A stretch of DNA of 64,000 nt from Escherichia phage Ecwhy_1. The translations under genes and the position numbers were made by a program. The DNA lies in sequence record MH791411.1; one strand, given 5' to 3'. Positions 1 through 64,000 of this stretch are shown here, piece after piece (positions within the stretch are counted from its first letter, which is position 1; each line of letters opens with the position of its first letter). Under the pieces are notes generated by a model, which was given only the letters and a program-made list of their open reading frames with translations, was not told where the DNA came from and made no database searches.

Positions 1-91
1 GTTTTATTTGTTAATCAAAAATGTTTTTGTATGCTTCAGATTACTACAAGCACCATTATATCTCGTGAATGATGCTTGTCTCAATTTTTTA

Positions 92-397
92 TCAGTATTT
101 TGTGTTCCAACGTTTAAGGTACGGCTTATCAGCGTTTACACCTGCACCAATGTTGAATTTGTAACGTAGATGTTCTAAGTCTTTTAACGTGTTAACATCT
201 TCAACAATGACAACTTTGCGTTTCTTTTCAATAGAATAGACGTCAACAATCTCACCGTCAATTTCAACAGAACCAGTTCTGGTGAAACCAGCAGACATTA
301 GAACAACTTCATCATCATTATTGTATGCAAGTACTGAATTTACGATAGTACTATCTTCCAGTACTGCACCAACACGCTTATAGATATTTTCCATATT
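92..397 (-). CDS. hypothetical protein (~101 aa, start taken at internal Met MENIYKRVG)
   Basis: ORF in track 92..493; start at 397 overlaps the stop of the upstream small ORF (translational coupling). No recognisable motif. Confidence 0.45.
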   Translation of the reverse strand, partial: NMENIYKRVGAVLEDSTIVNSVLAYNNDDEVVLMSAGFTRTGSVEIDGEIVDVYSIEKKRKVVIVEDVNTLKDLEHLRYKFNIGAGVNADKPYLKRWNTKY

Positions 398-536
398 ACT
401 CTCCTTGGGATGCACTCCATAAAACGTACTGTTCCCACGCCTCGTTAACACTGTCCTCAGACAGTGCCAGTGATTCATCAGATAATACGTCATTTACTTC
501 GTCATATTTTAGTTTAGTTTCGTCTGCAATAATCAT
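396..536 (-). CDS. small hypothetical protein (~46 aa, MIIADETKLKYDEV...)
   Basis: Track ORF 396..623 trimmed to the ATG preceded by AAGGAAA Shine-Dalgarno; sits just downstream of the polymerase stop. Confidence 0.3.
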   Translation of the reverse strand: MIIADETKLKYDEVNDVLSDESLALSEDSVNEAWEQYVLWSASQGE

Positions 537-546
537 AATATTTTCC

Positions 547-3500
547 TTACCAGGTGAAGAATCCGTTATTAACGGCTGCTGTGCTTTTCTCATGAATACC
601 AATATCCATATCCAGAATACCAAAAATGTTTTCTAATTTTTTAGTTAGAACTATTTCTTCCATTTTCTCTGTATCAAATGGTAGTTCTAAGAACCATTCA
701 GGTAGATATTCCACACAGTCAATTGGGTAACCTACTGCTTTGATACCCATCGGGTTATCTTTTAAGTTACATACAATTACTTTTGTACCGTCAGTTACTT
801 CAGGTACAGTTTTGTCATCATATACTTCACGTAGACGGTTCCATTGAATACCTGCTAATACGTGACCAACTTTACATTTACCAGAAACTTCATATTCTGC
901 TTCTAAGTTGGTATAGTTCTTAACAGTTTTCGGTGAACCCTTTTCGTGTACAGGCATGTCTTTAAATACCTCTTTAAAGTCACGTACACGCTGTTTAAGT
1001 TGAGCTTCAGACTCACCCACCAGCAATGCAATTAGAGTCTCTTCTAGGAAGTTCTGGATGTATTTTGGCGTATCTGAACGTTTAATTTCAAGACCCATCG
1101 CTTTAATTTCACCAGGCTTTCCATCAACATCTTTACGGAAACCATCTTCCCAGTACTTGAGAATTGCATAACGCTTTTTCTTCAGGAATAGACCACGGGA
1201 ACCGACCATCTCTAGGTCTGCACCAACAATCTTACCTTTCTCAATACCAGTATTGAACATTTCGTTCATGAATGAAGGGAATGATTCACCAACTTCATCA
1301 CCGATTTTGATATACATGTCAACGATTTCTTCTTTCGAAAGATTATATGGAATACCTTGTTCTTTCAGATAATGAGTTACACTGAAGTAAACAGAGTCAG
1401 TATCACCGTAAATCACAGAGCCACCTTGGTGATTATAAACGCCAGTAGTGATTTCATTGATACGGCTTGCCATATGTTTAGTCATAGAACGACCAGTTAA
1501 GGTAACGGACTGACCTAAACGTTTATCAAAGAAACGTGAACCTTTGTTCAATAGTGCACCATATAGACTGTTTAGAAGAATCTTACGAATTTGCTGGTTC
1601 TGTTTCCAGAATGCACTTTGCTGTTTGAAGTAATTCTTATCTTCCGTTGCACAGAAAATACGACCATCTTTCAGTACTAAACCATTTTCCACAATGAGTT
1701 TTGCAACTTCTTCCCATTGACCTTTACCAATAGCAATACGTAATAGATAAACAGGATCATTGTCATGTAAGTTTGTACGGAACATTGTACCACTTGTGTA
1801 GTTAGATAGCAAAGGTTCAACCTTCTCAGAACCATTGAATTCCCACCCATCACTATACATGTGTTTGTAGTCGATTACCATTTTTTGTTGTGCTTTACGC
1901 TCAGAATACCATTGAGTAAGAATATCTGGAATTACACCATACTTAGACTTATCAAAAAGTGTTCCGTTAGCACTTAGTACAATAGTACTGTCTTCAGCAA
2001 AGATAATATCATACAATTCTTTACCAGTTGCATTGAACGAACTACCATCTTCTAAATCAACAATCAAAGTTTTGTCAGATTTTTCATGAACCATTGTAAA
2101 TTCTACAGCAGCAAATAAACCATGCCATGCAGCGGTCCAATCAGGTTCAAACGCTTTAGATTTGGATTTAGCTTTTTGCTCTTGTACTTTAGCAGCAAGA
2201 TATGCATCAGTGTAGTCTTGACGAAGTTGTCCAAGAATACATTCAGTACTCATGCCAAGTGTACGTAGTACAGTTGGATACAATGAGTTAAAGTCTGTAC
2301 ATCCCAAATCGCTAACAAGGCCAAGAACTGGATCTTGAACCCATGCACCAGCAGCTTTTGCACTGATTTTCTCATCTTCTTCATCACCTTCTTCACCATA
2401 GTACTCCATCTCTGGATCTAACTCAATATCATCTTTCGGTGCTTTGTTAAAAACAACTTCACCGCGACTGTGAGCAAGGTTGATGATAGCAGTGTCGATT
2501 AGTGCAACCGAACCCATTGTAGTACTAATTAGTACACATTCTTTATGAGCAAGACGGTTGTGCAGGTTGATAAAGTCACATTTAGCATCAATTTTCTTTA
2601 GAAGAATACTATCCTGCTTAGAATAACGCAAGAATGTAATGTAATCTTCACGGTATAGTTTATCCAATGAACCTTCATAGGATACTTTGTTTTCTTTAGT
2701 TACCTTTTCAGCAATATAATCTAGTTTGTACGACTGTTCAACTTGACCAGCATGTTTCTTATAAAGAGCAAGATAGTCTAAGTGTACGCGTCCAATAAGA
2801 TCATATGTTACTACAGTTTTACCAAAGTTATCAGCTTCACGAGCATTTGGTTTTTTATTCCACAAGCACCAACGAGCAGTAGTTGCTTCGTTGAAGATTT
2901 TCTTGGTACGGTTTACCATATATGGAATATCAAAGAATTCACTGTTCCAACCTGAAATTACATCAGAGTCATCGATTAGACTAAAGAACTCCATAAACAT
3001 TTCTTTCTCATCCGTATAAAGGATGACAGTACTGTTAGGGTCGTTAGTTTCTTCGTTTAACTGACGAACAATATCTTGTGCTTCGTACATTTCCATATCA
3101 GTTGGTGGCAAAGTCAGTACATAATCCTTACCAGTCCATGATTGATATAGAGAAATTGCAGTTACGCGGTTGAATGGATCTGATGGTGGAGCATAACCAA
3201 ACTTCTTATGGAAGTCGGTTTCGATATCGAAAAATGCTACGTTCAAATCCGGCGAACCTTTACCCATGTATTCTCTAGCCAACGTTTTGAAGGTAATGTT
3301 GCAATCACTTTCAAAAATACGTAGACCTTCATTTTTATGTTGCTCAACGCTTTTATTCATCTGTGATTGAGTTTCAAACTCCAAATGCTTTGCGTTGGTT
3401 CCATAAATTGTTTTGTGTTCACCAGTAGGAGATTCAACATAATATTCATATACTGGGTCCAACTGACGTAGAATACGTTTACCGTTTTTACGTTCTGCTA

Positions 3501-3552
3501 CGTGCAAAATATCACCAGTACGTTTACGTTCCATATAAGCATCGATATACAT
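547..3552 (-). CDS. 43: DNA polymerase, family B (T4 gp43-like), 1001 aa
   Basis: Exo I motif FFDIETD, motif A DFNSLYPTV, motif B KILLNSLYGAL, motif C YGDTDSVYF; segments resemble T4 gp43 as recalled (WNSEFFDIPYMVNRTK, LDYLALYKKH). ATG at 3552 preceded by AAAGGA. Confidence 0.95.
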   Translation of the reverse strand: MYIDAYMERKRTGDILHVAERKNGKRILRQLDPVYEYYVESPTGEHKTIYGTNAKHLEFETQSQMNKSVEQHKNEGLRIFESDCNITFKTLAREYMGKGSPDLNVAFFDIETDFHKKFGYAPPSDPFNRVTAISLYQSWTGKDYVLTLPPTDMEMYEAQDIVRQLNEETNDPNSTVILYTDEKEMFMEFFSLIDDSDVISGWNSEFFDIPYMVNRTKKIFNEATTARWCLWNKKPNAREADNFGKTVVTYDLIGRVHLDYLALYKKHAGQVEQSYKLDYIAEKVTKENKVSYEGSLDKLYREDYITFLRYSKQDSILLKKIDAKCDFINLHNRLAHKECVLISTTMGSVALIDTAIINLAHSRGEVVFNKAPKDDIELDPEMEYYGEEGDEEDEKISAKAAGAWVQDPVLGLVSDLGCTDFNSLYPTVLRTLGMSTECILGQLRQDYTDAYLAAKVQEQKAKSKSKAFEPDWTAAWHGLFAAVEFTMVHEKSDKTLIVDLEDGSSFNATGKELYDIIFAEDSTIVLSANGTLFDKSKYGVIPDILTQWYSERKAQQKMVIDYKHMYSDGWEFNGSEKVEPLLSNYTSGTMFRTNLHDNDPVYLLRIAIGKGQWEEVAKLIVENGLVLKDGRIFCATEDKNYFKQQSAFWKQNQQIRKILLNSLYGALLNKGSRFFDKRLGQSVTLTGRSMTKHMASRINEITTGVYNHQGGSVIYGDTDSVYFSVTHYLKEQGIPYNLSKEEIVDMYIKIGDEVGESFPSFMNEMFNTGIEKGKIVGADLEMVGSRGLFLKKKRYAILKYWEDGFRKDVDGKPGEIKAMGLEIKRSDTPKYIQNFLEETLIALLVGESEAQLKQRVRDFKEVFKDMPVHEKGSPKTVKNYTNLEAEYEVSGKCKVGHVLAGIQWNRLREVYDDKTVPEVTDGTKVIVCNLKDNPMGIKAVGYPIDCVEYLPEWFLELPFDTEKMEEIVLTKKLENIFGILDMDIGIHEKSTAAVNNGFFTW

Positions 3553-3579
3553 CGTTTGTATTCCTTTACGTTTATTAAG

Positions 3580-3610
3580 TTAAAAATAAAGCCCCCATTC
3601 ATTGGAGGCT
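3580..3610 (-). terminator. hairpin plus T-run immediately upstream of the polymerase SD (terminator and/or gp43-type translational operator)
   Basis: Minus-strand read AGCCTCC-aatgaat-GGGGGCT followed by TTTATTTTT, about 20 nt before the polymerase ribosome-binding site. Confidence 0.5.
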
Positions 3611-3634
3611 ATAAAGTTTAGTTTTTAGTACTTA

Positions 3635-3940
3635 TTAGTAATCGTCATCTGCTTGTGGCAAATTGTTAGTAACACTTAGGATAGTTTCGATATTATCGAG
3701 TTTGTTTTGTTTATCAAAGTAATCGCCTTTGTAGATACGTTGAGCGGCTTGTTTGATATCGGATGCATCAATACCTAGTTCATCAGAGATGGAACTAATG
3801 AAATCTGCATAGGATGCTTTGGTGTCGTCAATAAAAGTAAGTTGTACTACTGCGTTGTTTAGTGCATCACCTAGACGTTTACGTTGTTCATCATTTAGGT
3901 CACGAATTTCAACTTTAACTTCTTTTTTAGCTTTTGCCAT
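3635..3940 (-). CDS. hypothetical small acidic protein (101 aa)
   Basis: ATG with GGAGAAG SD; C-terminal acidic tail QADDDY. Function not recognisable from sequence. Confidence 0.5.
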   Translation of the reverse strand: MAKAKKEVKVEIRDLNDEQRKRLGDALNNAVVQLTFIDDTKASYADFISSISDELGIDASDIKQAAQRIYKGDYFDKQNKLDNIETILSVTNNLPQADDDY

Positions 3941-3961
3941 TTGTTTGCTTCTCCATGTGTT

Positions 3962-3999
3962 TTGAAAAAAATGTCATCTCACAACCTCTGTAAGATGAC
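3962..3999 (-). terminator. rho-independent terminator (minus strand)
   Basis: GTCATCT / AGATGAC stem with 13-nt loop followed on the minus strand by a T-run (A-run 3965-3970 on plus). Confidence 0.55.
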
Positions 4000-4040
4000 T
4001 ACATTGTATCACTACTTACGATTTTGTTCCAAAAAAACTT

Positions 4041-4559
4041 TTAAACAGGTTTAACAGGGAACGAAAACTTCTTCTTACTAAATTCAGATGTTGTTAGAGA
4101 TGATAGCTCAAGAACATATGCTTTCAACTTAGGAAACAGTTCTATTTCATAATCAGTTGCTACCTCAAGATCTATCGCCATCTTAATGTTATTCAACTCA
4201 TTAATTGCTACGGTTCTTAATTCTTGGTGCTCAGATGATAGACGTTTGATCTTTTCATCAGTAGATTCAACATAATCAGAAATTTTACTTCCATCATAGA
4301 TTTTACCAACTACTTCATCTTCATCACCATCATGCTCCAACTCAGAAACACTGTATCCATACGGTACTAACAATGTTACATCATATGATGCTTGTGCAAT
4401 ATAACCATCATCAGAGTACTGAACTTTCAAAGTATCTTGTCTGAATTCGTTTTGACAATCATACCAGTCAACACCCTCATCTGACAATAGATAAAGAACA
4501 TTATCTCCATGTTTCTTTTCTACTGGGATATATTTTTTGAAATGTGTATATGTTTTCAT
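4041..4559 (-). CDS. hypothetical protein (172 aa), possibly tail-fiber assembly chaperone
   Basis: ATG at 4559 is 1 nt from the stop of the upstream fiber-like gene; function is a positional guess only. Confidence 0.45.
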   Translation of the reverse strand: MKTYTHFKKYIPVEKKHGDNVLYLLSDEGVDWYDCQNEFRQDTLKVQYSDDGYIAQASYDVTLLVPYGYSVSELEHDGDEDEVVGKIYDGSKISDYVESTDEKIKRLSSEHQELRTVAINELNNIKMAIDLEVATDYEIELFPKLKAYVLELSSLTTSEFSKKKFSFPVKPV

Positions 4560-4560
4560 A

Positions 4561-6189
4561 TTAAGACTCCACTACTACGTTAGTCCATACACCATTGACT
4601 AATTTTTGTGTATATCTCCAACTATAACCTTCAACGTGTGTACCTGAACTACCATTTACTGAAATAAACAACCCATCCAGTGTAGCACCTTCTGGTGCAT
4701 AGATCCAAGAAGAATCAGGAACACTTCGCGTAGATGTTCTTTTACTTAAACGAACATCTTGTACAGCACCTAGTGTTAAAGTTACGTTACCGTTTGCATC
4801 AGCGTTGTTACCGTTAATAGATCTGACGATGTTTTTACTAGCAACAGTTGCTATGTTTCCAGAAATAGACAATGATGCACCAGTTACTGATGGAGCATAA
4901 AGTACACCAGAAGAGTTAATTGTAACTTCAGAACCACCATTACTTCTCAAACGTAATGTATTTGTTGATGAACTGTGATAAATTGCTGCACGTTCAGTAG
5001 TTCCTGCCGCGTTACGGAAGTAAAGTACTAATGAAGTATCATTCGAACGAATTGTTGCACTGTTTGCGATACTTAATGAACCAGACATTGTATCACCAGT
5101 TTTCAGTACATAACGGGTGTTTGCAACTTTTTCACTCAATGCAACGTTAGACTCAGCAATGTTATATAAGTATGCCACATTAAAGTGTGGTACGTCAATA
5201 TTGCTAATTCCGTGGGTATGTGCTTGTCCACTACCAACGGTATTGGTTGAACCACTGAAACTATGCACGTGATCAGGTGCTTCGTTAATGTTATTAATTA
5301 CAGTTGGGATTCCGTTGTCGTTACTGGATGTTAACGCATTAAGACCACTTCTGTCCATACCTTTTAGTGCTTGACTATGACCATGACGACCAGCAGCACC
5401 AGTAGTTCCACTGAAACTAAATGAGTGCGGTGGAAGTTGAGCAATTGATATCGCAGTCCCACTAATTGATGCACTACTTGCAATCACACTATCAGTTTTA
5501 GTTACGCCTGATGTGGTAATGCCTTTCAAGTATGCTTCTTGGTTAAGATTTGGAACTTGTTTTGTGATTGTACCATTTTCACCAACCCATTGCCACCACA
5601 TTCCATCAGCAAAACACCAACCATCAGAAGTTTTCCACGGAGAACCTTGTGAACCATTACGACCACTTTGACCATTGGTCACACCAGACATCTGTTCACG
5701 AATACTAGCAACAGTTTGTCCAGAAGTCAATGAGTACTGGGTAATTGCACCAGGCTTCATTGAAGTATAAAGACCTGTTGGGCCAGTACCGCTACTTGAT
5801 GGAATAGGGAATACGATATTTAAATTCGTACCACTAATGCTCGCACTTGGAACAGCACTACTACTATATGTTACTGTTTCAACTTTTAAATTCAGTTTAC
5901 GGTTCACTTCATCGAGTGAAATACGGATTGGTTCAAGAATTGTATCAGTATCGTATACTGCAATCCAACTTGTCCCGTTGTGGTATTTTAACACCAACTC
6001 ATTTCTATCAAATACCATAGCACCTTGCTCACCTGCTGGCAATGCCTGTACTGGTAAAATGACAGAAGATGAATTAAAACGAATAGGTCTTGGATTAGTT
6101 GGTGTACCACCAAGCACTATTAGTTCTAAAGATCCATTAGCACCAGTACTAGTCATAGTATCCAGTGGGTTATTAAAACTTATGCTCAT
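4561..6189 (-). CDS. tail fiber / receptor-binding-like protein with His-x-His motifs (542 aa)
   Basis: Ser/Thr/Gly-rich fibrous composition; HSFSFSG, HGHSQ, HVHSFSG and HTHGISN motifs resembling the HxH metal-binding tips of T4 gp12/gp37; AATAAATA late-type motif about 35 nt upstream of the ATG. Confidence 0.55.
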   Translation of the reverse strand: MSISFNNPLDTMTSTGANGSLELIVLGGTPTNPRPIRFNSSSVILPVQALPAGEQGAMVFDRNELVLKYHNGTSWIAVYDTDTILEPIRISLDEVNRKLNLKVETVTYSSSAVPSASISGTNLNIVFPIPSSSGTGPTGLYTSMKPGAITQYSLTSGQTVASIREQMSGVTNGQSGRNGSQGSPWKTSDGWCFADGMWWQWVGENGTITKQVPNLNQEAYLKGITTSGVTKTDSVIASSASISGTAISIAQLPPHSFSFSGTTGAAGRHGHSQALKGMDRSGLNALTSSNDNGIPTVINNINEAPDHVHSFSGSTNTVGSGQAHTHGISNIDVPHFNVAYLYNIAESNVALSEKVANTRYVLKTGDTMSGSLSIANSATIRSNDTSLVLYFRNAAGTTERAAIYHSSSTNTLRLRSNGGSEVTINSSGVLYAPSVTGASLSISGNIATVASKNIVRSINGNNADANGNVTLTLGAVQDVRLSKRTSTRSVPDSSWIYAPEGATLDGLFISVNGSSGTHVEGYSWRYTQKLVNGVWTNVVVES

Positions 6190-6230
6190 GTATAAATCCC
6201 TTTAATGATTAATATATACTATATTTATTA

Positions 6231-6539
6231 CTATAGCAAGTCGTTTTCCATATCGTCAAGAACAGAATCGACGATGTTCGCTGCTATCTTCTTAGGCATC
6301 TTGAACCACTCGGTGTTAGGTTGCCTTACTGCGTTCATTTGTTTTAGTCTTTTGTGAATTTCTTTCTCTGCTAAACGTGCATCTTCAAAGTGTACTTCAT
6401 GGTATACCACAAAATCTCTAAAAGGTGTAGCAGTTTGATATGTCCTTAAACGTTCTGTCATTTCAGATTTACTGGTAAATCCTATCTTAACATAATCAGG
6501 CCACGCATCATTTACTATAACATAACATATCTGTGACAT
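6231..6539 (-). CDS. T5orf172 / GIY-YIG-like domain protein (~102 aa)
   Basis: CYVIVND...YVKIGFTS...RLRTYQTATPF...EKEIHKRL...EWF matches the T5orf172 (MUG113) pattern as recalled; ATG at 6539 has a GGAGA SD (track ORF starts 15 nt earlier). Confidence 0.6.
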   Translation of the reverse strand: MSQICYVIVNDAWPDYVKIGFTSKSEMTERLRTYQTATPFRDFVVYHEVHFEDARLAEKEIHKRLKQMNAVRQPNTEWFKMPKKIAANIVDSVLDDMENDLL

Positions 6540-6578
6540 AGAAAATATCTCCATCAGTAATATGAAGATATTTATTAA

Positions 6579-6929
6579 TCAAGTAATTCGGAAATTTACC
6601 CCAGCATCAATTAGGCGTTGGAATGGGTTTTGTGGCTCGAATTCAGAAGGAGTTTTTGAAATGTTCAGTACTGGAGCATCAGCATGTAACTTTGACATAC
6701 GTTCTTTGTACTTATCTAAGTATTCTTCATATAACATATCTTCAGTGTTACTATCAAGTATGTCTTCAATAAATGAATCAATACTATAGTCCAGTCTATC
6801 ATCATTATAATACAAAGTTTCACTAGCTTCATCATAACCAACTAAAGTCCCGTATGGAACGTTAATCTCAATTTTTGAGTACTGACTCTTTAAGTACTCT
6901 TCTTTCTTAAAAATGTATACAGTTAACAT
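6579..6929 (-). CDS. hypothetical protein (~116 aa)
   Basis: Track ORF begins with TTG at 6938; the ATG at 6929 is preceded by TAAGGAG. No recognisable domain. Confidence 0.45.
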   Translation of the reverse strand: MLTVYIFKKEEYLKSQYSKIEINVPYGTLVGYDEASETLYYNDDRLDYSIDSFIEDILDSNTEDMLYEEYLDKYKERMSKLHADAPVLNISKTPSEFEPQNPFQRLIDAGVNFRIT

Positions 6930-6952
6930 CCGTGTCAACTCCTTATGGTTGT

Positions 6953-7876
6953 TTACTTAAAAGTATTTACGATTTCCAAAACACTTTCAAGATACTTAGC
7001 ATCAAAAGTTTCAGTAAATCCTGATGGTAACTCTTCAGTACTTACAACACCACTTTCAATGTATTGCTTGATGAACTTTTCCAATAATAATGGTTTGTTA
7101 CCATCCTCAAAGTAACGTTCTACCAGTACAGTGTGTTCAAAATCAGAATCACGGCTTTGTTCATGAATTCGCCTCTTCATGTCACCAGTAATTCCGTATT
7201 TGTAAACGACTTTTGAGTTATTAGATAGTTTTTGTACATAGAAATATCCAGGCTTTGATGGTTGATAACCATACTCACCACATGATGGACATCCTCTTCC
7301 TGCCATATGAGATTTGGGTATTTGTTTAAAGACACCATGTTCAGGACAAATAATATCCACATGTTCATCACTAGTCTTGTAATCCACCAAGCTATAATCA
7401 TACTTATGGTTATGGATAGGCGACACAAGTTCAATGAAACGTTCAGTACTTCTTCCACCTTTACCAGAACATATTCCACAACTAGTTTTTCCTTTTAATA
7501 ATGTTGCGGCTGATACTTCCCAATCATGAACATCATTTGGATCGTTGTGACATGTTACCGTCACTTTCCCATTACAATCACGTTGTCTTTTGTAGATAGT
7601 TTTTTCAAATGACAATGTTGGATGAATTGTTTTTACTTTCTCTATGAACGTTTCAGTTGTGTATGCTGTATTTTTTTGGCAAATATTACATCCCTTTGCA
7701 GTAGATCTTACAATTTGCATAGGAGTGATTTTGAAATAATGACCACCTTCCACACAATAAAGTTCAACCTGTTTATGTGCATTTATGTATACCATTTTAT
7801 CAAACAAATAAACCCCAGTGCCATATTTTTCATTCACCGTATTGATAAATTTTTCTTCATTTGGATTCATTGTCAT
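6953..7876 (-). CDS. zinc-ribbon repeat protein with C-terminal T5orf172/GIY-YIG-like domain (307 aa); putative homing-endonuclease-like nuclease
   Basis: Three tandem ~55-aa modules each ending in C-x2-C (GCNICQK, CGICSGKG, GCPSCGEYG) with conserved FIE...KYDYS...ICPEHG; C-terminal GYFYVQKLS...YKYGITGDMKRRIHE is GIY-YIG/T5orf172-like. Confidence 0.55.
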   Translation of the reverse strand: MTMNPNEEKFINTVNEKYGTGVYLFDKMVYINAHKQVELYCVEGGHYFKITPMQIVRSTAKGCNICQKNTAYTTETFIEKVKTIHPTLSFEKTIYKRQRDCNGKVTVTCHNDPNDVHDWEVSAATLLKGKTSCGICSGKGGRSTERFIELVSPIHNHKYDYSLVDYKTSDEHVDIICPEHGVFKQIPKSHMAGRGCPSCGEYGYQPSKPGYFYVQKLSNNSKVVYKYGITGDMKRRIHEQSRDSDFEHTVLVERYFEDGNKPLLLEKFIKQYIESGVVSTEELPSGFTETFDAKYLESVLEIVNTFK

Positions 7877-7904
7877 TTCTCTTCTTCATTTATAATGTAC
7901 GCGT

Positions 7905-7933
7905 ATTATTACACAAAAAATGTGACATGTCAA
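7905..7933 (-). promoter_or_regulatory. sigma70-like promoter (TTGACA-N17-AATAAT) for the nuclease/fiber cassette
   Basis: Minus-strand TTGACA at 7933-7928 and AATAAT at 7910-7905, located between the capsid-gene terminator and the 6953..7876 start. Confidence 0.4.
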
Positions 7934-7935
7934 CA

Positions 7936-7966
7936 CAAAAAAGAAAAGGGACTCCGAAGAGTCCCT
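7936..7966 (-). terminator. rho-independent terminator after the major capsid gene
   Basis: GGGACTC-cgaa-GAGTCCC hairpin flanked by an A-run on plus (T-run on minus) and TATTGTTTTT on plus. Confidence 0.65.
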
Positions 7967-8009
7967 ATTGTTTTTAATTTCTTGATTAAATCTTTTAAAT
8001 CGATTACAA

Positions 8010-9185
8010 TTACATGAAAGTAACGTTTTTGATAGCGATTTTGCTGTAGTAGTCAGCAGCGTTACCAAGAGAAGAAGTACTATCAGTCAATTGTACATAA
8101 CCATACCTGGTAAGGAAAGTTGTGACCAATTCCCCAGTGTTAGGGTCCATTACAGTACCGGAAGCCATTAGTGGGATGTATGGGCAATAGAACACACCAG
8201 CATCAGTTTCAGCATTACCTTTATAACCAATCAAAATGTCCTCGACATCTGAGGCATACGTATCGACAAAAATACGCATGGTGCTGTTTAGAGTACCAAC
8301 GAATTTAACGTTAGTTGGAGCTTCGAAAGTACCTTCAGTAGTACGTGCAAAACTAGAAGTAGTTGCAGACTGTAGAATGGTTAGAGCGGTTGGAGAAACA
8401 ACAGCCCAGTTCGCAGCACCACGTTTGGTACGACGAGCAACTTCGTTCGCTTGACGGTTGATTAGGGTAGCTAGAGCAGCGTGCTCGTCACCAACGAAGG
8501 TCGCAACACCAGTAACTTTAGATTGGTCATAAGTTACAGCAGCAGCACCAGGTAGTGCACGTAGACGGCTTAGTAGCTCTTGGTCGATTTCAACGGTAAC
8601 TTCTTGAGCGATTGCAGCCATTAGTTCAGCTTCAACATCGATACCATGTTGGGATTGTGCATCTTGTGCAGATTCAACAGTCCAACGTGCAGATAGACGA
8701 CGAGATTTCGCTTCAACAGTTTCACGTAGGATACGGATGTTAACGCGACGACCCATAGTACCTTCTAGTTGGCTAGTAGGAGCAGCTTGTGGGTTGCTGT
8801 TGTCTGCGTTTAGGTCACCAGTATAAGACTTAGCGATTTTGTATGGAGAAAGCATTTCTTCACCAGCGATAACACCAGGAGCGTTGTCAGCATATTGAAC
8901 ACGTAGGGTGTGGATCTGACCAACTGGGCCAGTCATTGGCTGAACACCGATGATTTCGTTAGCGATTACGGTTGGCATAACACGACGCATAATTGGTAGA
9001 ATCACTTTGTTTAGAGTAGCGATGTTACCAGCGGTGGTTGCACCAGAAGTAGCAGATTCGTTTAGCATTAGTTTACGATGGTTATCAAGTACGGTTTCCA
9101 TTACGGACTTACGAGTACCTTGTAGACCTTCAACTAGTTTCTCTTTAACTGCTACCCATTTGGATTCATTTAGTAGTTGTGACAT
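8010..9185 (-). CDS. 23: major capsid protein (T4 gp23 family), 391 aa
   Basis: IANEIIGVQPMTGPVGQIHTLRVQY and NIRILRETVEAKSRRLSARWTVESAQD align to T4 gp23 IAFDICGVQPM... and ...VIEAKSRQLKAAYSIELAQD as recalled; AAGGAG SD. Confidence 0.85.
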   Translation of the reverse strand: MSQLLNESKWVAVKEKLVEGLQGTRKSVMETVLDNHRKLMLNESATSGATTAGNIATLNKVILPIMRRVMPTVIANEIIGVQPMTGPVGQIHTLRVQYADNAPGVIAGEEMLSPYKIAKSYTGDLNADNSNPQAAPTSQLEGTMGRRVNIRILRETVEAKSRRLSARWTVESAQDAQSQHGIDVEAELMAAIAQEVTVEIDQELLSRLRALPGAAAVTYDQSKVTGVATFVGDEHAALATLINRQANEVARRTKRGAANWAVVSPTALTILQSATTSSFARTTEGTFEAPTNVKFVGTLNSTMRIFVDTYASDVEDILIGYKGNAETDAGVFYCPYIPLMASGTVMDPNTGELVTTFLTRYGYVQLTDSTSSLGNAADYYSKIAIKNVTFM

Positions 9186-9220
9186 TATTATCTCCTTAAA
9201 GATGTTATATTCGTTTTTCA

Positions 9221-9278
9221 GTATGATATTATTTATAGAACTGAAAAATTTGATTATTAAAATGCTTTAAAATGTTTA
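9221..9278 (-). repeat. ~55-bp late-promoter cassette, copy A (second copy at 11978..12034)
   Basis: GTATGATATTATTTA...ACTGAAAAATTT...TTAAAA-GCTTTAAAA-GT is shared almost verbatim with 11978..12034. Confidence 0.6.
9230..9237 (-). promoter_or_regulatory. T4-type late promoter TATAAATA upstream of the capsid gene
   Basis: Exact TATAAATA on the minus strand about 45 nt upstream of the capsid ATG. Confidence 0.6.
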
Positions 9279-10391
9279 TTTTTTATTGATACCAGAAAGA
9301 ACATCGAGTTCTTTTAGGAATGCCATATCGTCAGCGGTCATTTCTTCGCTTTCAACAATAGCCTGACGGTTGCCAGTGATTACTTTACCTTCTGCAAGAG
9401 TTCTCTTAGCGGAAGACTGAACTGCTTGACGAGTGGTAGCAGATTCATTTACTTTAGTACCGTTAAGTACTGACTTATGGTACTTGCTGAAATCGTCTTT
9501 AAGCTTTTCTGTAGGAGAAGTAGCTAGAAGGGATTCCATAATTTGTTTCTGTTGTGTAGTTAGTGGCTTAACTAGTTCAGACATAATCGCATTACGAGCT
9601 TGTGAATCTTCCATAATACGTAGTTTGGTTTTAGCAGCTTTAACTTCACTTACAGTTTCATTTAGTTCTTGTTTAACTTGTGCAATTTCGTCTTCTTTAG
9701 ACTTAATTGATTCAGTTAGGGAACGTAGTAGTGAATTCTCATTAAATTGTTTGACATTAAACTCTTGAGCAAACGCTTCAAAGATTTTACGACCAAACAT
9801 ATTTTGTTTTGCTTCAACAAGATCTTCTTTCAAAGCGTATAGGTTTTTCTGAGTAGTTTCTGCAATGTATTTAGCAGCACTTTCAGAGGTACGTTTGATG
9901 AAGTTGTTACGTGCTTCAGCAATTTGACGGGAGCCTTCAGCTAGTAGTTTTACGCGAGTTTCAACTAGTTGACGTTTCTCGATGTGGAATTCTTTTAGCT
10001 CTTCTGCTAGGATACCGTTAGAGAAATTAACGAATTTACCCATGCATTCTTGAAGATGCTTACGTTCTTTACGCATTTGTTTAACTTCTTCAGCCAAAAC
10101 AGAGTTAGAAAACGCAGAGAAATTACTTAGGGTTTTACGGAGAGTTACACGATCTTCTACAAGACGTTTTTTCTCTTCATATACTGCACCCATTTCTTCA
10201 GCGATAACTTGAGTAACCATAGTATTTAGACCTTCGGTTAGCTCGGACAAATCTTGTTTGTAGCGGCCTTTCATTTCTTCACGCATTTCTGCGGCAAGTG
10301 TGTTTTTTTCTTCATTCCATGCTTCCTGAATTAGCTGTTTTGCCTCATCAGAAAGAGATGATTCTTTTAGAAGCTTTTCTAATTTAGACAT
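9276..10391 (-). CDS. 22: prohead scaffold/core protein (gp22-like), 371 aa
   Basis: Strongly charged, predicted coiled-coil composition (E/K/L/Q-rich); sits between protease and capsid gene as in T4; AAAGGAGAG SD. Confidence 0.6.
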   Translation of the reverse strand: MSKLEKLLKESSLSDEAKQLIQEAWNEEKNTLAAEMREEMKGRYKQDLSELTEGLNTMVTQVIAEEMGAVYEEKKRLVEDRVTLRKTLSNFSAFSNSVLAEEVKQMRKERKHLQECMGKFVNFSNGILAEELKEFHIEKRQLVETRVKLLAEGSRQIAEARNNFIKRTSESAAKYIAETTQKNLYALKEDLVEAKQNMFGRKIFEAFAQEFNVKQFNENSLLRSLTESIKSKEDEIAQVKQELNETVSEVKAAKTKLRIMEDSQARNAIMSELVKPLTTQQKQIMESLLATSPTEKLKDDFSKYHKSVLNGTKVNESATTRQAVQSSAKRTLAEGKVITGNRQAIVESEEMTADDMAFLKELDVLSGINKK

Positions 10392-10457
10392 TCGTTCTCT
10401 CCTTTAAGTACTGAAATATCTGTACTTCAACATACAAATATTTATATTTTTAAAATG

Positions 10458-11078
10458 TTAACCTTTTAATTTCTTGAAAAAATCGTAAATTTCAGAATCT
10501 ACATTATTTACTGTTTTAGATTCTGTGATTTTTTTAGGACTATTACAAGGTGATCCGTACTTACTCATCAGAGATTCAAAAACCGCAGTAGGGTATGCCT
10601 CTGGAGCACTAGGTTGAGCAACAATATCAATTGTGATAATTTCAAAATCAGAAACTATTCCATTGTAATCCACGTTACCGGAACCACGAGAACTTACACC
10701 AAGTTTCACACCAGCTTCTAGCATTTTACGAATATTAGTACCATGAGCAGTATCAAGTAGTTTGATTTCTGCCATGCCGTTAGCACCTTCCATCCAGACC
10801 TTAGTAATCATTGCTGCTACACGGTCAAGGTTAATTGTTAGTGTTTCTGGGTGGTCACATTCAACTAGAATACTTTCACCTTTAGCCAAACGTTGAGCCA
10901 TATTATTAACAGCTTTAGTAATTTCGGCTAAAGGGTAAATTCTCTCATTTAAATTTCTTTGATCGGCTTGAATAGCAATACCACGAAGATAGCAATCACG
11001 CCCACCAAGTCCATTATCACGATGTTCCAAAACAACTTTAGAATCATTGAATGAAGACCATTCACGAATCATACTCAT
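10458..11078 (-). CDS. 21: prohead protease (gp21-like), 206 aa
   Basis: Size and position (core - protease - scaffold - capsid) match T4 gp21; AAGGAG SD. Sequence similarity to gp21 is by impression only. Confidence 0.6.
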   Translation of the reverse strand: MSMIREWSSFNDSKVVLEHRDNGLGGRDCYLRGIAIQADQRNLNERIYPLAEITKAVNNMAQRLAKGESILVECDHPETLTINLDRVAAMITKVWMEGANGMAEIKLLDTAHGTNIRKMLEAGVKLGVSSRGSGNVDYNGIVSDFEIITIDIVAQPSAPEAYPTAVFESLMSKYGSPCNSPKKITESKTVNNVDSEIYDFFKKLKG

Positions 11079-11109
11079 AATGATCTCCTTTCCTTTTCTT
11101 TATTTAGTG

Positions 11110-11943
11110 TTAGATTTTTGGTTGTGATTTTGGTAGTGGAGAACGAGATTTAGAAGCGGTATTTTTTGGCTTCGCAACATCTTTCATTTCGCCACGAGCA
11201 TTTTTACCTAGGTCTTCATCAGTGTGGGACATAGCATCTTCGTTTTCAAAATCATAATCTACTTGTTTTTCGGAAGCTTTAGCGAATTTCACTGGAGCAA
11301 CACCTTGAACTGGAGATTTAGCTTCTGGGGCAACTGGAGACTTGGTATTAACGCCAGCTTTTTCTTTCTTATCAACCGCAGCAACTTGCTTAAGTTTGAA
11401 AGACTCACCAACTTTCTCATCACCGAATTGTACATCAGCAAATTCGTCTTCAGATTCTTCACCATCAGCACCGAATTCTTCTTCCGCACCAACTTCAACT
11501 TCTTCGTCGTCAGAACCTAGGTCAACTTCATCACCACCGATTTCGTCAAACATTTGTTGTAGGCCACGGAAAGCATCTTGAATAGATTCCCATTGGTCTT
11601 CGGAAGGAACTTCTGCACCAACTTCTGCTTCAGCGTCAACTTCTTCGCCATCAGCATCAGCAGAGAATTCAACTTCTTCTTCTGCACTTTCATCTTCTTC
11701 ACCTAGGGTGTATTCGATTTCAGCATTTAGACCAGCGTCTGGTTGAACATCAAAGTCTTCGTCAAGTTTTTCTTCGTCTTTGACTTCAACTTCACATTCT
11801 TCTTCGTCCATGCTTTCTTCTAGTTCTTTATTGATTTCTTGAGCTTGCTCAACAAAGTACTTACGCATTTTTTTATCAGCAACATCTTGTTCGCCGTTTG
11901 CAAACGCTTCAATTGCTTCTTGTAGTAGTTTTAAATTCGCCAT
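11110..11943 (-). CDS. acidic prohead core / internal protein (~277 aa)
   Basis: Extremely acidic (long E/D runs); GGAGGA SD before the second ATG; occupies the T4 gp68-like position between portal and protease. Confidence 0.5.
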   Translation of the reverse strand: MANLKLLQEAIEAFANGEQDVADKKMRKYFVEQAQEINKELEESMDEEECEVEVKDEEKLDEDFDVQPDAGLNAEIEYTLGEEDESAEEEVEFSADADGEEVDAEAEVGAEVPSEDQWESIQDAFRGLQQMFDEIGGDEVDLGSDDEEVEVGAEEEFGADGEESEDEFADVQFGDEKVGESFKLKQVAAVDKKEKAGVNTKSPVAPEAKSPVQGVAPVKFAKASEKQVDYDFENEDAMSHTDEDLGKNARGEMKDVAKPKNTASKSRSPLPKSQPKI

Positions 11944-11977
11944 TATATCCTCCATAGATATATTACATTCATATAAA

Positions 11978-12034
11978 GTATGATATTATTTAGTACTGAA
12001 AAATTTCGCCATTTTTAAAAGCTTTAAAAAGTGC
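11978..12034 (-). repeat. ~55-bp late-promoter cassette, copy B (variant ACTAAATA core at 11987..11994)
   Basis: Near-identical to 9221..9278; the core motif sits 44 nt upstream of the 11943 ATG. Confidence 0.55.
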
Positions 12035-12043
12035 GATTTTTGT

Positions 12044-12271
12044 TTACATTAATCCTGAACCATCACCGGATGGTGCTGCTGCATAAACAACAGCGACAAC
12101 ATTTTTGCGTCGTTGTTCTTCATTAGCTTTAAATTCACGGTACTTTCTTAAATTATTAAGTACTTGTAATGTTAGTTTTGGTTTTCTGGAATCAGTAATT
12201 TTATATACGTTCTGATCATCTTCAGGGTCGTATAAAGAATCACTGCTAGATTCAAAGATGTCCTTTAACAT
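12044..12271 (-). CDS. small head-module protein (75 aa; gp67-like by position)
   Basis: ATG with AAAGGAGA SD; located between portal and core genes. Confidence 0.45.
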   Translation of the reverse strand: MLKDIFESSSDSLYDPEDDQNVYKITDSRKPKLTLQVLNNLRKYREFKANEEQRRKNVVAVVYAAAPSGDGSGLM

Positions 12272-12344
12272 TTCATCTCCTTTGAATATGCATTATAATG
12301 AGGGCAACTAATGTACCCTCATTCTTATACATTGTTATTTATGA

Positions 12345-14081
12345 TTAAAAAGAATCGCCTAAATTATTCGGGTTAAAACCTGCACTTCCTTGTTGTTCTT
12401 GGTATTCAGCATCGGCACTTTCTAAGTTACCGTCACCATCAATACCCAAATCCATACCAGGATCGTTAGGAGCATCTATACCAACAGATTGCAACCCAGC
12501 AGCATCTTCTTCACCACTTGACGGAGCGGAACCATCTTGTGGATTTTCTTGGAGCCACATTTGCTCATTCTTAACAATATCAGCTTTAGAGAAGCCCATT
12601 TTTTCAAGAATAGTTTGTTTTGCCATATATGGCAGATCGTTAAGTGGGAGATAGGTGTTAATTAGTTTAGCATCTAGTTCCGCTTTACGATAAGAAGCCA
12701 AGTTAATAGGTGGATTCATAATTACTTCAAAAGATGAAGTACTAATGTTATATCCATTTTTAACCATAAAACGTTTAAATTCTGCATCAAATAGTTTTGC
12801 AACTAAACGTTGATAACGCATACATTGGTTATTAAAACGTAATTCACTTGCCATTGCTTGTGTTGCACCATCACCGAATAGTGATACACCACCATCATCT
12901 GGACCTTGCGGTAGATATGAAGCTGGAATTTGCAATCCACGAATCAATTTATTGTTGAAGTAACGCAAGTCATCAATCTGACCTAAGTTATCACCACCTG
13001 GAAGTGTTTGTACATCTGAACCACGACCTTCAGAAGTTTGTGGGAAGAAGTAATCTTCTAGAATACTTAATGGATTATATGCTGCATCCATTAGAGAAGT
13101 ACTGCCACCTTTATTTGAAGGAATACGTCTTTGGTGAATTTCATTTTTGAATCGTTCTACGTATGCCATTGCTTGGTGAGTTTGCATATCACCAACGTCG
13201 ATTTTAAATACACGACGCTCTGGAGCACGTTGAACACGATAGATAATAATACTATCTTCAAGTAATTCTTTTTGTTTATAGACTTTGAAAACATCTTCAA
13301 GTATACTAGTACCAAAAGGCCAAACTCCATCTTGTCCTGTATTTAGGGTTAGATGAATTACGTGTTCTGCACCAACTGGAATAACATCAAGACGACCGTT
13401 AGTACTGAATGGGTCAGCAGAGTTTCCTTGGTTAGTAAAGCCAGATGCACCACCTGCTGCTACTGAACCACCGCCACCTAATGTGGTAGGGATTGCACCA
13501 GGATATGCAGTTTTGTCAAAACCAACTTGTAAGTTACTAAACACTTTATCTTTAAGATTCAAAGATACGTCACGGATATAATAAATTACAGGGGTTTTTC
13601 CGGTTGCTTCGTTAACGAATACTTGTTCAACGTTTTTTGGGCTTACCCAGTACCAGTCAAATGTTTCTGGGTCACGAATGAAGAATTGGTCACCGTATTT
13701 TAATAGGCCACGTACAATTTCATACATTCTGGTTTTAAAATCATTTTGTTCAGTCCATGCATCCAAACGGTCTTCAATAGTAGTTACTTCTGTATCACCA
13801 ATATCATCTTTATATTTGATTTTATATGGAAGACCAAAATCTTCAGTACTTTGTGTACAGAAGTCAGCAATGATATTAAGTGCTGTTCTAATTTCAGGAT
13901 CTTGGTCCATCTGTTCATACTGACTATAACGTTCAGTACGGTTAGCTAAACCATTGTATACTACTGGAAGATAGGAAGCGAAATTGGTTTTCGTTCCTGT
14001 TGATTTGTTGCTATTACTGGACTGATTAGGGACGACCGATAACTTCGATCTCCCCATTGTCATATGTCGTTTCCAACTCAT
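12345..14081 (-). CDS. 20: portal protein (gp20-like), 578 aa
   Basis: IIYRVQRAPERRVFKIDVGDM and DYFFPQTSEGRGSDVQTLPGGDNLGQIDDLRYF align to T4 gp20 [21 protein letters not shown] and [33 protein letters not shown] as recalled; AAGGA SD. Confidence 0.9.
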   Translation of the reverse strand: MSWKRHMTMGRSKLSVVPNQSSNSNKSTGTKTNFASYLPVVYNGLANRTERYSQYEQMDQDPEIRTALNIIADFCTQSTEDFGLPYKIKYKDDIGDTEVTTIEDRLDAWTEQNDFKTRMYEIVRGLLKYGDQFFIRDPETFDWYWVSPKNVEQVFVNEATGKTPVIYYIRDVSLNLKDKVFSNLQVGFDKTAYPGAIPTTLGGGGSVAAGGASGFTNQGNSADPFSTNGRLDVIPVGAEHVIHLTLNTGQDGVWPFGTSILEDVFKVYKQKELLEDSIIIYRVQRAPERRVFKIDVGDMQTHQAMAYVERFKNEIHQRRIPSNKGGSTSLMDAAYNPLSILEDYFFPQTSEGRGSDVQTLPGGDNLGQIDDLRYFNNKLIRGLQIPASYLPQGPDDGGVSLFGDGATQAMASELRFNNQCMRYQRLVAKLFDAEFKRFMVKNGYNISTSSFEVIMNPPINLASYRKAELDAKLINTYLPLNDLPYMAKQTILEKMGFSKADIVKNEQMWLQENPQDGSAPSSGEEDAAGLQSVGIDAPNDPGMDLGIDGDGNLESADAEYQEQQGSAGFNPNNLGDSF

Positions 14082-14093
14082 TATTGTTCGTCC

Positions 14094-16292
14094 TTAACTG
14101 TTTCTCTCACCTTGGGTGTTTTCAGAGATAGTTCTTAGATAATTATTTGTCTGTTGTACAGCAGATAGTGATTGTTCATTAACATCGGCAAGCTTTTTGA
14201 GTATTTCTTTCATTTCATCAGAAATCGGTGCTGGTGGTCCAGTTCTCGATGTCACTGCACTACCATTATTTATCATCTTCTTAATTGCCTCTGTATCGTC
14301 AGGTTTTGGTGGAACTGGTGGTTCACCTGGTGCCCATGCAGTTTTATCAAAATCTTTACGAGATACAGTTATTTCTGGAGCAACGTTATTGGTTTTTTCA
14401 ATAACAGGACGAATACGTTCTACTCCTGGACGGTTGAATAAACTGTCAGCATAATCAGATGGTAGTGGTTTTGGTTCTTTGTAGTTACGTGAGGTGTTCC
14501 ATTTGTTGAACTTATCCCACATCCCTGCAAAATAATCACTAACACTATTTACACCGTTGTCAATGATGTTGTTTACGCTTTCTGCTGGGGTTTCAGTACT
14601 GTTATTGAGTTTTATATCATTATCAGAACCACCACCGAACCAACTTTTAACAGAATTCCATAGGTTACCTGGTAAATCCATTAAGTTATTCATAAAGGTA
14701 TCAAATGCTTCTGACACTTTAGAGTAACCTGAACCGAATATATCTGCACCCAATCCATCCAACCAAGCTGTAAATTCAGCACCAATACGATCAAGGTAAG
14801 CAATTGCATCTTTAGCAATAGGTACTAACCCAAATCCATCAAGAGCCAATTCCCCAATAAACTCCCATGCACCATCAGTTCTGTCTGCAATGTCAGAAAG
14901 ATAATCCACAATTGAATTTTGTGTATTAGCATACATTGTATTAAATGGTTCAGTGAATTCTTTACTAATCCACATATTGAAGCGGTTAGTAAATTGAGTT
15001 AATTTATCAGCGGGATTATTTTTAGGTTCATTTACGGTTGCTTCCATATCCAATAGTTGTTGGTAGAAGGTTGCAGCAGTTGTGTTTCCTAATTGAATCT
15101 GGTTAAGCAAATCTTGCTTAATTAATTCTTTATTCTTTTTAACGAATTCTAATTGTTGGCGACGAATTTCTTGTGAATCAGTTACACCACTACGTACAAG
15201 ATTTTCACCTAAATCAGCGAACTGGTTCAGTACTGGAGTGAGTAGGTCATCCGGTACGCCACCAATAGACAATCTGTGTGATATCAAACGGAGGAAATCT
15301 GCACCTGCATCACCCATTGCACCCGCAGCTTCGTTGAACGCCTTAGATGTTGCTACAGCAGCTTTACTGGATAGTCCAGAGTAGTTCTGCAATGCAATTT
15401 GCATAGAACGAGTATCGAGTGATTTATCTAGGTTTTGCGTTTTGTTTAGTAATGCATCAACGGATTCACCCATACTTTTACTGAATTTAGTCATGCTCAT
15501 GATAAATTGTTCAGTACTTTTAGCTTGGTCCATACTACGAAGAGCTTCACGACCACCATATTGTTTTTGGAACTTAATGTTTCTTGCAGTTAAATCAGTT
15601 AATGTTTTTTGAGAAATACCATAAAGGCCAAGTTCATTTTGAGCTTGTTGAACAGTTCCTAATAATTTACCAAAGGTAGCAACACCATCACCATATGCCC
15701 CATCCAATTGAGCTACTACAGAACTATGTGTTTGTAGAGCTTCACTGAATGCATCCATACTCAACATAGATGCACCTGCACCTTTCAGTACTGAACCATA
15801 ACCTTCAGCCAATGCAACACCAGCACTGTTAATTCTGGTATATACTTCCAATTGTGCATTAAGTGCGTTATATACAGCAAGACCAGCACCAGTAACGAGT
15901 TTAAATGCTGCTGCCGCTGCACCAATTGGACCTGGCATCATTGCTAATGAACCAGCAAATGATGATGCACTAACGCCTAATGAGTTTACTACAGTACTTA
16001 CGTTCGTACTGGAGTTCATCATTGTTTTGCTTACATTGGAAACTTCAGAAGATAGTGATTTGAACAATTTACCAAATGCTTTCCCATCATCGGCTTGTGC
16101 ACTTCCACGATTTCCACGATTACTGGAAGAACTGGAACTGGAACCATTCTTTTTACTATTTGAACCTGATTTTTTCTTATCATTCTTTATATTTTCAGCT
16201 AATAACTCACGGATAGCAGTCAAACTATCATTGTTATCTTTAGTTTGATTAACCAACTGCTGTAGTAGGTAATCACTTGTATTGACAGCCAT
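14094..16292 (-). CDS. Gly/Ala/Ser-rich virion protein, tape-measure-like or internal/ejection protein (~732 aa)
   Basis: Start taken at MAVNTSDYLLQQ (AAGGGA SD); poly-Ser tract, Ala/Gly-rich helical segments typical of tape-measure proteins; immediately upstream of portal in the same operon. Confidence 0.4.
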   Translation of the reverse strand: MAVNTSDYLLQQLVNQTKDNNDSLTAIRELLAENIKNDKKKSGSNSKKNGSSSSSSSNRGNRGSAQADDGKAFGKLFKSLSSEVSNVSKTMMNSSTNVSTVVNSLGVSASSFAGSLAMMPGPIGAAAAAFKLVTGAGLAVYNALNAQLEVYTRINSAGVALAEGYGSVLKGAGASMLSMDAFSEALQTHSSVVAQLDGAYGDGVATFGKLLGTVQQAQNELGLYGISQKTLTDLTARNIKFQKQYGGREALRSMDQAKSTEQFIMSMTKFSKSMGESVDALLNKTQNLDKSLDTRSMQIALQNYSGLSSKAAVATSKAFNEAAGAMGDAGADFLRLISHRLSIGGVPDDLLTPVLNQFADLGENLVRSGVTDSQEIRRQQLEFVKKNKELIKQDLLNQIQLGNTTAATFYQQLLDMEATVNEPKNNPADKLTQFTNRFNMWISKEFTEPFNTMYANTQNSIVDYLSDIADRTDGAWEFIGELALDGFGLVPIAKDAIAYLDRIGAEFTAWLDGLGADIFGSGYSKVSEAFDTFMNNLMDLPGNLWNSVKSWFGGGSDNDIKLNNSTETPAESVNNIIDNGVNSVSDYFAGMWDKFNKWNTSRNYKEPKPLPSDYADSLFNRPGVERIRPVIEKTNNVAPEITVSRKDFDKTAWAPGEPPVPPKPDDTEAIKKMINNGSAVTSRTGPPAPISDEMKEILKKLADVNEQSLSAVQQTNNYLRTISENTQGERNS

Positions 16293-16437
16293 AACATTCC
16301 CTTTTAATAGATGTATTATAGAAATATTTATGAATCTATAACGAATAAAAAAGACCCATCTATAACATTTGTCCAATTTGTCCCATTTTTTGGTAATAAA
16401 TACTACAGAGACATTTATTACATGGAGATTTAATAAA

Positions 16438-17274
16438 ATGGCAATGAACCCACTAGCTAAGTATACTAAAATTGAAGAACTTGGTACAAAATTGGTCACA
16501 AATGGCGTGATTCCTTATAAAGAAGGAGTTCTTGGCTCTAAAGGTATCAAATGTGGCATTTGTGCTCGTAGTGCACGCGATGAAATGACACTCAATACAC
16601 CAGATATGCTTCTAAATGGTGATGCAATTGCTCGTGTTATTGAAAACTGCGTACCTAACGTACTTGATGCAGATGAACTTTATGTAAATGACGTAGAGCA
16701 ACTACTTATCGCTATTAAAGTAGCTTCTAAAGAAGAATCATATGATATTAATGTGACATGTCCTGAATGTAACAAAGAAGGCCGTTTTGAGCGTAGCTTA
16801 TCATATCTACTAGAAACAGCACAAACTTTCAGTGAAGTTCCTACTGTACAATTGGATAATGGACTAAGTTTAGAGTTTAGACCACTTACTTGGAAGGAAT
16901 ATTCTAACTTCGCAGAAAGAATGTTTACAGAACAACAAAAAACTAAATTCCTTGAAACTGCCGAAATGGAGCAGGAAGAAAAAGTTAAAGTGTTTGGTGA
17001 AGTATTTGAAAGTATGGCACAACTCAACTTTGATATGATCGCAGGAGTTATTGCTAAAGTAATTACTCCTGAAGGTGATGAAGTAACTGAAAACGAATTC
17101 ATTGCTGAATGGCTAGGTCAGCAGTCCAAAGGAACACTTAAAATAATTCGTGAAAAAATGGATGAAGTACTTGAAATTGGTGTTTCCCATACTATGGAAG
17201 TTGAATGCAGTGACTGTAATCATCAATGGGAAATTAATGGACTGAAATATGACCCAAGTCATTTTTTCGCATAA
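16438..17274 (+). CDS. hypothetical zinc-binding protein (~278 aa) with three C-x2-C motifs
   Basis: CGIC, CPEC and CSDC motifs; GGAGA SD; AATAAATA late-type motif upstream. Confidence 0.5.
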   Translation: MAMNPLAKYTKIEELGTKLVTNGVIPYKEGVLGSKGIKCGICARSARDEMTLNTPDMLLNGDAIARVIENCVPNVLDADELYVNDVEQLLIAIKVASKEESYDINVTCPECNKEGRFERSLSYLLETAQTFSEVPTVQLDNGLSLEFRPLTWKEYSNFAERMFTEQQKTKFLETAEMEQEEKVKVFGEVFESMAQLNFDMIAGVIAKVITPEGDEVTENEFIAEWLGQQSKGTLKIIREKMDEVLEIGVSHTMEVECSDCNHQWEINGLKYDPSHFFA

Positions 17275-17483
17275 TGCTTCTCCACTCATCTCCTGAAGAA
17301 ATACAAGAAGTACTTAAGGAATTTGAGTTGAATAAGTCAGATATTAAAACTGCATTAATGGAGTGTTCTGTTTATATGGAAAGTGTTGATTACGGAACAC
17401 TACTTAATATGCCACTAATTGATAGAGACTTATTAGTTAAGTCTTTTAATAAGAAAATTAAAAAACAAAACGAGAAGCACTAA
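17274..17483 (+). CDS. small hypothetical protein (69 aa)
   Basis: ATG overlaps the stop of the upstream gene (TAATG); followed by a strong terminator. Confidence 0.4.
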   Translation: MLLHSSPEEIQEVLKEFELNKSDIKTALMECSVYMESVDYGTLLNMPLIDRDLLVKSFNKKIKKQNEKH

Positions 17484-17492
17484 CTCACAAGG

Positions 17493-17523
17493 AGCCAGCA
17501 CATTGTTGCTGGTTTTTTTTTTT
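17493..17523 (+). terminator. rho-independent terminator
   Basis: GCCAGCA-cattgt-TGCTGG hairpin followed by a 12-nt T-run. Confidence 0.75.
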
Positions 17524-18323
17524 GGTTTTAAACTACAGAATTGATTGAATTGAATTATGAAAGGAATTAATTATTTTATAGTGAACTCATCTAACTCATT
17601 TCATTCGTTAGCTGAAGAATATTCGTTACTACGTAACTCATATTCATTTCTTATAATTAATTATAAAGAACTTTAAAAGATTTAATACTTGACGGGATTT
17701 GTTGAAGACATTTTCATCCCCCCGCAGGGGAATGAAGACAATAAAAAAGAGACAATTAAGTCTCTTAATTCTTGACGCTGATGGTTTCAGCATTTATTGT
17801 ATTGCGAATTTCTTAAAATTCATTAAGAACGAAAGCGGGTTGCTCTGTTTCTCTCTATCGCAGTCATGTGCAACGGTCGTCAGTCTTAATCATCCTGACA
17901 CTCACCTGAAAGTCTATACAATCAAACTTCAGGCTGTTTATTAAATCACTTAATAAACTCCCTTAGCAAATCTGGTAAGGTGCGATCCTTATACATCTAT
18001 CGAGGAACTCTCTGTATGCTTATCGGAGTTCTTTATTGAGCCGTGTCGCCGTGAGGGGTTCAAACTATGCCCACATCTAACGGGTTTCTTCTGCTCATCG
18101 CACTGTTGAACTGCTCATCTGCCATCTACATTTTCGATAGGATCAGGTTCTAATTTATATGCATTTCTGCATTCAACAGGATTGTCATCACTACAATTAA
18201 CATTATAGCACCAAATTCAAAAGTGTCTCACTATTATGATAAAAAATTTATAAAAAGTACATAATTCTTGAACATTGAAGTAACGCATAAATATTTTGAT
18301 AAGAATTAGTTTAGTGGGGATTT

Positions 18324-18815
18324 ATGAAGAAAAGATTAAAAGATAGTAAAGAAGCTGCAAACTATCGAAATGAATTACTAAAGAAGCAAAAAGGAATTGA
18401 TCCTATAATTAAGGAACCAATCACTAAGCCAGTACTTGATCACTATCACTTCGAGAATCAACACTGTCGTGAAGTTCTCCAGAACGAAGTGAACGCATGG
18501 GAAGGTAAAGTACAGAACAGCTTTAATCGCTATATGAAGCACTTAACCGATAAACCCTTATACGAGGTACTACGAAATCTTGCGGATTATCTGGAGCGTA
18601 ATAACAGCATTCCTGAAGATGAGCAAGTTATACATCACACTGCACTAACAATCGATACGAATAAGTTTAAAAGGCTCCCAGCAGGACAACAGAATGCAAT
18701 ACTGGAAGAGTTAGGTGTTATCCCTGGTGCAAACAATGCTGCTCGTGTTAAGCAAGCCAGAAAGCTTATCAAGGAAGGCAAATTAAATATGGTAGATATA
18801 AAAAAAGGGAGCTAA
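18324..18815 (+). CDS. endonuclease VII-like (T4 gp49-like) HNH-type nuclease, 163 aa
   Basis: LDHYHFENQ...NEVNAWEGKVQNSFNR...DYLERN resembles T4 EndoVII HLDHDHELNG...NAAEGQMKHKFNR...DYLEWLEN as recalled; CATAAATA late-type motif about 30 nt upstream. Confidence 0.5.
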   Translation: MKKRLKDSKEAANYRNELLKKQKGIDPIIKEPITKPVLDHYHFENQHCREVLQNEVNAWEGKVQNSFNRYMKHLTDKPLYEVLRNLADYLERNNSIPEDEQVIHHTALTIDTNKFKRLPAGQQNAILEELGVIPGANNAARVKQARKLIKEGKLNMVDIKKGS

Positions 18816-18833
18816 GGCTCCCTTTCCTTTTAA
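18800..18833. terminator. bidirectional terminator between convergent genes
   Basis: GGGAGC-taag-GCTCCC hairpin flanked by an A-run upstream and T-run downstream; the plus-gene stop codon lies in the loop. Confidence 0.7.
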
Positions 18834-20981
18834 TTAGAATACATCATCAAGAGTTGTATACTCAACAGTACTGAAACCATCCTCTTTAACTACTTTTAGG
18901 ATTTTCTCAGTCTTAGAAAGCAATTCTTCTCTGTGAGAAATGGCATATACATTCTTACCACGCACAGCAGCCATATCTTGGAAGATAGACCACACGCGAA
19001 GAACACCACTTGAATCAAGACCTTGGTCAATCATCTCATCAATGATAAGAATATTGATACTTTGATACAATGACTCATATGTATCACGGAAAGCACAAGA
19101 TAAAGCAATGTTTACCCTTGTACGCTCACCGCGACTAAGCTGTTTATAGTCAAAGTACTGACCACTTTTCTCAATTTCTACACTCAAATCATTCAAGAAC
19201 ACAACATTATGTTCAGAACCACACATATCAATGTAATATTGAAGACGTGTATTCAGATACGAAATGTTTTGTTCAATAATACGCTTACGGACATAAGAAT
19301 CCTTGTTTAACAACAATTTAACCAAGAAATCTTGGTGATTTGCCATCTTATCAAGGTTATTATAGTCACTATAGTCGATTGGTACTAATGAATCGGTCGT
19401 AAGTGTATTAATTTGTCCAATAAATGTGTTAGTAGTTTTCAATTCACGATCTAATTGCTGCGATAATGAAGTTACTGTCATTTCTAACTCTTTTACTTCA
19501 GATTTATTCAATGTATCTGGTACTTCTTGAAGAACATGTGCGTTCAGTTCTTCATATGATGACATAAGTTCATTAGCATAGATGTTAATTTGCTCTTCTT
19601 CACTCTTTTTAATAAGTTCTTGAAGCTTATGCTCATGCATTTGTGCTTCAGTTAGTGTAGAATAGAATGTCACAGGCTTAGGTGGCATATCAAAAATCTC
19701 AATACTATCAATTTCCTGAAGTATTGTTTCAATTTCAGAAGCGGAACTATCAATTTTCGATTGAAGTTCATTAATAGTATTTTGAATTTTATCTTTAATA
19801 GACGAAGTATGTTCATTATGTTCTAATTCGGACATACAAAGTGGACATTTACTACTCTCCACTGTTGCTAATTTGTCCACCTCAGCACGTAACGAACTCT
19901 CATGACCATTTAAAGCCACCTTTAATGCGTTAAGTTTTTGTTCTTTGAAACGTTTTTGGTTATTATTCTCTTTTAGAATACCCTCCAACTGTTTCCATAT
20001 CTCCAACTCATTGTGATTTTCTAATTCAGTACTGATATCAATAGTTTTTAGCTTATCAATACTTACATTTAATGCTAATTTTGCTGTTGCTAGTTCACGG
20101 TCATATGCATCATACTTCAAAGCTAACTCTTGCACACGTCTTTCTATTTGATCACGAGCAGCATTATGAATAAGAGCTTTCTCTTTCACTTCTGCCAAAT
20201 CATAGAGATCGTTGAAGTCTAAAGTTTTGTAGATATTCAATTCTTCAGTCAACTTAGATACTCTATTATTTTTATCAATCTCAAATTGGTTAGCTTGTTC
20301 TTGTAATGATTCAATACTTTTTTGAATACGTTCATTACTTGCAGCCACAGTTTCAATTTTAAACTTTTCTTGTTCAGCTAAACGTTTAGAATCTTTATAC
20401 ATATCCTTTAATAGTTCAGCTTTCTCTGTTAATTGTGTGATGCCCAGAAGTTCCTCAATCATATCACGTTGTTTCTGTGATGATAATGCAAGAAACGGCT
20501 CTACGTTAGCATTAAGTACTACAATATGTTCAAATAGTAGTTGAGAAATCCCAAGAATCTCGTTTAGATCTTCTTGTGTATCTTTCTTCTCCCCTCTTGA
20601 CTCATCTTCGACCTTATTATCTTTACCTAATGTAATAAAGTTGAAATACGTGGGACTTCTCCCACGCTCGACGAGATATTGTACACCATCTTTCTCGAAC
20701 TCAACAGATACTTCACAGTTTTTAGCATTAGTTTTATTAACTAAGTTTGGAATTTTGATATCGTTACCAATACTTTTTCCAAACAAACCAAAAACTAAAC
20801 CTTGAATGATGGCACTTTTACCAACACCATTACGGCGACCGGAACTATCACCACCTTCAATAACTGCATCATTGTTTTGACCAAGAACTAACGATATATC
20901 AGCACCAGACAAATCAATTACTTGTGGTGCATTGCCAAATGAAAAGAAGTTCCTCATTGATATACGTGTAATGTTTAGCAC
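18834..20981 (-). CDS. 46: Rad50/SbcC-like recombination ATPase (gp46-like), 715 aa, GTG start
   Basis: N-terminal Walker A GRRNGVGKSAI, long coiled-coil with CPLC zinc-hook, ABC signature LSRGERTRV, Walker B ILIIDE; GTG at 20981 preceded by AAGGGAAA. Confidence 0.85.
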   Translation of the reverse strand: MLNITRISMRNFFSFGNAPQVIDLSGADISLVLGQNNDAVIEGGDSSGRRNGVGKSAIIQGLVFGLFGKSIGNDIKIPNLVNKTNAKNCEVSVEFEKDGVQYLVERGRSPTYFNFITLGKDNKVEDESRGEKKDTQEDLNEILGISQLLFEHIVVLNANVEPFLALSSQKQRDMIEELLGITQLTEKAELLKDMYKDSKRLAEQEKFKIETVAASNERIQKSIESLQEQANQFEIDKNNRVSKLTEELNIYKTLDFNDLYDLAEVKEKALIHNAARDQIERRVQELALKYDAYDRELATAKLALNVSIDKLKTIDISTELENHNELEIWKQLEGILKENNNQKRFKEQKLNALKVALNGHESSLRAEVDKLATVESSKCPLCMSELEHNEHTSSIKDKIQNTINELQSKIDSSASEIETILQEIDSIEIFDMPPKPVTFYSTLTEAQMHEHKLQELIKKSEEEQINIYANELMSSYEELNAHVLQEVPDTLNKSEVKELEMTVTSLSQQLDRELKTTNTFIGQINTLTTDSLVPIDYSDYNNLDKMANHQDFLVKLLLNKDSYVRKRIIEQNISYLNTRLQYYIDMCGSEHNVVFLNDLSVEIEKSGQYFDYKQLSRGERTRVNIALSCAFRDTYESLYQSINILIIDEMIDQGLDSSGVLRVWSIFQDMAAVRGKNVYAISHREELLSKTEKILKVVKEDGFSTVEYTTLDDVF

Positions 20982-20993
20982 AATAAATTTCCC

Positions 20994-22025
20994 TTATAGT
21001 GATCTGTAAATTTGGATTAGAAGATTTTTATCGAACATAGGTGAATCAATTTCCATGATTTGTTGTAACACAATCTCATCAACTGACTCAGTACTTTCAA
21101 AGCTTTCACCATCTTCAATAAGTTCTTTGATACTTTGCTTGCTAGTAACAACGTTAAACTCACGAATGTTATAAAGTTTAGTAAAAGTATCACGAATAAA
21201 ACTAATCTCATCAGTAGTGATAGCAATATCAACTTGAACCTTTGAAATAGTATTGTCTTGAAGATAATAACTTGGATCTGTTAATAGTTCTGAAAGTGTA
21301 AATGTTCTATATTTTGGTGCTTCTGACCAAGAATGGAAAGTTGGTTCTTTACCATGTTCTAAAATCATCACACCTCTTGCATCATCCCATGTATCAGAAA
21401 AGTTATGTGGGAAACAGTTACCTGTGTAAATTACACGAGTTCCTTTAGATGTTGTTTTTGCTTGTCTCTTGTGGAAATGTCCACTAAAAACATACTCACA
21501 ACCACCAAAAGAACCTTCAGTCTCTTTACCATGATCTGGCATCTCAACCATTTTATTGAGCAAGTATCCAGGTAACTCTAAGTGACCAAAAACATACTTA
21601 CTTTTAAGTTGAGGTAGAACTTTGTATTCATCTTCAATCATAAATGGAATGAAAGTACAATCATCAAATGTTGTGATTTCATTAATGAACTCGATGTTCT
21701 CATAAACTTGTGCCATATTAATACTAGTAATGTCACGTTTATTTTTATGATACATGTCATGGTTCCCAACTAAGAAGTAAACCTTATCAAAGTTGTCATT
21801 TAGTAATTGTAGAATTTGTAAACCATAGTTTAATGTTTGAATGTTAATATTACTGCGGTTATGGAAGTAATCTCCCATAAACACGCATACAGTAATACCA
21901 TTTTTCTTAGCAAGTTCAATCATAAACTTGATGAAGTTCAAACAATCTTCGTTGTGCTGCTTGCTGTTATTCTTTAATCCTAAATGAATATCAGTAAATG
22001 TAATTGCTTTATCAAATAGAGCCAT
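20994..22025 (-). CDS. 47: Mre11/SbcD-like nuclease (gp47-like), ~343 aa
   Basis: Calcineurin-like phosphoesterase motifs FTDIHLG, GDYFH, GNHD, GHLE, SGHFH; ATG at 22025 with AAAGGA SD (track ORF starts 18 nt earlier). Confidence 0.85.
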   Translation of the reverse strand: MALFDKAITFTDIHLGLKNNSKQHNEDCLNFIKFMIELAKKNGITVCVFMGDYFHNRSNINIQTLNYGLQILQLLNDNFDKVYFLVGNHDMYHKNKRDITSINMAQVYENIEFINEITTFDDCTFIPFMIEDEYKVLPQLKSKYVFGHLELPGYLLNKMVEMPDHGKETEGSFGGCEYVFSGHFHKRQAKTTSKGTRVIYTGNCFPHNFSDTWDDARGVMILEHGKEPTFHSWSEAPKYRTFTLSELLTDPSYYLQDNTISKVQVDIAITTDEISFIRDTFTKLYNIREFNVVTSKQSIKELIEDGESFESTESVDEIVLQQIMEIDSPMFDKNLLIQIYRSL

Positions 22026-22851
22026 CTTCGTTTTTCCTTTCAATCATGTTCATTTCAATTTCGATTTGACGAGTGTGTGATGGTGTAAAACCATGCATCT
22101 CAAGTAAATCGTCTCGGATGTTACGAACATTTTTCTCACTATTAAGAATCGAACGGAAACTATTGTTAACGAACGAAGTATAGTAAGAGAAAGGATTCAA
22201 CTGTACTGCTGGTTTATCTTTTTTGTAAAGAATACTCTCTTTAAAGAGAAGTGCGTTTTTAACTAATTGTATTCTGGCATCACCCATCATTTCATCCAAA
22301 TATGTATAGTTTCTATAGTTGGATTTGTGTGAGATTTCCTCTGCCAGTTTAATGAACATTTTACCTAGTTCATTAGTGATTTTACCATGAACAGTACTGA
22401 ATTCTCCGTCTTCAAGATCACCTTTCCAGTGAGAACGAACGACTTCGTACAGAATACCTTCTTCATCTACAATGTAATGTTTGAATGGTTCAAAATTTAC
22501 TCTTGTATCTGCTGGGATATGTTCATCGGTAATTACACGAATAACCACCTCATCGATAGGTACATCAGTCAGTACTAAATTGTGCTCATCTGCGTATTCC
22601 TTCGCTTTCTTCGCACTCATACCTTCTTTTTCACGAATTGCATCAAGCATTTCATTGTTGAGACGTTTAATACGTGCTGCTTTAGCTTTATCTAAAAGTT
22701 CTGCTGTAATTTCGGATTCATCAAAAACGATATAATCGTACATACTGTAGCACTTATCTAGTAACCAGCAATATGAGATTTTACTTTTTTGTATCTCACG
22801 AAGTAAATCAGCATTGTTAAGATACTTTTTACGCTTCGGCCTATTTGTCAT
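22012..22851 (-). CDS. 55: late-transcription sigma factor (gp55-like) with ~120-aa internal insertion, ~279 aa
   Basis: KYLNNADLLREIQKSK resembles T4 gp55 KYNYVNNKELLQAIIDWK; LGKMFIKLAEEISHKSNYRNYTYLDEMMGD and NPFSYYTSFVNNSFRSIL resemble the gp55 core as recalled; GGAGAG SD. Confidence 0.65.
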   Translation of the reverse strand: MTNRPKRKKYLNNADLLREIQKSKISYCWLLDKCYSMYDYIVFDESEITAELLDKAKAARIKRLNNEMLDAIREKEGMSAKKAKEYADEHNLVLTDVPIDEVVIRVITDEHIPADTRVNFEPFKHYIVDEEGILYEVVRSHWKGDLEDGEFSTVHGKITNELGKMFIKLAEEISHKSNYRNYTYLDEMMGDARIQLVKNALLFKESILYKKDKPAVQLNPFSYYTSFVNNSFRSILNSEKNVRNIRDDLLEMHGFTPSHTRQIEIEMNMIERKNEDGSI

Positions 22852-22908
22852 TATTTCAACTCTCCATGTTTTAAATCCAATAGGTACATTCCTTGTACCA
22901 TCAATGTT

Positions 22909-22936
22909 ATTATAGCACCAAAAACGTCTTTGTCCC
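22909..22936 (-). promoter_or_regulatory. sigma70-like promoter (GGGACA-N16-TATAAT) for the gp55-gp47-gp46 operon
   Basis: TATAAT at 22914-22909 and GGGACA at 22936-22931 read on the minus strand. Confidence 0.4.
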
Positions 22937-22939
22937 ACG

Positions 22940-22947
22940 TATAAATA
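22940..22947 (+). promoter_or_regulatory. T4-type late promoter TATAAATA for the baseplate operon
   Basis: Exact TATAAATA 36 nt upstream of the 22983 ATG. Confidence 0.65.
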
Positions 22948-22982
22948 CATCAAATGTTCCCTTCTTATGGAGAATCAAAAAG

Positions 22983-23714
22983 ATGATTGATCGTAGAATC
23001 CGATTAAGACCTAAAACCGCAGGTGCTAACTATGTGTATGGTGATTTTGGCAACAGTTCAGAACCAACATTGCTATCGTTTCTGCGTCCAACAAATGGTT
23101 TGGTTTGGACTGTAACCCCAACTGTAACTGAACAAAGGTCGGTTCAATATGAAACACAGTCCCCTATACATACTAACAGTAACTACAACAACTACAAGAA
23201 TACAACAAACACTGTTTTCACTATTCAAGGTGAGTTTTATGCGAACACTGCTGCTGAAGCAATGTATGCATTGGCTTGTGTTCATTTTATTCGTTCCGTG
23301 TCCTTAATGGACTTTGGTCGTCAAGCAGCATCTGCTAATAATCCCGAACTAGCAATTGCAGGTGCACCACCGCCAATTTTACTATTAAGTGGGTATGGTC
23401 GTTATACATATAATGATATTCCTGTTATTTTGAAAGCATATAATTTTACATATCCAAATGATGTTTCTTACATTCAGGTTCCATTGAATAGTAGTGATAG
23501 TACTTTTAATTTATCTGATATGGATAGTCGTAAATTCTTCGAACAGCTTAGAAGTACTGGATATATGAATCCACAAGATGAGGTATGGGTTCCACAGAAA
23601 ATATCGGTAACGCTTCAACTTGAAGAACAACCAACATCTGATTACATGACTAAAAAGTTCAACCTAAATGCATTTAAGCGTGGTGAACTATTACGTAATG
23701 GAGGATTTATCTAA
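22983..23714 (+). CDS. baseplate/tail structural protein (~243 aa)
   Basis: Start taken at MIDRRIRL with GGAGAA SD; first gene after the late promoter in the baseplate module. Function inferred from position only. Confidence 0.4.
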   Translation: MIDRRIRLRPKTAGANYVYGDFGNSSEPTLLSFLRPTNGLVWTVTPTVTEQRSVQYETQSPIHTNSNYNNYKNTTNTVFTIQGEFYANTAAEAMYALACVHFIRSVSLMDFGRQAASANNPELAIAGAPPPILLLSGYGRYTYNDIPVILKAYNFTYPNDVSYIQVPLNSSDSTFNLSDMDSRKFFEQLRSTGYMNPQDEVWVPQKISVTLQLEEQPTSDYMTKKFNLNAFKRGELLRNGGFI

Positions 23715-24028
23715 TGTCCAATTATAGTCAATACTCTCCTTATGCAAAGGTTAAACAAACGTGGTATCTTGGTTACAATTTACCACGTGATATGGTTCCT
23801 GCTGATACTGACGACTTCTATGTAATTCCATTGAAGTATGAGCATCAACCTTGGCGTTTAGCATACGAAATGTATGGTAATGAACGTCTGTATTATGTAT
23901 TTGCCCTATTGAATCCTGATATATTAGGAGAAGACCCAATATACAATTTTAATAGTGGTATCACAATTCGTGTTCCCTCAAATCAACGAGTGCAAAACTA
24001 TTTGAACGGTACTCGTAACATAGGTTAA
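23714..24028 (+). CDS. LysM-like / tail protein X (gpX)-like baseplate protein, 104 aa
   Basis: FYVIPL...WRLAYEMYGNERLYYVFALLNPDIL...GITIRVP resembles the P2 gpX pattern as recalled; ATG overlaps the upstream stop. Confidence 0.4.
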   Translation: MSNYSQYSPYAKVKQTWYLGYNLPRDMVPADTDDFYVIPLKYEHQPWRLAYEMYGNERLYYVFALLNPDILGEDPIYNFNSGITIRVPSNQRVQNYLNGTRNIG

Positions 24029-24039
24029 TGGAGTAAAGT

Positions 24040-26295
24040 ATGGCAGATTTACAAAGTTCTGTTGATAATTTTAAAAATGATATTTCAAACATCACAAGTT
24101 CTGCAAAGGCAGCAAAAGAAACTGCAACAAGTACTATTGAAAGCTTAAAAGCCACTGCTAATACTTTGCAAAATGATCTTGAAAAAGTAAAAAACAATTT
24201 TAAAGCTAAGGTTAGTAACGTACAGTCTTTACCAAAGCAAAGTGCAAGCGTTGACCAAGTGTATGAAGACTTGGATCTAAGTGAGTTTGTTATTCCTTAT
24301 GACAATAAATTGTTAAAGTATGACAATCCAACTTGGCACTTTTCCCTTTTCGCATTAGACAAGGATGATTTCAAAAACTTCTGGCTTTACCCAGATGCTG
24401 AAGTTCAACGTCATGTCATCTCTGAAAGTGGTGTAACTGGAAAGTATAATATCACAAGTGTTCAGATGACGCAAGCTGGTCCTTCAACTCCAGGGATGAC
24501 AACCAACTATTGCTTCAACACAGCAGTACTGAACCTTTCAGAAAACAATAGTATGAGTTTATATGATGAACTAATTTCTTTAAGTAATAAACTAAGGTAT
24601 CATAAGTTCATGGACTTACCTTTAATATTAGAATTGAAATTTATTGGATTCAATACTAATGGTGTACCTGAAACTATACCAGAAACAACTCGTAAATGGT
24701 CCGTGAAGATTAACAGTGTTACCGCTAGTGCATCACAAAGTGGTAGTACTATGATGTATTCTATGAGTCTTGTTCATAACCGTACTGCTCTAGTGGATAA
24801 CGTTGAATGGACTCTTAAAGAACCATTTAACTGCACAGCAGAAAACTTTGGTGATTTTTGTTTTGATTTGGAAGATAAATTGAATCAAATGGCAGACCAA
24901 CAATATGGTTATTTGCGTTATAAATTTGGTGAGTTAGCAGAAGGGAAGTTCTTTGAATTTAAAGTTGCACCAGATTTACAGGATTTGTTTATAAACTATG
25001 ATTCTAAACAGATGGCAGAAGCTGGAGCTACAAAAAGTGGTGCACAGGGTTCTAAAAACTTTTCATGGAATCCAAGTACTCCAATTTCTCGAATTATCGA
25101 TGACGTAATAGATACCTGTACTGTACAGGCTGATGATAGTACTAGTGTTCGTCAATTTGTTAATATAATCCCACTTAAACAGTATGTTGGATTTGATAAT
25201 TACCGAAACACGTCAGTTTATAAAGTTGTTTTCTATATAGTTCGTTTTAAAATTGGTGATATTGTTCATGAATCCGATTTACAGCCAGAAAACTTTACAT
25301 TTGAGTATTTCTTTGAAAATGCCGAGAAATATGTAGACCCAAATGACCAAAAACCAAAGATTAACATGAAAACTTACAATTATCAGTTTAGTGGACTCAA
25401 TAGTGAGATTCTAGACCTTGATTTGAAGTTTGACCAGCAATTCTTTGTGGCTACAACTCGTAACCCTGGACCAATACAGGATGTTGCTAACCACGCTGGT
25501 ACTCATACCTCCCAAGAATTGAATATACAAGGGGTTCAGTACAACAGTATACCAGATGCATGGGCAAAAACAAGTGATTTACGCGTTACACGTGATCTTG
25601 GTGGTATGTTAACACAGGCCCAGGAACAACTACTCAATAAAGTTGAAACTTTAGCAAAAGAACAAATGCAAGTTGGTAATGCTGAAGAACAGGATCGTTA
25701 TAATAACTATCAAGTAAACGTTCTACCACAGTATATTGAAGATTATGTAACCACATATGAAGAAAATGACGGTGGAACCGATGGAATTGGTCATCGATAT
25801 GGTGAAGTGTTTACAATGCCGACTGAAGCAACAAATAATGAAACAACATTGTCTGCATCATTGAACGATAACAGTAGCACATATGAAATGGATCGCCGTA
25901 AAATTCGTGACAACTATTACAATCGTCCATTCTTGTGTAAATTGGATATGCGTGTTGTTGGTGACCCATTCTGGTTGGGTTGGAGTGATTATTCATATAT
26001 CCAATATCTTGAACAGGTAATTAATGGGGAAGATATGGAAATTAATCCCGAAGATTACCATGTTGCTAACTATATTACATCTGAAGCATATCTTTTATTG
26101 AAATTACAACCTGTGGTTTCTATAAATGATAATACTGGTGTTCTTGATATTAATACACCAACTACATTTAACCAAACTGTATATCGTGTTAACAAAATTG
26201 TTCATGATTTTGGTGCAGGTGGTTCATTTACACAACAAATTCAGGCTGCAATTGTAATTCGTGCACTCAAACGTCACGATAGTATAATTGAATAA
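24040..26295 (+). CDS. baseplate hub-like structural protein (751 aa)
   Basis: N-terminal coiled coil; lies immediately upstream of the spike gene as hub proteins usually do. Positional inference. Confidence 0.35.
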   Translation: MADLQSSVDNFKNDISNITSSAKAAKETATSTIESLKATANTLQNDLEKVKNNFKAKVSNVQSLPKQSASVDQVYEDLDLSEFVIPYDNKLLKYDNPTWHFSLFALDKDDFKNFWLYPDAEVQRHVISESGVTGKYNITSVQMTQAGPSTPGMTTNYCFNTAVLNLSENNSMSLYDELISLSNKLRYHKFMDLPLILELKFIGFNTNGVPETIPETTRKWSVKINSVTASASQSGSTMMYSMSLVHNRTALVDNVEWTLKEPFNCTAENFGDFCFDLEDKLNQMADQQYGYLRYKFGELAEGKFFEFKVAPDLQDLFINYDSKQMAEAGATKSGAQGSKNFSWNPSTPISRIIDDVIDTCTVQADDSTSVRQFVNIIPLKQYVGFDNYRNTSVYKVVFYIVRFKIGDIVHESDLQPENFTFEYFFENAEKYVDPNDQKPKINMKTYNYQFSGLNSEILDLDLKFDQQFFVATTRNPGPIQDVANHAGTHTSQELNIQGVQYNSIPDAWAKTSDLRVTRDLGGMLTQAQEQLLNKVETLAKEQMQVGNAEEQDRYNNYQVNVLPQYIEDYVTTYEENDGGTDGIGHRYGEVFTMPTEATNNETTLSASLNDNSSTYEMDRRKIRDNYYNRPFLCKLDMRVVGDPFWLGWSDYSYIQYLEQVINGEDMEINPEDYHVANYITSEAYLLLKLQPVVSINDNTGVLDINTPTTFNQTVYRVNKIVHDFGAGGSFTQQIQAAIVIRALKRHDSIIE

Positions 26296-26308
26296 GGAAT
26301 AATTTAAG

Positions 26309-28972
26309 ATGGCAGATACAAGTAAGAAATATGCCCAACAACAGTTGGGTCGTTTTGACCCTTCGTATCCACAACTAGCAACCGTGATGGATAACCGTGA
26401 CCCAACTAAATCCGGTAAGCTAAAAGTGTGGATTCAAGGTTCACAAAGTGATAAAAATTCAAAAGAGTCATGGATTGAAGCATCATACATGTCTCCATTC
26501 GCTGGTAAAACTCCAGGGATACCAAGTGCTGATGCTTATGGTCAATATCCAAAGGGATATGGTTTTTGGGCGGTTCCACCTGATGTCGGATGTACTGTTG
26601 TTGTTATATTTGCACAAGCAAGAACATTCCAAGCGTATTGGATTGGTTGTGTTTATGACCAACGTATGAATACGATGGTTCCTGGGATGGCTACTGAAAT
26701 AAGCAACTATGCTGGTACTGATATGCCATTACCCGTAACTGATTATGACCGTAATACAATTTCTACCAGTACTCAAGACAAATATGCAAACGTTCCAATT
26801 ATTGCAGGTCTGAAAAAACAAAACTTACTTTATGATGAGGAAGCGGGTGTTGCTAACCGTAGCAGTACTCGCCAGACCACCAGTACTGTTTATGGTCTTT
26901 CCTCACCTCGTGGTAACAGTTTTATTATTGATGATGGTTACACAGAAGAAGAATTAACAGCACCTACATGGGATCAAGATCCAGATGGTTATCAGGATAC
27001 CCAATTCAATAACCCAGTGAACGATACTCGTGTTGGTTCTCGTAAAAATGAAGGCGTTGTAATTAAAACACGTAGTGGTGCACAGTTGTTGTTATCTGAA
27101 GCCTCTGGTGATGTTCTTTTAATTAACCGTGATGGTACTGCACGTATTAAATTCACTGGTGAAGGTGATATTGAAATGCACTGTGATAAGAATATTAACA
27201 TTCGTGCAGGTCAAGATATTAACATGGTTGCTGGACGCTCATATAATATTGAAAGTGGAGCAGACTTCAATGCTCGTGTTGGTGCAAACACTAAACTAGA
27301 TTTGGTTGGTGCATTGGATGCTAAAGTTGGTGGTCAGGTTGTTATTAACGCTGGAGCAGATTTACGTTTAGTAACAGCAGCTTCATTACGTATGCAAAGT
27401 GGTAGCAGTACTGATATAACTGCTGGTTCTAATGCGTCAATCTCTGCTGCTACCAGTGCTAATCTTATTGGTTCTTCATCAGCTATTATTAGTGGTGGTG
27501 GTCAAACTCTTACTGTTAACAGTGGTGGTAATAGTGGTACTGCTGAATTTAATGCACCAAACTTCCGCACCCCATCTGCTGGCTTGAATGATCATATACA
27601 TGATATATCGGCTTGGGTTGATGCTGAGAATCACGGCAGTACTGTTGAACCTCCACGTCAAGGTGGTGGTAGTGGGAATAGTGAATCCCCAGTTCAACCT
27701 GAACCTGCTAATGATGTAGCTCCAACTTTAGCTCCAGTACAGGACACTGAAGCAATTCAATATGTAAATTATACAACAGAAACAGAACAAGTTCAAACAC
27801 AAGATTTAATGACTTCTGATCCTGGTATGACTGGTTATAGCATTACGTATGAAGGTCTTCATATGTTCATGCCGTGTAGTGGAACCATTCGCCAATACGG
27901 TTATTGGGGGAAAGGTGTCCCGACTAGTGGTGGTGGTAAAGCTGATAGAAGTGGCTGGGAAATACAGTGCAAGGGTGATGTTGTAGCTCCAGATGGCGGT
28001 GTAGTTGTTATCACTAATGGTGCTTTATTGGTTCAACATAAGTCTGGATATAAATCTGTATTTTATAATATTCAATCAGATTTGCTCAATAAAGACGTTG
28101 TTCAAAAAGGTCAAGTTATCGGTAAAGCTAATGGTGTTATTCAATTTGAAATAAGAGTTACCTCTGCCAACGTACTAGGATTTAGTGGTTCAGTTGACCC
28201 TGGATTATTCTATGCATCCCAGACTGGTACAGGTTCTGAAGCGGGAAATAAAACATTAATTGCAGGACAAGCAACGAACCAAGCAGCACCGAAAGCTGTT
28301 GTTCAACCTTCTGTTGATAGTGATGAATTAGTTGTAACAACTAAAATTAAAACTATCGGTACTGGGTATTCTCAACGTGGTTCTCGTCATGTCCCTCGTC
28401 GTAGAAGAACACAACGTTCAGGTGGTACTCCAGCACCCACTGCACAAGAATCATACAATGTGGGTAATGTTGATAAGACTGCAATTGATTGGAAAGTTGT
28501 TCCAGGTGATTCACAATTTATTTCTGAATTGAAAGAATATGAAGGAACAATGGCGTATCAACAAGCTAAAGGATATTACCGCAATGGTAAATTCTGGAGA
28601 TATTTGGACAGTCGTGGGTTCCCAACCATCGGCTACGGACACTTGATCGTTGGTGGTGAAAACTTCTCTGGTGGGATTACCGAACAGGAAGCCAATGATA
28701 TGTTGGTGCGTGATAGTAGTAAGGCTATATATGACGCAAAATCCATTTACGCTTCTTATAAGATGAAAACACCTTACATGGCACAACAAGTTCTATGTCA
28801 AATGGTATTCCAGATGGGTAAAGGTGGTGTAATGAAATTTAAGTCAATGCTATCTGAAATGGCTAAAGGTAACTACAAGCAAGCTGCTGCTCAAATTCGA
28901 AATTCAGCTTGGTATCGTCAAACTACACGCCGTGCTGAATTAATGGCACGTAGATTAGAGGCATGTCAATAA
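26309..28972 (+). CDS. 5: baseplate central spike (gp5-like) with M23-peptidase-like domain and C-terminal GH24 lysozyme domain, 887 aa
   Basis: Middle Gly/Ser/Ala-rich beta-helix-like repeats; residues ~745-887 are T4-lysozyme-like with Glu (EYEG), Asp (YLDSRG) and Thr (PTIGYGHL) aligned to the T4L catalytic triad; GWEIQCKGDVVAPDGGVVV...QFEIRV resembles the M23 fold but lacks the His ligands. Confidence 0.7.
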   Translation: MADTSKKYAQQQLGRFDPSYPQLATVMDNRDPTKSGKLKVWIQGSQSDKNSKESWIEASYMSPFAGKTPGIPSADAYGQYPKGYGFWAVPPDVGCTVVVIFAQARTFQAYWIGCVYDQRMNTMVPGMATEISNYAGTDMPLPVTDYDRNTISTSTQDKYANVPIIAGLKKQNLLYDEEAGVANRSSTRQTTSTVYGLSSPRGNSFIIDDGYTEEELTAPTWDQDPDGYQDTQFNNPVNDTRVGSRKNEGVVIKTRSGAQLLLSEASGDVLLINRDGTARIKFTGEGDIEMHCDKNINIRAGQDINMVAGRSYNIESGADFNARVGANTKLDLVGALDAKVGGQVVINAGADLRLVTAASLRMQSGSSTDITAGSNASISAATSANLIGSSSAIISGGGQTLTVNSGGNSGTAEFNAPNFRTPSAGLNDHIHDISAWVDAENHGSTVEPPRQGGGSGNSESPVQPEPANDVAPTLAPVQDTEAIQYVNYTTETEQVQTQDLMTSDPGMTGYSITYEGLHMFMPCSGTIRQYGYWGKGVPTSGGGKADRSGWEIQCKGDVVAPDGGVVVITNGALLVQHKSGYKSVFYNIQSDLLNKDVVQKGQVIGKANGVIQFEIRVTSANVLGFSGSVDPGLFYASQTGTGSEAGNKTLIAGQATNQAAPKAVVQPSVDSDELVVTTKIKTIGTGYSQRGSRHVPRRRRTQRSGGTPAPTAQESYNVGNVDKTAIDWKVVPGDSQFISELKEYEGTMAYQQAKGYYRNGKFWRYLDSRGFPTIGYGHLIVGGENFSGGITEQEANDMLVRDSSKAIYDAKSIYASYKMKTPYMAQQVLCQMVFQMGKGGVMKFKSMLSEMAKGNYKQAAAQIRNSAWYRQTTRRAELMARRLEACQ

Positions 28973-28984
28973 ATATTTCAGTAC

Positions 28985-28992
28985 TATAAATA
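28985..28992 (+). promoter_or_regulatory. T4-type late promoter TATAAATA for the lysozyme gene
   Basis: Exact TATAAATA 18 nt upstream of the 29010 ATG, preceded by TTTCAGTAC as at the capsid promoter. Confidence 0.6.
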
Positions 28993-29009
28993 ATAATGAG
29001 GAAATCTTT

Positions 29010-29498
29010 ATGAGTAAATGGGAAATCAAAAATACCGACGAACAATTTTTTAAAGAAATTAAAGAATTTGAAGGTACTATTGCGTATCAGAAAAAACTTG
29101 GTTATTTTAAAAATGATAAGTTTTGGGTATATAAAGACAGTCTAGGTCTTGATACCATTGGTTACGGTCACCTTGTACTTAAGGGTGAAAGTTTCAAAAA
29201 TGGACTCACTGAAGCAGAAGCTGATGCTCTCCTTATAAAAGATGCTCAGACCGCTTACAATGACGCAAAATCAATCTATGATCAATTTGGAATGACTGCT
29301 CCAGTACAGGTTCAGCGTGTATTGTGGTTTATGGTGTTCCAAATGGGTAAATCAAAAGTTTTAAATTTCAAAAAAGCGATGGCTGCTCTCGGTCGTGGTG
29401 ATTATAAAACTGCTGGTAAAGAAATGCGTGATAGTTCGTGGTACAAACAAACCACATCCAGAGCGGAGAAGATGGCTCGCATCGTCGAATCCGTATAA
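29010..29498 (+). CDS. e: lysozyme / endolysin, GH24 (T4 gene e-like), 162 aa
   Basis: EFEGT...YKDSLGLDTIGYGHL...MVFQMG...WYKQTTSRAEK matches T4 lysozyme motifs including the catalytic Glu/Asp/Thr; paralogous to the C-terminus of the spike. Confidence 0.9.
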   Translation: MSKWEIKNTDEQFFKEIKEFEGTIAYQKKLGYFKNDKFWVYKDSLGLDTIGYGHLVLKGESFKNGLTEAEADALLIKDAQTAYNDAKSIYDQFGMTAPVQVQRVLWFMVFQMGKSKVLNFKKAMAALGRGDYKTAGKEMRDSSWYKQTTSRAEKMARIVESV

Positions 29499-29513
29499 TA
29501 AAGGAAACACATA

Positions 29514-29909
29514 ATGGCAATTGTTTTTAAAGGTTTTTCAACTCCAGTAGTTGGAAGAACTGAAACATTGTATGACAGTGAATTGGTTCGTCAGGATTTA
29601 ATGAATCATTTCAATACAAAAAAAGGTGAACGTGCATTTGATGCTGATTATGGGTTCATTGCGTGGGATTTGCTATTTGAATTGGATGGTTATAATACAA
29701 TCAACCTTTTGGAAGCAGATGCCCGTAGAATTATTAGCTTGGACCCACGTTTAAGCTTAAAGAAACTTCAAATATCAAGAATTGAGTACGGTTATCAGAT
29801 GGATATAGTACTTGAATATGTTGTTCTCAATACTCTTGAAGAATTAACTATAGTTTTTGATGCAAGAAGTAACAACAGAATGGCTACCTATTCTGTATCA
29901 TCTTTGTAA
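29514..29909 (+). CDS. 25: baseplate wedge protein gp25 / gpW-like, 131 aa
   Basis: KKGERAFDADYGFIAWDLLFE aligns with T4 gp25 RKGSRPFDPEFGCDLSDQLFE as recalled; size matches. Confidence 0.7.
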   Translation: MAIVFKGFSTPVVGRTETLYDSELVRQDLMNHFNTKKGERAFDADYGFIAWDLLFELDGYNTINLLEADARRIISLDPRLSLKKLQISRIEYGYQMDIVLEYVVLNTLEELTIVFDARSNNRMATYSVSSL

Positions 29910-29915
29910 ATTATA

Positions 29916-29945
29916 AAAGCACTCTTCGGGGTGCTTTTCTTTTTG
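29916..29945 (+). terminator. rho-independent terminator
   Basis: AAGCACTC-ttcg-GGGTGCTT hairpin followed by TTTCTTTTT. Confidence 0.7.
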
Positions 29946-30011
29946 GATAAATATTTCTATATATAATTCCCAGTACTGAACTAGTACTTTACTGATTTAA
30001 AGGAATAAATT

Positions 30012-33000
30012 ATGTCACAACAAAAAAGGCAATCAAATTTATACGCTGGTGAAGATTGGACTCAAGTATATGAAAGCTTTTATAAGATCAATCTAACAGC
30101 TTATGACTTTGATACAATCCGTCAAAGTATGATTGACTATCTACGTGCTACGTACCCAGATTCTTTCAACGACTGGATCGAAAACGACCAGTTCATCTTT
30201 ATTCTAGATACCATTTCTATGCTAGGACAGAACTTAGCATTCCGTATGGATTTAAACACTCGTGAGAACTTCCTAGATACTGCTACTCGTCGTGCATCAG
30301 TACTGAAACTCGCAAAAATGATTTCTTACTCTCCACGCCGTTCATATCCAGGTCGTGCAGTTGCTAAATTAACAGAAATAAAAACCAACCAAGACGTTCG
30401 TAATAGTTTTAACGAATCACTTAAGGATAAAATCATTCGTTGGAATGACCCAATGGACACAAACTGGTATGAGAACTTCATTCTAGTTATGAACAGTTCA
30501 TTTGTCAGTACTAACCAGTTTGGTAATCCGGTTAAACGTATCGATATCAATGGTGTTTCTCGTCAGCTATATCGTATGAATACAATTCCAATGTCAGCAC
30601 CAAGTCTTCCATTCACAGCTACAGTTAATGGTGAATCGATGACATTTGAAGTTGTCAACCCTGATATTACAGCAGTTGGTGTTGAAGAGCGTCACCCTGA
30701 ACCACAAGAGCAAAAATATATCGTTTATCAGAATGATGGTAACGGATTTAGTTCACCAAATACTGGTTTCTTCGTTTATTTTGTTCAAGGGACATTGACA
30801 TACCAAGATTACCAATATAATATTCGTGAAGAAAACCGTATCCAAGACATCAACGTAGATAATATCAACGAAACTGATGTTTGGGTTCAGGAAATCAACG
30901 AAGATGGTATTGTACGTACTAAATGGACCAAAGTTCCATCTATGGAAAGTATCGCATACAATACTGTTAACCGTCAACTAAAAACAATCTTTGCTGTCAC
31001 AACTCGTGATAAAGACCAGATTACTATTAAGTATCCTGATTCTCGTAGTGGTGTTGTTCCTCGTGGGACGTATCGTGTATGGTATCGTGTTAGTAATGGT
31101 GAAACATACAACATTAAAACGTCTGAAATCCAGAACAAAAGTGTAAAATACACCTATAGAACCAAAACACAATCAAGCTATGAATCCAGTACTTTGGATA
31201 TTCGTTTCACATTGCAATATGAATCAGATCGTGCACAAAGTGCAGAAACAATTGAACAAATTAAGGCTCGTGCTCCACAAATGTATTACACTCAAAACCG
31301 TTTTGTTAACGGCGAAGACTATAACATTGCTCCGTTGAGTTTGGGTAACACAGTTCTTAAATCGAAAGCAATTAACCGTTTATATAGTGGACAGTCACGA
31401 TTCATTGATATTAATGATCCAACTGGTAAGTATCAAAACACTGATGTGTTTAGTGATGATGGTTCAATGTATCAAGAAAACACACAATTTAATAAATCTT
31501 TACAATTACCAACTACCAAAACAAATGCTAGTATTGTAATTGATAATATTCAGCCATTGATTGGTGAGAATGCTGTAATCCAACGTTATCAAGCATATCC
31601 ACCGAATACAATTGGTATTGAAATTCAACAAAAATGGACACCTGAATACAATTCTAATTACGCAACTAATACGTATGGTCGTATTATGGGGGCAACAGGT
31701 AACGTATTCGGAAATTATCAAGTTGGTACGTTGATTAAGTTTTCAAATGCCGGAACTACTGTGTGGGCTAGTATTGTTAGTGTTCTTGATAATGGATATT
31801 ACGTTCTAAGTACTTCAGTTTCATCAAATATGCAAGCACAAGAGTACATTTTACAATACAGAACACGTTTTAATAGTGTCGAAGTGCAAGCAATCGCTGC
31901 AATGCTTGATAAAAAGACAGATTTTGTTATTATTCATGATAAAGAAACAACTTCTTGGATTCCATTAGAAATCAGTACTGATGAAGATACTATTTCTTAT
32001 AATGGAAATGAAGTTCTTGTTATGATTAACATCAAATATACTGCTGAAACCTGGGAATTTGATGCGAATGGCGTTGAATATGTGTTCGTTGGTGGTGATA
32101 AAGTTCGTTTTTACTTCGTTTCTTCTAAAAAGATAACTGATATTAGTACTGGTAGTGTTCAAAGTGACAAAATTGAAATTTTATCATCAAATACCACAAG
32201 CAATAGTAATGCTGGGTTGACAAGTAACATAGATTTCCAAATTTATGACACAATTCAACAAGAAAACGGGTATCTTGATGGTTCTCGTGTGGTTATCACC
32301 TCTGAAAACGTTGATAGTAATGGAATCCCACTAGAACCTAATCAATTCAGAGAAATTGTACCAAATTGGACTGGTGAAGATTCAGTTAAATATGGTGGTA
32401 TATTGGTTTTCCAAGAAAACGATGATTTCACTATATCAGTACTGTCATTACCGAATGATACTTTCACTATTCTTGATTCTTCATGGGCTTATACAATGGA
32501 TCAAGCACTTGCAGAAACTAATGCGTATAAGAGAAGTGAATTTGTTCGCAACAATGCTATTCGATCAACAACATTGAGTGGTATCTATAGTAAAGGTTCA
32601 GGCTTTATAGTTGGCTTTAACTATGATGGTAAATATTACTTCATTGAACAAACTGTTGGTAATAATAATGACCGTTTAAACCAATTAATTGAGAACTTGA
32701 CCTATTCTGATGATACAACTGCTGCAACTCCTGAACTTGCGTTTTATCGTGCTATTGTTAATATCGGTACTAATGCTGATGTTAACCAAAAGTTAGATTA
32801 TTATGGTTATAAAGATGTAACTTCACAATATACCGTAAAAACGAATGCAAGAACTGGTATTGATTTCCACTGGAAACATTATGCACCAGATGATAATCGC
32901 ATTGACCCAAGTAGAACAAACTTGATTGACATGTATGTATTAACCAATTCATACAAAACTGAAGTTGATGTATGGTTGAAGAATGGAACACAAGGTAATA

Positions 33001-33473
33001 TGCCTAAACCGCCAACATCTGTTGAATTGAAAGACATTTTTAAAGAAGTTGAACAAAAAATAGTCATCAGTGACAGTATTATTTGGCATAGTGCAGAATA
33101 TCTACCATTATTTGGTGCGAGTGCTGCTGAAGATTATAAAGCAGATTTTAAAGTCGTCAAATTGCCTAACAGTACAATGAGTGATGATGAAATTCGTCAA
33201 AATGTCGTAGCACTAACTAACGAGTATTTTAATGTTGACAACTGGGATTTTGGTGAAAGTTTCTATTACACAGACTTGTGTACATACATTCATTCCCAAT
33301 TAGGACGACATATTAGTACTATTGTTATCGTAGCTCAAAACCCTAACTCTAAATTTGGCTCACTATTTGAAATCCCTTCACGTTCTGACCAGATTTTCTT
33401 AAGTACTGCATCAGTTGATAACGTACAGATAGTCAATTCCTTGGCTAAGAGTAACATTAACATTGGTTCATAA
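30012..33473 (+). CDS. 6: baseplate wedge protein, baseplate-J (gp6-like) family, 1153 aa
   Basis: N-terminal region DYLRATYPDSFNDWIENDQFIFILDTISMLGQNLAFRMDLNTRENFLDTATRRASVLKLAKMISYSPRR is typical of baseplate J / gp6; follows gp25-like as in P2 W-J. Confidence 0.6.
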   Translation: MSQQKRQSNLYAGEDWTQVYESFYKINLTAYDFDTIRQSMIDYLRATYPDSFNDWIENDQFIFILDTISMLGQNLAFRMDLNTRENFLDTATRRASVLKLAKMISYSPRRSYPGRAVAKLTEIKTNQDVRNSFNESLKDKIIRWNDPMDTNWYENFILVMNSSFVSTNQFGNPVKRIDINGVSRQLYRMNTIPMSAPSLPFTATVNGESMTFEVVNPDITAVGVEERHPEPQEQKYIVYQNDGNGFSSPNTGFFVYFVQGTLTYQDYQYNIREENRIQDINVDNINETDVWVQEINEDGIVRTKWTKVPSMESIAYNTVNRQLKTIFAVTTRDKDQITIKYPDSRSGVVPRGTYRVWYRVSNGETYNIKTSEIQNKSVKYTYRTKTQSSYESSTLDIRFTLQYESDRAQSAETIEQIKARAPQMYYTQNRFVNGEDYNIAPLSLGNTVLKSKAINRLYSGQSRFIDINDPTGKYQNTDVFSDDGSMYQENTQFNKSLQLPTTKTNASIVIDNIQPLIGENAVIQRYQAYPPNTIGIEIQQKWTPEYNSNYATNTYGRIMGATGNVFGNYQVGTLIKFSNAGTTVWASIVSVLDNGYYVLSTSVSSNMQAQEYILQYRTRFNSVEVQAIAAMLDKKTDFVIIHDKETTSWIPLEISTDEDTISYNGNEVLVMINIKYTAETWEFDANGVEYVFVGGDKVRFYFVSSKKITDISTGSVQSDKIEILSSNTTSNSNAGLTSNIDFQIYDTIQQENGYLDGSRVVITSENVDSNGIPLEPNQFREIVPNWTGEDSVKYGGILVFQENDDFTISVLSLPNDTFTILDSSWAYTMDQALAETNAYKRSEFVRNNAIRSTTLSGIYSKGSGFIVGFNYDGKYYFIEQTVGNNNDRLNQLIENLTYSDDTTAATPELAFYRAIVNIGTNADVNQKLDYYGYKDVTSQYTVKTNARTGIDFHWKHYAPDDNRIDPSRTNLIDMYVLTNSYKTEVDVWLKNGTQGNMPKPPTSVELKDIFKEVEQKIVISDSIIWHSAEYLPLFGASAAEDYKADFKVVKLPNSTMSDDEIRQNVVALTNEYFNVDNWDFGESFYYTDLCTYIHSQLGRHISTIVIVAQNPNSKFGSLFEIPSRSDQIFLSTASVDNVQIVNSLAKSNINIGS

Positions 33474-33479
33474 CACATT

Positions 33480-33507
33480 AAGGCGTTCTTCGGAACGTCT
33501 TTTTTAT
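33480..33507 (+). terminator. rho-independent terminator
   Basis: GGCGTTC-ttcg-GAACGTC hairpin followed by TTTTTTAT. Confidence 0.7.
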
Positions 33508-33553
33508 ATCATAAATAAATCAAATGAATGAACGAATTATATGGAGTCCAAAA

Positions 33554-36500
33554 ATGACTAATAATTTTAAGTTTCAACCTACACAGATGGCTGAAGCAGT
33601 ACAGAAGAAGCTTTTCATAAAAAGATTGCCTGAGTGGATGCAAGGCTTAGAAGATATTCAGAAAGTCAGTGATGATGTTATCCAACAATGGTTTAATCCG
33701 GCTGAAAACGAATTAGTTGACGGCTACATTGGTGACATGGGTTCTCCGGCAGCAGCAGGGAACATCTTCTTACACGAGTCAACAGTCGCACGTCAACTAT
33801 ATCAGTTGTCCACTGCGTATGTCTCAAGAAATGATGACTCCAGCATTCGTTCAATTCAATTTTATGATGATCTAGTTGGCTATATGAATCATTACGGTGC
33901 ACTAACCGAAAATGAAAGCCGTTTGTTTAATGGTAAGTTCTATTCATGGACCCCACCAATTAACCCAAATAAAATGAACAACTACAGTTCATACCTATGG
34001 GATTCCAAGAATAGCTATAATATCACAACTCCAGATTATATTGTAATGGAACGTGGTGCAGAAAATGGTAACACTTGGTCACTACAAAACTTCTGGTACA
34101 CATTAGGTGAAACTTTAGAAGATGGTACTATCCTAACTGAAGAACTAATGCAAGATTCCCGTTTTGTTCGTGCTCGTGCACCAATTATCGAATACAATAA
34201 AAATATCGAACTAATGAACTACGGTACTAAATTCCGTGGGACAGTTGATTTGTTCTCTGATATTATTAAACCTGAAGATATCGTACAAAAAGATATTAAC
34301 AGCGGTATACGTATTGATGGTATTATTCCACAAGATGGTATGCGTATTCTTTTCACCAGTATTGGTAACAATGGTGAAAACAACCGAATTTATAAAGTAT
34401 ATGTTAAACGTATGCAAGATGGAACACGTGTGTATGGTCTAGCATTAGATCCAGACGAAGAATCTGAAAGCCGTCCGAGTGGTGAACCACAAGATGGTGA
34501 CGTAGTTCTTATTATCAAAGGTAATGAATTTGGTAACAGTTCCATGTATTGGGACGGTTCTCATTGGATTCAAGCACAGTCTAAAACTTCTGTGAACGTA
34601 TTTCCACAATTCCAATTGTATGACCGTAATGGTGTTAAACTAAACAACACTACTACCTATCCATCAAGTACTTTTACTGGTTCTTCACTATTTGGTTTTA
34701 AAATTAACTATAATTATGCAACTGATAGCGTTTATGGTTATAATATTGAACTAGGTGATTACAATTATTACACATATGAGAATTTCCTACAATCAACTCG
34801 TTATACTTACGAGCATTTGGGTGTGGAAGTTGAAATTGATGGACTATATTACTATAACGTAATTGGTGAAGGTAATACAATGAACCTAGAAACTGATTGG
34901 GTTCGTAGTACTGAATACTCCAAACAATATGTTAAACAAACTCCACAGGTTGAACGTACAGTAATGTTCCGCGTGTTCAGTACTGTTTATGACATGGAAA
35001 GTTTCAAAGACCCAGTTGAAGGAATGTATGCTTATGTAATTGAAGTTGACAGAACTTATCAATATTACAAAGCAGAACGTGAAACATATCTTGATTGGCA
35101 TGTTATCGTTGGTGATGGGGTACAAAGCGTTAAGTACAATCATACATTTGAATTGGCACAAAAAGTACTAGATAATTCTGATGATATTATCGAACTAGTT
35201 GTTGATGGTGTGGAAATAAAAGAATACACCAAAACTGTAGTTAATAATCAAGTACAAAGTATTACAATTGATAGCTCTGTTGATTTGGATGAAGATTCTG
35301 TTGTACAAATCAGAACTTATAGTAGCACTATCACTCCTAATAAAGAGTTGGGTGCATATGAAGTTCCAATTAACCTACAAAATAACCCATATAATTCAAA
35401 CATTGAATACATCAACCAAGGTGATTACACCCTGCACTTCCAAGATATTATTCAAAAGAATATTACATCTGGTTCTGCTGATGACTTTAACAATTACGAA
35501 GAACGTTTGGCTGCTGGTTTGGTTAATAATGGTGTAGGCACTAAAATTATTCAAAACGAAGCGTCCATGTTACCACTAATGGCACATACCGCTAATGAAG
35601 ATATTGATTTGTTTGAATCAATCATGTTTATGCAAGCAGAATACTTCCGCTTCATTAACAAGTTCAACACTCAAATGCTTCGTTTGTATGAAGAAGACCC
35701 AAGTGCTTTTCTTGGTAATAGTGCATCAAACATCGTAGATGCGATTCTAACAGCTATTAATATGGGACGTGATAGTACATTCCCATTCTACTATGACAAC
35801 GTTGCAAGCACTGCTGGGTTTATTCGTGCATTTGTCCCACCAACTCCACAGTTCTTGGGTATTTTGCAAGCTTATACACCACAAAAAGCAACATTCTTAA
35901 CTGCTGGTAGTAAATCTAGCTGTTATAATATCAGTCATACTGGTATTATTTCAAAAGCATACCGTGTTATCAATGGTGTTGATAAAATGGATGACGTAGT
36001 TTTTGAATTGGAAAATCGTATCTTTAATAGTATTGATCTTACTTTCAAGGATATTGATTATAAACCAGTACTAAACAGTGAAGACCTATTCCCAACTCCA
36101 TATTTCACTGGTACTGATTATAGTGCAGAAGAAAAGAAAACTCTATTACTACGTGGTTACATTAACTTCACAGCAACCAATGGCATTAGTAACAGTACTC
36201 ATGATTATGATGCAAATAACTGGAGAACTTGGAACTATACTGGTAGTTATTATGTTGTTGATGGTCAACGTACTGAAATTCCTGCTCGTGGTTCATGGCG
36301 TGCAATCTATACTGACCAATATGGCACATATCGTCCAGCAACCCATCCGTGGGAAATGATGGGCTTCTCTCAACGTCCTACTTGGTGGAACCAAGAATAC
36401 GAACCAACCGCAGTTCAAGTTGGTGAACGTGAGGGTGATGTTGTTTATGTGTATGAAGCACTAGTAATGAATGAAAATGGTGATTTGGTCCCAAGTGGAT

Positions 36501-39500
36501 TGTGGGATATTGATGGTACTATCGGTGATAGCAGTACTGGTACTATTTTGTCAGGTGAACGCCGTGGTCAATATGACAAATACAAGCGTTTCGGTGTACA
36601 GCCATTTAAAATCACTAAGACTGGCGAGAAAACCAGTACTGGTATTGATATTTGTGAAGTTGAGTATATTGCACCTGAAGTTTTAGGTCTTGTTAGTGGT
36701 AATTTAGATCATCGTGCAGAACCGTGGTCTTATGGTGACATGGGTGACATGGAATTCACTTACATGAACACTGCGATGTTTGCTTATGACCAAATGCTTC
36801 TTCTATACAAAGCAAAACCAGCACAGTTTGCAAACTATTACTGGGATACCCGTAATGATAACCTTAAACCAGTTTATACTGATGGTTCACAGTTCCTTTA
36901 TGGTGAAACTCGTAAGCGTCTAAACTTTGACAGTACTACATTAGTACATGGTGAGAAAAACACCCGTACTATCGGTTATCAAATGTTTGTTAGTGACTAT
37001 TTGATGTATCAGAATAAGAACATTACCACCAAATACGGTGACGTTGTTCGTTCTTCTTATGTCAATGTCGCTCACAAAATTGGTGGCTTTACTAAAGCAG
37101 ACCAATTGACATTCACTGCTAAATCTTTCGGTTTGATTTCACAAGAAAACCAAACTATCGGTCTAGTTCGTTCCAATAACATTCGCGATGAGCAAATGAG
37201 TGCAGTAAAAATTACTTGGAATGGTAGTGCATATCAAATTGATGGTTATGATTTAGTTGGTGCTAAATTTAAATATAAAATTCCAGTTAAAAATGGAAGA
37301 AAAGTAACTCTTAAATTGGAAGACAGAACTGTTGTTCATTACAATGAATGGAAATCTGAAGGTACATTAGAATATGGTAAAATATTCAATACATACCAAG
37401 AAGTTTATACTTTCATTTGTGGATATGGTGAATATCTAAAAGAACATGGCTGGATTTTTGAAGATGTAAATGATAGTGGTACTCAACAAGACTGGACAAC
37501 TATTGCTAAAGACTTTGTTATTTGGAGTCAGAATAATTTAAGTACTGGTGAGTTCATCTCCTGCACTCCAAGTGCAGCTAATGCTAAATTTGGTGCGGAT
37601 TTTGGTTCAGTTCAATCTGTTACACAGAATAGTGGTGGTGTTTGGTCACTACTCGATGATGAAAACCAAGGTATCCGTCAATATGAAATCGAAACTTCGC
37701 GTATCGGTAACGTATTCACAGTGAGAACTACATCTGAATCACAAAAACGTATGGCGTTGATTCGTTTGAGCCTAAGTTCATATGAACACGCAGTTGTTTT
37801 TGATGATAAAACTATCTTTGGTGATTACATTTACCAACCAACTTATGGTGCTATTCAAGAATTGATTAAAATGTATGGTTACATTACTGGGTCATGGACT
37901 GGTCGCCTACAAGCACCTGGTTTCATTATCCTAGAAGCAGGAACTTTACCATCATTTGAAAAATTAGTAACTGATTTTGAATTATATTATAATAGTGAAA
38001 CTCCTGTGAGTGATGTTCAGCTTCAAGAGTTATCAAATCACTTGATTGGCTATCAAACTCGTGATTATCTACAACGTATGATTAGTAGTGATGTTAGTCG
38101 TGTTGATTTCTATAAAGGATTCATTCATGACAAAGGTACTAACCAAGTAATGGAAAAAGTACTACGCGTTTCTAAATCTTACGACACTGATGAATATAAA
38201 GCACTTCAGGAATGGGCATTTAAGATTGGTACTTATGGTAATATCAATGGTAAGAAAAATCTACAATTTAAACTAATCAATGACCAATTTAAACAACAAC
38301 CACAGATGGTTTCGTTTGATGTTAATGCTACATCAAATGGTACTGGTAATGGTATTGTTTATTACGGTGAACAAGGGGTTGACTCACGCTGGATTACTCG
38401 TCCAAATGGTAAGTTTTCATTCCCAATGCGTAGTGGAAGAAGTGAGAATATCCAACTTCCAGACATTGGTCCTGTAACACTAGATGAAATTTCATACGTT
38501 ACTAAAGATTTCAGTACTGCATATAATGATCGTATCAATTATATGAATAACAGTGGTGAAATCCCAGATTCTGTATGGATGTTTAAAGATGGTAATGATT
38601 TGTGGAATATTTTCGAACTAGTAGACACTGAAGTTGAGATGCTCTCTATCGTTCCAATTGAAAATACCGATGTATATGCAGAACAATTCTGTAAAGTAAC
38701 TCTAAGTGATGATATCCCACTAAATGATGGTGATTATTATTACTTTGTTGATGAAACTAACTTTATGCCAGATACATTGACTATAGAAAGTCAATATTAT
38801 ACTGCGGGTAATGACCCTAGAGTTATGGTAGTTCCGTTTGACACTTCAATCACTATTGACTTCACTGATCCTGATACTCGCCCACGCTTGTATCGTTATG
38901 TTTCACGATTCAGTACTGAAGAGATGCGTCAGGAATACATTGACAGAAAATATAGTTTTAAAGCTCCACAAAGTACTTTGTTTGACCGCCCAACCACATA
39001 TGATGAGCGTACTAACATTACTGCGTTGTACCTAAACGTGTTTGACCCAATCAACGGTGTTATTCCTGGTGCAGCGATGCAGAACGTTACCTACACATCT
39101 CCAGTTGACCCAGCACAATACAACAGCAATGGTGAATTGATTCAAGCATGGGGTGCTGATAAAGTTGGTCAGGTTTGGTGGAACACCAGCACTGCTTTCT
39201 ACTTAGATTACACTCGTGCAATCTATGATGCTGATGGTAATGTGGATGTTGATGCAACAAATGAATATAAACGTTATAACTGGGGCAGATTGCTACCGCA
39301 CAGTACTGTTGATGTTCTTGAATGGGTATGTTCACCAGTTGAACCATATAACTGGGACAAATACTGCAAAGACGTTGCTAACAAAAATAAAAACAACACT
39401 ATGTACCTACCAAGCGGAACCGCATTGGAAGATAATTATAGTACGTTCTTAGAATATGATAGCACAACTGATACTTATGTTACAAAATACTATTTCTGGG

Positions 39501-42500
39501 TTCGTGATACAATCTATGTACCACCATTGCATTCCAGAACTAAATCTTGTACTGATATTGCTCGTATTATTAAAGAACCAGCACAGCTTAACATTCCTTG
39601 GTTTGCACCAATCAATGAAAGCTCGTTCATTCTAAGTAATATGCAATTTGAAGTCAACGATGACACAAGTATTTTAACTGTTTCTTATTACATGGATAAT
39701 ACTGAAGTTATTAAACATGACCAGTATCAATTATGTAAAGAAGGTGATAGCTATAACTTCAATCCATCAATCTGGACTTCTATGTGGAATTCTATGATTG
39801 GTCAAGAAACTACTGAATCAGGAACTGTTATTGATTTACTATATCCTTTAGTACCAAACGGTTTAGGTTCTAATAAGACTTGGTTCCAAGATGTAATTGA
39901 AGCTCGTAGAAACTTTGTAGAAAGTGCAAATAACTATTATCGCTCACAGAATATAACAACTAACACTGTTCTAATGGACGAAGTGTTTAATGTTAAAACT
40001 ACTGAAGTTAACCCGAATGAAGTATCATATCGTGTACTAACTTACAATAGTGAATTAGTCATTGCACCTGAAAGTGACAAGTTCAAAGAAAACGACGCAG
40101 TACTAGTAAGTACTAGTGGTGTATTACCTAACCCACTATCAACTAGCTCTGTATATTTTGTGCATATTGATGCTAATGGTTATATTCATCTAATGAATAG
40201 TCCATCAAGTGCTGGTAGTGTGGTTACCATTACATTGGAAAACCGTGGTGAAGGTCAACAGAAAATGATTAAACAATCAGACTATGTTGAAGCACTAGGA
40301 ACTTCATTGGACATGACCCAGTACTGGTCACTAGCAGATTGGTATGATATTGGCTACGATAAAAATACTGCATATACACAAGAATCCAGCCTAGAAGATG
40401 CAAACACTAAGAACTATCAAGTTGGTGACATTATCAGAATTACAGATGTTGATGGCATCTGGACATTGTACATTAAAGCACAATCACGTGATTCAGTTTA
40501 CTGGAAAGCAATTGGTCGTGAAAATAGTACAGTTGAATTGAATGATATGTTATACGCTGACTATACAGTTCGTGATGCTAATGGTTCGTTGAGTAATCGT
40601 GAGATTAACGTTCGTAAAGCACTAGCTTTATTGAAGAACTCATTCGACTTACATCAGAGTGAAATTGTGTTTGATATGGTTAAGTATGTTCACGTAGAAC
40701 AAAGCGTTGTTGATTGGGTATTCAAAACATCTTACATTTATATTGTAGGTTTAGAACAATCATTAGTACAGAACTATTCCAACGACAACTTGATTAATCA
40801 AATCGTTGAGTACTTTGAAGAAGTTAAACCATATAGAACTAAGATTCGTTCCCAGATTGAACAGAAAACTTCAGATGATGATTTAATTAAAGGTTTGTGT
40901 AATGATTTAGATCCTAATGGCTATATATTTGCAGATGGGACTTGGGTTAAAACGGAAAAAGACATTTGGGATTATGAATATGCTCAATTCAATGAGGTAA
41001 CTCAACGTTGGGAGCAAGTTGGTGAATTGCCAAGTGATTTCGTAACACCTAATCGCCGTTTCCAAGAAATTGATGTTATCATGCACTACGACAACACTCA
41101 ATGTAAACCAAATGATAATTTGGCAAGTGTTGATGTATTGGAAGAAGTGAATAAGAAATATCAATCTAATGCACAAGATGTTGTTAGTAATTTTGAATTA
41201 CAACGTTACAAATATACATTCCCAGAATACAGTGATGAAGATTTCGACCTATTGGTTGCTTATCAGATGCAATTGTATTACCCAGAATTGAACGTAACTC
41301 TAGGGATTGCTTACGGTGTTAACCAATGGTATGCAGACCATGCAGATGATTTGGTAGCAACCGCAGAATTCACAGAAACGTTGAATCGTGTATATAAAGA
41401 ATCAACACAAAATGAAATGTTTAATGACGTAAATCATTATGTTCAGTATAACACACTCTCTAACCGTTTGAAATTGTACACAGGTGCAGATGATGAAGTA
41501 ATTCATGATGAGGTTGGATGTGGATTTAGTGGGTTAACCTATGATGATAATCCAAGCACCAGACTACCGTTTGGTTATGCATCCAGTACTGATTATAACT
41601 TTGGTTACTTTGAAGTTAGTAGTGAGTTGTATAAAAAGTATGTTTCTTTAATTAAAGAAAACAATACTACTGCAACTGATGATGAAGTTAGAATTATACT
41701 TGAAGTTGAATATGGTGTTTATTCATATCGCCATGTAGATGAAGATGGAAATCAACGATTCTACAATGACGCAATTCATGTATTGTCTGGTATGCGTGGT
41801 TTGTATGACAAAGATGCTACCGACCATTATGAAAAGGCTGAAGAAATACTAAGTAGAATGCCTATTGATATTCATGCATTTACTATGATGCCACGAAAAT
41901 ATGTTTATGTTAATGTTAATGGTGTATACGAGAGTATCCCAGATGACCAAAGCATTGATGATTTCATGGAAGACAAATTCATAACTGACGGTCAACTAGT
42001 TCAATTGGCAGAAATAAATCTTGATGACTTACCTCTTGATAGAAATAACCCAATGTACAGTGATTATCAGCACATCCTAGATAGCATCACCGATGCTAAG
42101 TACTACGATGATATGAATGCATTTGATAACCTAGCACTTGAATCACAAACTTCCGAGTTAAAATGGGAAGTTGAAGGTGACGAAGTAGATCCGTACATAA
42201 TCGACATTTCTGATATTAACCCATCAGGAAGAAAGATTGGTCAGATTCGCTTCACAGTTGATGGTTATGGATTCAATAGTGTTTCACTAGTTCAATTGAG
42301 AGACAATAGTAGATATAAAACTGAAGGTATGGTTATCATCAACCCTTATAAAACAACAGAAGCAATTGTTAGTATTCCTTCTTACGCTAAGATTGAAAAT
42401 GATATTAGTAAATCATACAGTAAGTATGATGAAAAATACTTCTATAAAATTAAATCAATTGTTAGTGATACAGAAGCTGAAGTAATTGACAATACCCTAT

Positions 42501-43525
42501 CTGATGGTGATAAGGTTATGATATTCACAACTGATGGTGAAGATTATGTGAGATACCAAAACAATGCATGGGAAACCATCTTGAGTGTATCAAAAATCAA
42601 AACTGACACCACACCAACCTTGTACACAGTAAGAAACACTGCGAACGGAACTGTAGAACTACTAGATAGTACTGGAGTTGTACTTCGTTATGATAACATC
42701 ACTAAACAACAACAGAATGAACCAGCAATACCTCTAGCATTGAACATCGTTCGTATTAGAACCTTTGCTGATCCAGAATTCTTGGTTGATGGTGTTAAGT
42801 TGTATGAAACAAATAGAAACTATGCTATCGACGCAATGAACTATGAAGTATTCTACGACACAACACTATACGGTGGTTCTTATAATGATGGAATTACACC
42901 AGATGACGTTGATGTTTGGGTAGTGTCTAACGAGATATTTGAAGTTGATGGTGTTACCATTGATAACGGATATAACTTACCAATTACTGGTGCAGGTGTT
43001 CTTAGTGAGTTAGTGAGAACCAAAATGACTGATAGTGTGGAAATTAACGTGTTCGAGTATGATGTTGGTATTATTCAACCAGTACTGAATACTGAAGGGG
43101 TATGGGAATATGCATATCCACTAGTTAGTGATACATATATTGGTGTAGTTGGTGGAACCGTAACTAACATTACTGCTATCAGTGAAGAAAATACTACTTA
43201 TGTTTCACAACCAGATTCAGTTAGTCCATATAGTGTTACTAATAATGTTCTATCTGGTGCTGGTGCAAGTATGAATGATATTATTTCTCTTGGTTTTGAA
43301 AAAGTTGAAGTACGTTTTGCAAATAACTTACTCCGTGGGGTAATGTATAGTGCAGAACACGACTTTAAAGAGAATGTGACATATTCATTTAATGGCTTGA
43401 ACTTAGGTAAAGTTAATTTACTAAAACGTTATAGTGTTAACAGTTATCCAATCGAACTATCTGTTTACTCCGATAGTTTGCAAATAAGTGGTACTGACAT
43501 TAAAAATCTATTAGAAGTTAAATAA
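33554..43525 (+). CDS. giant virion protein (~3323 aa), probable baseplate wedge (gp7/gpI-position) or fiber-network protein
   Basis: Uninterrupted 10-kb ORF; start taken at the second ATG with GGAG SD; CATAAATA late-type motif upstream; non-repetitive composition; position after gp6-like. Confidence 0.55.
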   Translation: MTNNFKFQPTQMAEAVQKKLFIKRLPEWMQGLEDIQKVSDDVIQQWFNPAENELVDGYIGDMGSPAAAGNIFLHESTVARQLYQLSTAYVSRNDDSSIRSIQFYDDLVGYMNHYGALTENESRLFNGKFYSWTPPINPNKMNNYSSYLWDSKNSYNITTPDYIVMERGAENGNTWSLQNFWYTLGETLEDGTILTEELMQDSRFVRARAPIIEYNKNIELMNYGTKFRGTVDLFSDIIKPEDIVQKDINSGIRIDGIIPQDGMRILFTSIGNNGENNRIYKVYVKRMQDGTRVYGLALDPDEESESRPSGEPQDGDVVLIIKGNEFGNSSMYWDGSHWIQAQSKTSVNVFPQFQLYDRNGVKLNNTTTYPSSTFTGSSLFGFKINYNYATDSVYGYNIELGDYNYYTYENFLQSTRYTYEHLGVEVEIDGLYYYNVIGEGNTMNLETDWVRSTEYSKQYVKQTPQVERTVMFRVFSTVYDMESFKDPVEGMYAYVIEVDRTYQYYKAERETYLDWHVIVGDGVQSVKYNHTFELAQKVLDNSDDIIELVVDGVEIKEYTKTVVNNQVQSITIDSSVDLDEDSVVQIRTYSSTITPNKELGAYEVPINLQNNPYNSNIEYINQGDYTLHFQDIIQKNITSGSADDFNNYEERLAAGLVNNGVGTKIIQNEASMLPLMAHTANEDIDLFESIMFMQAEYFRFINKFNTQMLRLYEEDPSAFLGNSASNIVDAILTAINMGRDSTFPFYYDNVASTAGFIRAFVPPTPQFLGILQAYTPQKATFLTAGSKSSCYNISHTGIISKAYRVINGVDKMDDVVFELENRIFNSIDLTFKDIDYKPVLNSEDLFPTPYFTGTDYSAEEKKTLLLRGYINFTATNGISNSTHDYDANNWRTWNYTGSYYVVDGQRTEIPARGSWRAIYTDQYGTYRPATHPWEMMGFSQRPTWWNQEYEPTAVQVGEREGDVVYVYEALVMNENGDLVPSGLWDIDGTIGDSSTGTILSGERRGQYDKYKRFGVQPFKITKTGEKTSTGIDICEVEYIAPEVLGLVSGNLDHRAEPWSYGDMGDMEFTYMNTAMFAYDQMLLLYKAKPAQFANYYWDTRNDNLKPVYTDGSQFLYGETRKRLNFDSTTLVHGEKNTRTIGYQMFVSDYLMYQNKNITTKYGDVVRSSYVNVAHKIGGFTKADQLTFTAKSFGLISQENQTIGLVRSNNIRDEQMSAVKITWNGSAYQIDGYDLVGAKFKYKIPVKNGRKVTLKLEDRTVVHYNEWKSEGTLEYGKIFNTYQEVYTFICGYGEYLKEHGWIFEDVNDSGTQQDWTTIAKDFVIWSQNNLSTGEFISCTPSAANAKFGADFGSVQSVTQNSGGVWSLLDDENQGIRQYEIETSRIGNVFTVRTTSESQKRMALIRLSLSSYEHAVVFDDKTIFGDYIYQPTYGAIQELIKMYGYITGSWTGRLQAPGFIILEAGTLPSFEKLVTDFELYYNSETPVSDVQLQELSNHLIGYQTRDYLQRMISSDVSRVDFYKGFIHDKGTNQVMEKVLRVSKSYDTDEYKALQEWAFKIGTYGNINGKKNLQFKLINDQFKQQPQMVSFDVNATSNGTGNGIVYYGEQGVDSRWITRPNGKFSFPMRSGRSENIQLPDIGPVTLDEISYVTKDFSTAYNDRINYMNNSGEIPDSVWMFKDGNDLWNIFELVDTEVEMLSIVPIENTDVYAEQFCKVTLSDDIPLNDGDYYYFVDETNFMPDTLTIESQYYTAGNDPRVMVVPFDTSITIDFTDPDTRPRLYRYVSRFSTEEMRQEYIDRKYSFKAPQSTLFDRPTTYDERTNITALYLNVFDPINGVIPGAAMQNVTYTSPVDPAQYNSNGELIQAWGADKVGQVWWNTSTAFYLDYTRAIYDADGNVDVDATNEYKRYNWGRLLPHSTVDVLEWVCSPVEPYNWDKYCKDVANKNKNNTMYLPSGTALEDNYSTFLEYDSTTDTYVTKYYFWVRDTIYVPPLHSRTKSCTDIARIIKEPAQLNIPWFAPINESSFILSNMQFEVNDDTSILTVSYYMDNTEVIKHDQYQLCKEGDSYNFNPSIWTSMWNSMIGQETTESGTVIDLLYPLVPNGLGSNKTWFQDVIEARRNFVESANNYYRSQNITTNTVLMDEVFNVKTTEVNPNEVSYRVLTYNSELVIAPESDKFKENDAVLVSTSGVLPNPLSTSSVYFVHIDANGYIHLMNSPSSAGSVVTITLENRGEGQQKMIKQSDYVEALGTSLDMTQYWSLADWYDIGYDKNTAYTQESSLEDANTKNYQVGDIIRITDVDGIWTLYIKAQSRDSVYWKAIGRENSTVELNDMLYADYTVRDANGSLSNREINVRKALALLKNSFDLHQSEIVFDMVKYVHVEQSVVDWVFKTSYIYIVGLEQSLVQNYSNDNLINQIVEYFEEVKPYRTKIRSQIEQKTSDDDLIKGLCNDLDPNGYIFADGTWVKTEKDIWDYEYAQFNEVTQRWEQVGELPSDFVTPNRRFQEIDVIMHYDNTQCKPNDNLASVDVLEEVNKKYQSNAQDVVSNFELQRYKYTFPEYSDEDFDLLVAYQMQLYYPELNVTLGIAYGVNQWYADHADDLVATAEFTETLNRVYKESTQNEMFNDVNHYVQYNTLSNRLKLYTGADDEVIHDEVGCGFSGLTYDDNPSTRLPFGYASSTDYNFGYFEVSSELYKKYVSLIKENNTTATDDEVRIILEVEYGVYSYRHVDEDGNQRFYNDAIHVLSGMRGLYDKDATDHYEKAEEILSRMPIDIHAFTMMPRKYVYVNVNGVYESIPDDQSIDDFMEDKFITDGQLVQLAEINLDDLPLDRNNPMYSDYQHILDSITDAKYYDDMNAFDNLALESQTSELKWEVEGDEVDPYIIDISDINPSGRKIGQIRFTVDGYGFNSVSLVQLRDNSRYKTEGMVIINPYKTTEAIVSIPSYAKIENDISKSYSKYDEKYFYKIKSIVSDTEAEVIDNTLSDGDKVMIFTTDGEDYVRYQNNAWETILSVSKIKTDTTPTLYTVRNTANGTVELLDSTGVVLRYDNITKQQQNEPAIPLALNIVRIRTFADPEFLVDGVKLYETNRNYAIDAMNYEVFYDTTLYGGSYNDGITPDDVDVWVVSNEIFEVDGVTIDNGYNLPITGAGVLSELVRTKMTDSVEINVFEYDVGIIQPVLNTEGVWEYAYPLVSDTYIGVVGGTVTNITAISEENTTYVSQPDSVSPYSVTNNVLSGAGASMNDIISLGFEKVEVRFANNLLRGVMYSAEHDFKENVTYSFNGLNLGKVNLLKRYSVNSYPIELSVYSDSLQISGTDIKNLLEVK

Positions 43526-43558
43526 CAAAAAGGAGAGCAAATGCTCTCCTTTTCTTTT
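43526..43558. terminator. bidirectional terminator between the giant ORF and the ClpA-like gene
   Basis: GGAGAGCA-aa-TGCTCTCC hairpin flanked by an A-run and T-run. Confidence 0.75.
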
Positions 43559-45847
43559 TTACGCAATAACTTTTTCTACTGCTTTAGTGCGTTTAGGTTT
43601 GATAGCCAATTTACCATCAATCACATCAAACGTCACGTTACCACCATTAACTAGAGAACCACACAACATCTCTTTAGCTAGTGGAACACGGATGTTTTGC
43701 TCAATAGTGCGTTTCATTGGACGTGCACCCATCCCAACTTTAACACCATTTGTTGCCAACCACTCACGTGCCGCTTTAGTCAGGGAAACTTTAACTTTGC
43801 GGTCTTTGATTTGTTCATTCAGACTACCCATGAACTTATCAATGATGCTGTCAATCGCTTCGCTGCTTAGGTCTTTGAATGTCACAATACTATCGATACG
43901 GTTGATGAATTCAGGTGGCAAGAATGCTTTAATAGCTTTATCTTGTGCTGTATCACTACCGCTCATCCCAATACTACGCTTGGTTGAATCTGCTGCACCA
44001 AGGTTAGTCGTCATAATAACAGTTACGTTATTGAAGTAAACAGTTTTACCTTGTGAACCAGTCAAACGTCCTTCGTCCAGAACCTGTAGGAAGGTTAGTA
44101 GTACTTTACGATCAGCTTTTTCGATTTCATCAAGCAACAGTACTGCATTCGGGAACTGCTCAATCTTGTCGAGTAGCAGACCGTTACCAGAATCGTGACC
44201 AACATAGCCTGGAGGTGAACCAATCAGTTTAGCAACAGTATGTTCCTGTGAAAACTCGGACATATCGAAACGAATCAGTTCGGAACCAGTTGCATCAGCC
44301 AGTGCTTTGGTAATTTCAGTTTTACCAGTACCAGATGGACCAACAAACATGAATGCACCTTGAACACTTGATTTATCACGCAGACCAGCACGAGCTACCA
44401 TCACGTTATCAACCAGTTTCTGTACTGCTTCTTCTTGACCGTATACACGAGAACGGAGTGCATCTGGTAGATTACGCATACGTTCACTTTCAGTGCAAGC
44501 AACCACGTTAATATCTAGGTTTGCGATACCTGCAACAACTTCTTGAATCAGTGCAACAGTGATGATGTTATCATCAGTTTCACGAGAACGTACTTTCGCT
44601 GCTGCCGCATCCATTAGGTCGATTGCTTTGTCAGGGAAGTGTTTGTTCTTCAGGAACTTATCACTTAGTGTAATAACTGCATCCATTGCTTCAGTACTGA
44701 ACTCTACGTTATGGAAAGTTTCATAAGTAGATTTCAAACCATTCACAATCGCACGGGTTTCATCAATTGTTGGCTCAACTACATCAATTTTCATGAAACG
44801 GCGAGTTAGTGCACTATCTTTTTCGATGTTTTTACGATATTCATCGTAAGTTGTTGCACCGATTACACGAATCTCACCACGAGATAGTGCAGGTTTGAGC
44901 ATGTTGCTCATATCCATAGAACCGTTGCTTGCTGACCCAGCACCAACCATAATATGGATTTCATCGATGAACACAATAGTGTTTTCACGTTTCTTCAGTT
45001 CTTTTAGTAGGTTATCGATACGTTCTTCGAACTCACCACGGTACTTAGTACCAGCAGTCAGTGCACCTACGTTCAGAGACAGAATTTCAACATCTTTAAG
45101 ATGCTCTGGTACTTCACCATCAGCGATTGCCTGTGCTAGACCATCAATGATTTGAGTTTTACCAACACCAGCTTCACCAGTCAGGATGGCATTCTTCTTA
45201 GTCTTACGGGCCAGAGTTTCAATCAGTGCAGAAAGCTCTTTCTGGCGACCAATCATTGGGTCAAGTTTACCTTCTTTTGCAAGTGCGGTTAGGTTAGTGG
45301 TGTAATCTTCTAAACCTTTTTGTTTGGACGATGGTTGCTGTTGTGCCACTTTTTTCTCCCCAGTTGGCTCATCACTAATGCTTTGAAGGTTGATTCCGTT
45401 GTCGATTGCTTCTACGTGCTTCTGTAGAGTTCGTGCTGCTTCAGTACAAGTGATACCCTCTTCACGCAATGCTGCTTCTAGTGCAGTATTTGGGAAGGAC
45501 AAACACTCAAACAGTACAAAATAAGCATCAATTGAGAAATCATCACGTTTAAGTTGCTCAATTACTGATTTCTTAGAAAGTTCCTGAACTACACGGTTCA
45601 CGAGAAGTGATGTGCGGTTCGCTTCATCACCATCAGCACTTTTAGGTGCATGTGGGAATGTTGTATTCTTCAGATATGCAATCAAACGACCGTGTAGGTT
45701 GTCTGCATCGATGTTCATATCTTCAAATACTGCTTTGATGCTATCGATTGTCAGTACTGTAGCACTTAGATGGTCAATAGTCAAGAATGTATGACCCAGA
45801 GAAGTTGCCAGTTCGTCGCTTTTTTTGAATAATTGGGTAAGATTCAT
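43559..45847 (-). CDS. clpA: ClpA-family AAA+ unfoldase (two AAA+ modules), ~762 aa
   Basis: D1 Walker A GEAGVGKT, Walker B IVFIDEIH, arginine-finger region ALTRRF; D2 Walker A GPSGTGKTE, Walker B LLLDEIEKA, sensor MTTNLG and GARPMKR; collinear with E. coli ClpA as recalled; AGGAGA SD. Confidence 0.9.
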   Translation of the reverse strand: MNLTQLFKKSDELATSLGHTFLTIDHLSATVLTIDSIKAVFEDMNIDADNLHGRLIAYLKNTTFPHAPKSADGDEANRTSLLVNRVVQELSKKSVIEQLKRDDFSIDAYFVLFECLSFPNTALEAALREEGITCTEAARTLQKHVEAIDNGINLQSISDEPTGEKKVAQQQPSSKQKGLEDYTTNLTALAKEGKLDPMIGRQKELSALIETLARKTKKNAILTGEAGVGKTQIIDGLAQAIADGEVPEHLKDVEILSLNVGALTAGTKYRGEFEERIDNLLKELKKRENTIVFIDEIHIMVGAGSASNGSMDMSNMLKPALSRGEIRVIGATTYDEYRKNIEKDSALTRRFMKIDVVEPTIDETRAIVNGLKSTYETFHNVEFSTEAMDAVITLSDKFLKNKHFPDKAIDLMDAAAAKVRSRETDDNIITVALIQEVVAGIANLDINVVACTESERMRNLPDALRSRVYGQEEAVQKLVDNVMVARAGLRDKSSVQGAFMFVGPSGTGKTEITKALADATGSELIRFDMSEFSQEHTVAKLIGSPPGYVGHDSGNGLLLDKIEQFPNAVLLLDEIEKADRKVLLTFLQVLDEGRLTGSQGKTVYFNNVTVIMTTNLGAADSTKRSIGMSGSDTAQDKAIKAFLPPEFINRIDSIVTFKDLSSEAIDSIIDKFMGSLNEQIKDRKVKVSLTKAAREWLATNGVKVGMGARPMKRTIEQNIRVPLAKEMLCGSLVNGGNVTFDVIDGKLAIKPKRTKAVEKVIA

Positions 45848-45885
45848 GTATTCTCCTAAATGAGTAGTCACTCTAATTAATAAAC

Positions 45886-45913
45886 ATTATATCACATTCT
45901 TTGCGTTTGTCAA
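45886..45913 (-). promoter_or_regulatory. near-consensus sigma70 promoter TTGACA-N16-TG-n-TATAAT driving the ClpA-like gene
   Basis: Minus-strand TTGACA (45913-45908), 16-nt spacer, extended -10 TGATATAAT (45894-45886); about 35 nt upstream of the ATG. Confidence 0.7.
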
Positions 45914-45955
45914 CAAGGTAAATAAAGATATACCCGATTTATTTTGGAGACAAAC

Positions 45956-47452
45956 ATGGCATATAGAATGTGGAAAAAAGGTAGAACCAATGATTACAAG
46001 TTCATTGACTCTGCCATAGCAGAACAATACAACATCGGTGGTGTTGACATGTGGCTTTATGCCTATGTCGGACCAAAACAAGTCGCTGATAACACTGATT
46101 TATCATACGGCGGTGATTATTATGGATCAGATAGTACCGTTGTGTCAAGCATTGGTGATTTAATTTTTGGTGACACTCCAAGTCGTAACTATAATCTCGA
46201 AGCTATCACCTTAAGTTGCGTCTACCAAGTCCAAGAAGCAACTCCTGACTTGAAAATCCCAGGATTGTTCTTCAACTTTAACACTATGGACATCACAATT
46301 CATTATAACACAATGATTCAGCGTTTGGGAAGAAAAATTATGCCAGGTGACGTAATCGAACTTCCTAACTTACGTGATTTTGATGTACTTGGTAAAGATT
46401 CTGGTTTAAACCGCTTCTATGTAGTACAAGATGGGTTTAGAACGTCAGAAGGTTACTCAGTTACATGGCAACATCACATTTACAAACTCCGTGTTAAACC
46501 TCTTACTGATTCACCAGAGTACTCTGACCTTCTAGGTAACAATAACTACCCTGATGACCCAGATGATCCAAACAACGGCAATGGTAATACTGATGATGGC
46601 TCTTCAGAGAACAGCAGCTATGGTAATGAAATGGATATTATGAACCGTATCATTATGCAAGCTGATGATGAAGTACCATACATTCATTTTACTAACGAAC
46701 ACTTGTTCGATGACAGACCAGATACTGTTGATTTGTCTAAGTATATGCTAAATGGATACGAATTACCAGAGGAACCAGCAAATAAAATGTATTTCCTCAA
46801 GAAAACTTACCCAGTACTGAAAGAACTATCTAATGATACATGGATTTCTGTAGAAGTCAAGCGTGGAACAATCTTTCCTCGCAAACCGATGGATGGTGAC
46901 TTCTTCTTTAAAGAAAACGAGGCTGATGTCACTGGCTTCTCATTGTATCAATACGATAAATCTGCCAAAAAGTGGCTAAATTGTGATGTTGAGTATACTA
47001 CAGAAAGCACACCACCACAAGGGGTTGATGATTTTTATATTGAATACAAAGAACCACACATTTATCAGTACTTAAATGGTAAATGGGGAGAACCAGAAGT
47101 AACTTACGTTAATGACCCATTCACTTCTAATAGTGTTTATGGAAATATCGATTCACAACAAGATTATCGTCCTAAGATTCCTCCAGCACGAGGTACAGTT
47201 CCTGAAGGTAATATGTTCCCAAGTGATGCAGTTGATGGTGATTACTACTATCGTACCGATTATACACCAGTAACCCTATGGGAATACAGTGCGTCCAAGA
47301 ATTCTTGGGTGATTTTCGATTACGGTGGTAGAAAACCGTGGGAAGGTGCAGATCTTGCTCTAACAGAATTTGTTAATAGCCCGAACCGTGTACCATTACA
47401 TGATGCAGTTAAACCTAATACAGCGTATCGTATACATAAGGATTCAGAATGA
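45956..47452 (+). CDS. virion structural protein, possibly neck (gp13/gp14-like), 499 aa
   Basis: GGAGA SD; internal duplicated motif DGDFFF...YQYD..AKKW / DGDYYY...WEYS.SKNSW; immediately upstream of the gp15-like gene. Assignment is positional. Confidence 0.35.
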   Translation: MAYRMWKKGRTNDYKFIDSAIAEQYNIGGVDMWLYAYVGPKQVADNTDLSYGGDYYGSDSTVVSSIGDLIFGDTPSRNYNLEAITLSCVYQVQEATPDLKIPGLFFNFNTMDITIHYNTMIQRLGRKIMPGDVIELPNLRDFDVLGKDSGLNRFYVVQDGFRTSEGYSVTWQHHIYKLRVKPLTDSPEYSDLLGNNNYPDDPDDPNNGNGNTDDGSSENSSYGNEMDIMNRIIMQADDEVPYIHFTNEHLFDDRPDTVDLSKYMLNGYELPEEPANKMYFLKKTYPVLKELSNDTWISVEVKRGTIFPRKPMDGDFFFKENEADVTGFSLYQYDKSAKKWLNCDVEYTTESTPPQGVDDFYIEYKEPHIYQYLNGKWGEPEVTYVNDPFTSNSVYGNIDSQQDYRPKIPPARGTVPEGNMFPSDAVDGDYYYRTDYTPVTLWEYSASKNSWVIFDYGGRKPWEGADLALTEFVNSPNRVPLHDAVKPNTAYRIHKDSE

Positions 47453-48792
47453 AAATAGATTATTATTATGATGGTCAATTTCGTCGAGTACTGAAACATC
47501 TTATCAGAGTGTTTGGTGAATTTCAAGTACAAAATGGTGTTGATGCTGACGGAAAACCAAAATATAAGAAAGTTCCTTGCCGCTATGCAGATATTTCACG
47601 TATGGCAGCAGCAATTATTAATGGTAACAGTGAGAACGTGCTTCCAACAGCACCAATCATGACCATTAGTGTAAACCAACTTAAACTAGATCGCAAGTCA
47701 GTTCGTTCAAACGCAAATGAAACATTAGTTATGGGGACTAACAAGTCCCCTGGAATTAACGAATATACTAAAGACTTAGATAAACAGTATAAAGTAACTC
47801 GTCATAACCCAGTACCTTGGACATTTACGTTTGATGTTAATATTTGGGTTACACAAACACAAACTAAAATGGAACTATTTGAGCAAATTTCAACATTGTT
47901 TGCTCCTAGTATTCAATTACAACTCTCCGAGAACCCACTGGATTGGACATCATTGAGTGATGTGGAGTTGATTGACTGTCAATTTACTACTCGTGGTTTC
48001 CCACAAGGAACCGATAGTGATTTGGATATAATGGTATTGACATTTGAAACCACAATTTGGTTCTCTTTGCCAGCTATTGTTGAGAAACCAAAACTTATCC
48101 AACAAATCACCACCAATATTAAAGGTGCTCGTGATGAACTTGATTTTGAAATTGGTAATTACTCGGATATCATTACTGATGTATTCACACCAAAGAACTT
48201 ATGTATTAAAGTTGATGAAATAACAAACTCTGAACTTAATATTCCAGATACTTACCAACTCACTCTTGTTAGTCAATCACTATCAGAAACATCACCAAAT
48301 GGTGGGATTTATTCATGGGAAAAATACCTTAAGTACTTGGACCCAGAATATGAAGACAAGACTGTAGGTATTAAATTCCAACAAGCTATAGAAGAGGATA
48401 ACCCACTAAAAGGACATATCTCTTCATTTGGGGAAGGGGCTGATTCTAACAAGATTGTAGTTCAGCTTGATAATAGTAATTATACTGTTGATTATACAAT
48501 ACATGGATTCATTAGTAAAGACTCTTTGTTATATAACGCACTACCTGAACAATATTATGTAAATAATAGCATACATAACATCATTTACAAAGAGACTGAA
48601 ATCCCAGCGAACTATTTGTTTAAAATTACCAATGATGGAGCAGAACTTATTGAGCCATCGCGAGTACACAACTATGTTTATAATATGGAAGATAGTGGAT
48701 ATTATAGATATAATGACAAATTCAAATGGCATAAGAGTATTATGTCAGTATATCGTCAGGGATATTGGAAAATAACTTTCACTGACAAATAA
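47449..48792 (+). CDS. 15: tail sheath stabiliser / completion protein (gp15-like), 447 aa
   Basis: MKIDYYYDGQFRRVLKHLIRVFGEFQ...KYKKVPCRYAD resembles the T4 gp15 N-terminus (MFGYFYNSSFRRYATLMGDLF...KFIRVPITYAS) as recalled; start overlaps the upstream stop. Confidence 0.55.
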   Translation: MKIDYYYDGQFRRVLKHLIRVFGEFQVQNGVDADGKPKYKKVPCRYADISRMAAAIINGNSENVLPTAPIMTISVNQLKLDRKSVRSNANETLVMGTNKSPGINEYTKDLDKQYKVTRHNPVPWTFTFDVNIWVTQTQTKMELFEQISTLFAPSIQLQLSENPLDWTSLSDVELIDCQFTTRGFPQGTDSDLDIMVLTFETTIWFSLPAIVEKPKLIQQITTNIKGARDELDFEIGNYSDIITDVFTPKNLCIKVDEITNSELNIPDTYQLTLVSQSLSETSPNGGIYSWEKYLKYLDPEYEDKTVGIKFQQAIEEDNPLKGHISSFGEGADSNKIVVQLDNSNYTVDYTIHGFISKDSLLYNALPEQYYVNNSIHNIIYKETEIPANYLFKITNDGAELIEPSRVHNYVYNMEDSGYYRYNDKFKWHKSIMSVYRQGYWKITFTDK

Positions 48793-48804
48793 GGAGGTGT
48801 TGTT

Positions 48805-49269
48805 ATGAATGAAGCAGTAGGTGCTATATTTTTATCTAAAAGTACTGGACACATGATGTTAAACTTGAGATCAGAAAGAAGTACGTATTCTAACAACTGG
48901 GCATTTGTTGGTGGGAAGCTTGAGTATAATGAAACTCCGTTACAGGGTCTTATGCGTGAGATTAAAGAAGAGCTAGGTGATTCTATTCCAACGATAATAG
49001 ATATTATACCATTTGATGTATTTTGTACGAAGAATGGTAAATTTAAATATTATTCATTTGTCATTGTAGTTGAAAATGAATTCGTACCTACTTTAAATCA
49101 TGAGAGTTCTGGTTATGCATGGGTTAAGATTGGCTCATGGCCCAAACCATTACATCCTGGTGCAAAAAACACATTACTCAACACAAATTTAATGAAGGAT
49201 TTCTATTCATTGTGGGAAAGTATACGACAAGGTACACAGTTTGTCAACAGCTTACCATATCGATATTAA
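48805..49269 (+). CDS. Nudix hydrolase, 154 aa
   Basis: Nudix box GGKLEYNETPLQGLMREIKEELG (G-x5-E-x7-REUxEExGU); AAGGAGG SD. Confidence 0.8.
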   Translation: MNEAVGAIFLSKSTGHMMLNLRSERSTYSNNWAFVGGKLEYNETPLQGLMREIKEELGDSIPTIIDIIPFDVFCTKNGKFKYYSFVIVVENEFVPTLNHESSGYAWVKIGSWPKPLHPGAKNTLLNTNLMKDFYSLWESIRQGTQFVNSLPYRY

Positions 49270-49305
49270 TAAAAAAAAGGAGCCAATGGCTCCTTTTTTC
49301 TTTTT
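49270..49305. terminator. bidirectional terminator
   Basis: GGAGCC-aat-GGCTCC hairpin between an 8-nt A-run and a 12-nt T-run. Confidence 0.75.
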
Positions 49306-50404
49306 ATACCCCAATTAGTGGGATACCTGTTATATTAAGTAGAACCGATGCTTGAAGCTTAACTGACTCACCTGCCGAAAGGTTGTTTACTATACCATCG
49401 ACGCGGAACCCTAAGTTTTTATTAGAGTTAAGAGAGTTAACCACCCAGTTTTCGTAATCCGCTTTTGTAATACCATTCGGATTTGGGAGAGTTGGGTCAA
49501 CACCATTAATTACCATAGATACATCCCAATTAGGGCGACTACTTGTAATTACATCCTTGATTGATTCTAGTTGTGTTATGCGACGTGGGTCTGGAATCTG
49601 ACTTGCACCAATTGAACCAGGAACAAATGTACCTTGGTTATCAACATAGAACTGACCTTTAATGAAAAATGTTTTTGAATTATACGGAAGAGAAACAATT
49701 TCACCTGATGAATCACTAACTTCACGAATCATAATTTTCAATTCATAAAAATAGTTACTACCAAATTCAAACACACCAGTACCATTTGTAAATGTTGTCC
49801 AGTTATTTGAATCAACCTGTGAAGTACCACCCATATTGAAGTACGCTAATGGCTTAGTACTGTTACTTTGTGTAAATTCAATATATTTCTTACCTGTATC
49901 ATAGTTGATATCAAGTAGTGTGGAGTACTCTTTATTTTCTGGACGAGATGTTTGAATTTCACGCCATTCTTTATTTTTCATTAGGACACGAAGGGAATCA
50001 CCATTACTGGTAAGAACCATACGACCCATAATACTATTTTCACCATCTGGTACTGTGTTGAAAATTGAAATCATTGGGATAGATGCCCAGTCAGCTTCAG
50101 ATGCAGTATCTACTGGCTGACGAGCATTATCAACTAATGCAAGAAGTAGTTCGCCAGTGTTGCCAGTATTTCTGTACCAAATCTGACCATTAACGTTACC
50201 ACGAGGTGCAGTAGCTCCACTGAAGTTCTCAACCAAGTGGAGGAAGTTTTCGTTCCATGCTTGACCGTAACCAACTTTATTTCGACCTGCAAAGTTTAAC
50301 GGTACTGGGTTACTACCAGGTTGGTTTGGTCCTAATATTACGTTATTTGGAATGGTAGCATAAACGCTACCATTACTTCTATAAATTGTATAACTTACAC
50401 TCAT
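49304..50404 (-). CDS. tail/baseplate structural protein (366 aa)
   Basis: Ser/Thr/Asn/Gly-rich, fiber-like composition; part of a three-gene minus-strand unit inside the tail region. Confidence 0.4.
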   Translation of the reverse strand: MSVSYTIYRSNGSVYATIPNNVILGPNQPGSNPVPLNFAGRNKVGYGQAWNENFLHLVENFSGATAPRGNVNGQIWYRNTGNTGELLLALVDNARQPVDTASEADWASIPMISIFNTVPDGENSIMGRMVLTSNGDSLRVLMKNKEWREIQTSRPENKEYSTLLDINYDTGKKYIEFTQSNSTKPLAYFNMGGTSQVDSNNWTTFTNGTGVFEFGSNYFYELKIMIREVSDSSGEIVSLPYNSKTFFIKGQFYVDNQGTFVPGSIGASQIPDPRRITQLESIKDVITSSRPNWDVSMVINGVDPTLPNPNGITKADYENWVVNSLNSNKNLGFRVDGIVNNLSAGESVKLQASVLLNITGIPLIGV

Positions 50405-50416
50405 ATCATCACCTTA

Positions 50417-51025
50417 TTATTGTAGTTGGACACGAACTGTGTATTTGATTTGCAAAACACGGTTAGCACTTTTCTCAACTGGGTGAAAAATAATATGGGT
50501 AAGTGGAATACCGCTATCACCATTTGTATATAAACCCAATTCGTCAAATACATATGTCCCATCCATGCTAGTACCAGAGCTAACACCTTGGTCAGATGGC
50601 TCACCTAAACCTAATGTACAAATACAGACGATATCAGTGTAAGCTTGACCTGGAATGTGAACAGTTGTAATGTTGTTATATTGTGAATCAATACCAGCAG
50701 AGATACGTGGGTTGATTTTTTTCAGATAAGTCTGAGAATATAGACCACCGAAAGAAGTAACGCGTGGTTTCTTGTATGTGATACGACCAGTACTCAAAAC
50801 TACTGTTCCACCATTACCAAAACGCATCTCACTAATAGATCCAATAGGAATACCAGTACTATCTTGATTATAAGCCAACGCATTAGCAATAGCAGTACTC
50901 ATATTTTCAGGGTGAATTGCGTTTGATTTATCCAAAACGATTTTTTGGTTAGATGGATCAGTAACGTCAGTAATTAGTACATGACCCTTAACAAATAGTT
51001 TTGGTTGTTCTGTTTCTAATTTCAT
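50417..51025 (-). CDS. structural protein (202 aa)
   Basis: ORF with coding-like composition in an operon with its neighbours; no recognisable motif. Confidence 0.35.
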   Translation of the reverse strand: MKLETEQPKLFVKGHVLITDVTDPSNQKIVLDKSNAIHPENMSTAIANALAYNQDSTGIPIGSISEMRFGNGGTVVLSTGRITYKKPRVTSFGGLYSQTYLKKINPRISAGIDSQYNNITTVHIPGQAYTDIVCICTLGLGEPSDQGVSSGTSMDGTYVFDELGLYTNGDSGIPLTHIIFHPVEKSANRVLQIKYTVRVQLQ

Positions 51026-51034
51026 TTCTAATCC

Positions 51035-51532
51035 TTAGTAGTTAATTAAAATTTGTTCTAACTTACCAGCTAAACTTTTTTGTACATCAGATGGATACTT
51101 GCTAATGTAATCACGGTCAATACCAACTTTCAGATAGGTAAAGTTTCCGGTTAAGGTTTCAGCGAATGTACCAGTTGTACCTTGTTCTCTAATAAGGTCA
51201 CCACCATTTGGGTTAAGAATGACATTATCAGTAAATTCAAGATAGAAGTTGCAGCTTTCGGTAAATTTAATTGGGAACCAATCATCGTCAGATGGATTAC
51301 TTGCCAGTGTAGCGAGTACGTAAATTCTACCAATGAAGTTACGTAGGGTAAAGGATATTGTATGTAATCCTGTAGTACTACCATAATAGCCGCCACTAGC
51401 TAATGGTAATGTTTGTTCGTTCCAATGATAATCTAAGTTAGCAGGATACCAGCTATCTGATTCAGGAAATTCTTGCCATGAACCATCTTTAGTTTTTCTT
51501 TTGAAGAGGAAGTCTTTTGATCTTAATGCCAT
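51035..51532 (-). CDS. structural protein (165 aa)
   Basis: AAAGGG SD; AATAAATA late-type motif upstream; no recognisable motif. Confidence 0.35.
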   Translation of the reverse strand: MALRSKDFLFKRKTKDGSWQEFPESDSWYPANLDYHWNEQTLPLASGGYYGSTTGLHTISFTLRNFIGRIYVLATLASNPSDDDWFPIKFTESCNFYLEFTDNVILNPNGGDLIREQGTTGTFAETLTGNFTYLKVGIDRDYISKYPSDVQKSLAGKLEQILINY

Positions 51533-51641
51533 TGTTAAGCCCTTTTAGTAGTGAACTTTCATTTATTTATTAATGGCAACGAAATGTATTTTGTACTGAT
51601 AAATATTGGTATATGACATTAACTCATACAAGGGAAATATT

Positions 51642-52769
51642 ATGACAATTTCATTCAACAATGGGTCAGGTGGTTCATGTAATAATTCTGGCATCAAAAG
51701 TTTAGTTATTAACGCTGCTGGACATTTAATTGTAACCTATTCCGACAATACAATCCAAGACCTAGGTCTAGTGGTTGGACAAAATGGTGCTAACGGTAGA
51801 AACTTTTATCCAAATGAGATAGGTTTTGAAGTTCCTAATGAACTCTTCCGTGTTGGTGAAGAACTAGGGTGGTGTTATCTTAGTCTTGCAAATGGCACTA
51901 GTACTTTATATTTCAAATCAAACGATGCACAAGAAGCAATTAGTACTTGGAACCGTGTAGAGTTTGGTAAAGGCGATACTGGTGAAACTGGTAAACCATT
52001 CCACATTGACAGTTCTGGTACGGTGTTTCCAACAACTGGTCTTTTCAATAATTACACATTCTATAATACTGAAGATGGTAAATTATATTTCTATCAAAGC
52101 GTAACTGCAACATGGAGTGATGGTATTCCTTTCCGTGGTGAACAAGGTCTACGTGGTCGTTTCCATATTGATAGTACTGGTAGTCAATTCCCAAGCATTG
52201 ATAATCTACCACAAGATTATTGCTTCTATAACACGACAGATGGTAATTTGTATTATGTCGATATCGTAACTACATCATCAACCCCAACTAAAGAGTGGAG
52301 TGCTGGTATCTTATTCCGTGGAAAAGACGGTGAAGAAGGTAAGCAAGGTGAACAAGGTATTCAGGGTGAACCAGGTAAAGATACAGTTGTTATCATCAAC
52401 ACTATTGATCATTCATGGACTAACGCATTGTTAGTTATTGGTACATGCCCTGCTGGATACCTAGTAACTAATATCGAAGTTGATATTAACCAAGCATATG
52501 ATGAACCAGTAAATGAAATGTTTGTACGTTTCGGTGGTGAAGCACAAGAAGATATTGGTGGTACTGTAATTGCACCTGTTGATTATTTCGATATCAACCG
52601 CAAAATGCGTTACATTGTTAACGAAACCAACCACGAAGTATCAAGTAAAGATGAAATCATTTCTTGTGTATTCAATGATTCCGTAAACAACAGTTCATTT
52701 GGTGAAATGAAGATCGTTTGTACTTTATCATGGCAAGCACCTATTCAGCCTATTCAAGATAACATTTAA
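51642..52769 (+). CDS. fiber-like protein with short collagen-like tract (~375 aa)
   Basis: G-x-y repeat GKDGEEGKQGEQGIQGEPGKD; start taken at MTISFNN with AAGGGAAA SD; GATAAATA late-type motif upstream. Confidence 0.5.
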   Translation: MTISFNNGSGGSCNNSGIKSLVINAAGHLIVTYSDNTIQDLGLVVGQNGANGRNFYPNEIGFEVPNELFRVGEELGWCYLSLANGTSTLYFKSNDAQEAISTWNRVEFGKGDTGETGKPFHIDSSGTVFPTTGLFNNYTFYNTEDGKLYFYQSVTATWSDGIPFRGEQGLRGRFHIDSTGSQFPSIDNLPQDYCFYNTTDGNLYYVDIVTTSSTPTKEWSAGILFRGKDGEEGKQGEQGIQGEPGKDTVVIINTIDHSWTNALLVIGTCPAGYLVTNIEVDINQAYDEPVNEMFVRFGGEAQEDIGGTVIAPVDYFDINRKMRYIVNETNHEVSSKDEIISCVFNDSVNNSSFGEMKIVCTLSWQAPIQPIQDNI

Positions 52770-52783
52770 AAGAGGGTTGATAA

Positions 52784-54925
52784 ATGGCAGTTTTTTCCAA
52801 TTTAGAAGGGACCATGATGCCAACATTCAAGTTGGGTAAACGTGGTGCTTCTATTAATTTTGTAAACGATTCTGTCGCAATCAAAGACTTTTTAGGCGAA
52901 ACGTTCCTACCTGTTAAGGTGGGAACTCCTAATGACGATGATTCCGCAGTAAACGTTAGGTATCTTGAAGATAACCCAAATGCTTTATTTGGCGTACTTC
53001 CACCAACAAATGACATTGGTAAAAATAACAACACTTATTTTCAAGTTGATTCTGAGGGTATTGTTGATATCTTTGCAAAAACAAATGATGTTTGGGTAAA
53101 ATCATTATACATTAATAAAAATGTCCTTTCCAGTGTTAACGGTGCTGATTATATCGGACTTATTACTGGAGGAACACTTCAACAGGCACAGTTTTACATA
53201 ACTCCAGAAGAGTTTGGTGCAAAAGGTGATGGCATCACTGATGACACGGCGGCGGTTAACGCATGTGCAGTTTATGCTAAAGAACACAAAATCCAAATTC
53301 AAGCTGGTGGTAATTATCGTATCAGAACTGCTGTTTATTTGAATGATATTCAATGGTTTGGTGGTACAATCACTGGTAACGGTGGCACAATGGTATCGGT
53401 ACTGAATAGTACAATCCAACAAGCAACATTAACAGGATGTTATTTAAAATTCTTTGGTGGTAATGGTAAATTTTATTTTAATAAATTTATTAATATTACA
53501 AGTACTGCTGCATTTCTAATGCAAGGTATGACTGAATCAGGTACTATCGACTTCTGCTTTAATGAAATGACACAATGTAAGTACGGTGTTCTTCAGCAAG
53601 GCACTGGTGAGAAAATGACCGTTGGGCGTTATTCATACAACCACATCCATGATATATATGGTGATGCAATTGAATTGAACGTAGTCAACTCACATTACCC
53701 AGACGGATTTGTAATAGAAGGTAACTTGATTGAAAACGTAGATGGTACAAATGCACCAATTCCTCTTTCAAACTGGGGTATTGGTATCGGTGTTGCAGGT
53801 TCTGGTCCTTATGATGTGAATGCTGATGATTCACAATATGTAAAAAAATTCGTTATAAAAAATAACCGCTTGTACAATGTCCGTCAATGTATTCACGTTG
53901 AGTTGGGTAAAGACTTTAAAATTCTCAATAATGAAGTTTATCCATCAACGTTGGTATCAATTGGTACTGGTTTGACAACCGCTGGTGTAATTACTTATGG
54001 TTCTGTTGATTTTATTATTGATGGCCTATCTGGGCATCTATTAAATGATCCATCAGTAACTAACCGTATGGTTTCTATTAACTGGGGCGTAACATCTGGT
54101 AAATTTGCTGGTCCTCCACGAAACTTTAAATTATGTAATCTCCACATTCCTGAGTCGTCTATTATTGTGTATACTTCAGGCTCTGATAATTGGCTAAATA
54201 CTACTGAACTTTCTAATATTACATGTAGTAGAATTCAATGGCGTGGATTGCCGTCATCTTCCAAGTTTAATAATATCAGTACTAAAGAACTTGATGTTAT
54301 TGGACAACACCTTGCAACTGAAGGTGAAGGAGGGGGCTTATATACTCGCTCTAAATATACATATACCAACTGGACTAATTGTGTTGTTCAAGATGATTGT
54401 AACATATCAAAATATAGTTTCTCAAGAATGTATGTTGACCGTATTGACCAATCATCTAATAACTTTAAAGTAACCACTGCAATTGATGGAACGGGTCATC
54501 GTGGACCTGTAGTAATACCTGTAGTTGAACAGTATTACGTGCCTTATGATGTTTTTCCTGGTGGGAGATATTTCCCAGCAGGAACAATTATCCATAAACA
54601 ATCAGGTGGAAAATTTATTGTTACAGTAGGTGGTTCTTTCTTTGGTCGATATGACACAATTAGACAAACAGTTGCAGGACAAACTTATATCGAAGCATTG
54701 GGTGTATCATGGGGTGATAATCAATATGCTAAAGCTGCTGGAACCGAAATCCTAATCACAGGAGCAGGGGAAAATGGCGAAGATTTAAAAACATATATCA
54801 CTAGAGCAGTTTATGTTGTTAATAATGCGTATCGTATCGATATTGCCGATCCGATTGTTACTGCTACCGCAGCAGGGGCATTATTGAAAGCTGCTCAACC
54901 AATAACATATATCACCCTATCTTAA
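52784..54925 (+). CDS. tailspike with pectate-lyase-like beta-helix (probable polysaccharide depolymerase), 713 aa
   Basis: ITPEEFGAKGDGITDDTAAVNA is the hallmark N-terminus of pectate-lyase-3-type tailspike beta-helices; N-terminal MAVFSNLEGTM adapter shared with the next gene. Confidence 0.6.
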   Translation: MAVFSNLEGTMMPTFKLGKRGASINFVNDSVAIKDFLGETFLPVKVGTPNDDDSAVNVRYLEDNPNALFGVLPPTNDIGKNNNTYFQVDSEGIVDIFAKTNDVWVKSLYINKNVLSSVNGADYIGLITGGTLQQAQFYITPEEFGAKGDGITDDTAAVNACAVYAKEHKIQIQAGGNYRIRTAVYLNDIQWFGGTITGNGGTMVSVLNSTIQQATLTGCYLKFFGGNGKFYFNKFINITSTAAFLMQGMTESGTIDFCFNEMTQCKYGVLQQGTGEKMTVGRYSYNHIHDIYGDAIELNVVNSHYPDGFVIEGNLIENVDGTNAPIPLSNWGIGIGVAGSGPYDVNADDSQYVKKFVIKNNRLYNVRQCIHVELGKDFKILNNEVYPSTLVSIGTGLTTAGVITYGSVDFIIDGLSGHLLNDPSVTNRMVSINWGVTSGKFAGPPRNFKLCNLHIPESSIIVYTSGSDNWLNTTELSNITCSRIQWRGLPSSSKFNNISTKELDVIGQHLATEGEGGGLYTRSKYTYTNWTNCVVQDDCNISKYSFSRMYVDRIDQSSNNFKVTTAIDGTGHRGPVVIPVVEQYYVPYDVFPGGRYFPAGTIIHKQSGGKFIVTVGGSFFGRYDTIRQTVAGQTYIEALGVSWGDNQYAKAAGTEILITGAGENGEDLKTYITRAVYVVNNAYRIDIADPIVTATAAGALLKAAQPITYITLS

Positions 54926-54939
54926 AGGAGATTATAAAA

Positions 54940-55839
54940 ATGGCAGTTTTTTCTAATTTAGAAGGAACCATGAAGAAGACCTTCATACTTGGTAAAAATG
55001 GTGCACAAATTGCCACTAATGGTAATGTTGTTCAAATCCAGAACTACACGGGTACACAACTTCTTCCTGTTTCAGCAGGTGACCCAACCGCAAATACACA
55101 CTTGGTTACATTGGGTTATTTGAATACACATAGCGGTGGTGGTGGTGGTTCCGGTATTTTACGTGGAACTATTGCACCATCTGAATCAATCGGTGTAGAT
55201 GGTGACGCTTACTTCTTAGTTGACAGTACTAATATTATTCAGATCTATATTAAAGACCTTGGTGTTTGGAAGCCTCTCCAAAGCACAACTCCAGGTACTG
55301 ATAGTTCTTACGTTACTACTGAAATCGTTCCTGTATCGGCATTTACATTAGTTCCTGGAACAACAGATCAATATACTTATTCTTTGCCTGAATCAGTACA
55401 TGGTCGTGGTCCAGATATTATGGTTCAGCTACAGGGTGATCCTGGTAACATCCCACTTGACACTGTATTCCAAACTAACGTCACTGTGAGTGGTATTGGT
55501 GACATTACGATTGATGTTATTGGTCAAATCACTGAATACACAAGTGTCAAAGTCAACATCATAGGAGCAACAACAATGACAGTACCTTATAGTAAATTAA
55601 TTAATATAGCAGATTGGGTAGCATCTGGTGATGATTACACCATTACTGTTCCAGCGTCAGAACATAACCAAACACCTGACAATTTGTATATTTCTATATA
55701 TTCAAATAAAACACCAGGCAGTACAGCAGCATCACCATTTGAACTGGTAATAACCGAAACTCAAATTGATGCAAGTGGTAATGTTACATTCACTTCTGAC
55801 GAAGCGTTTAGTGGTAAAATAGTAATTTCCGGTAAATAA
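54940..55839 (+). CDS. second receptor-binding protein sharing the N-terminal adapter, 299 aa
   Basis: First ~35 nt nearly identical to 52784 (MAVFSNLEGTM...LGK.GA); distinct C-terminal domain; poly-Gly linker GGGGGSG. Confidence 0.5.
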   Translation: MAVFSNLEGTMKKTFILGKNGAQIATNGNVVQIQNYTGTQLLPVSAGDPTANTHLVTLGYLNTHSGGGGGSGILRGTIAPSESIGVDGDAYFLVDSTNIIQIYIKDLGVWKPLQSTTPGTDSSYVTTEIVPVSAFTLVPGTTDQYTYSLPESVHGRGPDIMVQLQGDPGNIPLDTVFQTNVTVSGIGDITIDVIGQITEYTSVKVNIIGATTMTVPYSKLINIADWVASGDDYTITVPASEHNQTPDNLYISIYSNKTPGSTAASPFELVITETQIDASGNVTFTSDEAFSGKIVISGK

Positions 55840-55845
55840 AAAAAA

Positions 55846-55882
55846 TAGTCCAGACTATGATTCATCTAGTCTGGATTTTTTA
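55846..55882 (+). terminator. rho-independent terminator
   Basis: TAGTCCAGACTA / TAGTCTGGA stem followed by TTTTTT. Confidence 0.7.
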
Positions 55883-55889
55883 TATCAAT

Positions 55890-55915
55890 AACTAAATATA
55901 TGTATATTAACAAGG
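55890..55915 (+). repeat. fiber-gene promoter box AACTAAATATATGTATATTAACAAGG (copy 1; copy 2 at 60972..60998)
   Basis: Near-identical 26-27-bp element 43-44 nt upstream of both long-fiber ATGs; contains late-type ACTAAATA. Confidence 0.6.
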
Positions 55916-55957
55916 TCAAATGTATTTTATGCTTTTTGCCTATTTGGAGGGAACTAA

Positions 55958-58900
55958 ATGTACTCGATTAAAACAGATCTCGATATAACTGGTGGTGCAA
56001 CGGTTGCTAAAGATCTTCTTGTGAAAGGCGATGCAGTATTCAATAAAAATCTAACAGTTAATGGAACTGTAACTTTTGCTGACGCTGTATTCACTGCAAT
56101 TGAAGCAGAAACTGTAGACATTTCATCTACACTAGATGTTGCTGGTAAAGCATCATTGAATGGTGGAATTGAAGTTCATGGTAATTCCGTAATTGGTAAT
56201 TTGCCTGTTGGTTCTGATACTGCAACGATTAATTCTAATGCACAATTCCAAAGCCCAGTATCAATGGCAGGTAATCTAACACAAACCGCTGGCACTGCTG
56301 TACTAAAAGATACCCAAGTGGCATCAATGGATGTTCTTGGGACTTCTTCATTTAAAGGTAATATTACTGCTGAAACTGGCACTACCGCAGCATTTGACAA
56401 AATAACTGCAACTGATGCAACATTCACAAACACTGCAACTACTGATATCACATCAACTGGAACTGCAAACTTTAAAGATGTGAATATTTCCGGTACACTA
56501 GGTGGAACATTTAGTCTATCTGATGTTAATGCAACAACTCTAACTGTTTCTGGTTTAACCAGTCTACAAGGTGGTGTTACATTAGGTTCCAACATTACTG
56601 GTGTGAATAGTAGTGCAAACTTCCGTGATATTAAAATTGGTTCCAATGCTGCAAACACTAACTACCGTTTGAGCTTTAACTATTCTGCTCCAAGTCTTCG
56701 TCCAACTGTAATTCTACAGAACGAAATCCAATCAGAATTGATGTCTCCAGCTACCCTAAGTGTATTGAAAACTGCATCTTTTGGTGATTCGTCACTATCC
56801 ACTTTTGGTATTACTGGTAATGGTCTAAACAAACTAGATTACCTAACAGTATCTGGTAACTCTGTTCAAGATCCAACAACTCCACTATTACAAGTAACTT
56901 CAGGTAAAACTAAAGTTCATGATTTCGAAGTAACAGGAACTGCAACTATTCCTAACATTGAAAGTACTGGTACTGCTAATTTTAATAACATCAACGTATC
57001 TGGTACACTCGGTGGTACTTTCAGTCTTGATGATATTGAAGCAAACACACTAACTGTATCCGGTTTAACTAGCCTTGTTGGTGGTGTAACTTTAGGTGCT
57101 GATATTTCCGGTGCTAATAGTACTGCTAATTTTAAAGCAGTAAGTTTAGGACAAAACGCCGCCGATGCTAACGTTAAGTATGGTTTTGCTTATTCTGCCC
57201 CTGGTGCTCGCCCAACTGTAATTCTACAAAATGAAATTCAGTCTGAGCTAGTATCTCCAGCAGTACTTAATGTACAAAAAACTGCAACCTTTGGTGATGC
57301 ATCTCTTGCAACCTATGGTATCACAGGTAACGGTCTAAACAAACTAGATTATCTATCTATTACTGGTAATGGTACACAAAGTCCAGCTACCCCACAACTA
57401 CAAGTTGCTGGTAAATCAGTACTAAATGATGTTGAATTCACTGGTACTGTAACTGGTCTAACTGTTGATGTGAGTGGACAAGATCTAACTCCTAAATCAG
57501 TAGATGCTGCTGAAGCAATCAAAGGTCAAACCCTTGAATCAGTTGGTCAAACCACAGTAGGAACTAACCTACAAGTTGGTGGAACTGCTAATGTTGTTGG
57601 TGCACTAACTGGTACTGCTGCTACCTTCACTGGTGATGTAAGTGCTGCTAAAGGTACTTTCAGTGGTGATGTTAGCGTTACTGGTCAAACTGTAACTGTA
57701 CGTGATTTAGTAGTAACTGGTACAACTACTGGTGTAACTGCCCAAGCTGATGTTGATGGTCTTGATATCGCCCCAAATAAAGTTGATGTTACAACAACAC
57801 TATCTGTTGCTGGGGACACTACTTTAGCTGGCCTAACTGCTAGTTCAGTAACCAGTACTGGTGATGTTACTGGTGCGTCTGTATCTGGTAATACAGTAAC
57901 TGCGGCTGGGGCACTATCTGGTGGTTCTCTTGCAGTAACTGGTGCTGGTTCTATGGCTTCACTAACTGTTCCAAGTATTACTGGTGACACTACTTTTGCT
58001 AATAACGTAACTATTACTGGAACACTAACTCCGAGTAGTATAGATTTAAGCACTACTGATGTAAGTGCTGCTTCTTTAACAACTACTGGTAACGTAACTG
58101 TTGGTGGTTCTCTTGCAGTAACTGGTGCTATTGATTTGTCTGCTGCTGATGTAGTAACAAAATCAGTTAGTGCAACTAACCCAAGTACATTTGGTGTAAT
58201 TAATGCATCTTCTGTTGCCGCAACTGGTGACGTTTCAGGTGGCACACTAACTACTACTGGTGCAGCGAAAGTAGGAACACTAACTAGTACTGGTGTAGTA
58301 TCTGGTTCGCGTTTGTCTTCTGGTACTGCAACAATCACAACTTCTGTAACAGTTCCAACTTTACAAGCTGAAGCTGCTGGTGCTGGTACACTAAATCTAG
58401 CAAGTAATGTTGTCGCGGCAAAAGATCTAACTGTCACTGGTGTATTCAAACCTGAAGGTGGTCTTGATCTAACAACTGTTGATATTACTGCAAACTCACT
58501 AACTACTACTGCTGATGTTAATGTTGGTGGAAACTTAGTAGTTGATGGTACTTTTGACCTAAGTGCTGCTGATGTGTCTGTGAAATCTCTTGCAAGTGCA
58601 GAGACAATTACAAGTGCTGGTGTTATTACCGTTACCGATTCAACCAATACTAGTTCGTTACCTAAAATTACTTCAACTGATGCAACACTCTTTACAGTAA
58701 ATGCAGGTACTATTAATGCAACTGGTAACAGTGTACTACAAAGTGTATCAGCTACTCAAGTAACTGCTAATAGTGCTGAATTTTCTGGTGGTGGCCTTGG
58801 TCTTCAAGTTGATAATGATGCAAACGTTGGTGGTGCATTATCTGTTGGTGGCATTGCAACTGTTGGTTCTTTAACAACAACTGCTGCTTCTCTTAATATT

Positions 58901-60892
58901 GCAAAAAATACTGCAATCACTGGTGATTTAGCTGTATCTGGCACACTAACTGCTGGTTCAATCGACCTAAGCAATACTGATGTAACCGTTAAATCTCTTG
59001 ATTCACTAGGTAACGCACACATTGCTGGTAACCTAACTGTAGATGGTGCATTCGACTTAAGTGCAACTAACCTTGTAGCTGCAAGTCTAGCAAGTACTGG
59101 TTCTACTACTGTTGGAACTGATCTAGTACTAACAACTGGTGTTGTGACTGGTAGCCCAGCTATCTCTGGTAATACAACAATCGGTGGAACTCTTGGTGTA
59201 ACTGGTGCTGTTAACCTAACTGATATTGTTAATATCGGTAAGAAAGTAACAGTGAGTACTGGTGGTATTCAGGTAGTTGATGGTGGTATCAATACTAACA
59301 CAATTAACGTTTCTGGTGCTTCTACTCTAGCAGGAACTTCCATTACTGGAACTTTAGGTGTAACTGGTGCTTCTACTCTAGCAGGTGTATCTGCGACATC
59401 ACTAACAGTTTCTGGTGACAGTACTGTTCAGAAACTAACTGTCCAAGGTGAATTGATCCCACAAGGTGGTCTTGACCTAAGCGGTGCAGACATTACTGCT
59501 AATAGTCTAACTACTGCGACAACTATCAATGCAACTGGCCTAAGTACTCTAAGTGGTGGTGTTAGTACTTCTACTGTGACTGCATCTGGTCTAGCAACTG
59601 TTGGAAGTTTAACTTCTACTGCAAACGCATCAGTTGGTGGTAATTTGGGTGTAACTGGAACTCTAGGTGTTACTGGTGCAACTACTGTATCTTCACTAAC
59701 AGCTACTGGTGCAGTGAAAACTGGTACAACCCTAACTGTTGGTACTCCAGTTGGTGAACAACCTGAAACTGTACAGATCATTCCAGATACTTATATTGCT
59801 GGTAAATTGCGTGTAATCGGTGGTATTAACGCTGAAATCGACGTAAGTGGTCAAACACTAGAACCATATGCAATTGAAGCTGCTGCAACACTATCTGCTG
59901 TTGGTAACATTACTTCTGGTGCAACCATCGTTTCTAAAGCTGCAACAATTGGTGATGTTGGTTCACAAAACAACAACCTAACTGTTAATGGTAACGTAGT
60001 AACTAATGGTGACTTCACCGTTACTGGTGTACTAAATGCACAATTGAACCAAGCAGATTCCGATGTAGCTGTTAAGTCTTTGACTGCAACTAATAACGTT
60101 GCGGCTGGTACTTCAATCACTGCTGGAACATCCATCACTGCATCAGGCTTACTAAAAGGTAATTCGTTAGAAGTCACCACTACTGGTTCATTTGGTGGTG
60201 CAGTAACTATGTCAAGTGGTGCAAACATCACTGGTACTGTTGGTATCACTGCTGGTGACCTAACAGTAGGTGGTAATATCTCTGCAACTGGTACTGCTGG
60301 ATTCGGTGCAACAACCGTTTCTACCATTACAACATCAGGTTTAGCTACCCTTGCAAGTGCATCTGTAACTGGTGCTCTAACTGTAGGTGGTACATTAACT
60401 GCAAATGGTAACACTGTGATTGGTGATGCTGCTGCTGATACTTTAACTGTAAATGCAACATCTACATTTAAAGAGAACGCAACATTTGATAAGAACCTAA
60501 CAGTGACTGGTTCTATTAACACCACCACTGCAAACTTCACTACAAACAACATGGTAACTAAGAAATATTCTGTTATCCCTGCTAGTGTTACTGCTTCTAC
60601 TGCTGCTGTAGGTGGCACTTGGACACCAGATGGTACTACTAACGTATATCGCTTAACTCTTGACCAAAGTGTTACAATGGATTCCATCGCGGGTCTAATT
60701 GGTAGTGGTCAAGCATGTTCAGTGTATATCTATGTAACTCCATCTGTTGCTGATACTACTTTCACCTTCGGTGGTGCATACTCTGTAGTTTCTGGTACAG
60801 TAAGTGCTGTAGTTGGTCAAACAAGTATTATCCAAGTAATCTATGATGGTTTCAGTACTGTGTTTGATACCTTCGTTGCACAACGTGTATAA
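55958..60892 (+). CDS. long tail fiber protein, 1644 aa
   Basis: Thr/Gly/Ala/Val/Ser-rich with many internal repeats (ISGTLGGTFSL..., TGNGLNKLDYL..., VDVSGQDLTPKS... each occurring twice or more); GGAGGG SD. Confidence 0.65.
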   Translation: MYSIKTDLDITGGATVAKDLLVKGDAVFNKNLTVNGTVTFADAVFTAIEAETVDISSTLDVAGKASLNGGIEVHGNSVIGNLPVGSDTATINSNAQFQSPVSMAGNLTQTAGTAVLKDTQVASMDVLGTSSFKGNITAETGTTAAFDKITATDATFTNTATTDITSTGTANFKDVNISGTLGGTFSLSDVNATTLTVSGLTSLQGGVTLGSNITGVNSSANFRDIKIGSNAANTNYRLSFNYSAPSLRPTVILQNEIQSELMSPATLSVLKTASFGDSSLSTFGITGNGLNKLDYLTVSGNSVQDPTTPLLQVTSGKTKVHDFEVTGTATIPNIESTGTANFNNINVSGTLGGTFSLDDIEANTLTVSGLTSLVGGVTLGADISGANSTANFKAVSLGQNAADANVKYGFAYSAPGARPTVILQNEIQSELVSPAVLNVQKTATFGDASLATYGITGNGLNKLDYLSITGNGTQSPATPQLQVAGKSVLNDVEFTGTVTGLTVDVSGQDLTPKSVDAAEAIKGQTLESVGQTTVGTNLQVGGTANVVGALTGTAATFTGDVSAAKGTFSGDVSVTGQTVTVRDLVVTGTTTGVTAQADVDGLDIAPNKVDVTTTLSVAGDTTLAGLTASSVTSTGDVTGASVSGNTVTAAGALSGGSLAVTGAGSMASLTVPSITGDTTFANNVTITGTLTPSSIDLSTTDVSAASLTTTGNVTVGGSLAVTGAIDLSAADVVTKSVSATNPSTFGVINASSVAATGDVSGGTLTTTGAAKVGTLTSTGVVSGSRLSSGTATITTSVTVPTLQAEAAGAGTLNLASNVVAAKDLTVTGVFKPEGGLDLTTVDITANSLTTTADVNVGGNLVVDGTFDLSAADVSVKSLASAETITSAGVITVTDSTNTSSLPKITSTDATLFTVNAGTINATGNSVLQSVSATQVTANSAEFSGGGLGLQVDNDANVGGALSVGGIATVGSLTTTAASLNIAKNTAITGDLAVSGTLTAGSIDLSNTDVTVKSLDSLGNAHIAGNLTVDGAFDLSATNLVAASLASTGSTTVGTDLVLTTGVVTGSPAISGNTTIGGTLGVTGAVNLTDIVNIGKKVTVSTGGIQVVDGGINTNTINVSGASTLAGTSITGTLGVTGASTLAGVSATSLTVSGDSTVQKLTVQGELIPQGGLDLSGADITANSLTTATTINATGLSTLSGGVSTSTVTASGLATVGSLTSTANASVGGNLGVTGTLGVTGATTVSSLTATGAVKTGTTLTVGTPVGEQPETVQIIPDTYIAGKLRVIGGINAEIDVSGQTLEPYAIEAAATLSAVGNITSGATIVSKAATIGDVGSQNNNLTVNGNVVTNGDFTVTGVLNAQLNQADSDVAVKSLTATNNVAAGTSITAGTSITASGLLKGNSLEVTTTGSFGGAVTMSSGANITGTVGITAGDLTVGGNISATGTAGFGATTVSTITTSGLATLASASVTGALTVGGTLTANGNTVIGDAAADTLTVNATSTFKENATFDKNLTVTGSINTTTANFTTNNMVTKKYSVIPASVTASTAAVGGTWTPDGTTNVYRLTLDQSVTMDSIAGLIGSGQACSVYIYVTPSVADTTFTFGGAYSVVSGTVSAVVGQTSIIQVIYDGFSTVFDTFVAQRV

Positions 60893-60910
60893 CATTTTAA
60901 ATTAATAATT

Positions 60911-60944
60911 AAAGCCAACTTTTTTAGTTGGCTTTTTCTTTTGT
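60911..60944 (+). terminator. rho-independent terminator
   Basis: AAAGCCAACT-tttttt-AGTTGGCTTT hairpin followed by a T-run. Confidence 0.75.
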
Positions 60945-60971
60945 ATTAGATAATAGTGTTTTTGTGAATTA

Positions 60972-60998
60972 AACTAAATATAAGTATATTAACAAAAG
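60972..60998 (+). repeat. fiber-gene promoter box, copy 2
   Basis: AACTAAATATAAGTATATTAACAAAAG, near-identical to 55890..55915. Confidence 0.6.
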
Positions 60999-61041
60999 AT
61001 GGGTTATGAATATATAGTTCATCGTTATAGGAGGGGACTCT

Positions 61042-64000
61042 ATGTACTCGATTAAAACGGATCTTGATGTATCTGGTAATTCCACGGTAGGTAAGGATCT
61101 TTTGGTCAAAGGTAATGCAGTATTCAGTAATGACCTAACGGTTAATGGGGAAGTGTCTTTTGCTAACGCAGTATTCACTGCAATTACCGCTGGTTCTGTG
61201 AATGTCACAGGTGCATTGGATGTTGCTGGTAAGGCAACCTTATCCGGTGGTGCTGATGTTTCAGGTGCTGCGACATTTGCAGGAAACATTACTGCTGCTG
61301 GCGGCACAACTGCAAAATTTGATAACTTAGAAGCTAATTCAGGATCATTTGATTCTGTTGAATCAACTGATATTACTTCAACTGGCACAGCAACTTTTAA
61401 AGATGTAAACATTTCTGGTACACTTGGTGGTACTTTTAATCTTTCTGATATTAATGCTACAACACTTAATGTGTCTGGTGCTTCAGCACTAACTGGTTCA
61501 GTCACATTGGGTGCAAATATCACTGGTCTTGCAAGTACTGCAAACTTCCGTGATATTCGTATCGGGCCTAATGAAGCAGGTCAAGCATATAGACTAAACT
61601 TTGGTTACACCGTTCCAGGACAACGACCAACCGTTCTTCTACAGAACGAAGTTCAATCCGAACTAATGTCACCAGCTAAGTTGAATGTTCTACAAACTGC
61701 AACATTTGGTGATTCTTCACTTTCAACTTACGGTATTACAGGTAATGGTTTAAACAAATTAGATTATGTAACTATTTCTGGTAACGCAATTCAATCACCA
61801 ACCACTCCTTTACTTGAAGTAACTAAAGGTAAAACTAAAGTTGTTGATTTAGAAGTAACTGGTGTAGCAACTATTCCTAATATCGAAAGTTCTGGTACTG
61901 CAAACTTTAACAACATCAACGTATCTGGTACTATTGGTGGTAGTTTTGATTTAGATGATATCCAAGCAACAACATTATCAGTATCCGGTGCTTCAGCACT
62001 AACTGGTGCAGTTACATTGGGTGCAAACATCACTGGTCTAGCAAGTACTGCAACATTCAAAGCAATCAATTTGGGTCAAAATACCGCTGATGCTAACGTT
62101 AAGCTAGGTTTTGCATATACTGCACCTAGTGCACGTCCAACAGTCTTGTTAGCAAACGAAGTTCAATCTGAACTAATGTCTCCTGCTAAGTTGAACGTTC
62201 TACAAACTGCAACCTTCGGTTCTGCTGCACTATCTACCTATGGTATTACTGGTAATGGTCTAAACAAATTAGATTATCTAACAATTACTGGTAACGCAAC
62301 ACAAAACCCTGCTACTCCACAACTTCAAGTTGGTGGTAAAGCAATTCTTAATGATGTTGAATTTACAGGTACTGTAACTGGCCTAACTGTTGATGTGAGT
62401 GGACAAGATCTAACTCCTAAATCAGTAGTTGCTGCTGAAGCAATCAAAGGTCAAACTCTTGAATCAGTTGGTCAAACAACTGTAGGTTCATCTCTACAAG
62501 TTGGCGGTACTGCAACTGTTACTGGTGCATTATCTGCTGCCTCTGGTACTTTCAGTGGTGATGTTAGTGGTTCTAAAGGTATCTTCAGTGGTAGCGTATC
62601 CGGTACAAGTGCAACCTTTACTGGGGATGTTAGCGGTGATAACGCAACCTTTAGTGGCGATTTATCTGCTGTAGCTGGCACTTTCAGTGGTGATGTAACC
62701 GTAACTGGTCAAACAATCACTGTTAAAGACTTGGTAGTAACTGGAACTTCAACTGGTGTAACTGCAATCGCTGACGTTGACGGTCTTGATATTGCTCCAA
62801 ACAAAGTTGATGTTACAACAACTCTATCTGTTGCTGGTGAATCAACTCTTGCTGGTATTACAGCAACTTCAATCAATAGTACTGGTGCAATTGCAGGTAC
62901 TGCAATTTCTGGCTCTACTATTACAGCAACTGGTGAAATTTCTGGTGCATCATCTGTAGTAACTGGTCTTTCTAAATCTGGTAGCGTTGAAACTGGTGCT
63001 CTAAAGGCATCTTCTGTTGAAACTGCAATCATTAGCAACACTGCTGGTGTGTCAATAACAAACAACACTTCCATTGCAGGTAATCTATCTGTGACTGGAA
63101 CTGTTACCCCTGGTGCAATTGACCTAAGCACTACTGATATTGATGCTAAGTCCCTAACTACAACTGAAGGTGCTAACATTGGTGGTAACCTAGTTGTTGC
63201 AGGTACAGTTGATCTAAGTGCTGCTGACGTTGCTGTTAAATCTCTAACCAGTACTGGTGCAGTTATTAGTTCTGAAGGTACTGTAAGTAGTGTTCTACCT
63301 AAACTTTCCAGTACTGAAGCTAATATTACCACAGTAACTGCAACCACTGCAAATGCTACCACACTAAATGTAACTGGTACATCAACTCTAGCTGGTGTTA
63401 ACGCTTCTGGTGCTATTACTTCTGCAACTAACATTACCGCTACTGGTGTATTAAAAGGTGCATCTGTTGAAACTGCGTCAATCAGCAATGCTGATGGTGT
63501 AGCAATTAACAATAACACTACAATCACTGGTAATTTGGACGTATCTGGGACATTGACCCCTGGTGCAATTGACCTAAGCACTACTGATATTAGTTCTAAG
63601 TCTCTAACCACAACTGAAGGTGCTACAATTGGTGGCGATCTTGTGGTAGCAGGTACTGTTGACCTAAGTGCTGCTGATGTGTCTGTGAAATCTCTTGCAA
63701 GTGCAGAGACAATTACAAGTGCTGGTGTTATTACAGTTTCGGATACAGTGAATTCTAGCACTCTACCAAAACTAATTACTACTGATGCAACTATTGGTGC
63801 TGTCCATGCAGCTACTATTGAAACAACTGGTTCAAGTACACTAAAACAAGTATCTGCTACTGAAGTAACAGCTACAAGTATTGTACTAAATTCAGTTGGT
63901 GAAGGTTTACGTGTTGACAATAATGCAAACATTAATGGTATATTAAGTGTTAATAATATTACTTCTACCAATGATACTATTGCAATTGCGAAAAGTGCTG
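61042..64000 (+). CDS. second long tail fiber paralog, 5' partial (continues beyond the window)
   Basis: Not in the ORF track because no stop occurs before the window end; ATG at 61042 with GGAGGGG SD; N-terminus MYSIKTDLDVSGNSTVGKDLLVKGNAVF is nearly identical to the 55958 gene. Confidence 0.6.
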   Translation, partial: MYSIKTDLDVSGNSTVGKDLLVKGNAVFSNDLTVNGEVSFANAVFTAITAGSVNVTGALDVAGKATLSGGADVSGAATFAGNITAAGGTTAKFDNLEANSGSFDSVESTDITSTGTATFKDVNISGTLGGTFNLSDINATTLNVSGASALTGSVTLGANITGLASTANFRDIRIGPNEAGQAYRLNFGYTVPGQRPTVLLQNEVQSELMSPAKLNVLQTATFGDSSLSTYGITGNGLNKLDYVTISGNAIQSPTTPLLEVTKGKTKVVDLEVTGVATIPNIESSGTANFNNINVSGTIGGSFDLDDIQATTLSVSGASALTGAVTLGANITGLASTATFKAINLGQNTADANVKLGFAYTAPSARPTVLLANEVQSELMSPAKLNVLQTATFGSAALSTYGITGNGLNKLDYLTITGNATQNPATPQLQVGGKAILNDVEFTGTVTGLTVDVSGQDLTPKSVVAAEAIKGQTLESVGQTTVGSSLQVGGTATVTGALSAASGTFSGDVSGSKGIFSGSVSGTSATFTGDVSGDNATFSGDLSAVAGTFSGDVTVTGQTITVKDLVVTGTSTGVTAIADVDGLDIAPNKVDVTTTLSVAGESTLAGITATSINSTGAIAGTAISGSTITATGEISGASSVVTGLSKSGSVETGALKASSVETAIISNTAGVSITNNTSIAGNLSVTGTVTPGAIDLSTTDIDAKSLTTTEGANIGGNLVVAGTVDLSAADVAVKSLTSTGAVISSEGTVSSVLPKLSSTEANITTVTATTANATTLNVTGTSTLAGVNASGAITSATNITATGVLKGASVETASISNADGVAINNNTTITGNLDVSGTLTPGAIDLSTTDISSKSLTTTEGATIGGDLVVAGTVDLSAADVSVKSLASAETITSAGVITVSDTVNSSTLPKLITTDATIGAVHAATIETTGSSTLKQVSATEVTATSIVLNSVGEGLRVDNNANINGILSVNNITSTNDTIAIAKSA

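Follow-up and report, generated by a model that had tools for sequence, protein, structure and literature searches.

Two unrelated fibre-type proteins of Escherichia phage Ecwhy_1 begin with the same six residues, M-[T/S]-I-S-F-N, and this start is a real, selectively maintained feature of two non-homologous, co-resident fibres in every RaK2-like genome examined. The hexapeptide probably has a part in attaching each fibre to the baseplate or in its assembly there. The reading that we prefer, and to which we give about an even chance, is that the collagen-like fibre (protein A) and the HxH fibre (protein B) are different trimeric fibre-type proteins of one virion, carrying like minimal N-terminal anchors and occupying separate sites together.

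Results

Source phage and gene content of the window

The window, that is, the whole stretch of DNA that was analysed, comprises 64,000 nucleotides of sequence record MH791411.1. Judging by its DNA, the source phage is a member of Asteriusvirus, one of the RaK2-like jumbo myoviruses, and infects E. coli. Megablast searches with window positions 51000-55000 matched Escherichia phage vB_Ec-M-J (Asteriusvirus, 378 kb) at 99.9% DNA identity and PBECO4, 121Q, and phAPEC6 at ~81%. The near-identical vB_Ec-M-J (OQ718158.1; 358 kb of unique sequence, assembled from eight pieces) was used as the relative for whole-genome ORF counts. The first part of the window carries the DNA polymerase gene, followed by a chaperone gene together with the gene of B, and then the capsid, portal, and baseplate modules. 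The second part holds the gene of A, at the start of the tail-fibre module, followed by genes for a colanic-acid-degrading tailspike, a 299-aa virion protein, and a 1644-aa fibre protein, with 45 kb separating the genes of A and B. The features discussed here are collected in Table 1.

Table 1 Coordinates, strand, and supporting evidence of features in the 64,000-nucleotide window
Feature	Position	Strand	Evidence
Tail fibre assembly chaperone gene, directly downstream of B	4041..4559	-	Caudo_TAP PF02413, E 5.8e-9; phrog_136, E 4.7e-34
Gene B, 542 aa, tail fibre, orthologue of RaK2 gp098 / phiK64-1 S2-8	4561..6189	-	phrog_13229, E 9e-247
Variable C-terminal receptor-binding tip of B, residues 476-542, P2 gpH / Mu gp49 type	4564..4764	-	
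HxH region of B: HGH 269, HVH 307, HTH 324	5200..5394	-	motif scan
B codons 1-7, MSISFNN, conserved N-terminal peptide; family consensus MSI[S/R]FNH	6169..6189	-	conservation in 117 homologues
Gene A, 375 aa, conserved virion protein	51642..52769	+	phrog_13565 'tail protein', E 7e-213
A codons 1-7, MTISFNN, conserved N-terminal peptide	51642..51662	+	conservation in 55 homologues
Longest collagen-like run of A, seven G-X-Y triplets, residues 227-247	52320..52382	+	G-X-Y scan
Jelly-roll beta-sandwich head of A, residues 248-375	52383..52766	+	AlphaFold2 block-mean pLDDT mostly about 90
True N-terminal adaptor domain, ~110 aa (MAVFSNLEGTM…), start of colanic-acid-degrading tailspike	52784..53113	+	BLASTP
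Adaptor domain as in tailspike, start of 299-aa virion protein (CBB_227 orthologue)	54940..55269	+	BLASTP

A common start in two fibre genes

A sequence-only reading of the window had claimed that a collagen-like fibre and an HxH fibre share the start M[ST]ISFNN, written in different codons. Both ORFs lie exactly where that reading had placed them and begin as it had described. Protein A (N-terminus MTISFNNGSGGSCNNSG, MTISFNNGSGG…) starts MTISFNN, encoded by ATG ACA ATT TCA TTC AAC AAT, and protein B (N-terminus MSISFNNPLDTMTSTG, MSISFNNPLDT…) starts MSISFNN, encoded by ATG AGC ATA AGT TTT AAT AAC, with a different codon at every position after the ATG (6/6). The names given to the two proteins were also correct, as A has four G-X-Y runs and B has three HxH motifs (Table 1). 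Both start codons are located 6-7 nt 3′ of the Shine-Dalgarno sequence AAGGGA. Within the hexapeptide, hydrophobic residues occupy the odd positions (M1, I3, and F5) and polar residues the even positions (T/S2, S4, and N6), which places position 4, variable in B as either S or R, on the polar face. A full-text search of the available literature for the peptide strings found no paper mentioning the shared peptide.

Similarity past the sixth residue

Comparison of the A and B family profiles with hhalign, using the first 40 residues, the first 110 residues, or the full length, aligned nothing past residue 6, and AlphaFold2 monomer models of the two proteins contained no common N-terminal domain. 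In the model of A, residues 1-14 are disordered, with pLDDT below 50, and are followed by a three-stranded meander (18-43), by repeat modules set between low-confidence G-X-Y stretches, and by a confident jelly-roll (248-375). In the model of B, residues 1-27 form a coil without secondary structure at a pLDDT of about 61, followed by a meander at residues 58-78, a long helix at 81-99, and shaft domains rich in beta structure. PDB sequence searches with A and with B gave no useful match. Of the structural correspondence past six residues on which the sequence-only reading had made its docking proposal depend, little was found, as the profiles align at residues 1-6 only and the models differ.

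Classical N-terminal sharing of the kind that reading had in mind does occur in the window, between the tailspike and the 299-aa virion protein, whose N-terminal adaptors are 41% identical over 110 aa (E 2e-19, BLASTP). The A/B pair is unlike this pair. The neighbouring 366-aa protein (MSVSYT…) was also considered as a third carrier of the motif and was rejected, as its orthologues begin MINYII, MATVNY, or MSVNYT.

Chance and conservation

Taken alone, the match between A and B within a single genome is not significant. In a set of 608 non-overlapping ORFs, shuffles that permuted residues inside each N-terminal position, keeping the composition of that position, yielded on average 1.6 pairs sharing 5 or more of the 6 residues at positions 2-7, and several unrelated real pairs in this set are equally similar, for example those starting MNIDKV and MISKY[KN]ES. 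In the 358 kb of vB_Ec-M-J, the start M[ST]I[SR]FN is found in only two ORFs, A and B, and relaxing the pattern added one more, which is unrelated.

The real evidence for a shared start is instead its evolutionary conservation in both families. MTISFN is kept across family A (55 homologues, 44-99% identical) and MSI[S/R]FN across family B (117 homologues, 45-99% identical), and an A homologue at 41% identity still begins MAISFNN. When all 7-residue windows were ranked by conservation, residues 1-7 placed fourth of 369 in A (55 sequences) and third of 535 in B (117 sequences). The deep consensus common to both families is six residues long, M-[T/S]-I-S-F-N. The seventh identity (N) is limited to those B proteins that start MSISFNN, such as the ones from this window and phAPEC6, as position 7 is H in 99 of the 117 B homologues and N in most A proteins. 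At position 4, B has S or R, and A has S or rarely T. Both genes, each with its motif, were found on one contig in seven further IMG/VR genomes. Across the paired proteins from these seven genomes and from the window, RaK2, CBB, and phAPEC6, A hardly changes, and the variation in B is independent of it. Variant starts were also recorded, MTLSLN in the A homologue P0040 and MSLSIN in the B homologues P0126 and P0173, on contigs that derive from different samples and stop short of the partner gene. The fixed differences between the families (T2 against S2, and N7 against H7) do not point to an identical socket for A and B.

These data bear most directly on convergence without a shared partner, a serious alternative that we consider less likely than the preferred reading. 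Under this explanation, the first strand would be kept in each family for reasons of that family's folding or trimerisation, and the likeness would be a by-product of a pattern (Met, small polar, Ile, polar, Phe, Asn) drawn from the AT-rich codons favoured by the phage. It is consistent with the roughly 1.6 equally similar pairs expected per genome and the unrelated examples that exist, with the absence of homology past residue 6, with the fixed differences at positions 2 and 7 and the lack of covariation with an almost invariant A, and with the start of P2 gpH, MSIKF, which indicates that such beginnings recur in fibres. It accounts less well for the fact that the only two of 608 ORFs with this start are both fibre-type, with orthologues detected in virions, or for a peptide that lies in the top 1% of conserved segments in both families and yet belongs to no AlphaFold2 domain.

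Codon usage in the conserved peptide

In the A family, the codons ATG ACA ATT TCA were invariant, synonymous sites included, in all 17 motif-bearing loci from IMG/VR, and the same codons are present in the window, phAPEC6, RaK2, and CBB. In the B family, Ser4 is encoded by AGT or AGC (with AGA for the Arg of other members) and never by TCN as in A, and the codons vary synonymously (AGC/AGT, ATA/ATT) with the residue unchanged. A codon comparison across the clade gave no sign of gene conversion between A and B. Since the same residues are reached from different codon sets, with no gene conversion visible, the constraint lies on the peptide rather than on shared DNA, indicating that selection acts on the peptide.

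A constraint at the level of the nucleotides or of translation, by which the first codons would stay rich in A and T and free of structure to allow strong late expression, with the peptide being incidental, is a very unlikely explanation. The synonymous invariance in A and the strong AAGGGA ribosome-binding sites on both genes agree with such a constraint, but A and B arrive at one peptide through different codons at every position, B changes synonymously while keeping its residues, and the start is a different one in the window's other strongly expressed structural genes. Such a constraint may add to the invariance of the first codons of A; it does not explain the shared peptide.

Protein A, a collagen-like virion protein

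The orthologues of A are phAPEC6 gp253, CBB_228, and RaK2 gp062. Behind the N-terminal peptide, a Gly/Ser/Cys linker (residues 8-17) with a nearly invariant Cys13 leads into the three-stranded beta-meander, which is followed by two internal repeats, the four G-X-Y runs, and the C-terminal jelly-roll head. The G-X-Y runs are short, at 3-7 triplets, and are broken up by globular beta modules. The match of A to Pfam Collagen (PF01391) reaches 16.8 bits, below the gathering threshold of 27.2, and a distant A homologue, P0057, gives a full Collagen match (E 3e-34). A fold search in BFVD, a set of viral structures, showed resemblance to collagen-repeat and C1q-domain phage proteins. Foldseek matches of the head in the PDB included the phage cement proteins 7dou and 7dn2, coat proteins of plant viruses and satellite viruses, and carbohydrate-binding modules of the CBM4 type. 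In phages of Escherichia, Klebsiella, Erwinia, Yersinia, Cronobacter, and Xanthomonas, protein A is conserved throughout its sequence and is therefore not a typical host-range determinant. No depolymerase domain was found in either A or B with Pfam.

Protein B, an orthologue of RaK2 gp098

Protein B matches phrog_13229 along its full length and is 50% identical to its RaK2 and K64-1 counterparts over 87% of the query (tblastn), RaK2 gp098 being identical to phiK64-1 S2-8. HxH motifs bind metal in T4 fibres, and in B, H324 and H326 do not vary among 48 aligned homologues. The sole variable part of B is its last tenth, with a mean identity of 26% to the window sequence across the family, and in relatives this tip is replaced by Gp53-like_C or by a self-cleaving Peptidase_S74. 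RaK2 gp098 is reported to be a virion protein, essential for infection, that acts as a secondary receptor-binding protein at the baseplate (Noreika et al. 2023, PMC10253068). Its reported location is the baseplate underside, where antibody reaches it mainly after tail contraction (PMC10253068). By orthology, B would likewise be located at the baseplate and be needed for infection. AlphaFold2 failed on full-length RaK2 gp098.

Presence of both fibres in one virion

The sequence-only reading had suggested that virion proteomics would tell which of the two fibres is incorporated, and for CBB the answer is both. In one preparation of CBB virions, the A orthologue CBB_228 was represented by 13 peptides (44% coverage) and the B orthologue CBB_260 by 11 peptides (24%). 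The A orthologue of phAPEC6, gp253, was abundant, with 14 peptides and 65.6% coverage, and in RaK2 the B orthologue gp098 was detected and the A orthologue gp062 was not (PMC3622015). Mutual exclusion, as a reading of this complementary picture (only B in RaK2, only A in phAPEC6), was considered and rejected because the B gene of phAPEC6 is merely unannotated. An intact 536-aa ORF with the start MSISFNN lies between gp220c and gp222c (L051 4512..6122), and the lack of B from the phAPEC6 table is explained by this ORF probably having been missing from the protein list that was searched.

The genes of A and B co-occur in every RaK2-like genome examined, including the seven same-contig pairs from IMG/VR. 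Across genera, in CBB and in metagenomic relatives, the genes follow one order, major capsid gene … B – chaperone – DNA polymerase, and in RaK2 the B gene likewise adjoins the capsid module. With its neighbouring gene order conserved and only the tip exchanged, B is not the mobile cassette that it had been taken for.

The presence of both proteins in the same CBB virion preparation, together with their status as syntenic core genes, does not support the proposal that the two fibres compete with or replace each other. Of the common docking peptide that had been proposed, what stands is a shared, selected start in two genuine virion fibres, and what lacks support is the competition between them. 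The model as first put forward, with one docking peptide, one virion site, and a polymerase-side fibre that competes with or replaces the collagen-like fibre, is highly improbable, since the conserved N-terminus common to A and B and the seemingly complementary proteomics that favour it are outweighed by the joint occurrence of both orthologues in CBB virions, by the phAPEC6 gap being an annotation artefact, by the syntenic core position of A and B in all genera examined, and by the conservation of A from start to end, which sets it apart from exchangeable receptor-binding proteins.

Discussion

Proposed role of the hexapeptide

Given that both fibres are found together, we return to the preferred reading of like anchors at separate sites, in which the hexapeptide plausibly serves as a short strand for anchoring or assembly at the N-terminus. 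In the free subunit, the hexapeptide would be disordered, and on assembly it would become an ordered beta-strand that either pairs with a strand of a baseplate partner or caps the N-terminus of the trimer, plugging into the baseplate. Candidate partners among the baseplate and tail-fibre-module proteins of the window include a gp6-like protein (30012..33473), a 3333-aa protein (33524..43525), the proteins of 366, 202, and 165 aa (49304..51532), and the 299-aa protein (54940..55839). A and B would then bear the same kind of anchor in separate places, both filled at once and with no rivalry. The predicted disorder in the monomers, combined with the top-ranked conservation of the same residues, fits a strand that is ordered only on assembly, and the alternation of M/I/F with T/S/N gives the pattern of a two-faced beta-strand. 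Docking of the hexapeptide as a beta-strand, and likewise the sameness of the socket type for A and B, are what we infer from these patterns.

A bolder version, which we consider unlikely, is that the hexapeptide is a minimal, clade-wide address tag that enters, as a beta-strand, equivalent sockets of a repeated baseplate domain in all RaK2-like jumbo phages and thereby brings two unrelated trimeric fibres to the baseplate. If this were true, a graft of six residues would suffice to mount foreign receptor-binding proteins on RaK2-like phages, and P2 gpH, with its start MSIKF, would hint at an origin of the device before that of the jumbo-phage clade.

The adsorption machines of RaK2-like jumbo phages are some of the most elaborate known, and to our knowledge no RaK2-like baseplate structure exists. 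A signature carried by both an essential secondary receptor-binding fibre and a collagen-like fibre offers a target for mutagenesis and for the interpretation of cryo-EM density. If the hexapeptide is an anchor, it would rank with the shortest known attachment tags and be of use in host-range engineering; if the likeness is mere convergence, the finding is a curiosity. In either case, this analysis corrects the view of A and B as alternatives and shows that the gene of an essential fibre is missing from the phAPEC6 annotation.

Comparison with known systems

Protein A resembles collagen phage fibres with a C1q/TNF-type head in having four G-X-Y runs and a C-terminal jelly-roll, and differs from them in that its runs are short, below the Pfam Collagen threshold, and interrupted by globular beta modules.

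The closest counterpart of B is RaK2 gp098, with which it shares orthology, gene neighbourhood, and the MSISFN start (MSISFNHP in phiKp_21/RaK2-group P0146). Unlike RaK2 gp098, which ends in a Gp53-like_C tip, B of this phage has another tip module and a separate Caudo_TAP chaperone. The work on RaK2 gp098 left the N-terminal peptide and its match in gp062 undiscussed (PMC10253068). The arrangement of the B fibre gene followed by a Caudo_TAP chaperone gene is that of P2 gpH–gpG and Mu gp49–gp50, and among Foldseek matches of the B model the best is 5yvq (E 6e-5), the complex of the Mu tail fibre and its chaperone. Similarity to P2 gpH in BLASTP is weak (E 0.003-0.004 over two short segments, with the tip at E 0.004). 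B also differs from the P2 and Mu fibres in its HxH motifs and its shaft, and a P2 gpH-type N-terminal domain was found in B neither as a Pfam domain nor by BLASTP, which aligned nothing at the N-terminus. Only the first five residues of the two proteins are alike (MSIKF in P2 gpH and MSISF in B). The T4 short tail fibre gp12 is a functional analogue, in that RaK2 gp098 is reported to lie under the baseplate and to be needed after primary binding, and B carries HxH motifs. No sequence homology between T4 gp12 and B was found, and the analogy runs through published experiments on another phage, RaK2.

For attachment at separate sites, phage Pam3 offers a parallel, as one fibre is attached there at two different platforms of one baseplate wedge (PMC9942802). 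For the peptide itself, the nearest parallel is the docking of secondary receptor-binding proteins by conserved N-terminal peptides of 7-11 residues (Latka et al. 2019, PMC6872550), as in the K1-5/K1E/SP6 tailspikes, which use 7- or 11-residue peptides, and in comparable groups of Klebsiella phages (PMC6872550). The K1-5/SP6 peptides are carried by exchangeable depolymerase tailspikes that serve as host-range alternatives, whereas A and B are without a depolymerase domain and their genes lie 45 kb apart. The K1-5/SP6 peptides dock on an identified adapter or a T4 gp10-like domain; for the A/B motif, a baseplate partner is proposed here. The distal divergence of the K1-5/SP6 type is seen in the tip of B (26% identity) but not in A, which is conserved from end to end. 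In common with the K1-5/SP6 type, a 6-7-residue N-terminus is shared by two otherwise unrelated fibres and kept among related phages, and by this analogy the hexapeptide plausibly fits the known theme of conserved N-terminal attachment peptides.

An unannotated B-type fiber gene in phAPEC6

The genome of the related phage phAPEC6 was found to contain an intact 536-aa orthologue (MSISFNN…) of B, the 542-aa tail fiber of Ecwhy_1, at 4512..6122 (−) of locus L051, corresponding to about 137511..139121 of MK817115.1, and this gene is not annotated in the GenBank record, in which the sole call inside the stretch is the 49-aa 'gp221c'. This missing annotation probably accounts for the absence of a B-type fiber from the published phAPEC6 virion proteome.

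The start of the collagen-like fiber A

The first four codons of A, the 375-aa collagen-like fiber protein, read ATG ACA ATT TCA and are the same, synonymous sites included, in each of the 17 A loci with the N-terminal motif that were retrieved from IMG/VR (L019-L035), even though the encoded proteins are just 55–80% identical, which suggests an added constraint at the level of RNA or translation. Conservation of Cys13, which lies in the linker right behind the motif, reaches at least 90% across family A, some members of which have two cysteines in the same linker (SCNCSG). By analogy with the Pam3 fibers, for which a disulfide was reported and which are the proposed parallel, this residue might link one chain to another, or the fiber to the baseplate, through a disulfide.

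Features of the window discussed here
Feature	Coordinates	Strand	Remarks
Small gene adjoining B	6231..6554	−	Counterparts in relatives have T5orf172/MUG113 domains
366-aa virion protein	49304..50404	−	Divergently transcribed from A
Codons 1–4 of A	51642..51653		
Cys13 of A	51678..51680		In Gly/Ser-rich linker
N-terminal domain, colanic-acid-degrading tailspike (713 aa)	52784..53113		Starts MAVFSNLEGTM
Complete tailspike ORF	52784..54925		
N-terminal domain, 299-aa virion protein	54940..55269		Starts MAVFSNLEGTM
Giant fiber ORF (1644 aa)	55958..60892	+	

Neighbors of A and the fiber module

Candidate partners for A are the 366-aa protein and the adjacent 202-aa and 165-aa proteins. Orthologues of the 366-aa protein share a conserved N-terminal stretch ending …YGQAxNENFLxLxENF, which we take to resemble N-terminal motifs of baseplate-attached fiber or adaptor proteins. 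The tailspike and the 299-aa virion protein have in common an N-terminal domain of ~110 aa (41% identity, E 2e-19). In phage CBB and one metagenomic relative, the MAVFSNLEG protein lies directly 3′ of A, a gene order by which the tailspike looks like an insertion that copied the adaptor domain of that protein. The tailspike is a single ORF here versus two CDS, EcMJ_307 and EcMJ_308, in vB_Ec-M-J (OQ718158.1 159600..161742), where the split reflects either a frameshift or stop or a sequencing error of that record. The fiber module differs between near-identical phages in the giant fiber region, as one 1644-aa ORF in Ecwhy_1 stands against a 1049-aa protein and other fiber genes in vB_Ec-M-J.

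Other N-terminal signatures

The giant fiber proteins have another common N-terminal signature, MYSIKTDLD[IV][ST]G, present in the 1644-aa ORF and at 147531..153497 and 155418..158567 of OQ718158.1. Outside the window, OQ718158.1 also carries an array of 14 paralogous genes (333206..350767) with the annotation 'regulator of chromosome condensation' (RCC1-like), every one of which starts MLPF[VA]RM…. These paralogues supply most of the N-terminal pairs of high identity that were seen when the match was tested for chance by comparing 608 ORFs with their shuffled N-termini.

The small gene adjoining B looks to be of the homing-endonuclease type, yet its position is conserved: in several genera it separates B from the capsid gene. 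The P2 tail fiber protein gpH starts MSIKFRTV (gene H, L014 3235..3249), close to the family B start MSI[S/R]FN, a likeness that may be fortuitous or may go back to an ancient N-terminal device common to both; the tip and chaperone arrangement of family B is also P2/Mu-like.

Follow-up and report, generated by a model that had tools for sequence, protein, structure and literature searches.

A 713-aa open reading frame in the window, by which we mean the whole 64,000-nucleotide stretch of Escherichia phage Ecwhy_1 (MH791411.1) that was analysed, appears to encode a virion-borne colanidase: a chimera whose N-terminal domain is paralogous to that of the adjacent 299-aa protein, and which is probably docked at the kind of site used by the latter. 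We place the probability of this reading at about 0.7. The presence of a 299-aa-type N-domain on a colanidase is a clear though ordinary instance of phages fitting an enzyme from elsewhere to an attachment module that they already had. A neck, beta-helix and C-terminal module of the phi92 gp150 type would have been joined, at about residue 105-110, to an N-domain of ~105 aa, whose donor would be the gene for the 299-aa structural protein, conserved throughout the RaK2-like jumbo phage group. Colanic acid, a general slime that E. coli and its relatives make under stress, shields cells from phages. By homology, the virion enzyme would cut the E. coli slime at the Glc-beta1,4-Fuc bond and let the phage reach its receptor, and a colanidase carried on the virion would help to explain the broad host range of Asteriusvirus-type jumbo coliphages.

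The three-gene unit and the colanidase body

By its sequence the phage is an Asteriusvirus-type jumbo coliphage; the Asteriusvirus phage vB_Ec-M-J shows 99.9% DNA identity to the window, and its record annotates a 'colanidase tailspike' at the equivalent position. The two genes of interest stand behind a 'tail protein' gene in a unit with the following features:

51606..52769, + strand: 'tail protein' upstream of the colanidase (387-aa ORF), opening the three-gene unit
52784..54925, + strand: 713-aa colanidase ORF
52784..52978, + strand: colanidase module A (aa 1-65), from alignments and profile matches; putative docking element
52979..53101, + strand: colanidase module B (aa 66-106), a single copy of a ~42-aa fibre repeat
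53102..54925, + strand: colanidase body (helical neck, right-handed beta-helix, C-terminal domain)
54940..55839, + strand: 299-aa virion protein ORF
54940..55275, + strand: N-domain of the 299-aa protein (modules A and B, aa 1-112), from similarity to the colanidase N-domain
55276..55839, + strand: distal part of the 299-aa protein, two tandem Ig-like beta-sandwich domains
55847..55881, + strand: terminator-like hairpin with a U6 tail, at the end of the three-gene unit

Neighbouring genes of the unit are separated by 14-nt gaps, and the probable true start of the tail protein is the ATG at 51642, which gives 375 aa. The hairpin has an RNA folding energy of -15.9 kcal/mol (z=-5.1), and 0 of 200 shuffles were equally stable; a scan with sigma-70 and terminator consensus sequences gave counts not above those in shuffled sequence.

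That the 713-aa protein is a predicted beta-helix depolymerase and a close homologue of phi92 gp150 is supported by both sequence searches and the structure model. Phmmer aligns its residues 96-712 with residues 11-623 of PDB 6E0V (E=4e-233), the phi92 gp150 colanidase. The sequence-only reading had suspected a depolymerase from the signature GAKGDG-TDDTAA and proposed structure prediction as a check. The motif, EEFGAKGDGITDDTAAVNAC, lies at aa 142-161, and the single-chain AlphaFold model (pLDDT 86.7) contains a beta-helix that fits 6E0V: the best Foldseek match is 6e0v_A (E=1.6e-62, TMt 0.93, 57% identity in the alignment), followed by other beta-helix tailspikes and alginate epimerases. The protein is also matched by phrog_6117 (E=3.5e-252), and Pfam PF27800 (gp150-type colanidase) is recorded in precomputed form on P0069, a protein 99% identical to it. 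The body consists of a helical neck (aa ~112-144), the beta-helix (aa ~149-510) and the C-terminal domain, with the motifs GDAIELNV, WGIGIG and RQxxHxE conserved.

The earlier description of the helix as 'pectate-lyase-type' stands at the level of fold and falls at that of family. PF12708 (pectate lyase superfamily) reached 17 bits, short of its cut-off of 27, and matched aa 143-225 alone, and the homologue whose activity has been characterised acts as a hydrolase rather than a lyase; phi92 gp150, the one protein for which colanic acid hydrolysis is known, is reported to cleave the beta-1,4 Glc-Fuc bond (cited in PMC13450770). Homology to gp150 points to colanic acid as the likely substrate of the 713-aa protein, and the spike is expected to be trimeric. 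The annotation 'colanic acid biosynthesis protein' is a misnomer for a colanidase.

The shared N-terminal domain

Both ORFs open with MAVFSNLEGTM, at 52784 and 54940, and the common adapter that had been read from these letters proves to extend over ~105 residues rather than 11. In a BLASTP alignment, residues 1-104 of the 713-aa protein pair with residues 1-110 of its 299-aa neighbour (41% identity, E=2e-19), and the AlphaFold models of the two proteins show the same order of secondary-structure elements across this domain. On the evidence of these alignments, the colanidase N-domain is a diverged paralogue of the 299-aa N-domain; no third copy was found in the window by tblastn or hmmsearch. 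The N-domains of 299-aa orthologues are 51-86% identical to one another; RaK2 gp061 and K64-1 gp067, which consist of the N-domain only and are 115 aa long, share 60% identity with that of the 299-aa protein. A word-indexed search with the 115-aa N-domain returned only three candidates, and an exhaustive profile search was needed.

Module A contains the near-invariant peptide MAVFSNLEGTMKKxFxLGKNG, and the first ~21 residues hardly vary in either paralogue, whatever the genus. Its profile also matches the N-termini (residues 1-66..80) of unrelated metagenomic spikes: profile A6 aligns with residues 1-66 of P0141 (E=1.6e-16) and 1-69 of P0149 (E=3e-14), both of which carry PF27114 Phage_tail_beta in the precomputed Pfam table, so that module A is homologous by profile search to the N-termini of PF27114-bearing proteins. 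PF27114 is not recorded for P0069 or P0001, and the local Pfam scan missed it even on P0141. Module B (profile positions 65-110) is matched in tandem, up to 14 times over, by collagen-like fibre proteins, P0118, P0120 and P0121 among them. We also considered module-B repeats in the upstream 387-aa protein, whose internal repeats have only a visual likeness to the module; profile A6 detects none there. A comparison of A6 positions 35-65 with T4 gp34 residues 15-45 by hhalign gave a probability of 2%, that is, no significant similarity.

What could account for the near-identity of the two genes at their 5' ends? As the sequence-only reading observed, the similarity is close over the first ~35 nt and then decays: the first 34 nt (ATG..ATGA) differ at two positions, and the remainder of the shared N-domain has ~50% DNA identity. 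A recent gene conversion, or a nucleotide-level signal (a translation-initiation or RNA element) in place of protein constraint, would accommodate the contrast between 32/34 identical nucleotides and ~50% elsewhere, as well as the small variation of synonymous sites across genera in the first 11 codons. We nevertheless regard this explanation as highly improbable. The same first 33 nt are found in the single-copy orthologues of GAP32, CBB, RaK2, 7t3 and EJP2, and the start of the colanidase gene has two differences to its own 299-aa gene and equally two to the 121Q 572 gene. Moreover, the peptide is invariant at M1, F4, S5, N6, G9 and T10 in 66 orthologues, and the codons of the 5' end are A/T-rich, as expected in a genome of 36% GC. 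Recent conversion in particular is rejected because single-copy orthologues of all genera have the same codons, with no excess of identity within the genome. The conservation of these 33 nt across related genera appears to reflect purifying selection rather than recent recombination.

Insertion history and mounting on the virion

In GAP32, CBB, 7t3 and EJP2 the gene order is tail protein, ~290-aa protein and long fibre, without a colanidase, whereas in 121Q, A4, JNE01 and the clade of the window the colanidase sits between the tail protein and the 299-aa-type gene. Gene order suggests that the colanidase gene was inserted upstream of the 299-aa gene in most Asteriusvirus-type coliphages, EJP2 being without it. 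Comparison across genera indicates that it probably arrived through copying of an existing docking domain and fusion of a widely travelled catalytic cassette behind the copy. The modular arrangement proposed from the letters is borne out on both sides of the junction. The catalytic module is also found behind at least four other adapters (P22 Head_binding, Tail_spike_N, tail-collar and T7-fibre N-termini), and module A heads Peptidase_S74, Beta_helix and BNR/sialidase-like bodies; in one related jumbo phage, with an NrdD 76% identical to that of 121Q, the same contig has it at the head of both a Peptidase_S74 fibre and a Beta_helix spike. The junction at about aa 105-110 and the conserved plug could together serve as a design rule for swaps of specificity modules in jumbo phages.

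The 299-aa protein had been taken for a second receptor-binding protein, and here the earlier reading is not supported. Across phages of at least eight host genera, conservation of its orthologues (45-99% identity) extends from end to end; the hosts include E. coli, Salmonella, Cronobacter, Pectobacterium, Erwinia, Serratia, Yersinia, Xanthomonas and Klebsiella aerogenes. The distal part consists of two mutually homologous Ig-like sandwiches in tandem, and a structural search with it gave no informative match and no known receptor-binding domain. The homology between these two domains most likely explains, as a cross-match, why tblastn placed the 299-aa protein at two places per record. A second genomic copy of the distal domain was also considered and was not found in 121Q 1-50 kb and 230-280 kb or in the window.

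Could the two proteins nonetheless be alternative receptor-binding proteins competing for one site, with the Ig-like domains of the 299-aa protein binding a host receptor? Their genes are adjacent and have the N-domain in common, weak binding of carbohydrates is frequent among Ig-like domains exposed on phages (also discussed in PMC5259590), and mass spectrometry of CBB virions revealed orthologues of the 299-aa protein and of the tail protein encoded upstream (PMC5259590). We consider this rather doubtful: a distal part that remains ~45% identical, with many invariant residues, across at least eight host genera is unlike a host-range determinant, no known receptor-binding domain emerged from the structural match, and in RaK2 and K64-1 the distal part is wholly lost. 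A receptor-binding label for the 299-aa protein is not warranted on present evidence.

The preferred reading, in which the colanidase is mounted on the virion, derives the mounting site from the N-domain: because the colanidase bears the domain of the 299-aa protein, its most likely place is a site of the same type in the baseplate/fibre complex. The docking partner of the N-domain may be the conserved upstream tail protein (phrog_13565 tail protein, E=8e-213; 71% identical to RaK2 gp062), a candidate suggested by gene adjacency. In each genus examined, an orthologue of it immediately precedes the N-domain gene, and orthologues are found in virions (CBB_228, phAPEC6 gp253). In RaK2 the pair of tail protein and N-domain-only ORF is kept although the downstream fibre gene has been replaced. 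RaK2 gp060 was considered as a remnant of the long-fibre gene, and no homology was found. Neither a T4-gp10-like branching domain nor any other known docking site came up when the structural proteins nearby were scanned with Pfam and PHROG.

Incorporation of the colanidase into the virion would follow from this reading; alternatively, it could be a soluble enzyme released at lysis, its N-domain being a relic of recombination without a docking role. The virion proteome of phAPEC6 lists gp253 and gp256 and not gp254 or gp255, and the colanidase is missing from it. In the JNE01 lineage a 1-nt insertion shifts the frame and separates the N-domain from the catalytic body, leaving a 141-aa ORF on 28 contigs, and the colanidase gene is likewise split in the vB_Ec-M-J record; since the JNE01 frameshift splits them, the fusion of N-domain and body is dispensable in at least some phages. 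The 121Q record names 572 and 574 'structural protein' and 573 only 'colanic acid-degrading protein'. However, gp254 and gp255 are unannotated in the phAPEC6 GenBank record and may have been unsearchable, which makes their absence from the proteome uninformative. The N-domain is intact in colanidases diverged to 36-78% identity, with the first ~20 residues nearly unchanged, all other homologues of the catalytic module have a recognised virion-attachment N-terminus, and phi92 gp150 itself is described as a tailspike in the title of PDB 6E0V. A soluble enzyme thus appears unlikely to us.

A bolder extension of the virion-borne reading, which we put forward tentatively and with less than even odds, is that the ~21-residue peptide with the rest of module A constitutes a universal plug for accessory spikes and fibres in RaK2-like jumbo phages and their uncultured relatives. 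The colanidase, the S74-chaperoned fibre, the beta-helix spike and the sialidase-like propeller would then all sit on one conserved socket, possibly located on the collagen-like 'tail protein', and the 115-aa RaK2 protein would be a bare plug. If this were true, the plug would provide a single handle for re-targeting jumbo phages.

Relation to known systems

Among the nearest parallels are the Asteriusvirus orthologues, such as 121Q gp573/gp572 and those of PBECO4, in which the same two genes stand in the same order at 78-100% identity; their existing annotations read colanic acid-degrading protein and structural protein, and nothing substantive differs. The N-domain common to the two genes is not described in the literature searched. 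Phi92 gp150 is homologous in its neck, beta-helix and C-terminal domain to aa 96-712 of the window protein, with the conserved acidic motifs retained, but its N-terminal attachment region is unrelated, and the window protein has the jumbo-phage modules A and B instead. The closest homologues, ~800-aa proteins of ~57% identity with PF26208-type N-termini, align only from about aa 93 and look gp150-like. RaK2 and K64-1 fall within the wider phage group to which the window phage belongs, and both retain the tail protein together with the N-domain ORF at the corresponding locus; there the latter has only 115 aa and lacks the distal domain, and the N-domain occurs at this one genomic place only.

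A general model of branching is available from phiKp24 (PMC9700779), a phage of a family separate from that of the window phage. The branched receptor-binding systems of KP32 (gp37-gp38), CBA120 (TSP1-4) and G7C (gp63.1-gp66) likewise combine a short conserved N-terminal element with an exchangeable enzymatic body, and in KP32 RBP2 deletion of a 29-aa conserved peptide abolished incorporation into the virion (PMC13352976). Their peptides and anchors have no sequence relation to the N-domain of the window. The systems also differ in that the shared unit is here a two-module domain of ~105 aa, and in that a conserved structural protein, and not another depolymerase, is one of its two carriers.

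The two genes and their neighbourhood

Both open reading frames of the sequence-only reading are present where it placed them, each starting with MAVFSNLEGTM, and they are surrounded by baseplate and tail genes.

Tail-region genes of the window
26309..28972, hub/lysozyme
30012..33473, wedge subunit
33524..43525, 3333-aa giant protein, between the baseplate wedge gene and a ClpA-like gene
47449..48792, T4 gp15-like protein
51606..52769 (+), 387-aa upstream tail protein
52784..54925 (+), 713-aa colanidase
54940..55839 (+), 299-aa protein
55958..60892, 1644-aa long-fibre protein

Over bases 51600-56000 the DNA shares 99.9% identity with Escherichia phage vB_Ec-M-J and ~79% with 121Q, PBECO4 and phAPEC6; these are all Asteriusvirus-type jumbo coliphages, 350-385 kb in size. 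The tail protein, colanidase and 299-aa protein genes are separated by 14-nt gaps in which Shine-Dalgarno sequences lie, and probably form a single transcription unit. Directly 3' of the 299-aa gene, a stable hairpin with U6 (55847-55881, CCAGACUA...UAGUCUGG; -15.9 kcal/mol, z=-5.1) looks like a terminator, which the consensus scan missed because its loop is 9 nt.

The 387-aa frame has a probable start at ATG 51642, giving 375 aa beginning MTISFNNGS, which is also the start annotated in relatives. Within this frame are internal repeats (FHIDS.G..FP...Y.FYNT.DG.LY) and a short G-X-Y run of the collagen type. The 3333-aa frame has no Pfam match and is annotated as a virion structural protein in relatives. 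Several long antisense frames inside the fibre gene (160-320 aa; 56176-60687, minus strand) most likely arise as artefacts of composition, since its repeats are rich in T/S/G/A/V.

Over residues 96-712 the 713-aa protein matches the colanidase tailspike gp150 of phi92, for which a crystal structure exists (6E0V, E=4e-233); it also matches PHROG 6117 'colanic acid degradation' (E=3.5e-252). Its AlphaFold model (pLDDT 86.7) shows a helical neck and a long beta-helix, with 6e0v_A as the top Foldseek match (E=1.6e-62, TMt 0.93) ahead of many beta-helix tailspikes. According to Xu et al. 2025, as cited in PMC13450770, gp150 hydrolyses colanic acid at its beta-1,4 Glc-Fuc bond; together, these matches and that report make the protein a predicted depolymerase of the glycosidase type. 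The beta-helix depolymerase proposed from sequence therefore stands as a prediction, whereas its pectate-lyase label does not, the corresponding Pfam model scoring under threshold. The motifs GDAIELNV, WGIGIG and RQxxHxE, conserved in at least 90% of 47 homologues down to 28% identity, probably mark the putative active-site region. A weak match to host WcaM accounts for the label 'colanic acid biosynthesis protein' in several records.

The 299-aa protein has 66 cluster-level orthologues (44-99% identity), nearly all of 284-309 aa and aligned from end to end. These belong to phages of Escherichia, Salmonella, Cronobacter, Pectobacterium, Erwinia, Serratia, Yersinia, Xanthomonas and also Klebsiella aerogenes; the CBB orthologue, CBB_227, was detected in virions by mass spectrometry (PMC5259590). 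Across genera its N-domain retains ~62% identity and its distal part ~45%, the first 20 residues being the most conserved block. This pattern fits a conserved structural component rather than a host-range determinant, and the proposed designation as a receptor-binding protein is therefore unproven. Behind the N-domain, the model (pLDDT 80.8) shows two beta-sandwich, Ig-like domains with weak mutual homology. They constitute an internal tandem duplication (55276-55839; common motif Y.Y.lP.S.H...PD), which probably produces the extra tblastn 'place' in every related genome.

Extent and modules of the common N-domain

The N-terminal domain common to the two proteins reaches well past the first 11 residues, further than the sequence-only reading had recognised: residues 1-104 of the colanidase align with 1-110 of the 299-aa protein (BLASTP, 41% identity, E=2e-19), and both models contain, in the same order, three short strands, a helix at 58-63 and four strands over this stretch. 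No third copy was found within the window. A profile search run exhaustively over 1.84 billion representative proteins returned 490 hits and divides the domain into two modules. Matches to module A (positions 1-~70) are confined to protein N-termini and include, beyond the orthologues, 1200-1370-aa proteins with BNR/sialidase-like and CBM5/12 domains and two spikes on one 120-kb metagenomic contig (SRR18476386_53). Module B (positions ~65-110) matches collagen-like fibre proteins, where as many as 14 such stretches stand in tandem.

Spikes with a module A start on SRR18476386_53
L014 8001-10343, 780-aa protein ending in Peptidase_S74
L012 8001-10118, 705-aa Beta_helix protein

Both carry precomputed Pfam PF27114 'Phage_tail_beta', and the contig comes from a phage related to this group (its NrdD shares 76% identity with that of 121Q, and the neighbouring genes are syntenic). 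The pair is another, independent example of two distinct spikes with a common module A. They flank a conserved 902/199/919-aa gene cluster downstream of NrdD/NrdG; at that locus 121Q lacks both.

The N-domain joins the gp150-homologous part at about residue 105-110. The colanidase body also has homologues headed by P22-type Head_binding, TSP1/Gp66 Tail_spike_N, tail-collar-fibre or T7-fibre N-termini; virions of many types have thus taken up the catalytic cassette, in each case behind an adapter particular to their lineage. The suggested modular arrangement holds in both directions, with the colanidase body behind several adapters and module A ahead of several bodies.

Probable origin of the colanidase gene

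The near-identical 5' starts noted from sequence were recovered (two differences in the 34 nt from the ATG, then ~50% DNA identity). Recent exchange was considered as their cause and rejected: ATG GCA GTT TTT TCT AAT TTA GAA GGA ACC ATG is nearly invariant in the single-copy genes of GAP32, CBB, RaK2, 7t3 and EJP2, and the two 33-nt copies of the window are no closer to each other than copies from different genomes. Identity kept across genera without any excess within the window shows that the N-terminal peptide is under strong selection, in a genome rich in A/T.

GAP32, CBB, Salmonella phage 7t3 and Escherichia phage EJP2 have the order tail protein, ~290-aa protein, long-fibre gene; in 121Q, A4, JNE01 and the window clade the colanidase lies between the first two. 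In the Klebsiella jumbo phages RaK2 and K64-1, the ~290-aa gene has shrunk to a 115-aa frame that shares 60% identity with the 299-aa protein's N-domain, and an unrelated protein replaces the downstream fibre gene, while the upstream tail protein is still 71% identical (RaK2 gp062). Colanidase N-domains form a separate diverged group (36-78% identity among themselves), with 31-42% identity to every 299-type N-domain, that of the same genome included; hence either the duplication is old or the copies diverged fast after it.

Related loci
L005 9001-9348 (RaK2 gp061) and L004 9001-9348 (K64-1 gp067), 115-aa N-domain frames at the syntenic position, without distal domains
L003 7187-9329 (phage JNE01) and L001 13185-15327 (vB_Ec-M-J), split colanidase genes
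L011 7185-9326 and 9343-10239 (phAPEC6), intact, unannotated 713-aa and 298-aa frames (gp254 and gp255 skipped)

Most likely, an ancestor of the colanidase-bearing jumbo coliphages duplicated the docking domain of its own conserved ~290-aa virion protein and joined the copy to an acquired colanidase, which would then sit in a socket of the same kind on the virion and remove colanic acid. The upstream tail protein is the best candidate for that socket, solely because the gene pair is retained in all genera, RaK2 included.

The main rival is that the colanidase acts as a soluble enzyme. It is missing from the phAPEC6 virion table, and in 121Q gp573 has no 'structural' label. The gene is also frameshifted: one extra nucleotide after codon ~118 in the JNE01/Turkey5 lineage leaves a 141-aa N-domain frame, a type found on 28 contigs, and a 588-aa body; the vB_Ec-M-J record is split too, while the frame in the window is intact. 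The phAPEC6 absence, however, is weak evidence because both intact frames are unannotated in its GenBank record, and the lack of the two proteins in the published virion proteome may be an artefact.

Relation to known receptor-binding systems

Conserved N-terminal adapters with swapped distal domains are a textbook principle. Also already known are the genes themselves, which public genomes contain under the annotations colanidase and structural protein, and the structure of the catalytic module. Added here are the extent and two-module nature of the common N-domain, its probable origin by duplication beside a conserved gene and its putative wider role as a plug for other spikes; a non-exhaustive literature search found no papers on N-domain extent, duplication origin or plug use. 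No significant similarity to the N-terminus of T4 gp34 was seen. In KP32, RBP2 deprived of its 29-residue N-terminal peptide is not incorporated into the virion (PMC13352976). A common N-domain with a swapped body would functionally resemble this anchor or conserved-peptide logic of branched receptor-binding systems. Their peptides and anchors have no sequence relation to the N-domain, and Pfam and PHROG scans of nearby proteins detected no gp10-like branching domain; we therefore describe the arrangement as one that works like the branched systems, not as a member of them.

Follow-up and report, generated by a model that had tools for sequence, protein, structure and literature searches.

Tandem paralogous genes for putative long fibers with different distal tips in an Asteriusvirus-like Escherichia coli jumbo phage

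Tandem paralogues of receptor-binding proteins that recombine in a mosaic fashion are well known. Paralogue sets include the two long tail fibers of Shigella phage Sf14, TSP1-4 of CBA120 and the LTF variants of the T5-like phages, and fragments of the T4 fiber protein gp34 have been deposited in the PDB. The long tail fiber of phage phiTE has been described as trimeric, with a bundle of helices at the N-terminus and a long beta-helix; wedge 2A and the sheath initiator are the docking sites of the helical 'rip-cord' bundle and a globular domain, and the fiber was resolved experimentally for residues 14-171 only, the tip being excluded (PMC11972413). In the Rak2-like phages the late-promoter consensus is ATAAATA, a gp55-like sigma factor has been reported for CBB and its Rak2-like relatives, and electron microscopy of relatives of the phage studied here showed only short (~29 nm) baseplate fibers and ~119 nm 'hairs' (PMC5259590).

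The current analysis concerns a stretch of 64,000 nucleotides from Escherichia phage Ecwhy_1 (MH791411.1), referred to as the window, in which two adjacent genes on the same strand, gene 1 and gene 2, encode proteins that both begin with MYSIKTDLD. Judged by its sequence, the phage is a 121Q/PBECO4-like (Asteriusvirus-like) jumbo myophage of E. coli. The window is 99% identical in nucleotides to phages EC.P1, WPEC5, CMSTMSU and WPEC3, in all of which both genes are already annotated publicly as tail fiber protein. An N4-like affiliation, prompted by a 3333-aa open reading frame, was ruled out, as the window matched Asteriusvirus-like genomes of 350-386 kb.

Most relatives of this phage have one fiber gene. 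The single-copy genes of 121Q (gp571), phAPEC6 (gp256), PBECO4, CBB (CBB_226) and GAP32 occupy the same locus and share the promoter box and the N-terminal peptide, and the single-copy genes of Asteriusvirus and Rak2-like phages also agree in the 170-aa modules, the shaft and the C-terminal domain. Of the pair, gene 2 is the orthologue-like copy. Unlike the 121Q-type phages, the clade of the window (8 phages) and the JNE01/Turkey5 clade carry the second paralogue, gene 1, upstream, with another tip and a private shaft segment. The pair shares its evolutionary logic with the Sf14, CBA120 and T5-like sets: the part for attachment is conserved, the distal parts can be exchanged, and recombination falls on conserved junctions. 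It differs from them in that both copies are full-length and collinear at about 1650-1900 aa, that the divergence is a mosaic with no clean N/C split and that a branching adaptor was not identified.

Organization of the locus and expression signals

According to the annotations of relatives, the fiber locus is flanked by tail and baseplate genes. It lies between a 299-aa structural gene and a DUF4376 structural gene, upstream of thymidylate synthase, and this gene order is common to WPEC3, EC.P1, fEgEco12, 121Q, JNE01, TH47 and CBB. Directly 3' of gene 2, the relatives encode two more structural proteins, the DUF4376 protein and one of 654 aa. A tblastn search of the window with gene 1 as the query found no other fiber paralogue outside 55958-64000. 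Switching of the fibers by inversion or by a DGR was rejected, since the repeat search found only six short inverted matches (20-29 nt, 72-81%) in 55800-64000 and the annotations of the neighborhood in relatives include neither an invertase nor a reverse transcriptase. The features of the locus are collected in Table 1.

Table 1. Features of the fiber locus (positions in the window).
Feature	Position	Strand	Basis or remark
Intrinsic terminator 1 (stem-loop 55847-55877 and T-run)	55847..55883	+	fold -15.9 kcal/mol, z -5.3
Putative promoter box, copy 1, AACTAAATATATGTATATTAACAA	55890..55913	+	holds CTAAATA late-promoter-like core
Shine-Dalgarno GGAGGG, gene 1	55946..55951	+	sequence; 6 nt ahead of ATG at 55958
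Fiber gene 1	55958..60892	+	open reading frame, 1644 aa, Thr/Gly/Ala/Val/Ser-rich
2 x 510-nt (170-aa) tandem module, gene 1	56457..57483	+	repeat search (families D1, D2, D4; spacing 510)
Low-dS tract 1 (gene 1 aa 474-520)	57377..57517	+	dS 0.29 vs gene 2, 0.68 vs 121Q
Low-dS tract 2 (gene 1 aa 1341-1460)	59978..60337	+	dS 0.27 vs gene 2, 1.18 vs 121Q
C-terminal beta-sandwich tip, gene 1 (aa 1531-1644), diverged variant	60548..60889	+	AlphaFold2
Intrinsic terminator 2, AAAGCCAACT/AGTTGGCTTT stem and T-run, after gene 1	60911..60943	+	terminator scan
Putative promoter box, copy 2, AACTAAATATAAGTATATTAACAA	60972..60995	+	same place kept in WPEC3, EC.P1, fEgEco12
Shine-Dalgarno GGAGGG, gene 2	61030..61035	+	sequence; 6 nt ahead of ATG at 61042
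Fiber gene 2	61042..64000	+	open frame, 5' 986 codons; continues past the window end
2 x 510-nt module, gene 2	61382..62400	+	repeat search D1, D2, D4; same module as gene 1
Six 33-nt (11-aa, xGTFSGDVSxx) repeats, gene 2	62510..62706	+	repeat search D3, D8
450-nt (150-aa) shaft repeat, gene 2	62992..63724	+	repeat search D13, 76% nt identity

The WPEC3 counterpart of gene 1, CDS402 'tail fiber protein', shows 98% identity to it. The 3' end of gene 2 was recovered from relatives; the full-length protein has 1906 aa in EC.P1, WPEC3 and fEgEco12, where it is annotated as a 5721-nt CDS in all three, and the 986 aa within the window are 99.2% identical to WPEC3 CDS403. An earlier note on this DNA had reported long internal repeats in gene 1, and these proved to be a tandem pair of 510-nt modules that is found in gene 2 as well. 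In gene 1 the modules correspond to about aa 165-334 and 335-504 and are 55-73% identical in amino acids (E down to 1e-35), while those of gene 2 are 66-74% identical, both by BLASTP of fragments at an offset of 170 aa. The 33-nt repeat of gene 2 has two copies in gene 1 (57585-57682, by alignment), and the copies of the 150-aa shaft repeat are 59-71% identical in amino acids. Fragments were used for the repeats; BLAST of the whole protein against itself gave no off-diagonal matches. Tandem Repeats Finder missed the long repeats, whose copies do not exceed 75% identity.

The same element, AACTAAATATA[T/A]GTATATTAACAA, is located upstream of both genes. It had been described as 26 bp long, but the shared part is 24 nt, of which 23 are identical in the two copies, and these were the only matches in the window with at most 3 mismatches (0 expected). 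Both boxes carry CTAAATATA followed by an A+T-rich stretch. TAAATA occurs 41 times in the window, 16 of these within the 5.2% that is non-coding, and all but one of the 16 are sense-oriented and no more than 100 nt upstream of a gene. The core motif and the placement thus mark both boxes as putative T4-like/Rak2-like late promoters. The single-copy fiber gene of 121Q is likewise preceded by the box, which is therefore ancestral to the locus. The Shine-Dalgarno site that the earlier note saw before each gene was confirmed.

The two genes do not have the same terminator, as had been thought. The hairpins at 55847-55877 and 60911-60935 (the latter with a fold of -13.1 kcal/mol, z -4.1) are both good intrinsic terminators, each a G+C-containing hairpin with a U-run, but alignment showed them to be unrelated in sequence. 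Terminator 1, which has a homologous CCAGACT...AGTCTGG hairpin at the same place in 121Q, would end the preceding 299-aa structural gene and insulate gene 1. The hairpin that follows gene 2 in WPEC3 is without a clear U-run, and the intergenic regions were not alignable outside the 24-nt box. The succession of terminator, promoter box, Shine-Dalgarno site and gene supports the view that gene 1 and gene 2 would be separate transcription units. In each unit an intrinsic terminator comes first, then the 24-nt box with its (C/A)TAAATA core, then a strong Shine-Dalgarno site, and both genes would be late genes.

Paralogy, age of the duplication and exchange between the copies

The two proteins aligned collinearly over their whole length with 68% amino acid identity in 1584 columns (MAFFT). 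Gene 1 scored 1033 bits against the in-window part of gene 2 in BLASTP, compared with 119 ± 7 bits for residue shuffles (n = 30), and 805 bits, collinear from residue 1, with SEG and composition correction. It is the biased composition (T 17.6%, G 12.4%, A 11%, V 11%, S 10%), together with the fact that shuffled sequences still reach about 119 bits, that could make the similarity a Thr/Gly artefact, the result that according to the earlier note would overturn the paralogy. However, the true score lies far above the shuffles and survives the SEG and composition correction, and a good alignment of the copies is also obtained in the 170-aa modules, which are not repetitive, and in the C-terminal domain, so that the genes are true paralogues over their whole length. 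Nor does gene 1 look like a decaying redundant copy: it is an intact open reading frame, at least 99% conserved in 8 phages. With dN/dS at about 0.3, both copies are kept under purifying selection. That the similarity is compositional, or gene 1 in decay, is accordingly next to impossible.

The N-termini had been considered nearly identical, with divergence further in. Complete identity stops after 9 aa. The N-termini are about 67-72% identical, and the value for the first 60 aa, 67%, is not above the average of the gene. The identity profile is a mosaic whose peak, 93-100% in amino acids, is near the 3' end (gene 1 aa 1341-1460). The N-terminal peptide MYSIKTDL... (~48 aa) is conserved family-wide across genera as an apparent anchor peptide, and its conservation is therefore no sign of recency. 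Gene 2 of the window clade is without 53 aa (gene 1 aa 71-123) that are kept in 121Q and in JNE01 gene 2. In the private shaft segment of gene 1 (aa 721-830), identity is 85% with gene 1 of JNE01 but 28-32% with the gene-2 copies.

The earlier note proposed a recent duplication in situ, in which divergence of the distal region had just begun. The tandem order, the shared promoter box, the identical first nine residues and a 360-nt tract of 88-96% nucleotide identity favor such an event. However, the overall dS between gene 1 and gene 2 is 0.75, with most segments at 0.9-1.1, while dS relative to 121Q is 0.96 and 1.02 for the two copies and 1.0-1.5 for the flanking genes, by which the window, JNE01 and 121Q lineages are roughly equidistant. 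Because the distance between the copies equals that of either copy to 121Q, an inter-species distance, the duplication is old and goes back at least to the separation of the window and JNE01 clades. Both paralogue lineages are already distinct in the distant phage JNE01, each copy grouping with its counterpart in diagnostic segments. The differing terminators and the unalignable intergenic region also speak against a recent event, and the tracts of high identity are better explained by gene conversion than by recency, because their dS to 121Q is 0.7-1.2. Recent duplication, refuted by the synonymous sites, is thus extremely improbable.

The low dS in the two tracts indicates gene conversion between the copies; nucleotide identity to gene 2 is 89-94% in tract 1, and tract 2 is the 360-nt tract that includes the peak of the identity profile. 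Phage TH47 has a single clean gene1::gene2 chimera in which the informative sites switch once from gene-1 to gene-2 type, and the crossover interval, about 60094-60127, lies inside low-dS tract 2. The TH47 record is labelled 'UNVERIFIED', so the chimera could be an assembly collapse. The single gene of 121Q was also considered as an ancient fusion of the TH47 kind. Its 5'-half segments were ambiguous; since the segments are gene-2-like from aa ~720 on, 121Q gp571 is more simply a gene 2 orthologue.

Fiber nature of the products and the C-terminal tip

Both proteins matched PHROG 4549 'tail fiber protein' (gene 1, E 4e-181; gene 2, E 4e-203) and are 62-67% identical to 121Q gp571 over about 1630-1740 columns. 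Pfam and NCBIfam have no family for either, and PF26209, which is given for a database homologue, was not reproduced in the Pfam search. Detections by virion mass spectrometry are those of the single-copy homologues phAPEC6 gp256 and CBB_226 only. T4 gp34, the origin of the database label, is comparable in that T4-related myophages have here, too, a fibrous tail protein of great length that is expressed from a T4-like late-promoter motif, but searches of Pfam, NCBIfam, PHROGs and PDB chains (E<=1) found no similarity to it.

The only PDB sequence match was the 793-aa putative tail fiber protein of phiTE (9CUY chain g, E 1e-27; also 9MJN chain g), which was taken to be the phiTE long tail fiber, an assignment made from the composition and the helical N-termini of relatives. 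Homology (E 1e-27 to 2e-31, phmmer) extended over two stretches, the shaft and the extreme C-terminus, and shaft and tip are likewise homologous in the CR3/CR8/POP15-type fibers. The N-terminal parts differ. The alignment starts at phiTE residue 212, and in the phiTE-type relatives a helical N-terminal region comes first together with a globular domain, whereas the jumbo-phage proteins begin with MYSIKTDL... and are 2-2.4 times longer than the phiTE protein.

AlphaFold2 run on the single sequence of the last 189 aa of gene 1 gave a pLDDT of 41 and was replaced by a run with a 19-sequence alignment, which gave a mean pLDDT of 90.9 and 94-98 over the domain. Foldseek found 129 matches of the predicted tip in BFVD at E<=1e-3, the named ones being mostly predicted phage tail fiber proteins, including those of PBECO4 and phiTE (E 5e-11 for the phiTE model). 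In an exhaustive HMMER search the domain was always the extreme C-terminus of proteins of 550-2120 aa. In word-indexed protein searches, low-complexity candidates crowded the result for the C-terminal 335 aa, which had just 7 matches, and the last 110 aa had no match.

The last ~115 aa of gene 2 are 95% identical to the 121Q single fiber (dN 0.039, dS 1.08), whereas the tip of gene 1 is 54% identical to both gene 2 and 121Q (dN 0.41). These values support the distal C-terminal domain as the part that would separate the copies functionally. The suggestion of host-range diversification or a bifunctional fiber set is in this respect partly borne out: the tips do differ and, because it is the tip that separates the copies, a two-fiber set with two specificities would be reasonable.

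A putative two-fiber set and its alternatives

The best explanation, and a fairly probable one, is that the genes encode two long trimeric fibers with a common anchor and different distal tips. The products would be very long fibers (1644 and 1906 aa), presumably trimeric and beta-helical, with a shared layout consisting of 1) the ~48-aa N-terminal peptide as the presumed virion anchor, 2) two 170-aa modules, 3) a repetitive shaft, the length of which varies with the repeat copy number, and 4) a ~110-aa C-terminal beta-sandwich tip. The copies still recombine. Gene conversion has homogenised two tracts, and a crossover in one of them may turn the pair into a single chimera, as in TH47. Gene 2 has retained the tip of all single-copy relatives, and gene 1 has a strongly diverged tip and a private shaft segment. 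The virion may then display two kinds of long fiber with the same type of attachment site and different distal specificities, and host recognition would be broadened or hedged. The anatomy, the paralogy, its age, the conversion tracts, the TH47 chimera, the tip fold and the homology to the phiTE fiber protein come from the analysis itself, whereas we infer that the proteins are trimeric, that the N-terminus anchors them, that the tip binds a receptor and that the virion carries both fibers. Against this reading stand the electron micrographs of relatives, with baseplate fibers of only ~29 nm beside the ~119 nm 'hairs'. The DUF4376 and 654-aa proteins encoded downstream might also bind to the C-terminal domain and so make the tip a connector, not a receptor binder.

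It seems rather unlikely that the two products are instead the 'hairy' whisker fibers that Asteriusvirus and CBB-like jumbo phages have on the tail sheath, possibly on the collar, and not baseplate long tail fibers, the paralogues being two whisker types or belonging to different attachment rings. The argument for whiskers comes from length. The phiTE long tail fiber was predicted to be 512 Å (PMC11972413), which corresponds, if it is the 793-aa chain, to about 0.065 nm/residue and to ~106 nm for gene 1, ~123 nm for gene 2, ~100 nm for CBB_226 and ~119 nm for phAPEC6 gp256. The whiskers of CBB measure 119 ± 10 nm and its baseplate fibers only 28.6 nm, and the CBB paper assigns the whiskers no gene (PMC5259590). 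The hairy fibers of phAPEC6 attach to the sheath in three rings, and its virion proteome includes gp256, which the authors nevertheless list among the candidate baseplate fibers (PMC7247149). The jumbo-phage N-terminus is also unlike the baseplate-binding N-terminus of the phiTE-type relatives. Nevertheless, the case is built on length alone, although fibers can fold back, the genes are in a baseplate/tail-fiber neighborhood, and GAP32 has the homologue while whiskers were not reported for it (PMC5259590). The fuller proposal, that the ~119-nm whiskers of phAPEC6/CBB/fEgEco12-type phages are these proteins, come in two types and have the conserved tract as a recombination hinge, as in TH47, is unlikely. 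An arrangement of gene 1 and gene 2 as serial proximal and distal halves of one fiber, like T4 gp34/gp37, would agree with the annotation 'long tail fiber proximal subunit' in relatives and with the further structural genes after gene 2 (the DUF4376 and 654-aa proteins). It is very unlikely, given that the same anchor peptide, the same C-terminal domain family and collinearity throughout make the two equivalents and not complementary halves, that one gene suffices in most relatives and that the likeness to T4 gp34 was absent from the sequence searches.

Tail fibers decide which bacteria a phage attacks, and jumbo coliphages are considered for therapy against APEC, STEC and UPEC. If the locus does encode two long fibers with different tips, the second fiber, present in one subclade, is a concrete candidate to account for differences in host range among members of the genus. 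As natural crossover sites, the conserved tracts would be places that could serve as junctions for tip-swap engineering, and the length argument makes these proteins a testable candidate for the 'hairs' of these phages. Variation of the distal tip between old fiber copies would be an ordinary way for phages to vary binding.

Organization of the fiber locus and its predicted transcription signals

The two tail fiber genes, gene 1 and gene 2, lie in tandem within a neighborhood of tail and baseplate genes. Gene 2 runs past the end of the window, but its 3' end, the recovery of which the earlier note had called for, was found in relatives, where the complete gene is 5721 nt long and encodes 1906 aa. 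The same promoter-like box does precede each gene, as had been claimed, whereas the terminators at the two genes, said to be the same, were unrelated in sequence.

Features of the tandem fiber locus and examples of motif-preceded genes (window positions)
Feature	Position	Strand	Remark
Strong hairpin terminator	55847-55883	+	Ends preceding 299-aa structural gene
Box copy 1	55890-55913	+	24 nt, AACTAAATATATGTATATTAACAA; from sequence
Putative late-promoter core CTAAATATA	~55900 and ~60982	+	One per box
GGAGGG of gene 1	55946-55951	+	From sequence
Gene 1	55958-60892	+	1644-aa ORF
Second terminator	60911-60943	+	After gene 1; sequence unrelated to first
Box copy 2	60972-60995	+	One mismatch to copy 1; from sequence
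GGAGGG of gene 2	61030-61035	+	From sequence
Gene 2	ATG 61042 to window end	+	986 codons open in window
(A/C)TAAATA-preceded genes, examples	4561-6189, 8010-9185, 9276-10391, 11110-11955, 51035-51532	-	Motif upstream
(A/C)TAAATA-preceded genes, examples	18324-18815, 29010-29498, 30012-33473, 33524-43525	+	Motif upstream

The complete box occurred only twice in the window (0 expected), and it was also present before the single fiber gene of the related jumbo phage 121Q and at both positions in the three two-copy relatives compared. The TAAATA core was not confined to the fiber genes: 41 occurrences were found in the window, 16 of them within the non-coding 5.2%, and all but one of these 16 were sense-oriented and no more than 100 nt ahead of a gene start. 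This pattern agrees with ATAAATA, the consensus described for late promoters of CBB and GAP32, two Rak2-like phages in which a gp55-like sigma factor is also encoded; the consensus resembles the T4 late promoter, TATAAATA (PMC5259590). Since the core is widespread before genes and matches the Rak2-like consensus, the box is best read, from its sequence, as a late promoter with adjoining sequence, both passed down with the locus.

Window-wide, (A/C)TAAATA followed by A+T-rich sequence was seen in the sense orientation upstream of many genes, fitting the proposed Rak2-like consensus. A sigma-70 promoter with perfect consensus elements (TTGACA and TATAAT, 16-nt spacer) was located at 45886-45913 (-) in a divergent intergenic region, upstream of a minus-strand 770-aa gene (43559-45871) labeled 'ATP-dependent protease' in relatives, and a like site, TTGACA...TAATAAT, lies upstream of 6953-7876 (-).

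Shared N-termini also occur upstream of the fiber genes, where a 713-aa pectate-lyase-like, tailspike-like protein ('colanic acid degradation') and the 299-aa structural protein both begin MAVFSNLEGTM (52784-53113 and 54940-55269). Over their first ~110 aa the two proteins share a domain (41% identity, E 2e-19), beyond which they are unrelated; this suggests that a common docking domain carries a different distal module in each. The colanic-acid-degradation/tailspike gene of JNE01, a distant two-copy phage (1446-3588 of the JNE01 locus), is annotated as overlapping CDSs, 1446-1871 and 1822-3588, which suggests a frameshift or sequencing error in the record. The giant 3333-aa ORF at 33524-43525 (+) carries the sole label 'virion structural protein' in relatives, and its phAPEC6 counterpart, gp245 (382 kDa), was detected in virion mass spectrometry. 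Immediately after gene 2, in the related locus L001 and so just past the window end, are genes for a 259-aa DUF4376 structural protein (24922-25701) and a 654-aa structural protein (25793-27757), whose CBB homologues are abundant virion proteins by mass spectrometry (coverage of 68% and 48%, respectively). The hairpin that follows gene 2 lacks a clear U-run and is not succeeded by a TAAATA motif, so gene 2 and the 259-aa gene may share a transcript; the 259-aa protein may be a fiber partner.

Paralogy, divergence and recombination of the two copies

The gene 1 and gene 2 proteins were collinear end to end, with 68% identity over 1584 aligned columns. In BLASTP against the portion of gene 2 inside the window, gene 1 scored 1033 bits, compared with 119 +/- 7 bits for residue shuffles, confirming the proposed paralogy. 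The score was still 805 bits after low-complexity masking and composition correction, so the similarity is not an artifact of Thr/Gly-rich sequence. The identity profile was a mosaic. The N-termini, described previously as nearly identical, were 67% identical over the first 60 aa, with only the first 9 aa the same; gene 1 aa 451-650 were 81-90% identical to gene 2, aa 721-830 only 28%, aa 1341-1460 93-100%, and the last ~115 aa, which include the C-terminal tip domain, 54%. Divergence further in was not confirmed as such: the tip and aa 721-830 have diverged, but the highest identity lies between them, at aa 1341-1460.

Both genes have two tandem copies of a 170-aa non-repetitive module (510-nt period). 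Gene 2 has, in addition, six 11-aa repeats and three ~150-aa shaft repeats, and near aa 1234-1490 it is longer by ~250 residues of ~119-aa repeats; repeat copy number largely accounts for the length differences among homologues. A 53-aa segment of gene 1 (aa 71-123, 56168-56326) is missing from gene 2 of the window clade (61252 region, aa ~70). Since the segment is kept in gene 1, 121Q gp571 and both JNE01 copies, the gap represents a clade-specific deletion directly after the conserved N-terminal peptide.

Synonymous divergence between the copies (Nei-Gojobori) was 0.75 as a whole, with most segments at 0.9-1.1, while dS relative to 121Q was 0.96 and 1.02 for the two copies and 1.0-1.5 for flanking genes. 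As the copies are as far from each other as either copy or the flanking genes are from 121Q, the duplication is old. The earlier note was real in outline, right on paralogy and distal divergence, but wrong on recency and several other details. The dS fell to 0.29 at gene 1 aa 474-520 (0.68 relative to 121Q) and to 0.27 at aa 1341-1460 (1.18 relative to 121Q); purifying selection cannot reduce synonymous divergence in this way, and both tracts are thus gene-conversion patches.

The JNE01 fiber proteins (1628 and 2120 aa) were also compared. Gene 1 aa 721-830 were 85% identical to JNE01 gene 1 and ~30% to either gene 2, and the gene 1 tip was 71% identical to that of JNE01 gene 1 and 47-59% to gene-2-type tips, which, at the level of sequence, shows a separate lineage for each paralogue. 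The homogenized patch in JNE01 differs from those in the window, the N-terminal 70 aa being 91% identical between its two copies. By tblastn, the gene 1 tip was at least 99% identical in 8 phages and ~72% identical in Turkey5 and JNE01, each with two matching places; other Asteriusvirus genomes, including 121Q, PBECO4, phAPEC6, G17 and Sharanji, had a gene-2-type tip (~59%) in a single place. The syntenic site holds one fiber gene in both 121Q and CBB.

In TH47 (MT446416, an 'UNVERIFIED' record), the locus has one fiber gene of 1652 aa (4069-9027 of the TH47 locus). Its match changes at ~aa 1390, from gene 1 on the N-terminal side to gene 2 on the C-terminal side, with 98-100% identity on both. 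The 191 copy-distinguishing sites around the junction revealed one switch, all being gene-1 type to window position ~60094 and gene-2 type from ~60127, inside a high-identity tract. TH47 is a candidate for the expected product of unequal homologous recombination between tandem copies. Either this crossover occurred naturally or the chimera reflects assembly collapse, which would give an identical pattern.

Fiber family, putative attachment peptide and tip

The 55890-64000 region matched 36 records in a phage collection (megablast), all large myophages of Escherichia, Salmonella or Klebsiella. Whole-query identity was 98.6-99.4% in four E. coli jumbo phages (EC.P1, WPEC5, CMSTMSU and WPEC3), and the match to 121Q, of the type species of Asteriusvirus, was ~74%. 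Both ORFs were previously annotated in WPEC3, EC.P1 and fEgEco12, with the labels 'tail fiber protein', 'hypothetical protein' and 'long tail fiber proximal subunit' used twice each; the BF17 pair (ORF310/311) received a passing mention in one paper (PMC10059673).

No Pfam or NCBIfam family was found for the fiber proteins; PHROGs assigned them to family 4549, 'tail fiber protein'. Lys and Arg make up only ~3% of their residues. Among solved structures, sequence searches gave a single relative, a 793-aa putative tail fiber protein from the Pectobacterium phage phiTE (9CUY chain g), aligned over the shaft and C-terminus. The phiTE long tail fiber is described as a trimer that attaches to the baseplate wedge and the sheath initiator through an N-terminal helical bundle and continues as a long beta-helix; a length of 512 A was predicted (PMC11972413). 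The 793-aa chain was taken to be that fiber by analogy, because its relatives have helical N-termini and then a Thr/Gly-rich shaft.

An exhaustive HMMER search (1.84 billion representatives) placed the tip always at the extreme C-terminus of proteins of 550-2120 aa, whose N-termini were of two kinds, that of phiTE and CR3 and that of the jumbo phages, MYSIKTDL... The ~48 N-terminal residues of the latter were 52-62% identical across genera in four of five distant homologues with overall identity of 41-47%, the exception being P0014 (27%). This suggests a virion-attachment peptide, and such conservation explains the similar N-termini without recency.

AlphaFold2 (19-sequence alignment) modeled the C-terminal 150 aa of gene 1 with a mean pLDDT of 90.9, the last ~105 residues being predicted to form a compact beta-sandwich; the tip of gene 1 is encoded at 60548-60889. 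Foldseek matched the tip model to 129 predicted viral proteins in BFVD (E<=1e-3), the named ones mostly predicted tail fiber proteins, PBECO4 and phiTE among them. The gene-2-type tip is strongly constrained (dN 0.039, dS 1.08 relative to 121Q); dN between the gene 1 and gene 2 tips was 0.41.

Possible virion location and proposed function

Single-copy homologues are present in virion proteomes. At the 0.065 nm per residue derived from phiTE, the fibers would be ~106 and ~123 nm long, close to the tail 'whiskers' of CBB (119 +/- 10 nm), which have no assigned gene, and far from its 28.6-nm baseplate fibers (PMC5259590). On length alone, then, whiskers rather than short baseplate fibers are a lead for the identity of these products; the hairs of phAPEC6 are anchored along the sheath in three rings.

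The two genes would be transcribed late, each from its own promoter, and their products would use the same kind of anchor. As the fibers differ in the tip and part of the shaft, two types of long fiber with distinct binding properties are probably present on the virion. The locus is an ordinary example, annotated before, of tandem receptor-binding fiber paralogues, in which gene conversion is neatly recorded and for which TH47 offers a candidate derivative by unequal crossover; recombination in the conserved tracts would shuffle tips and may eliminate one copy.
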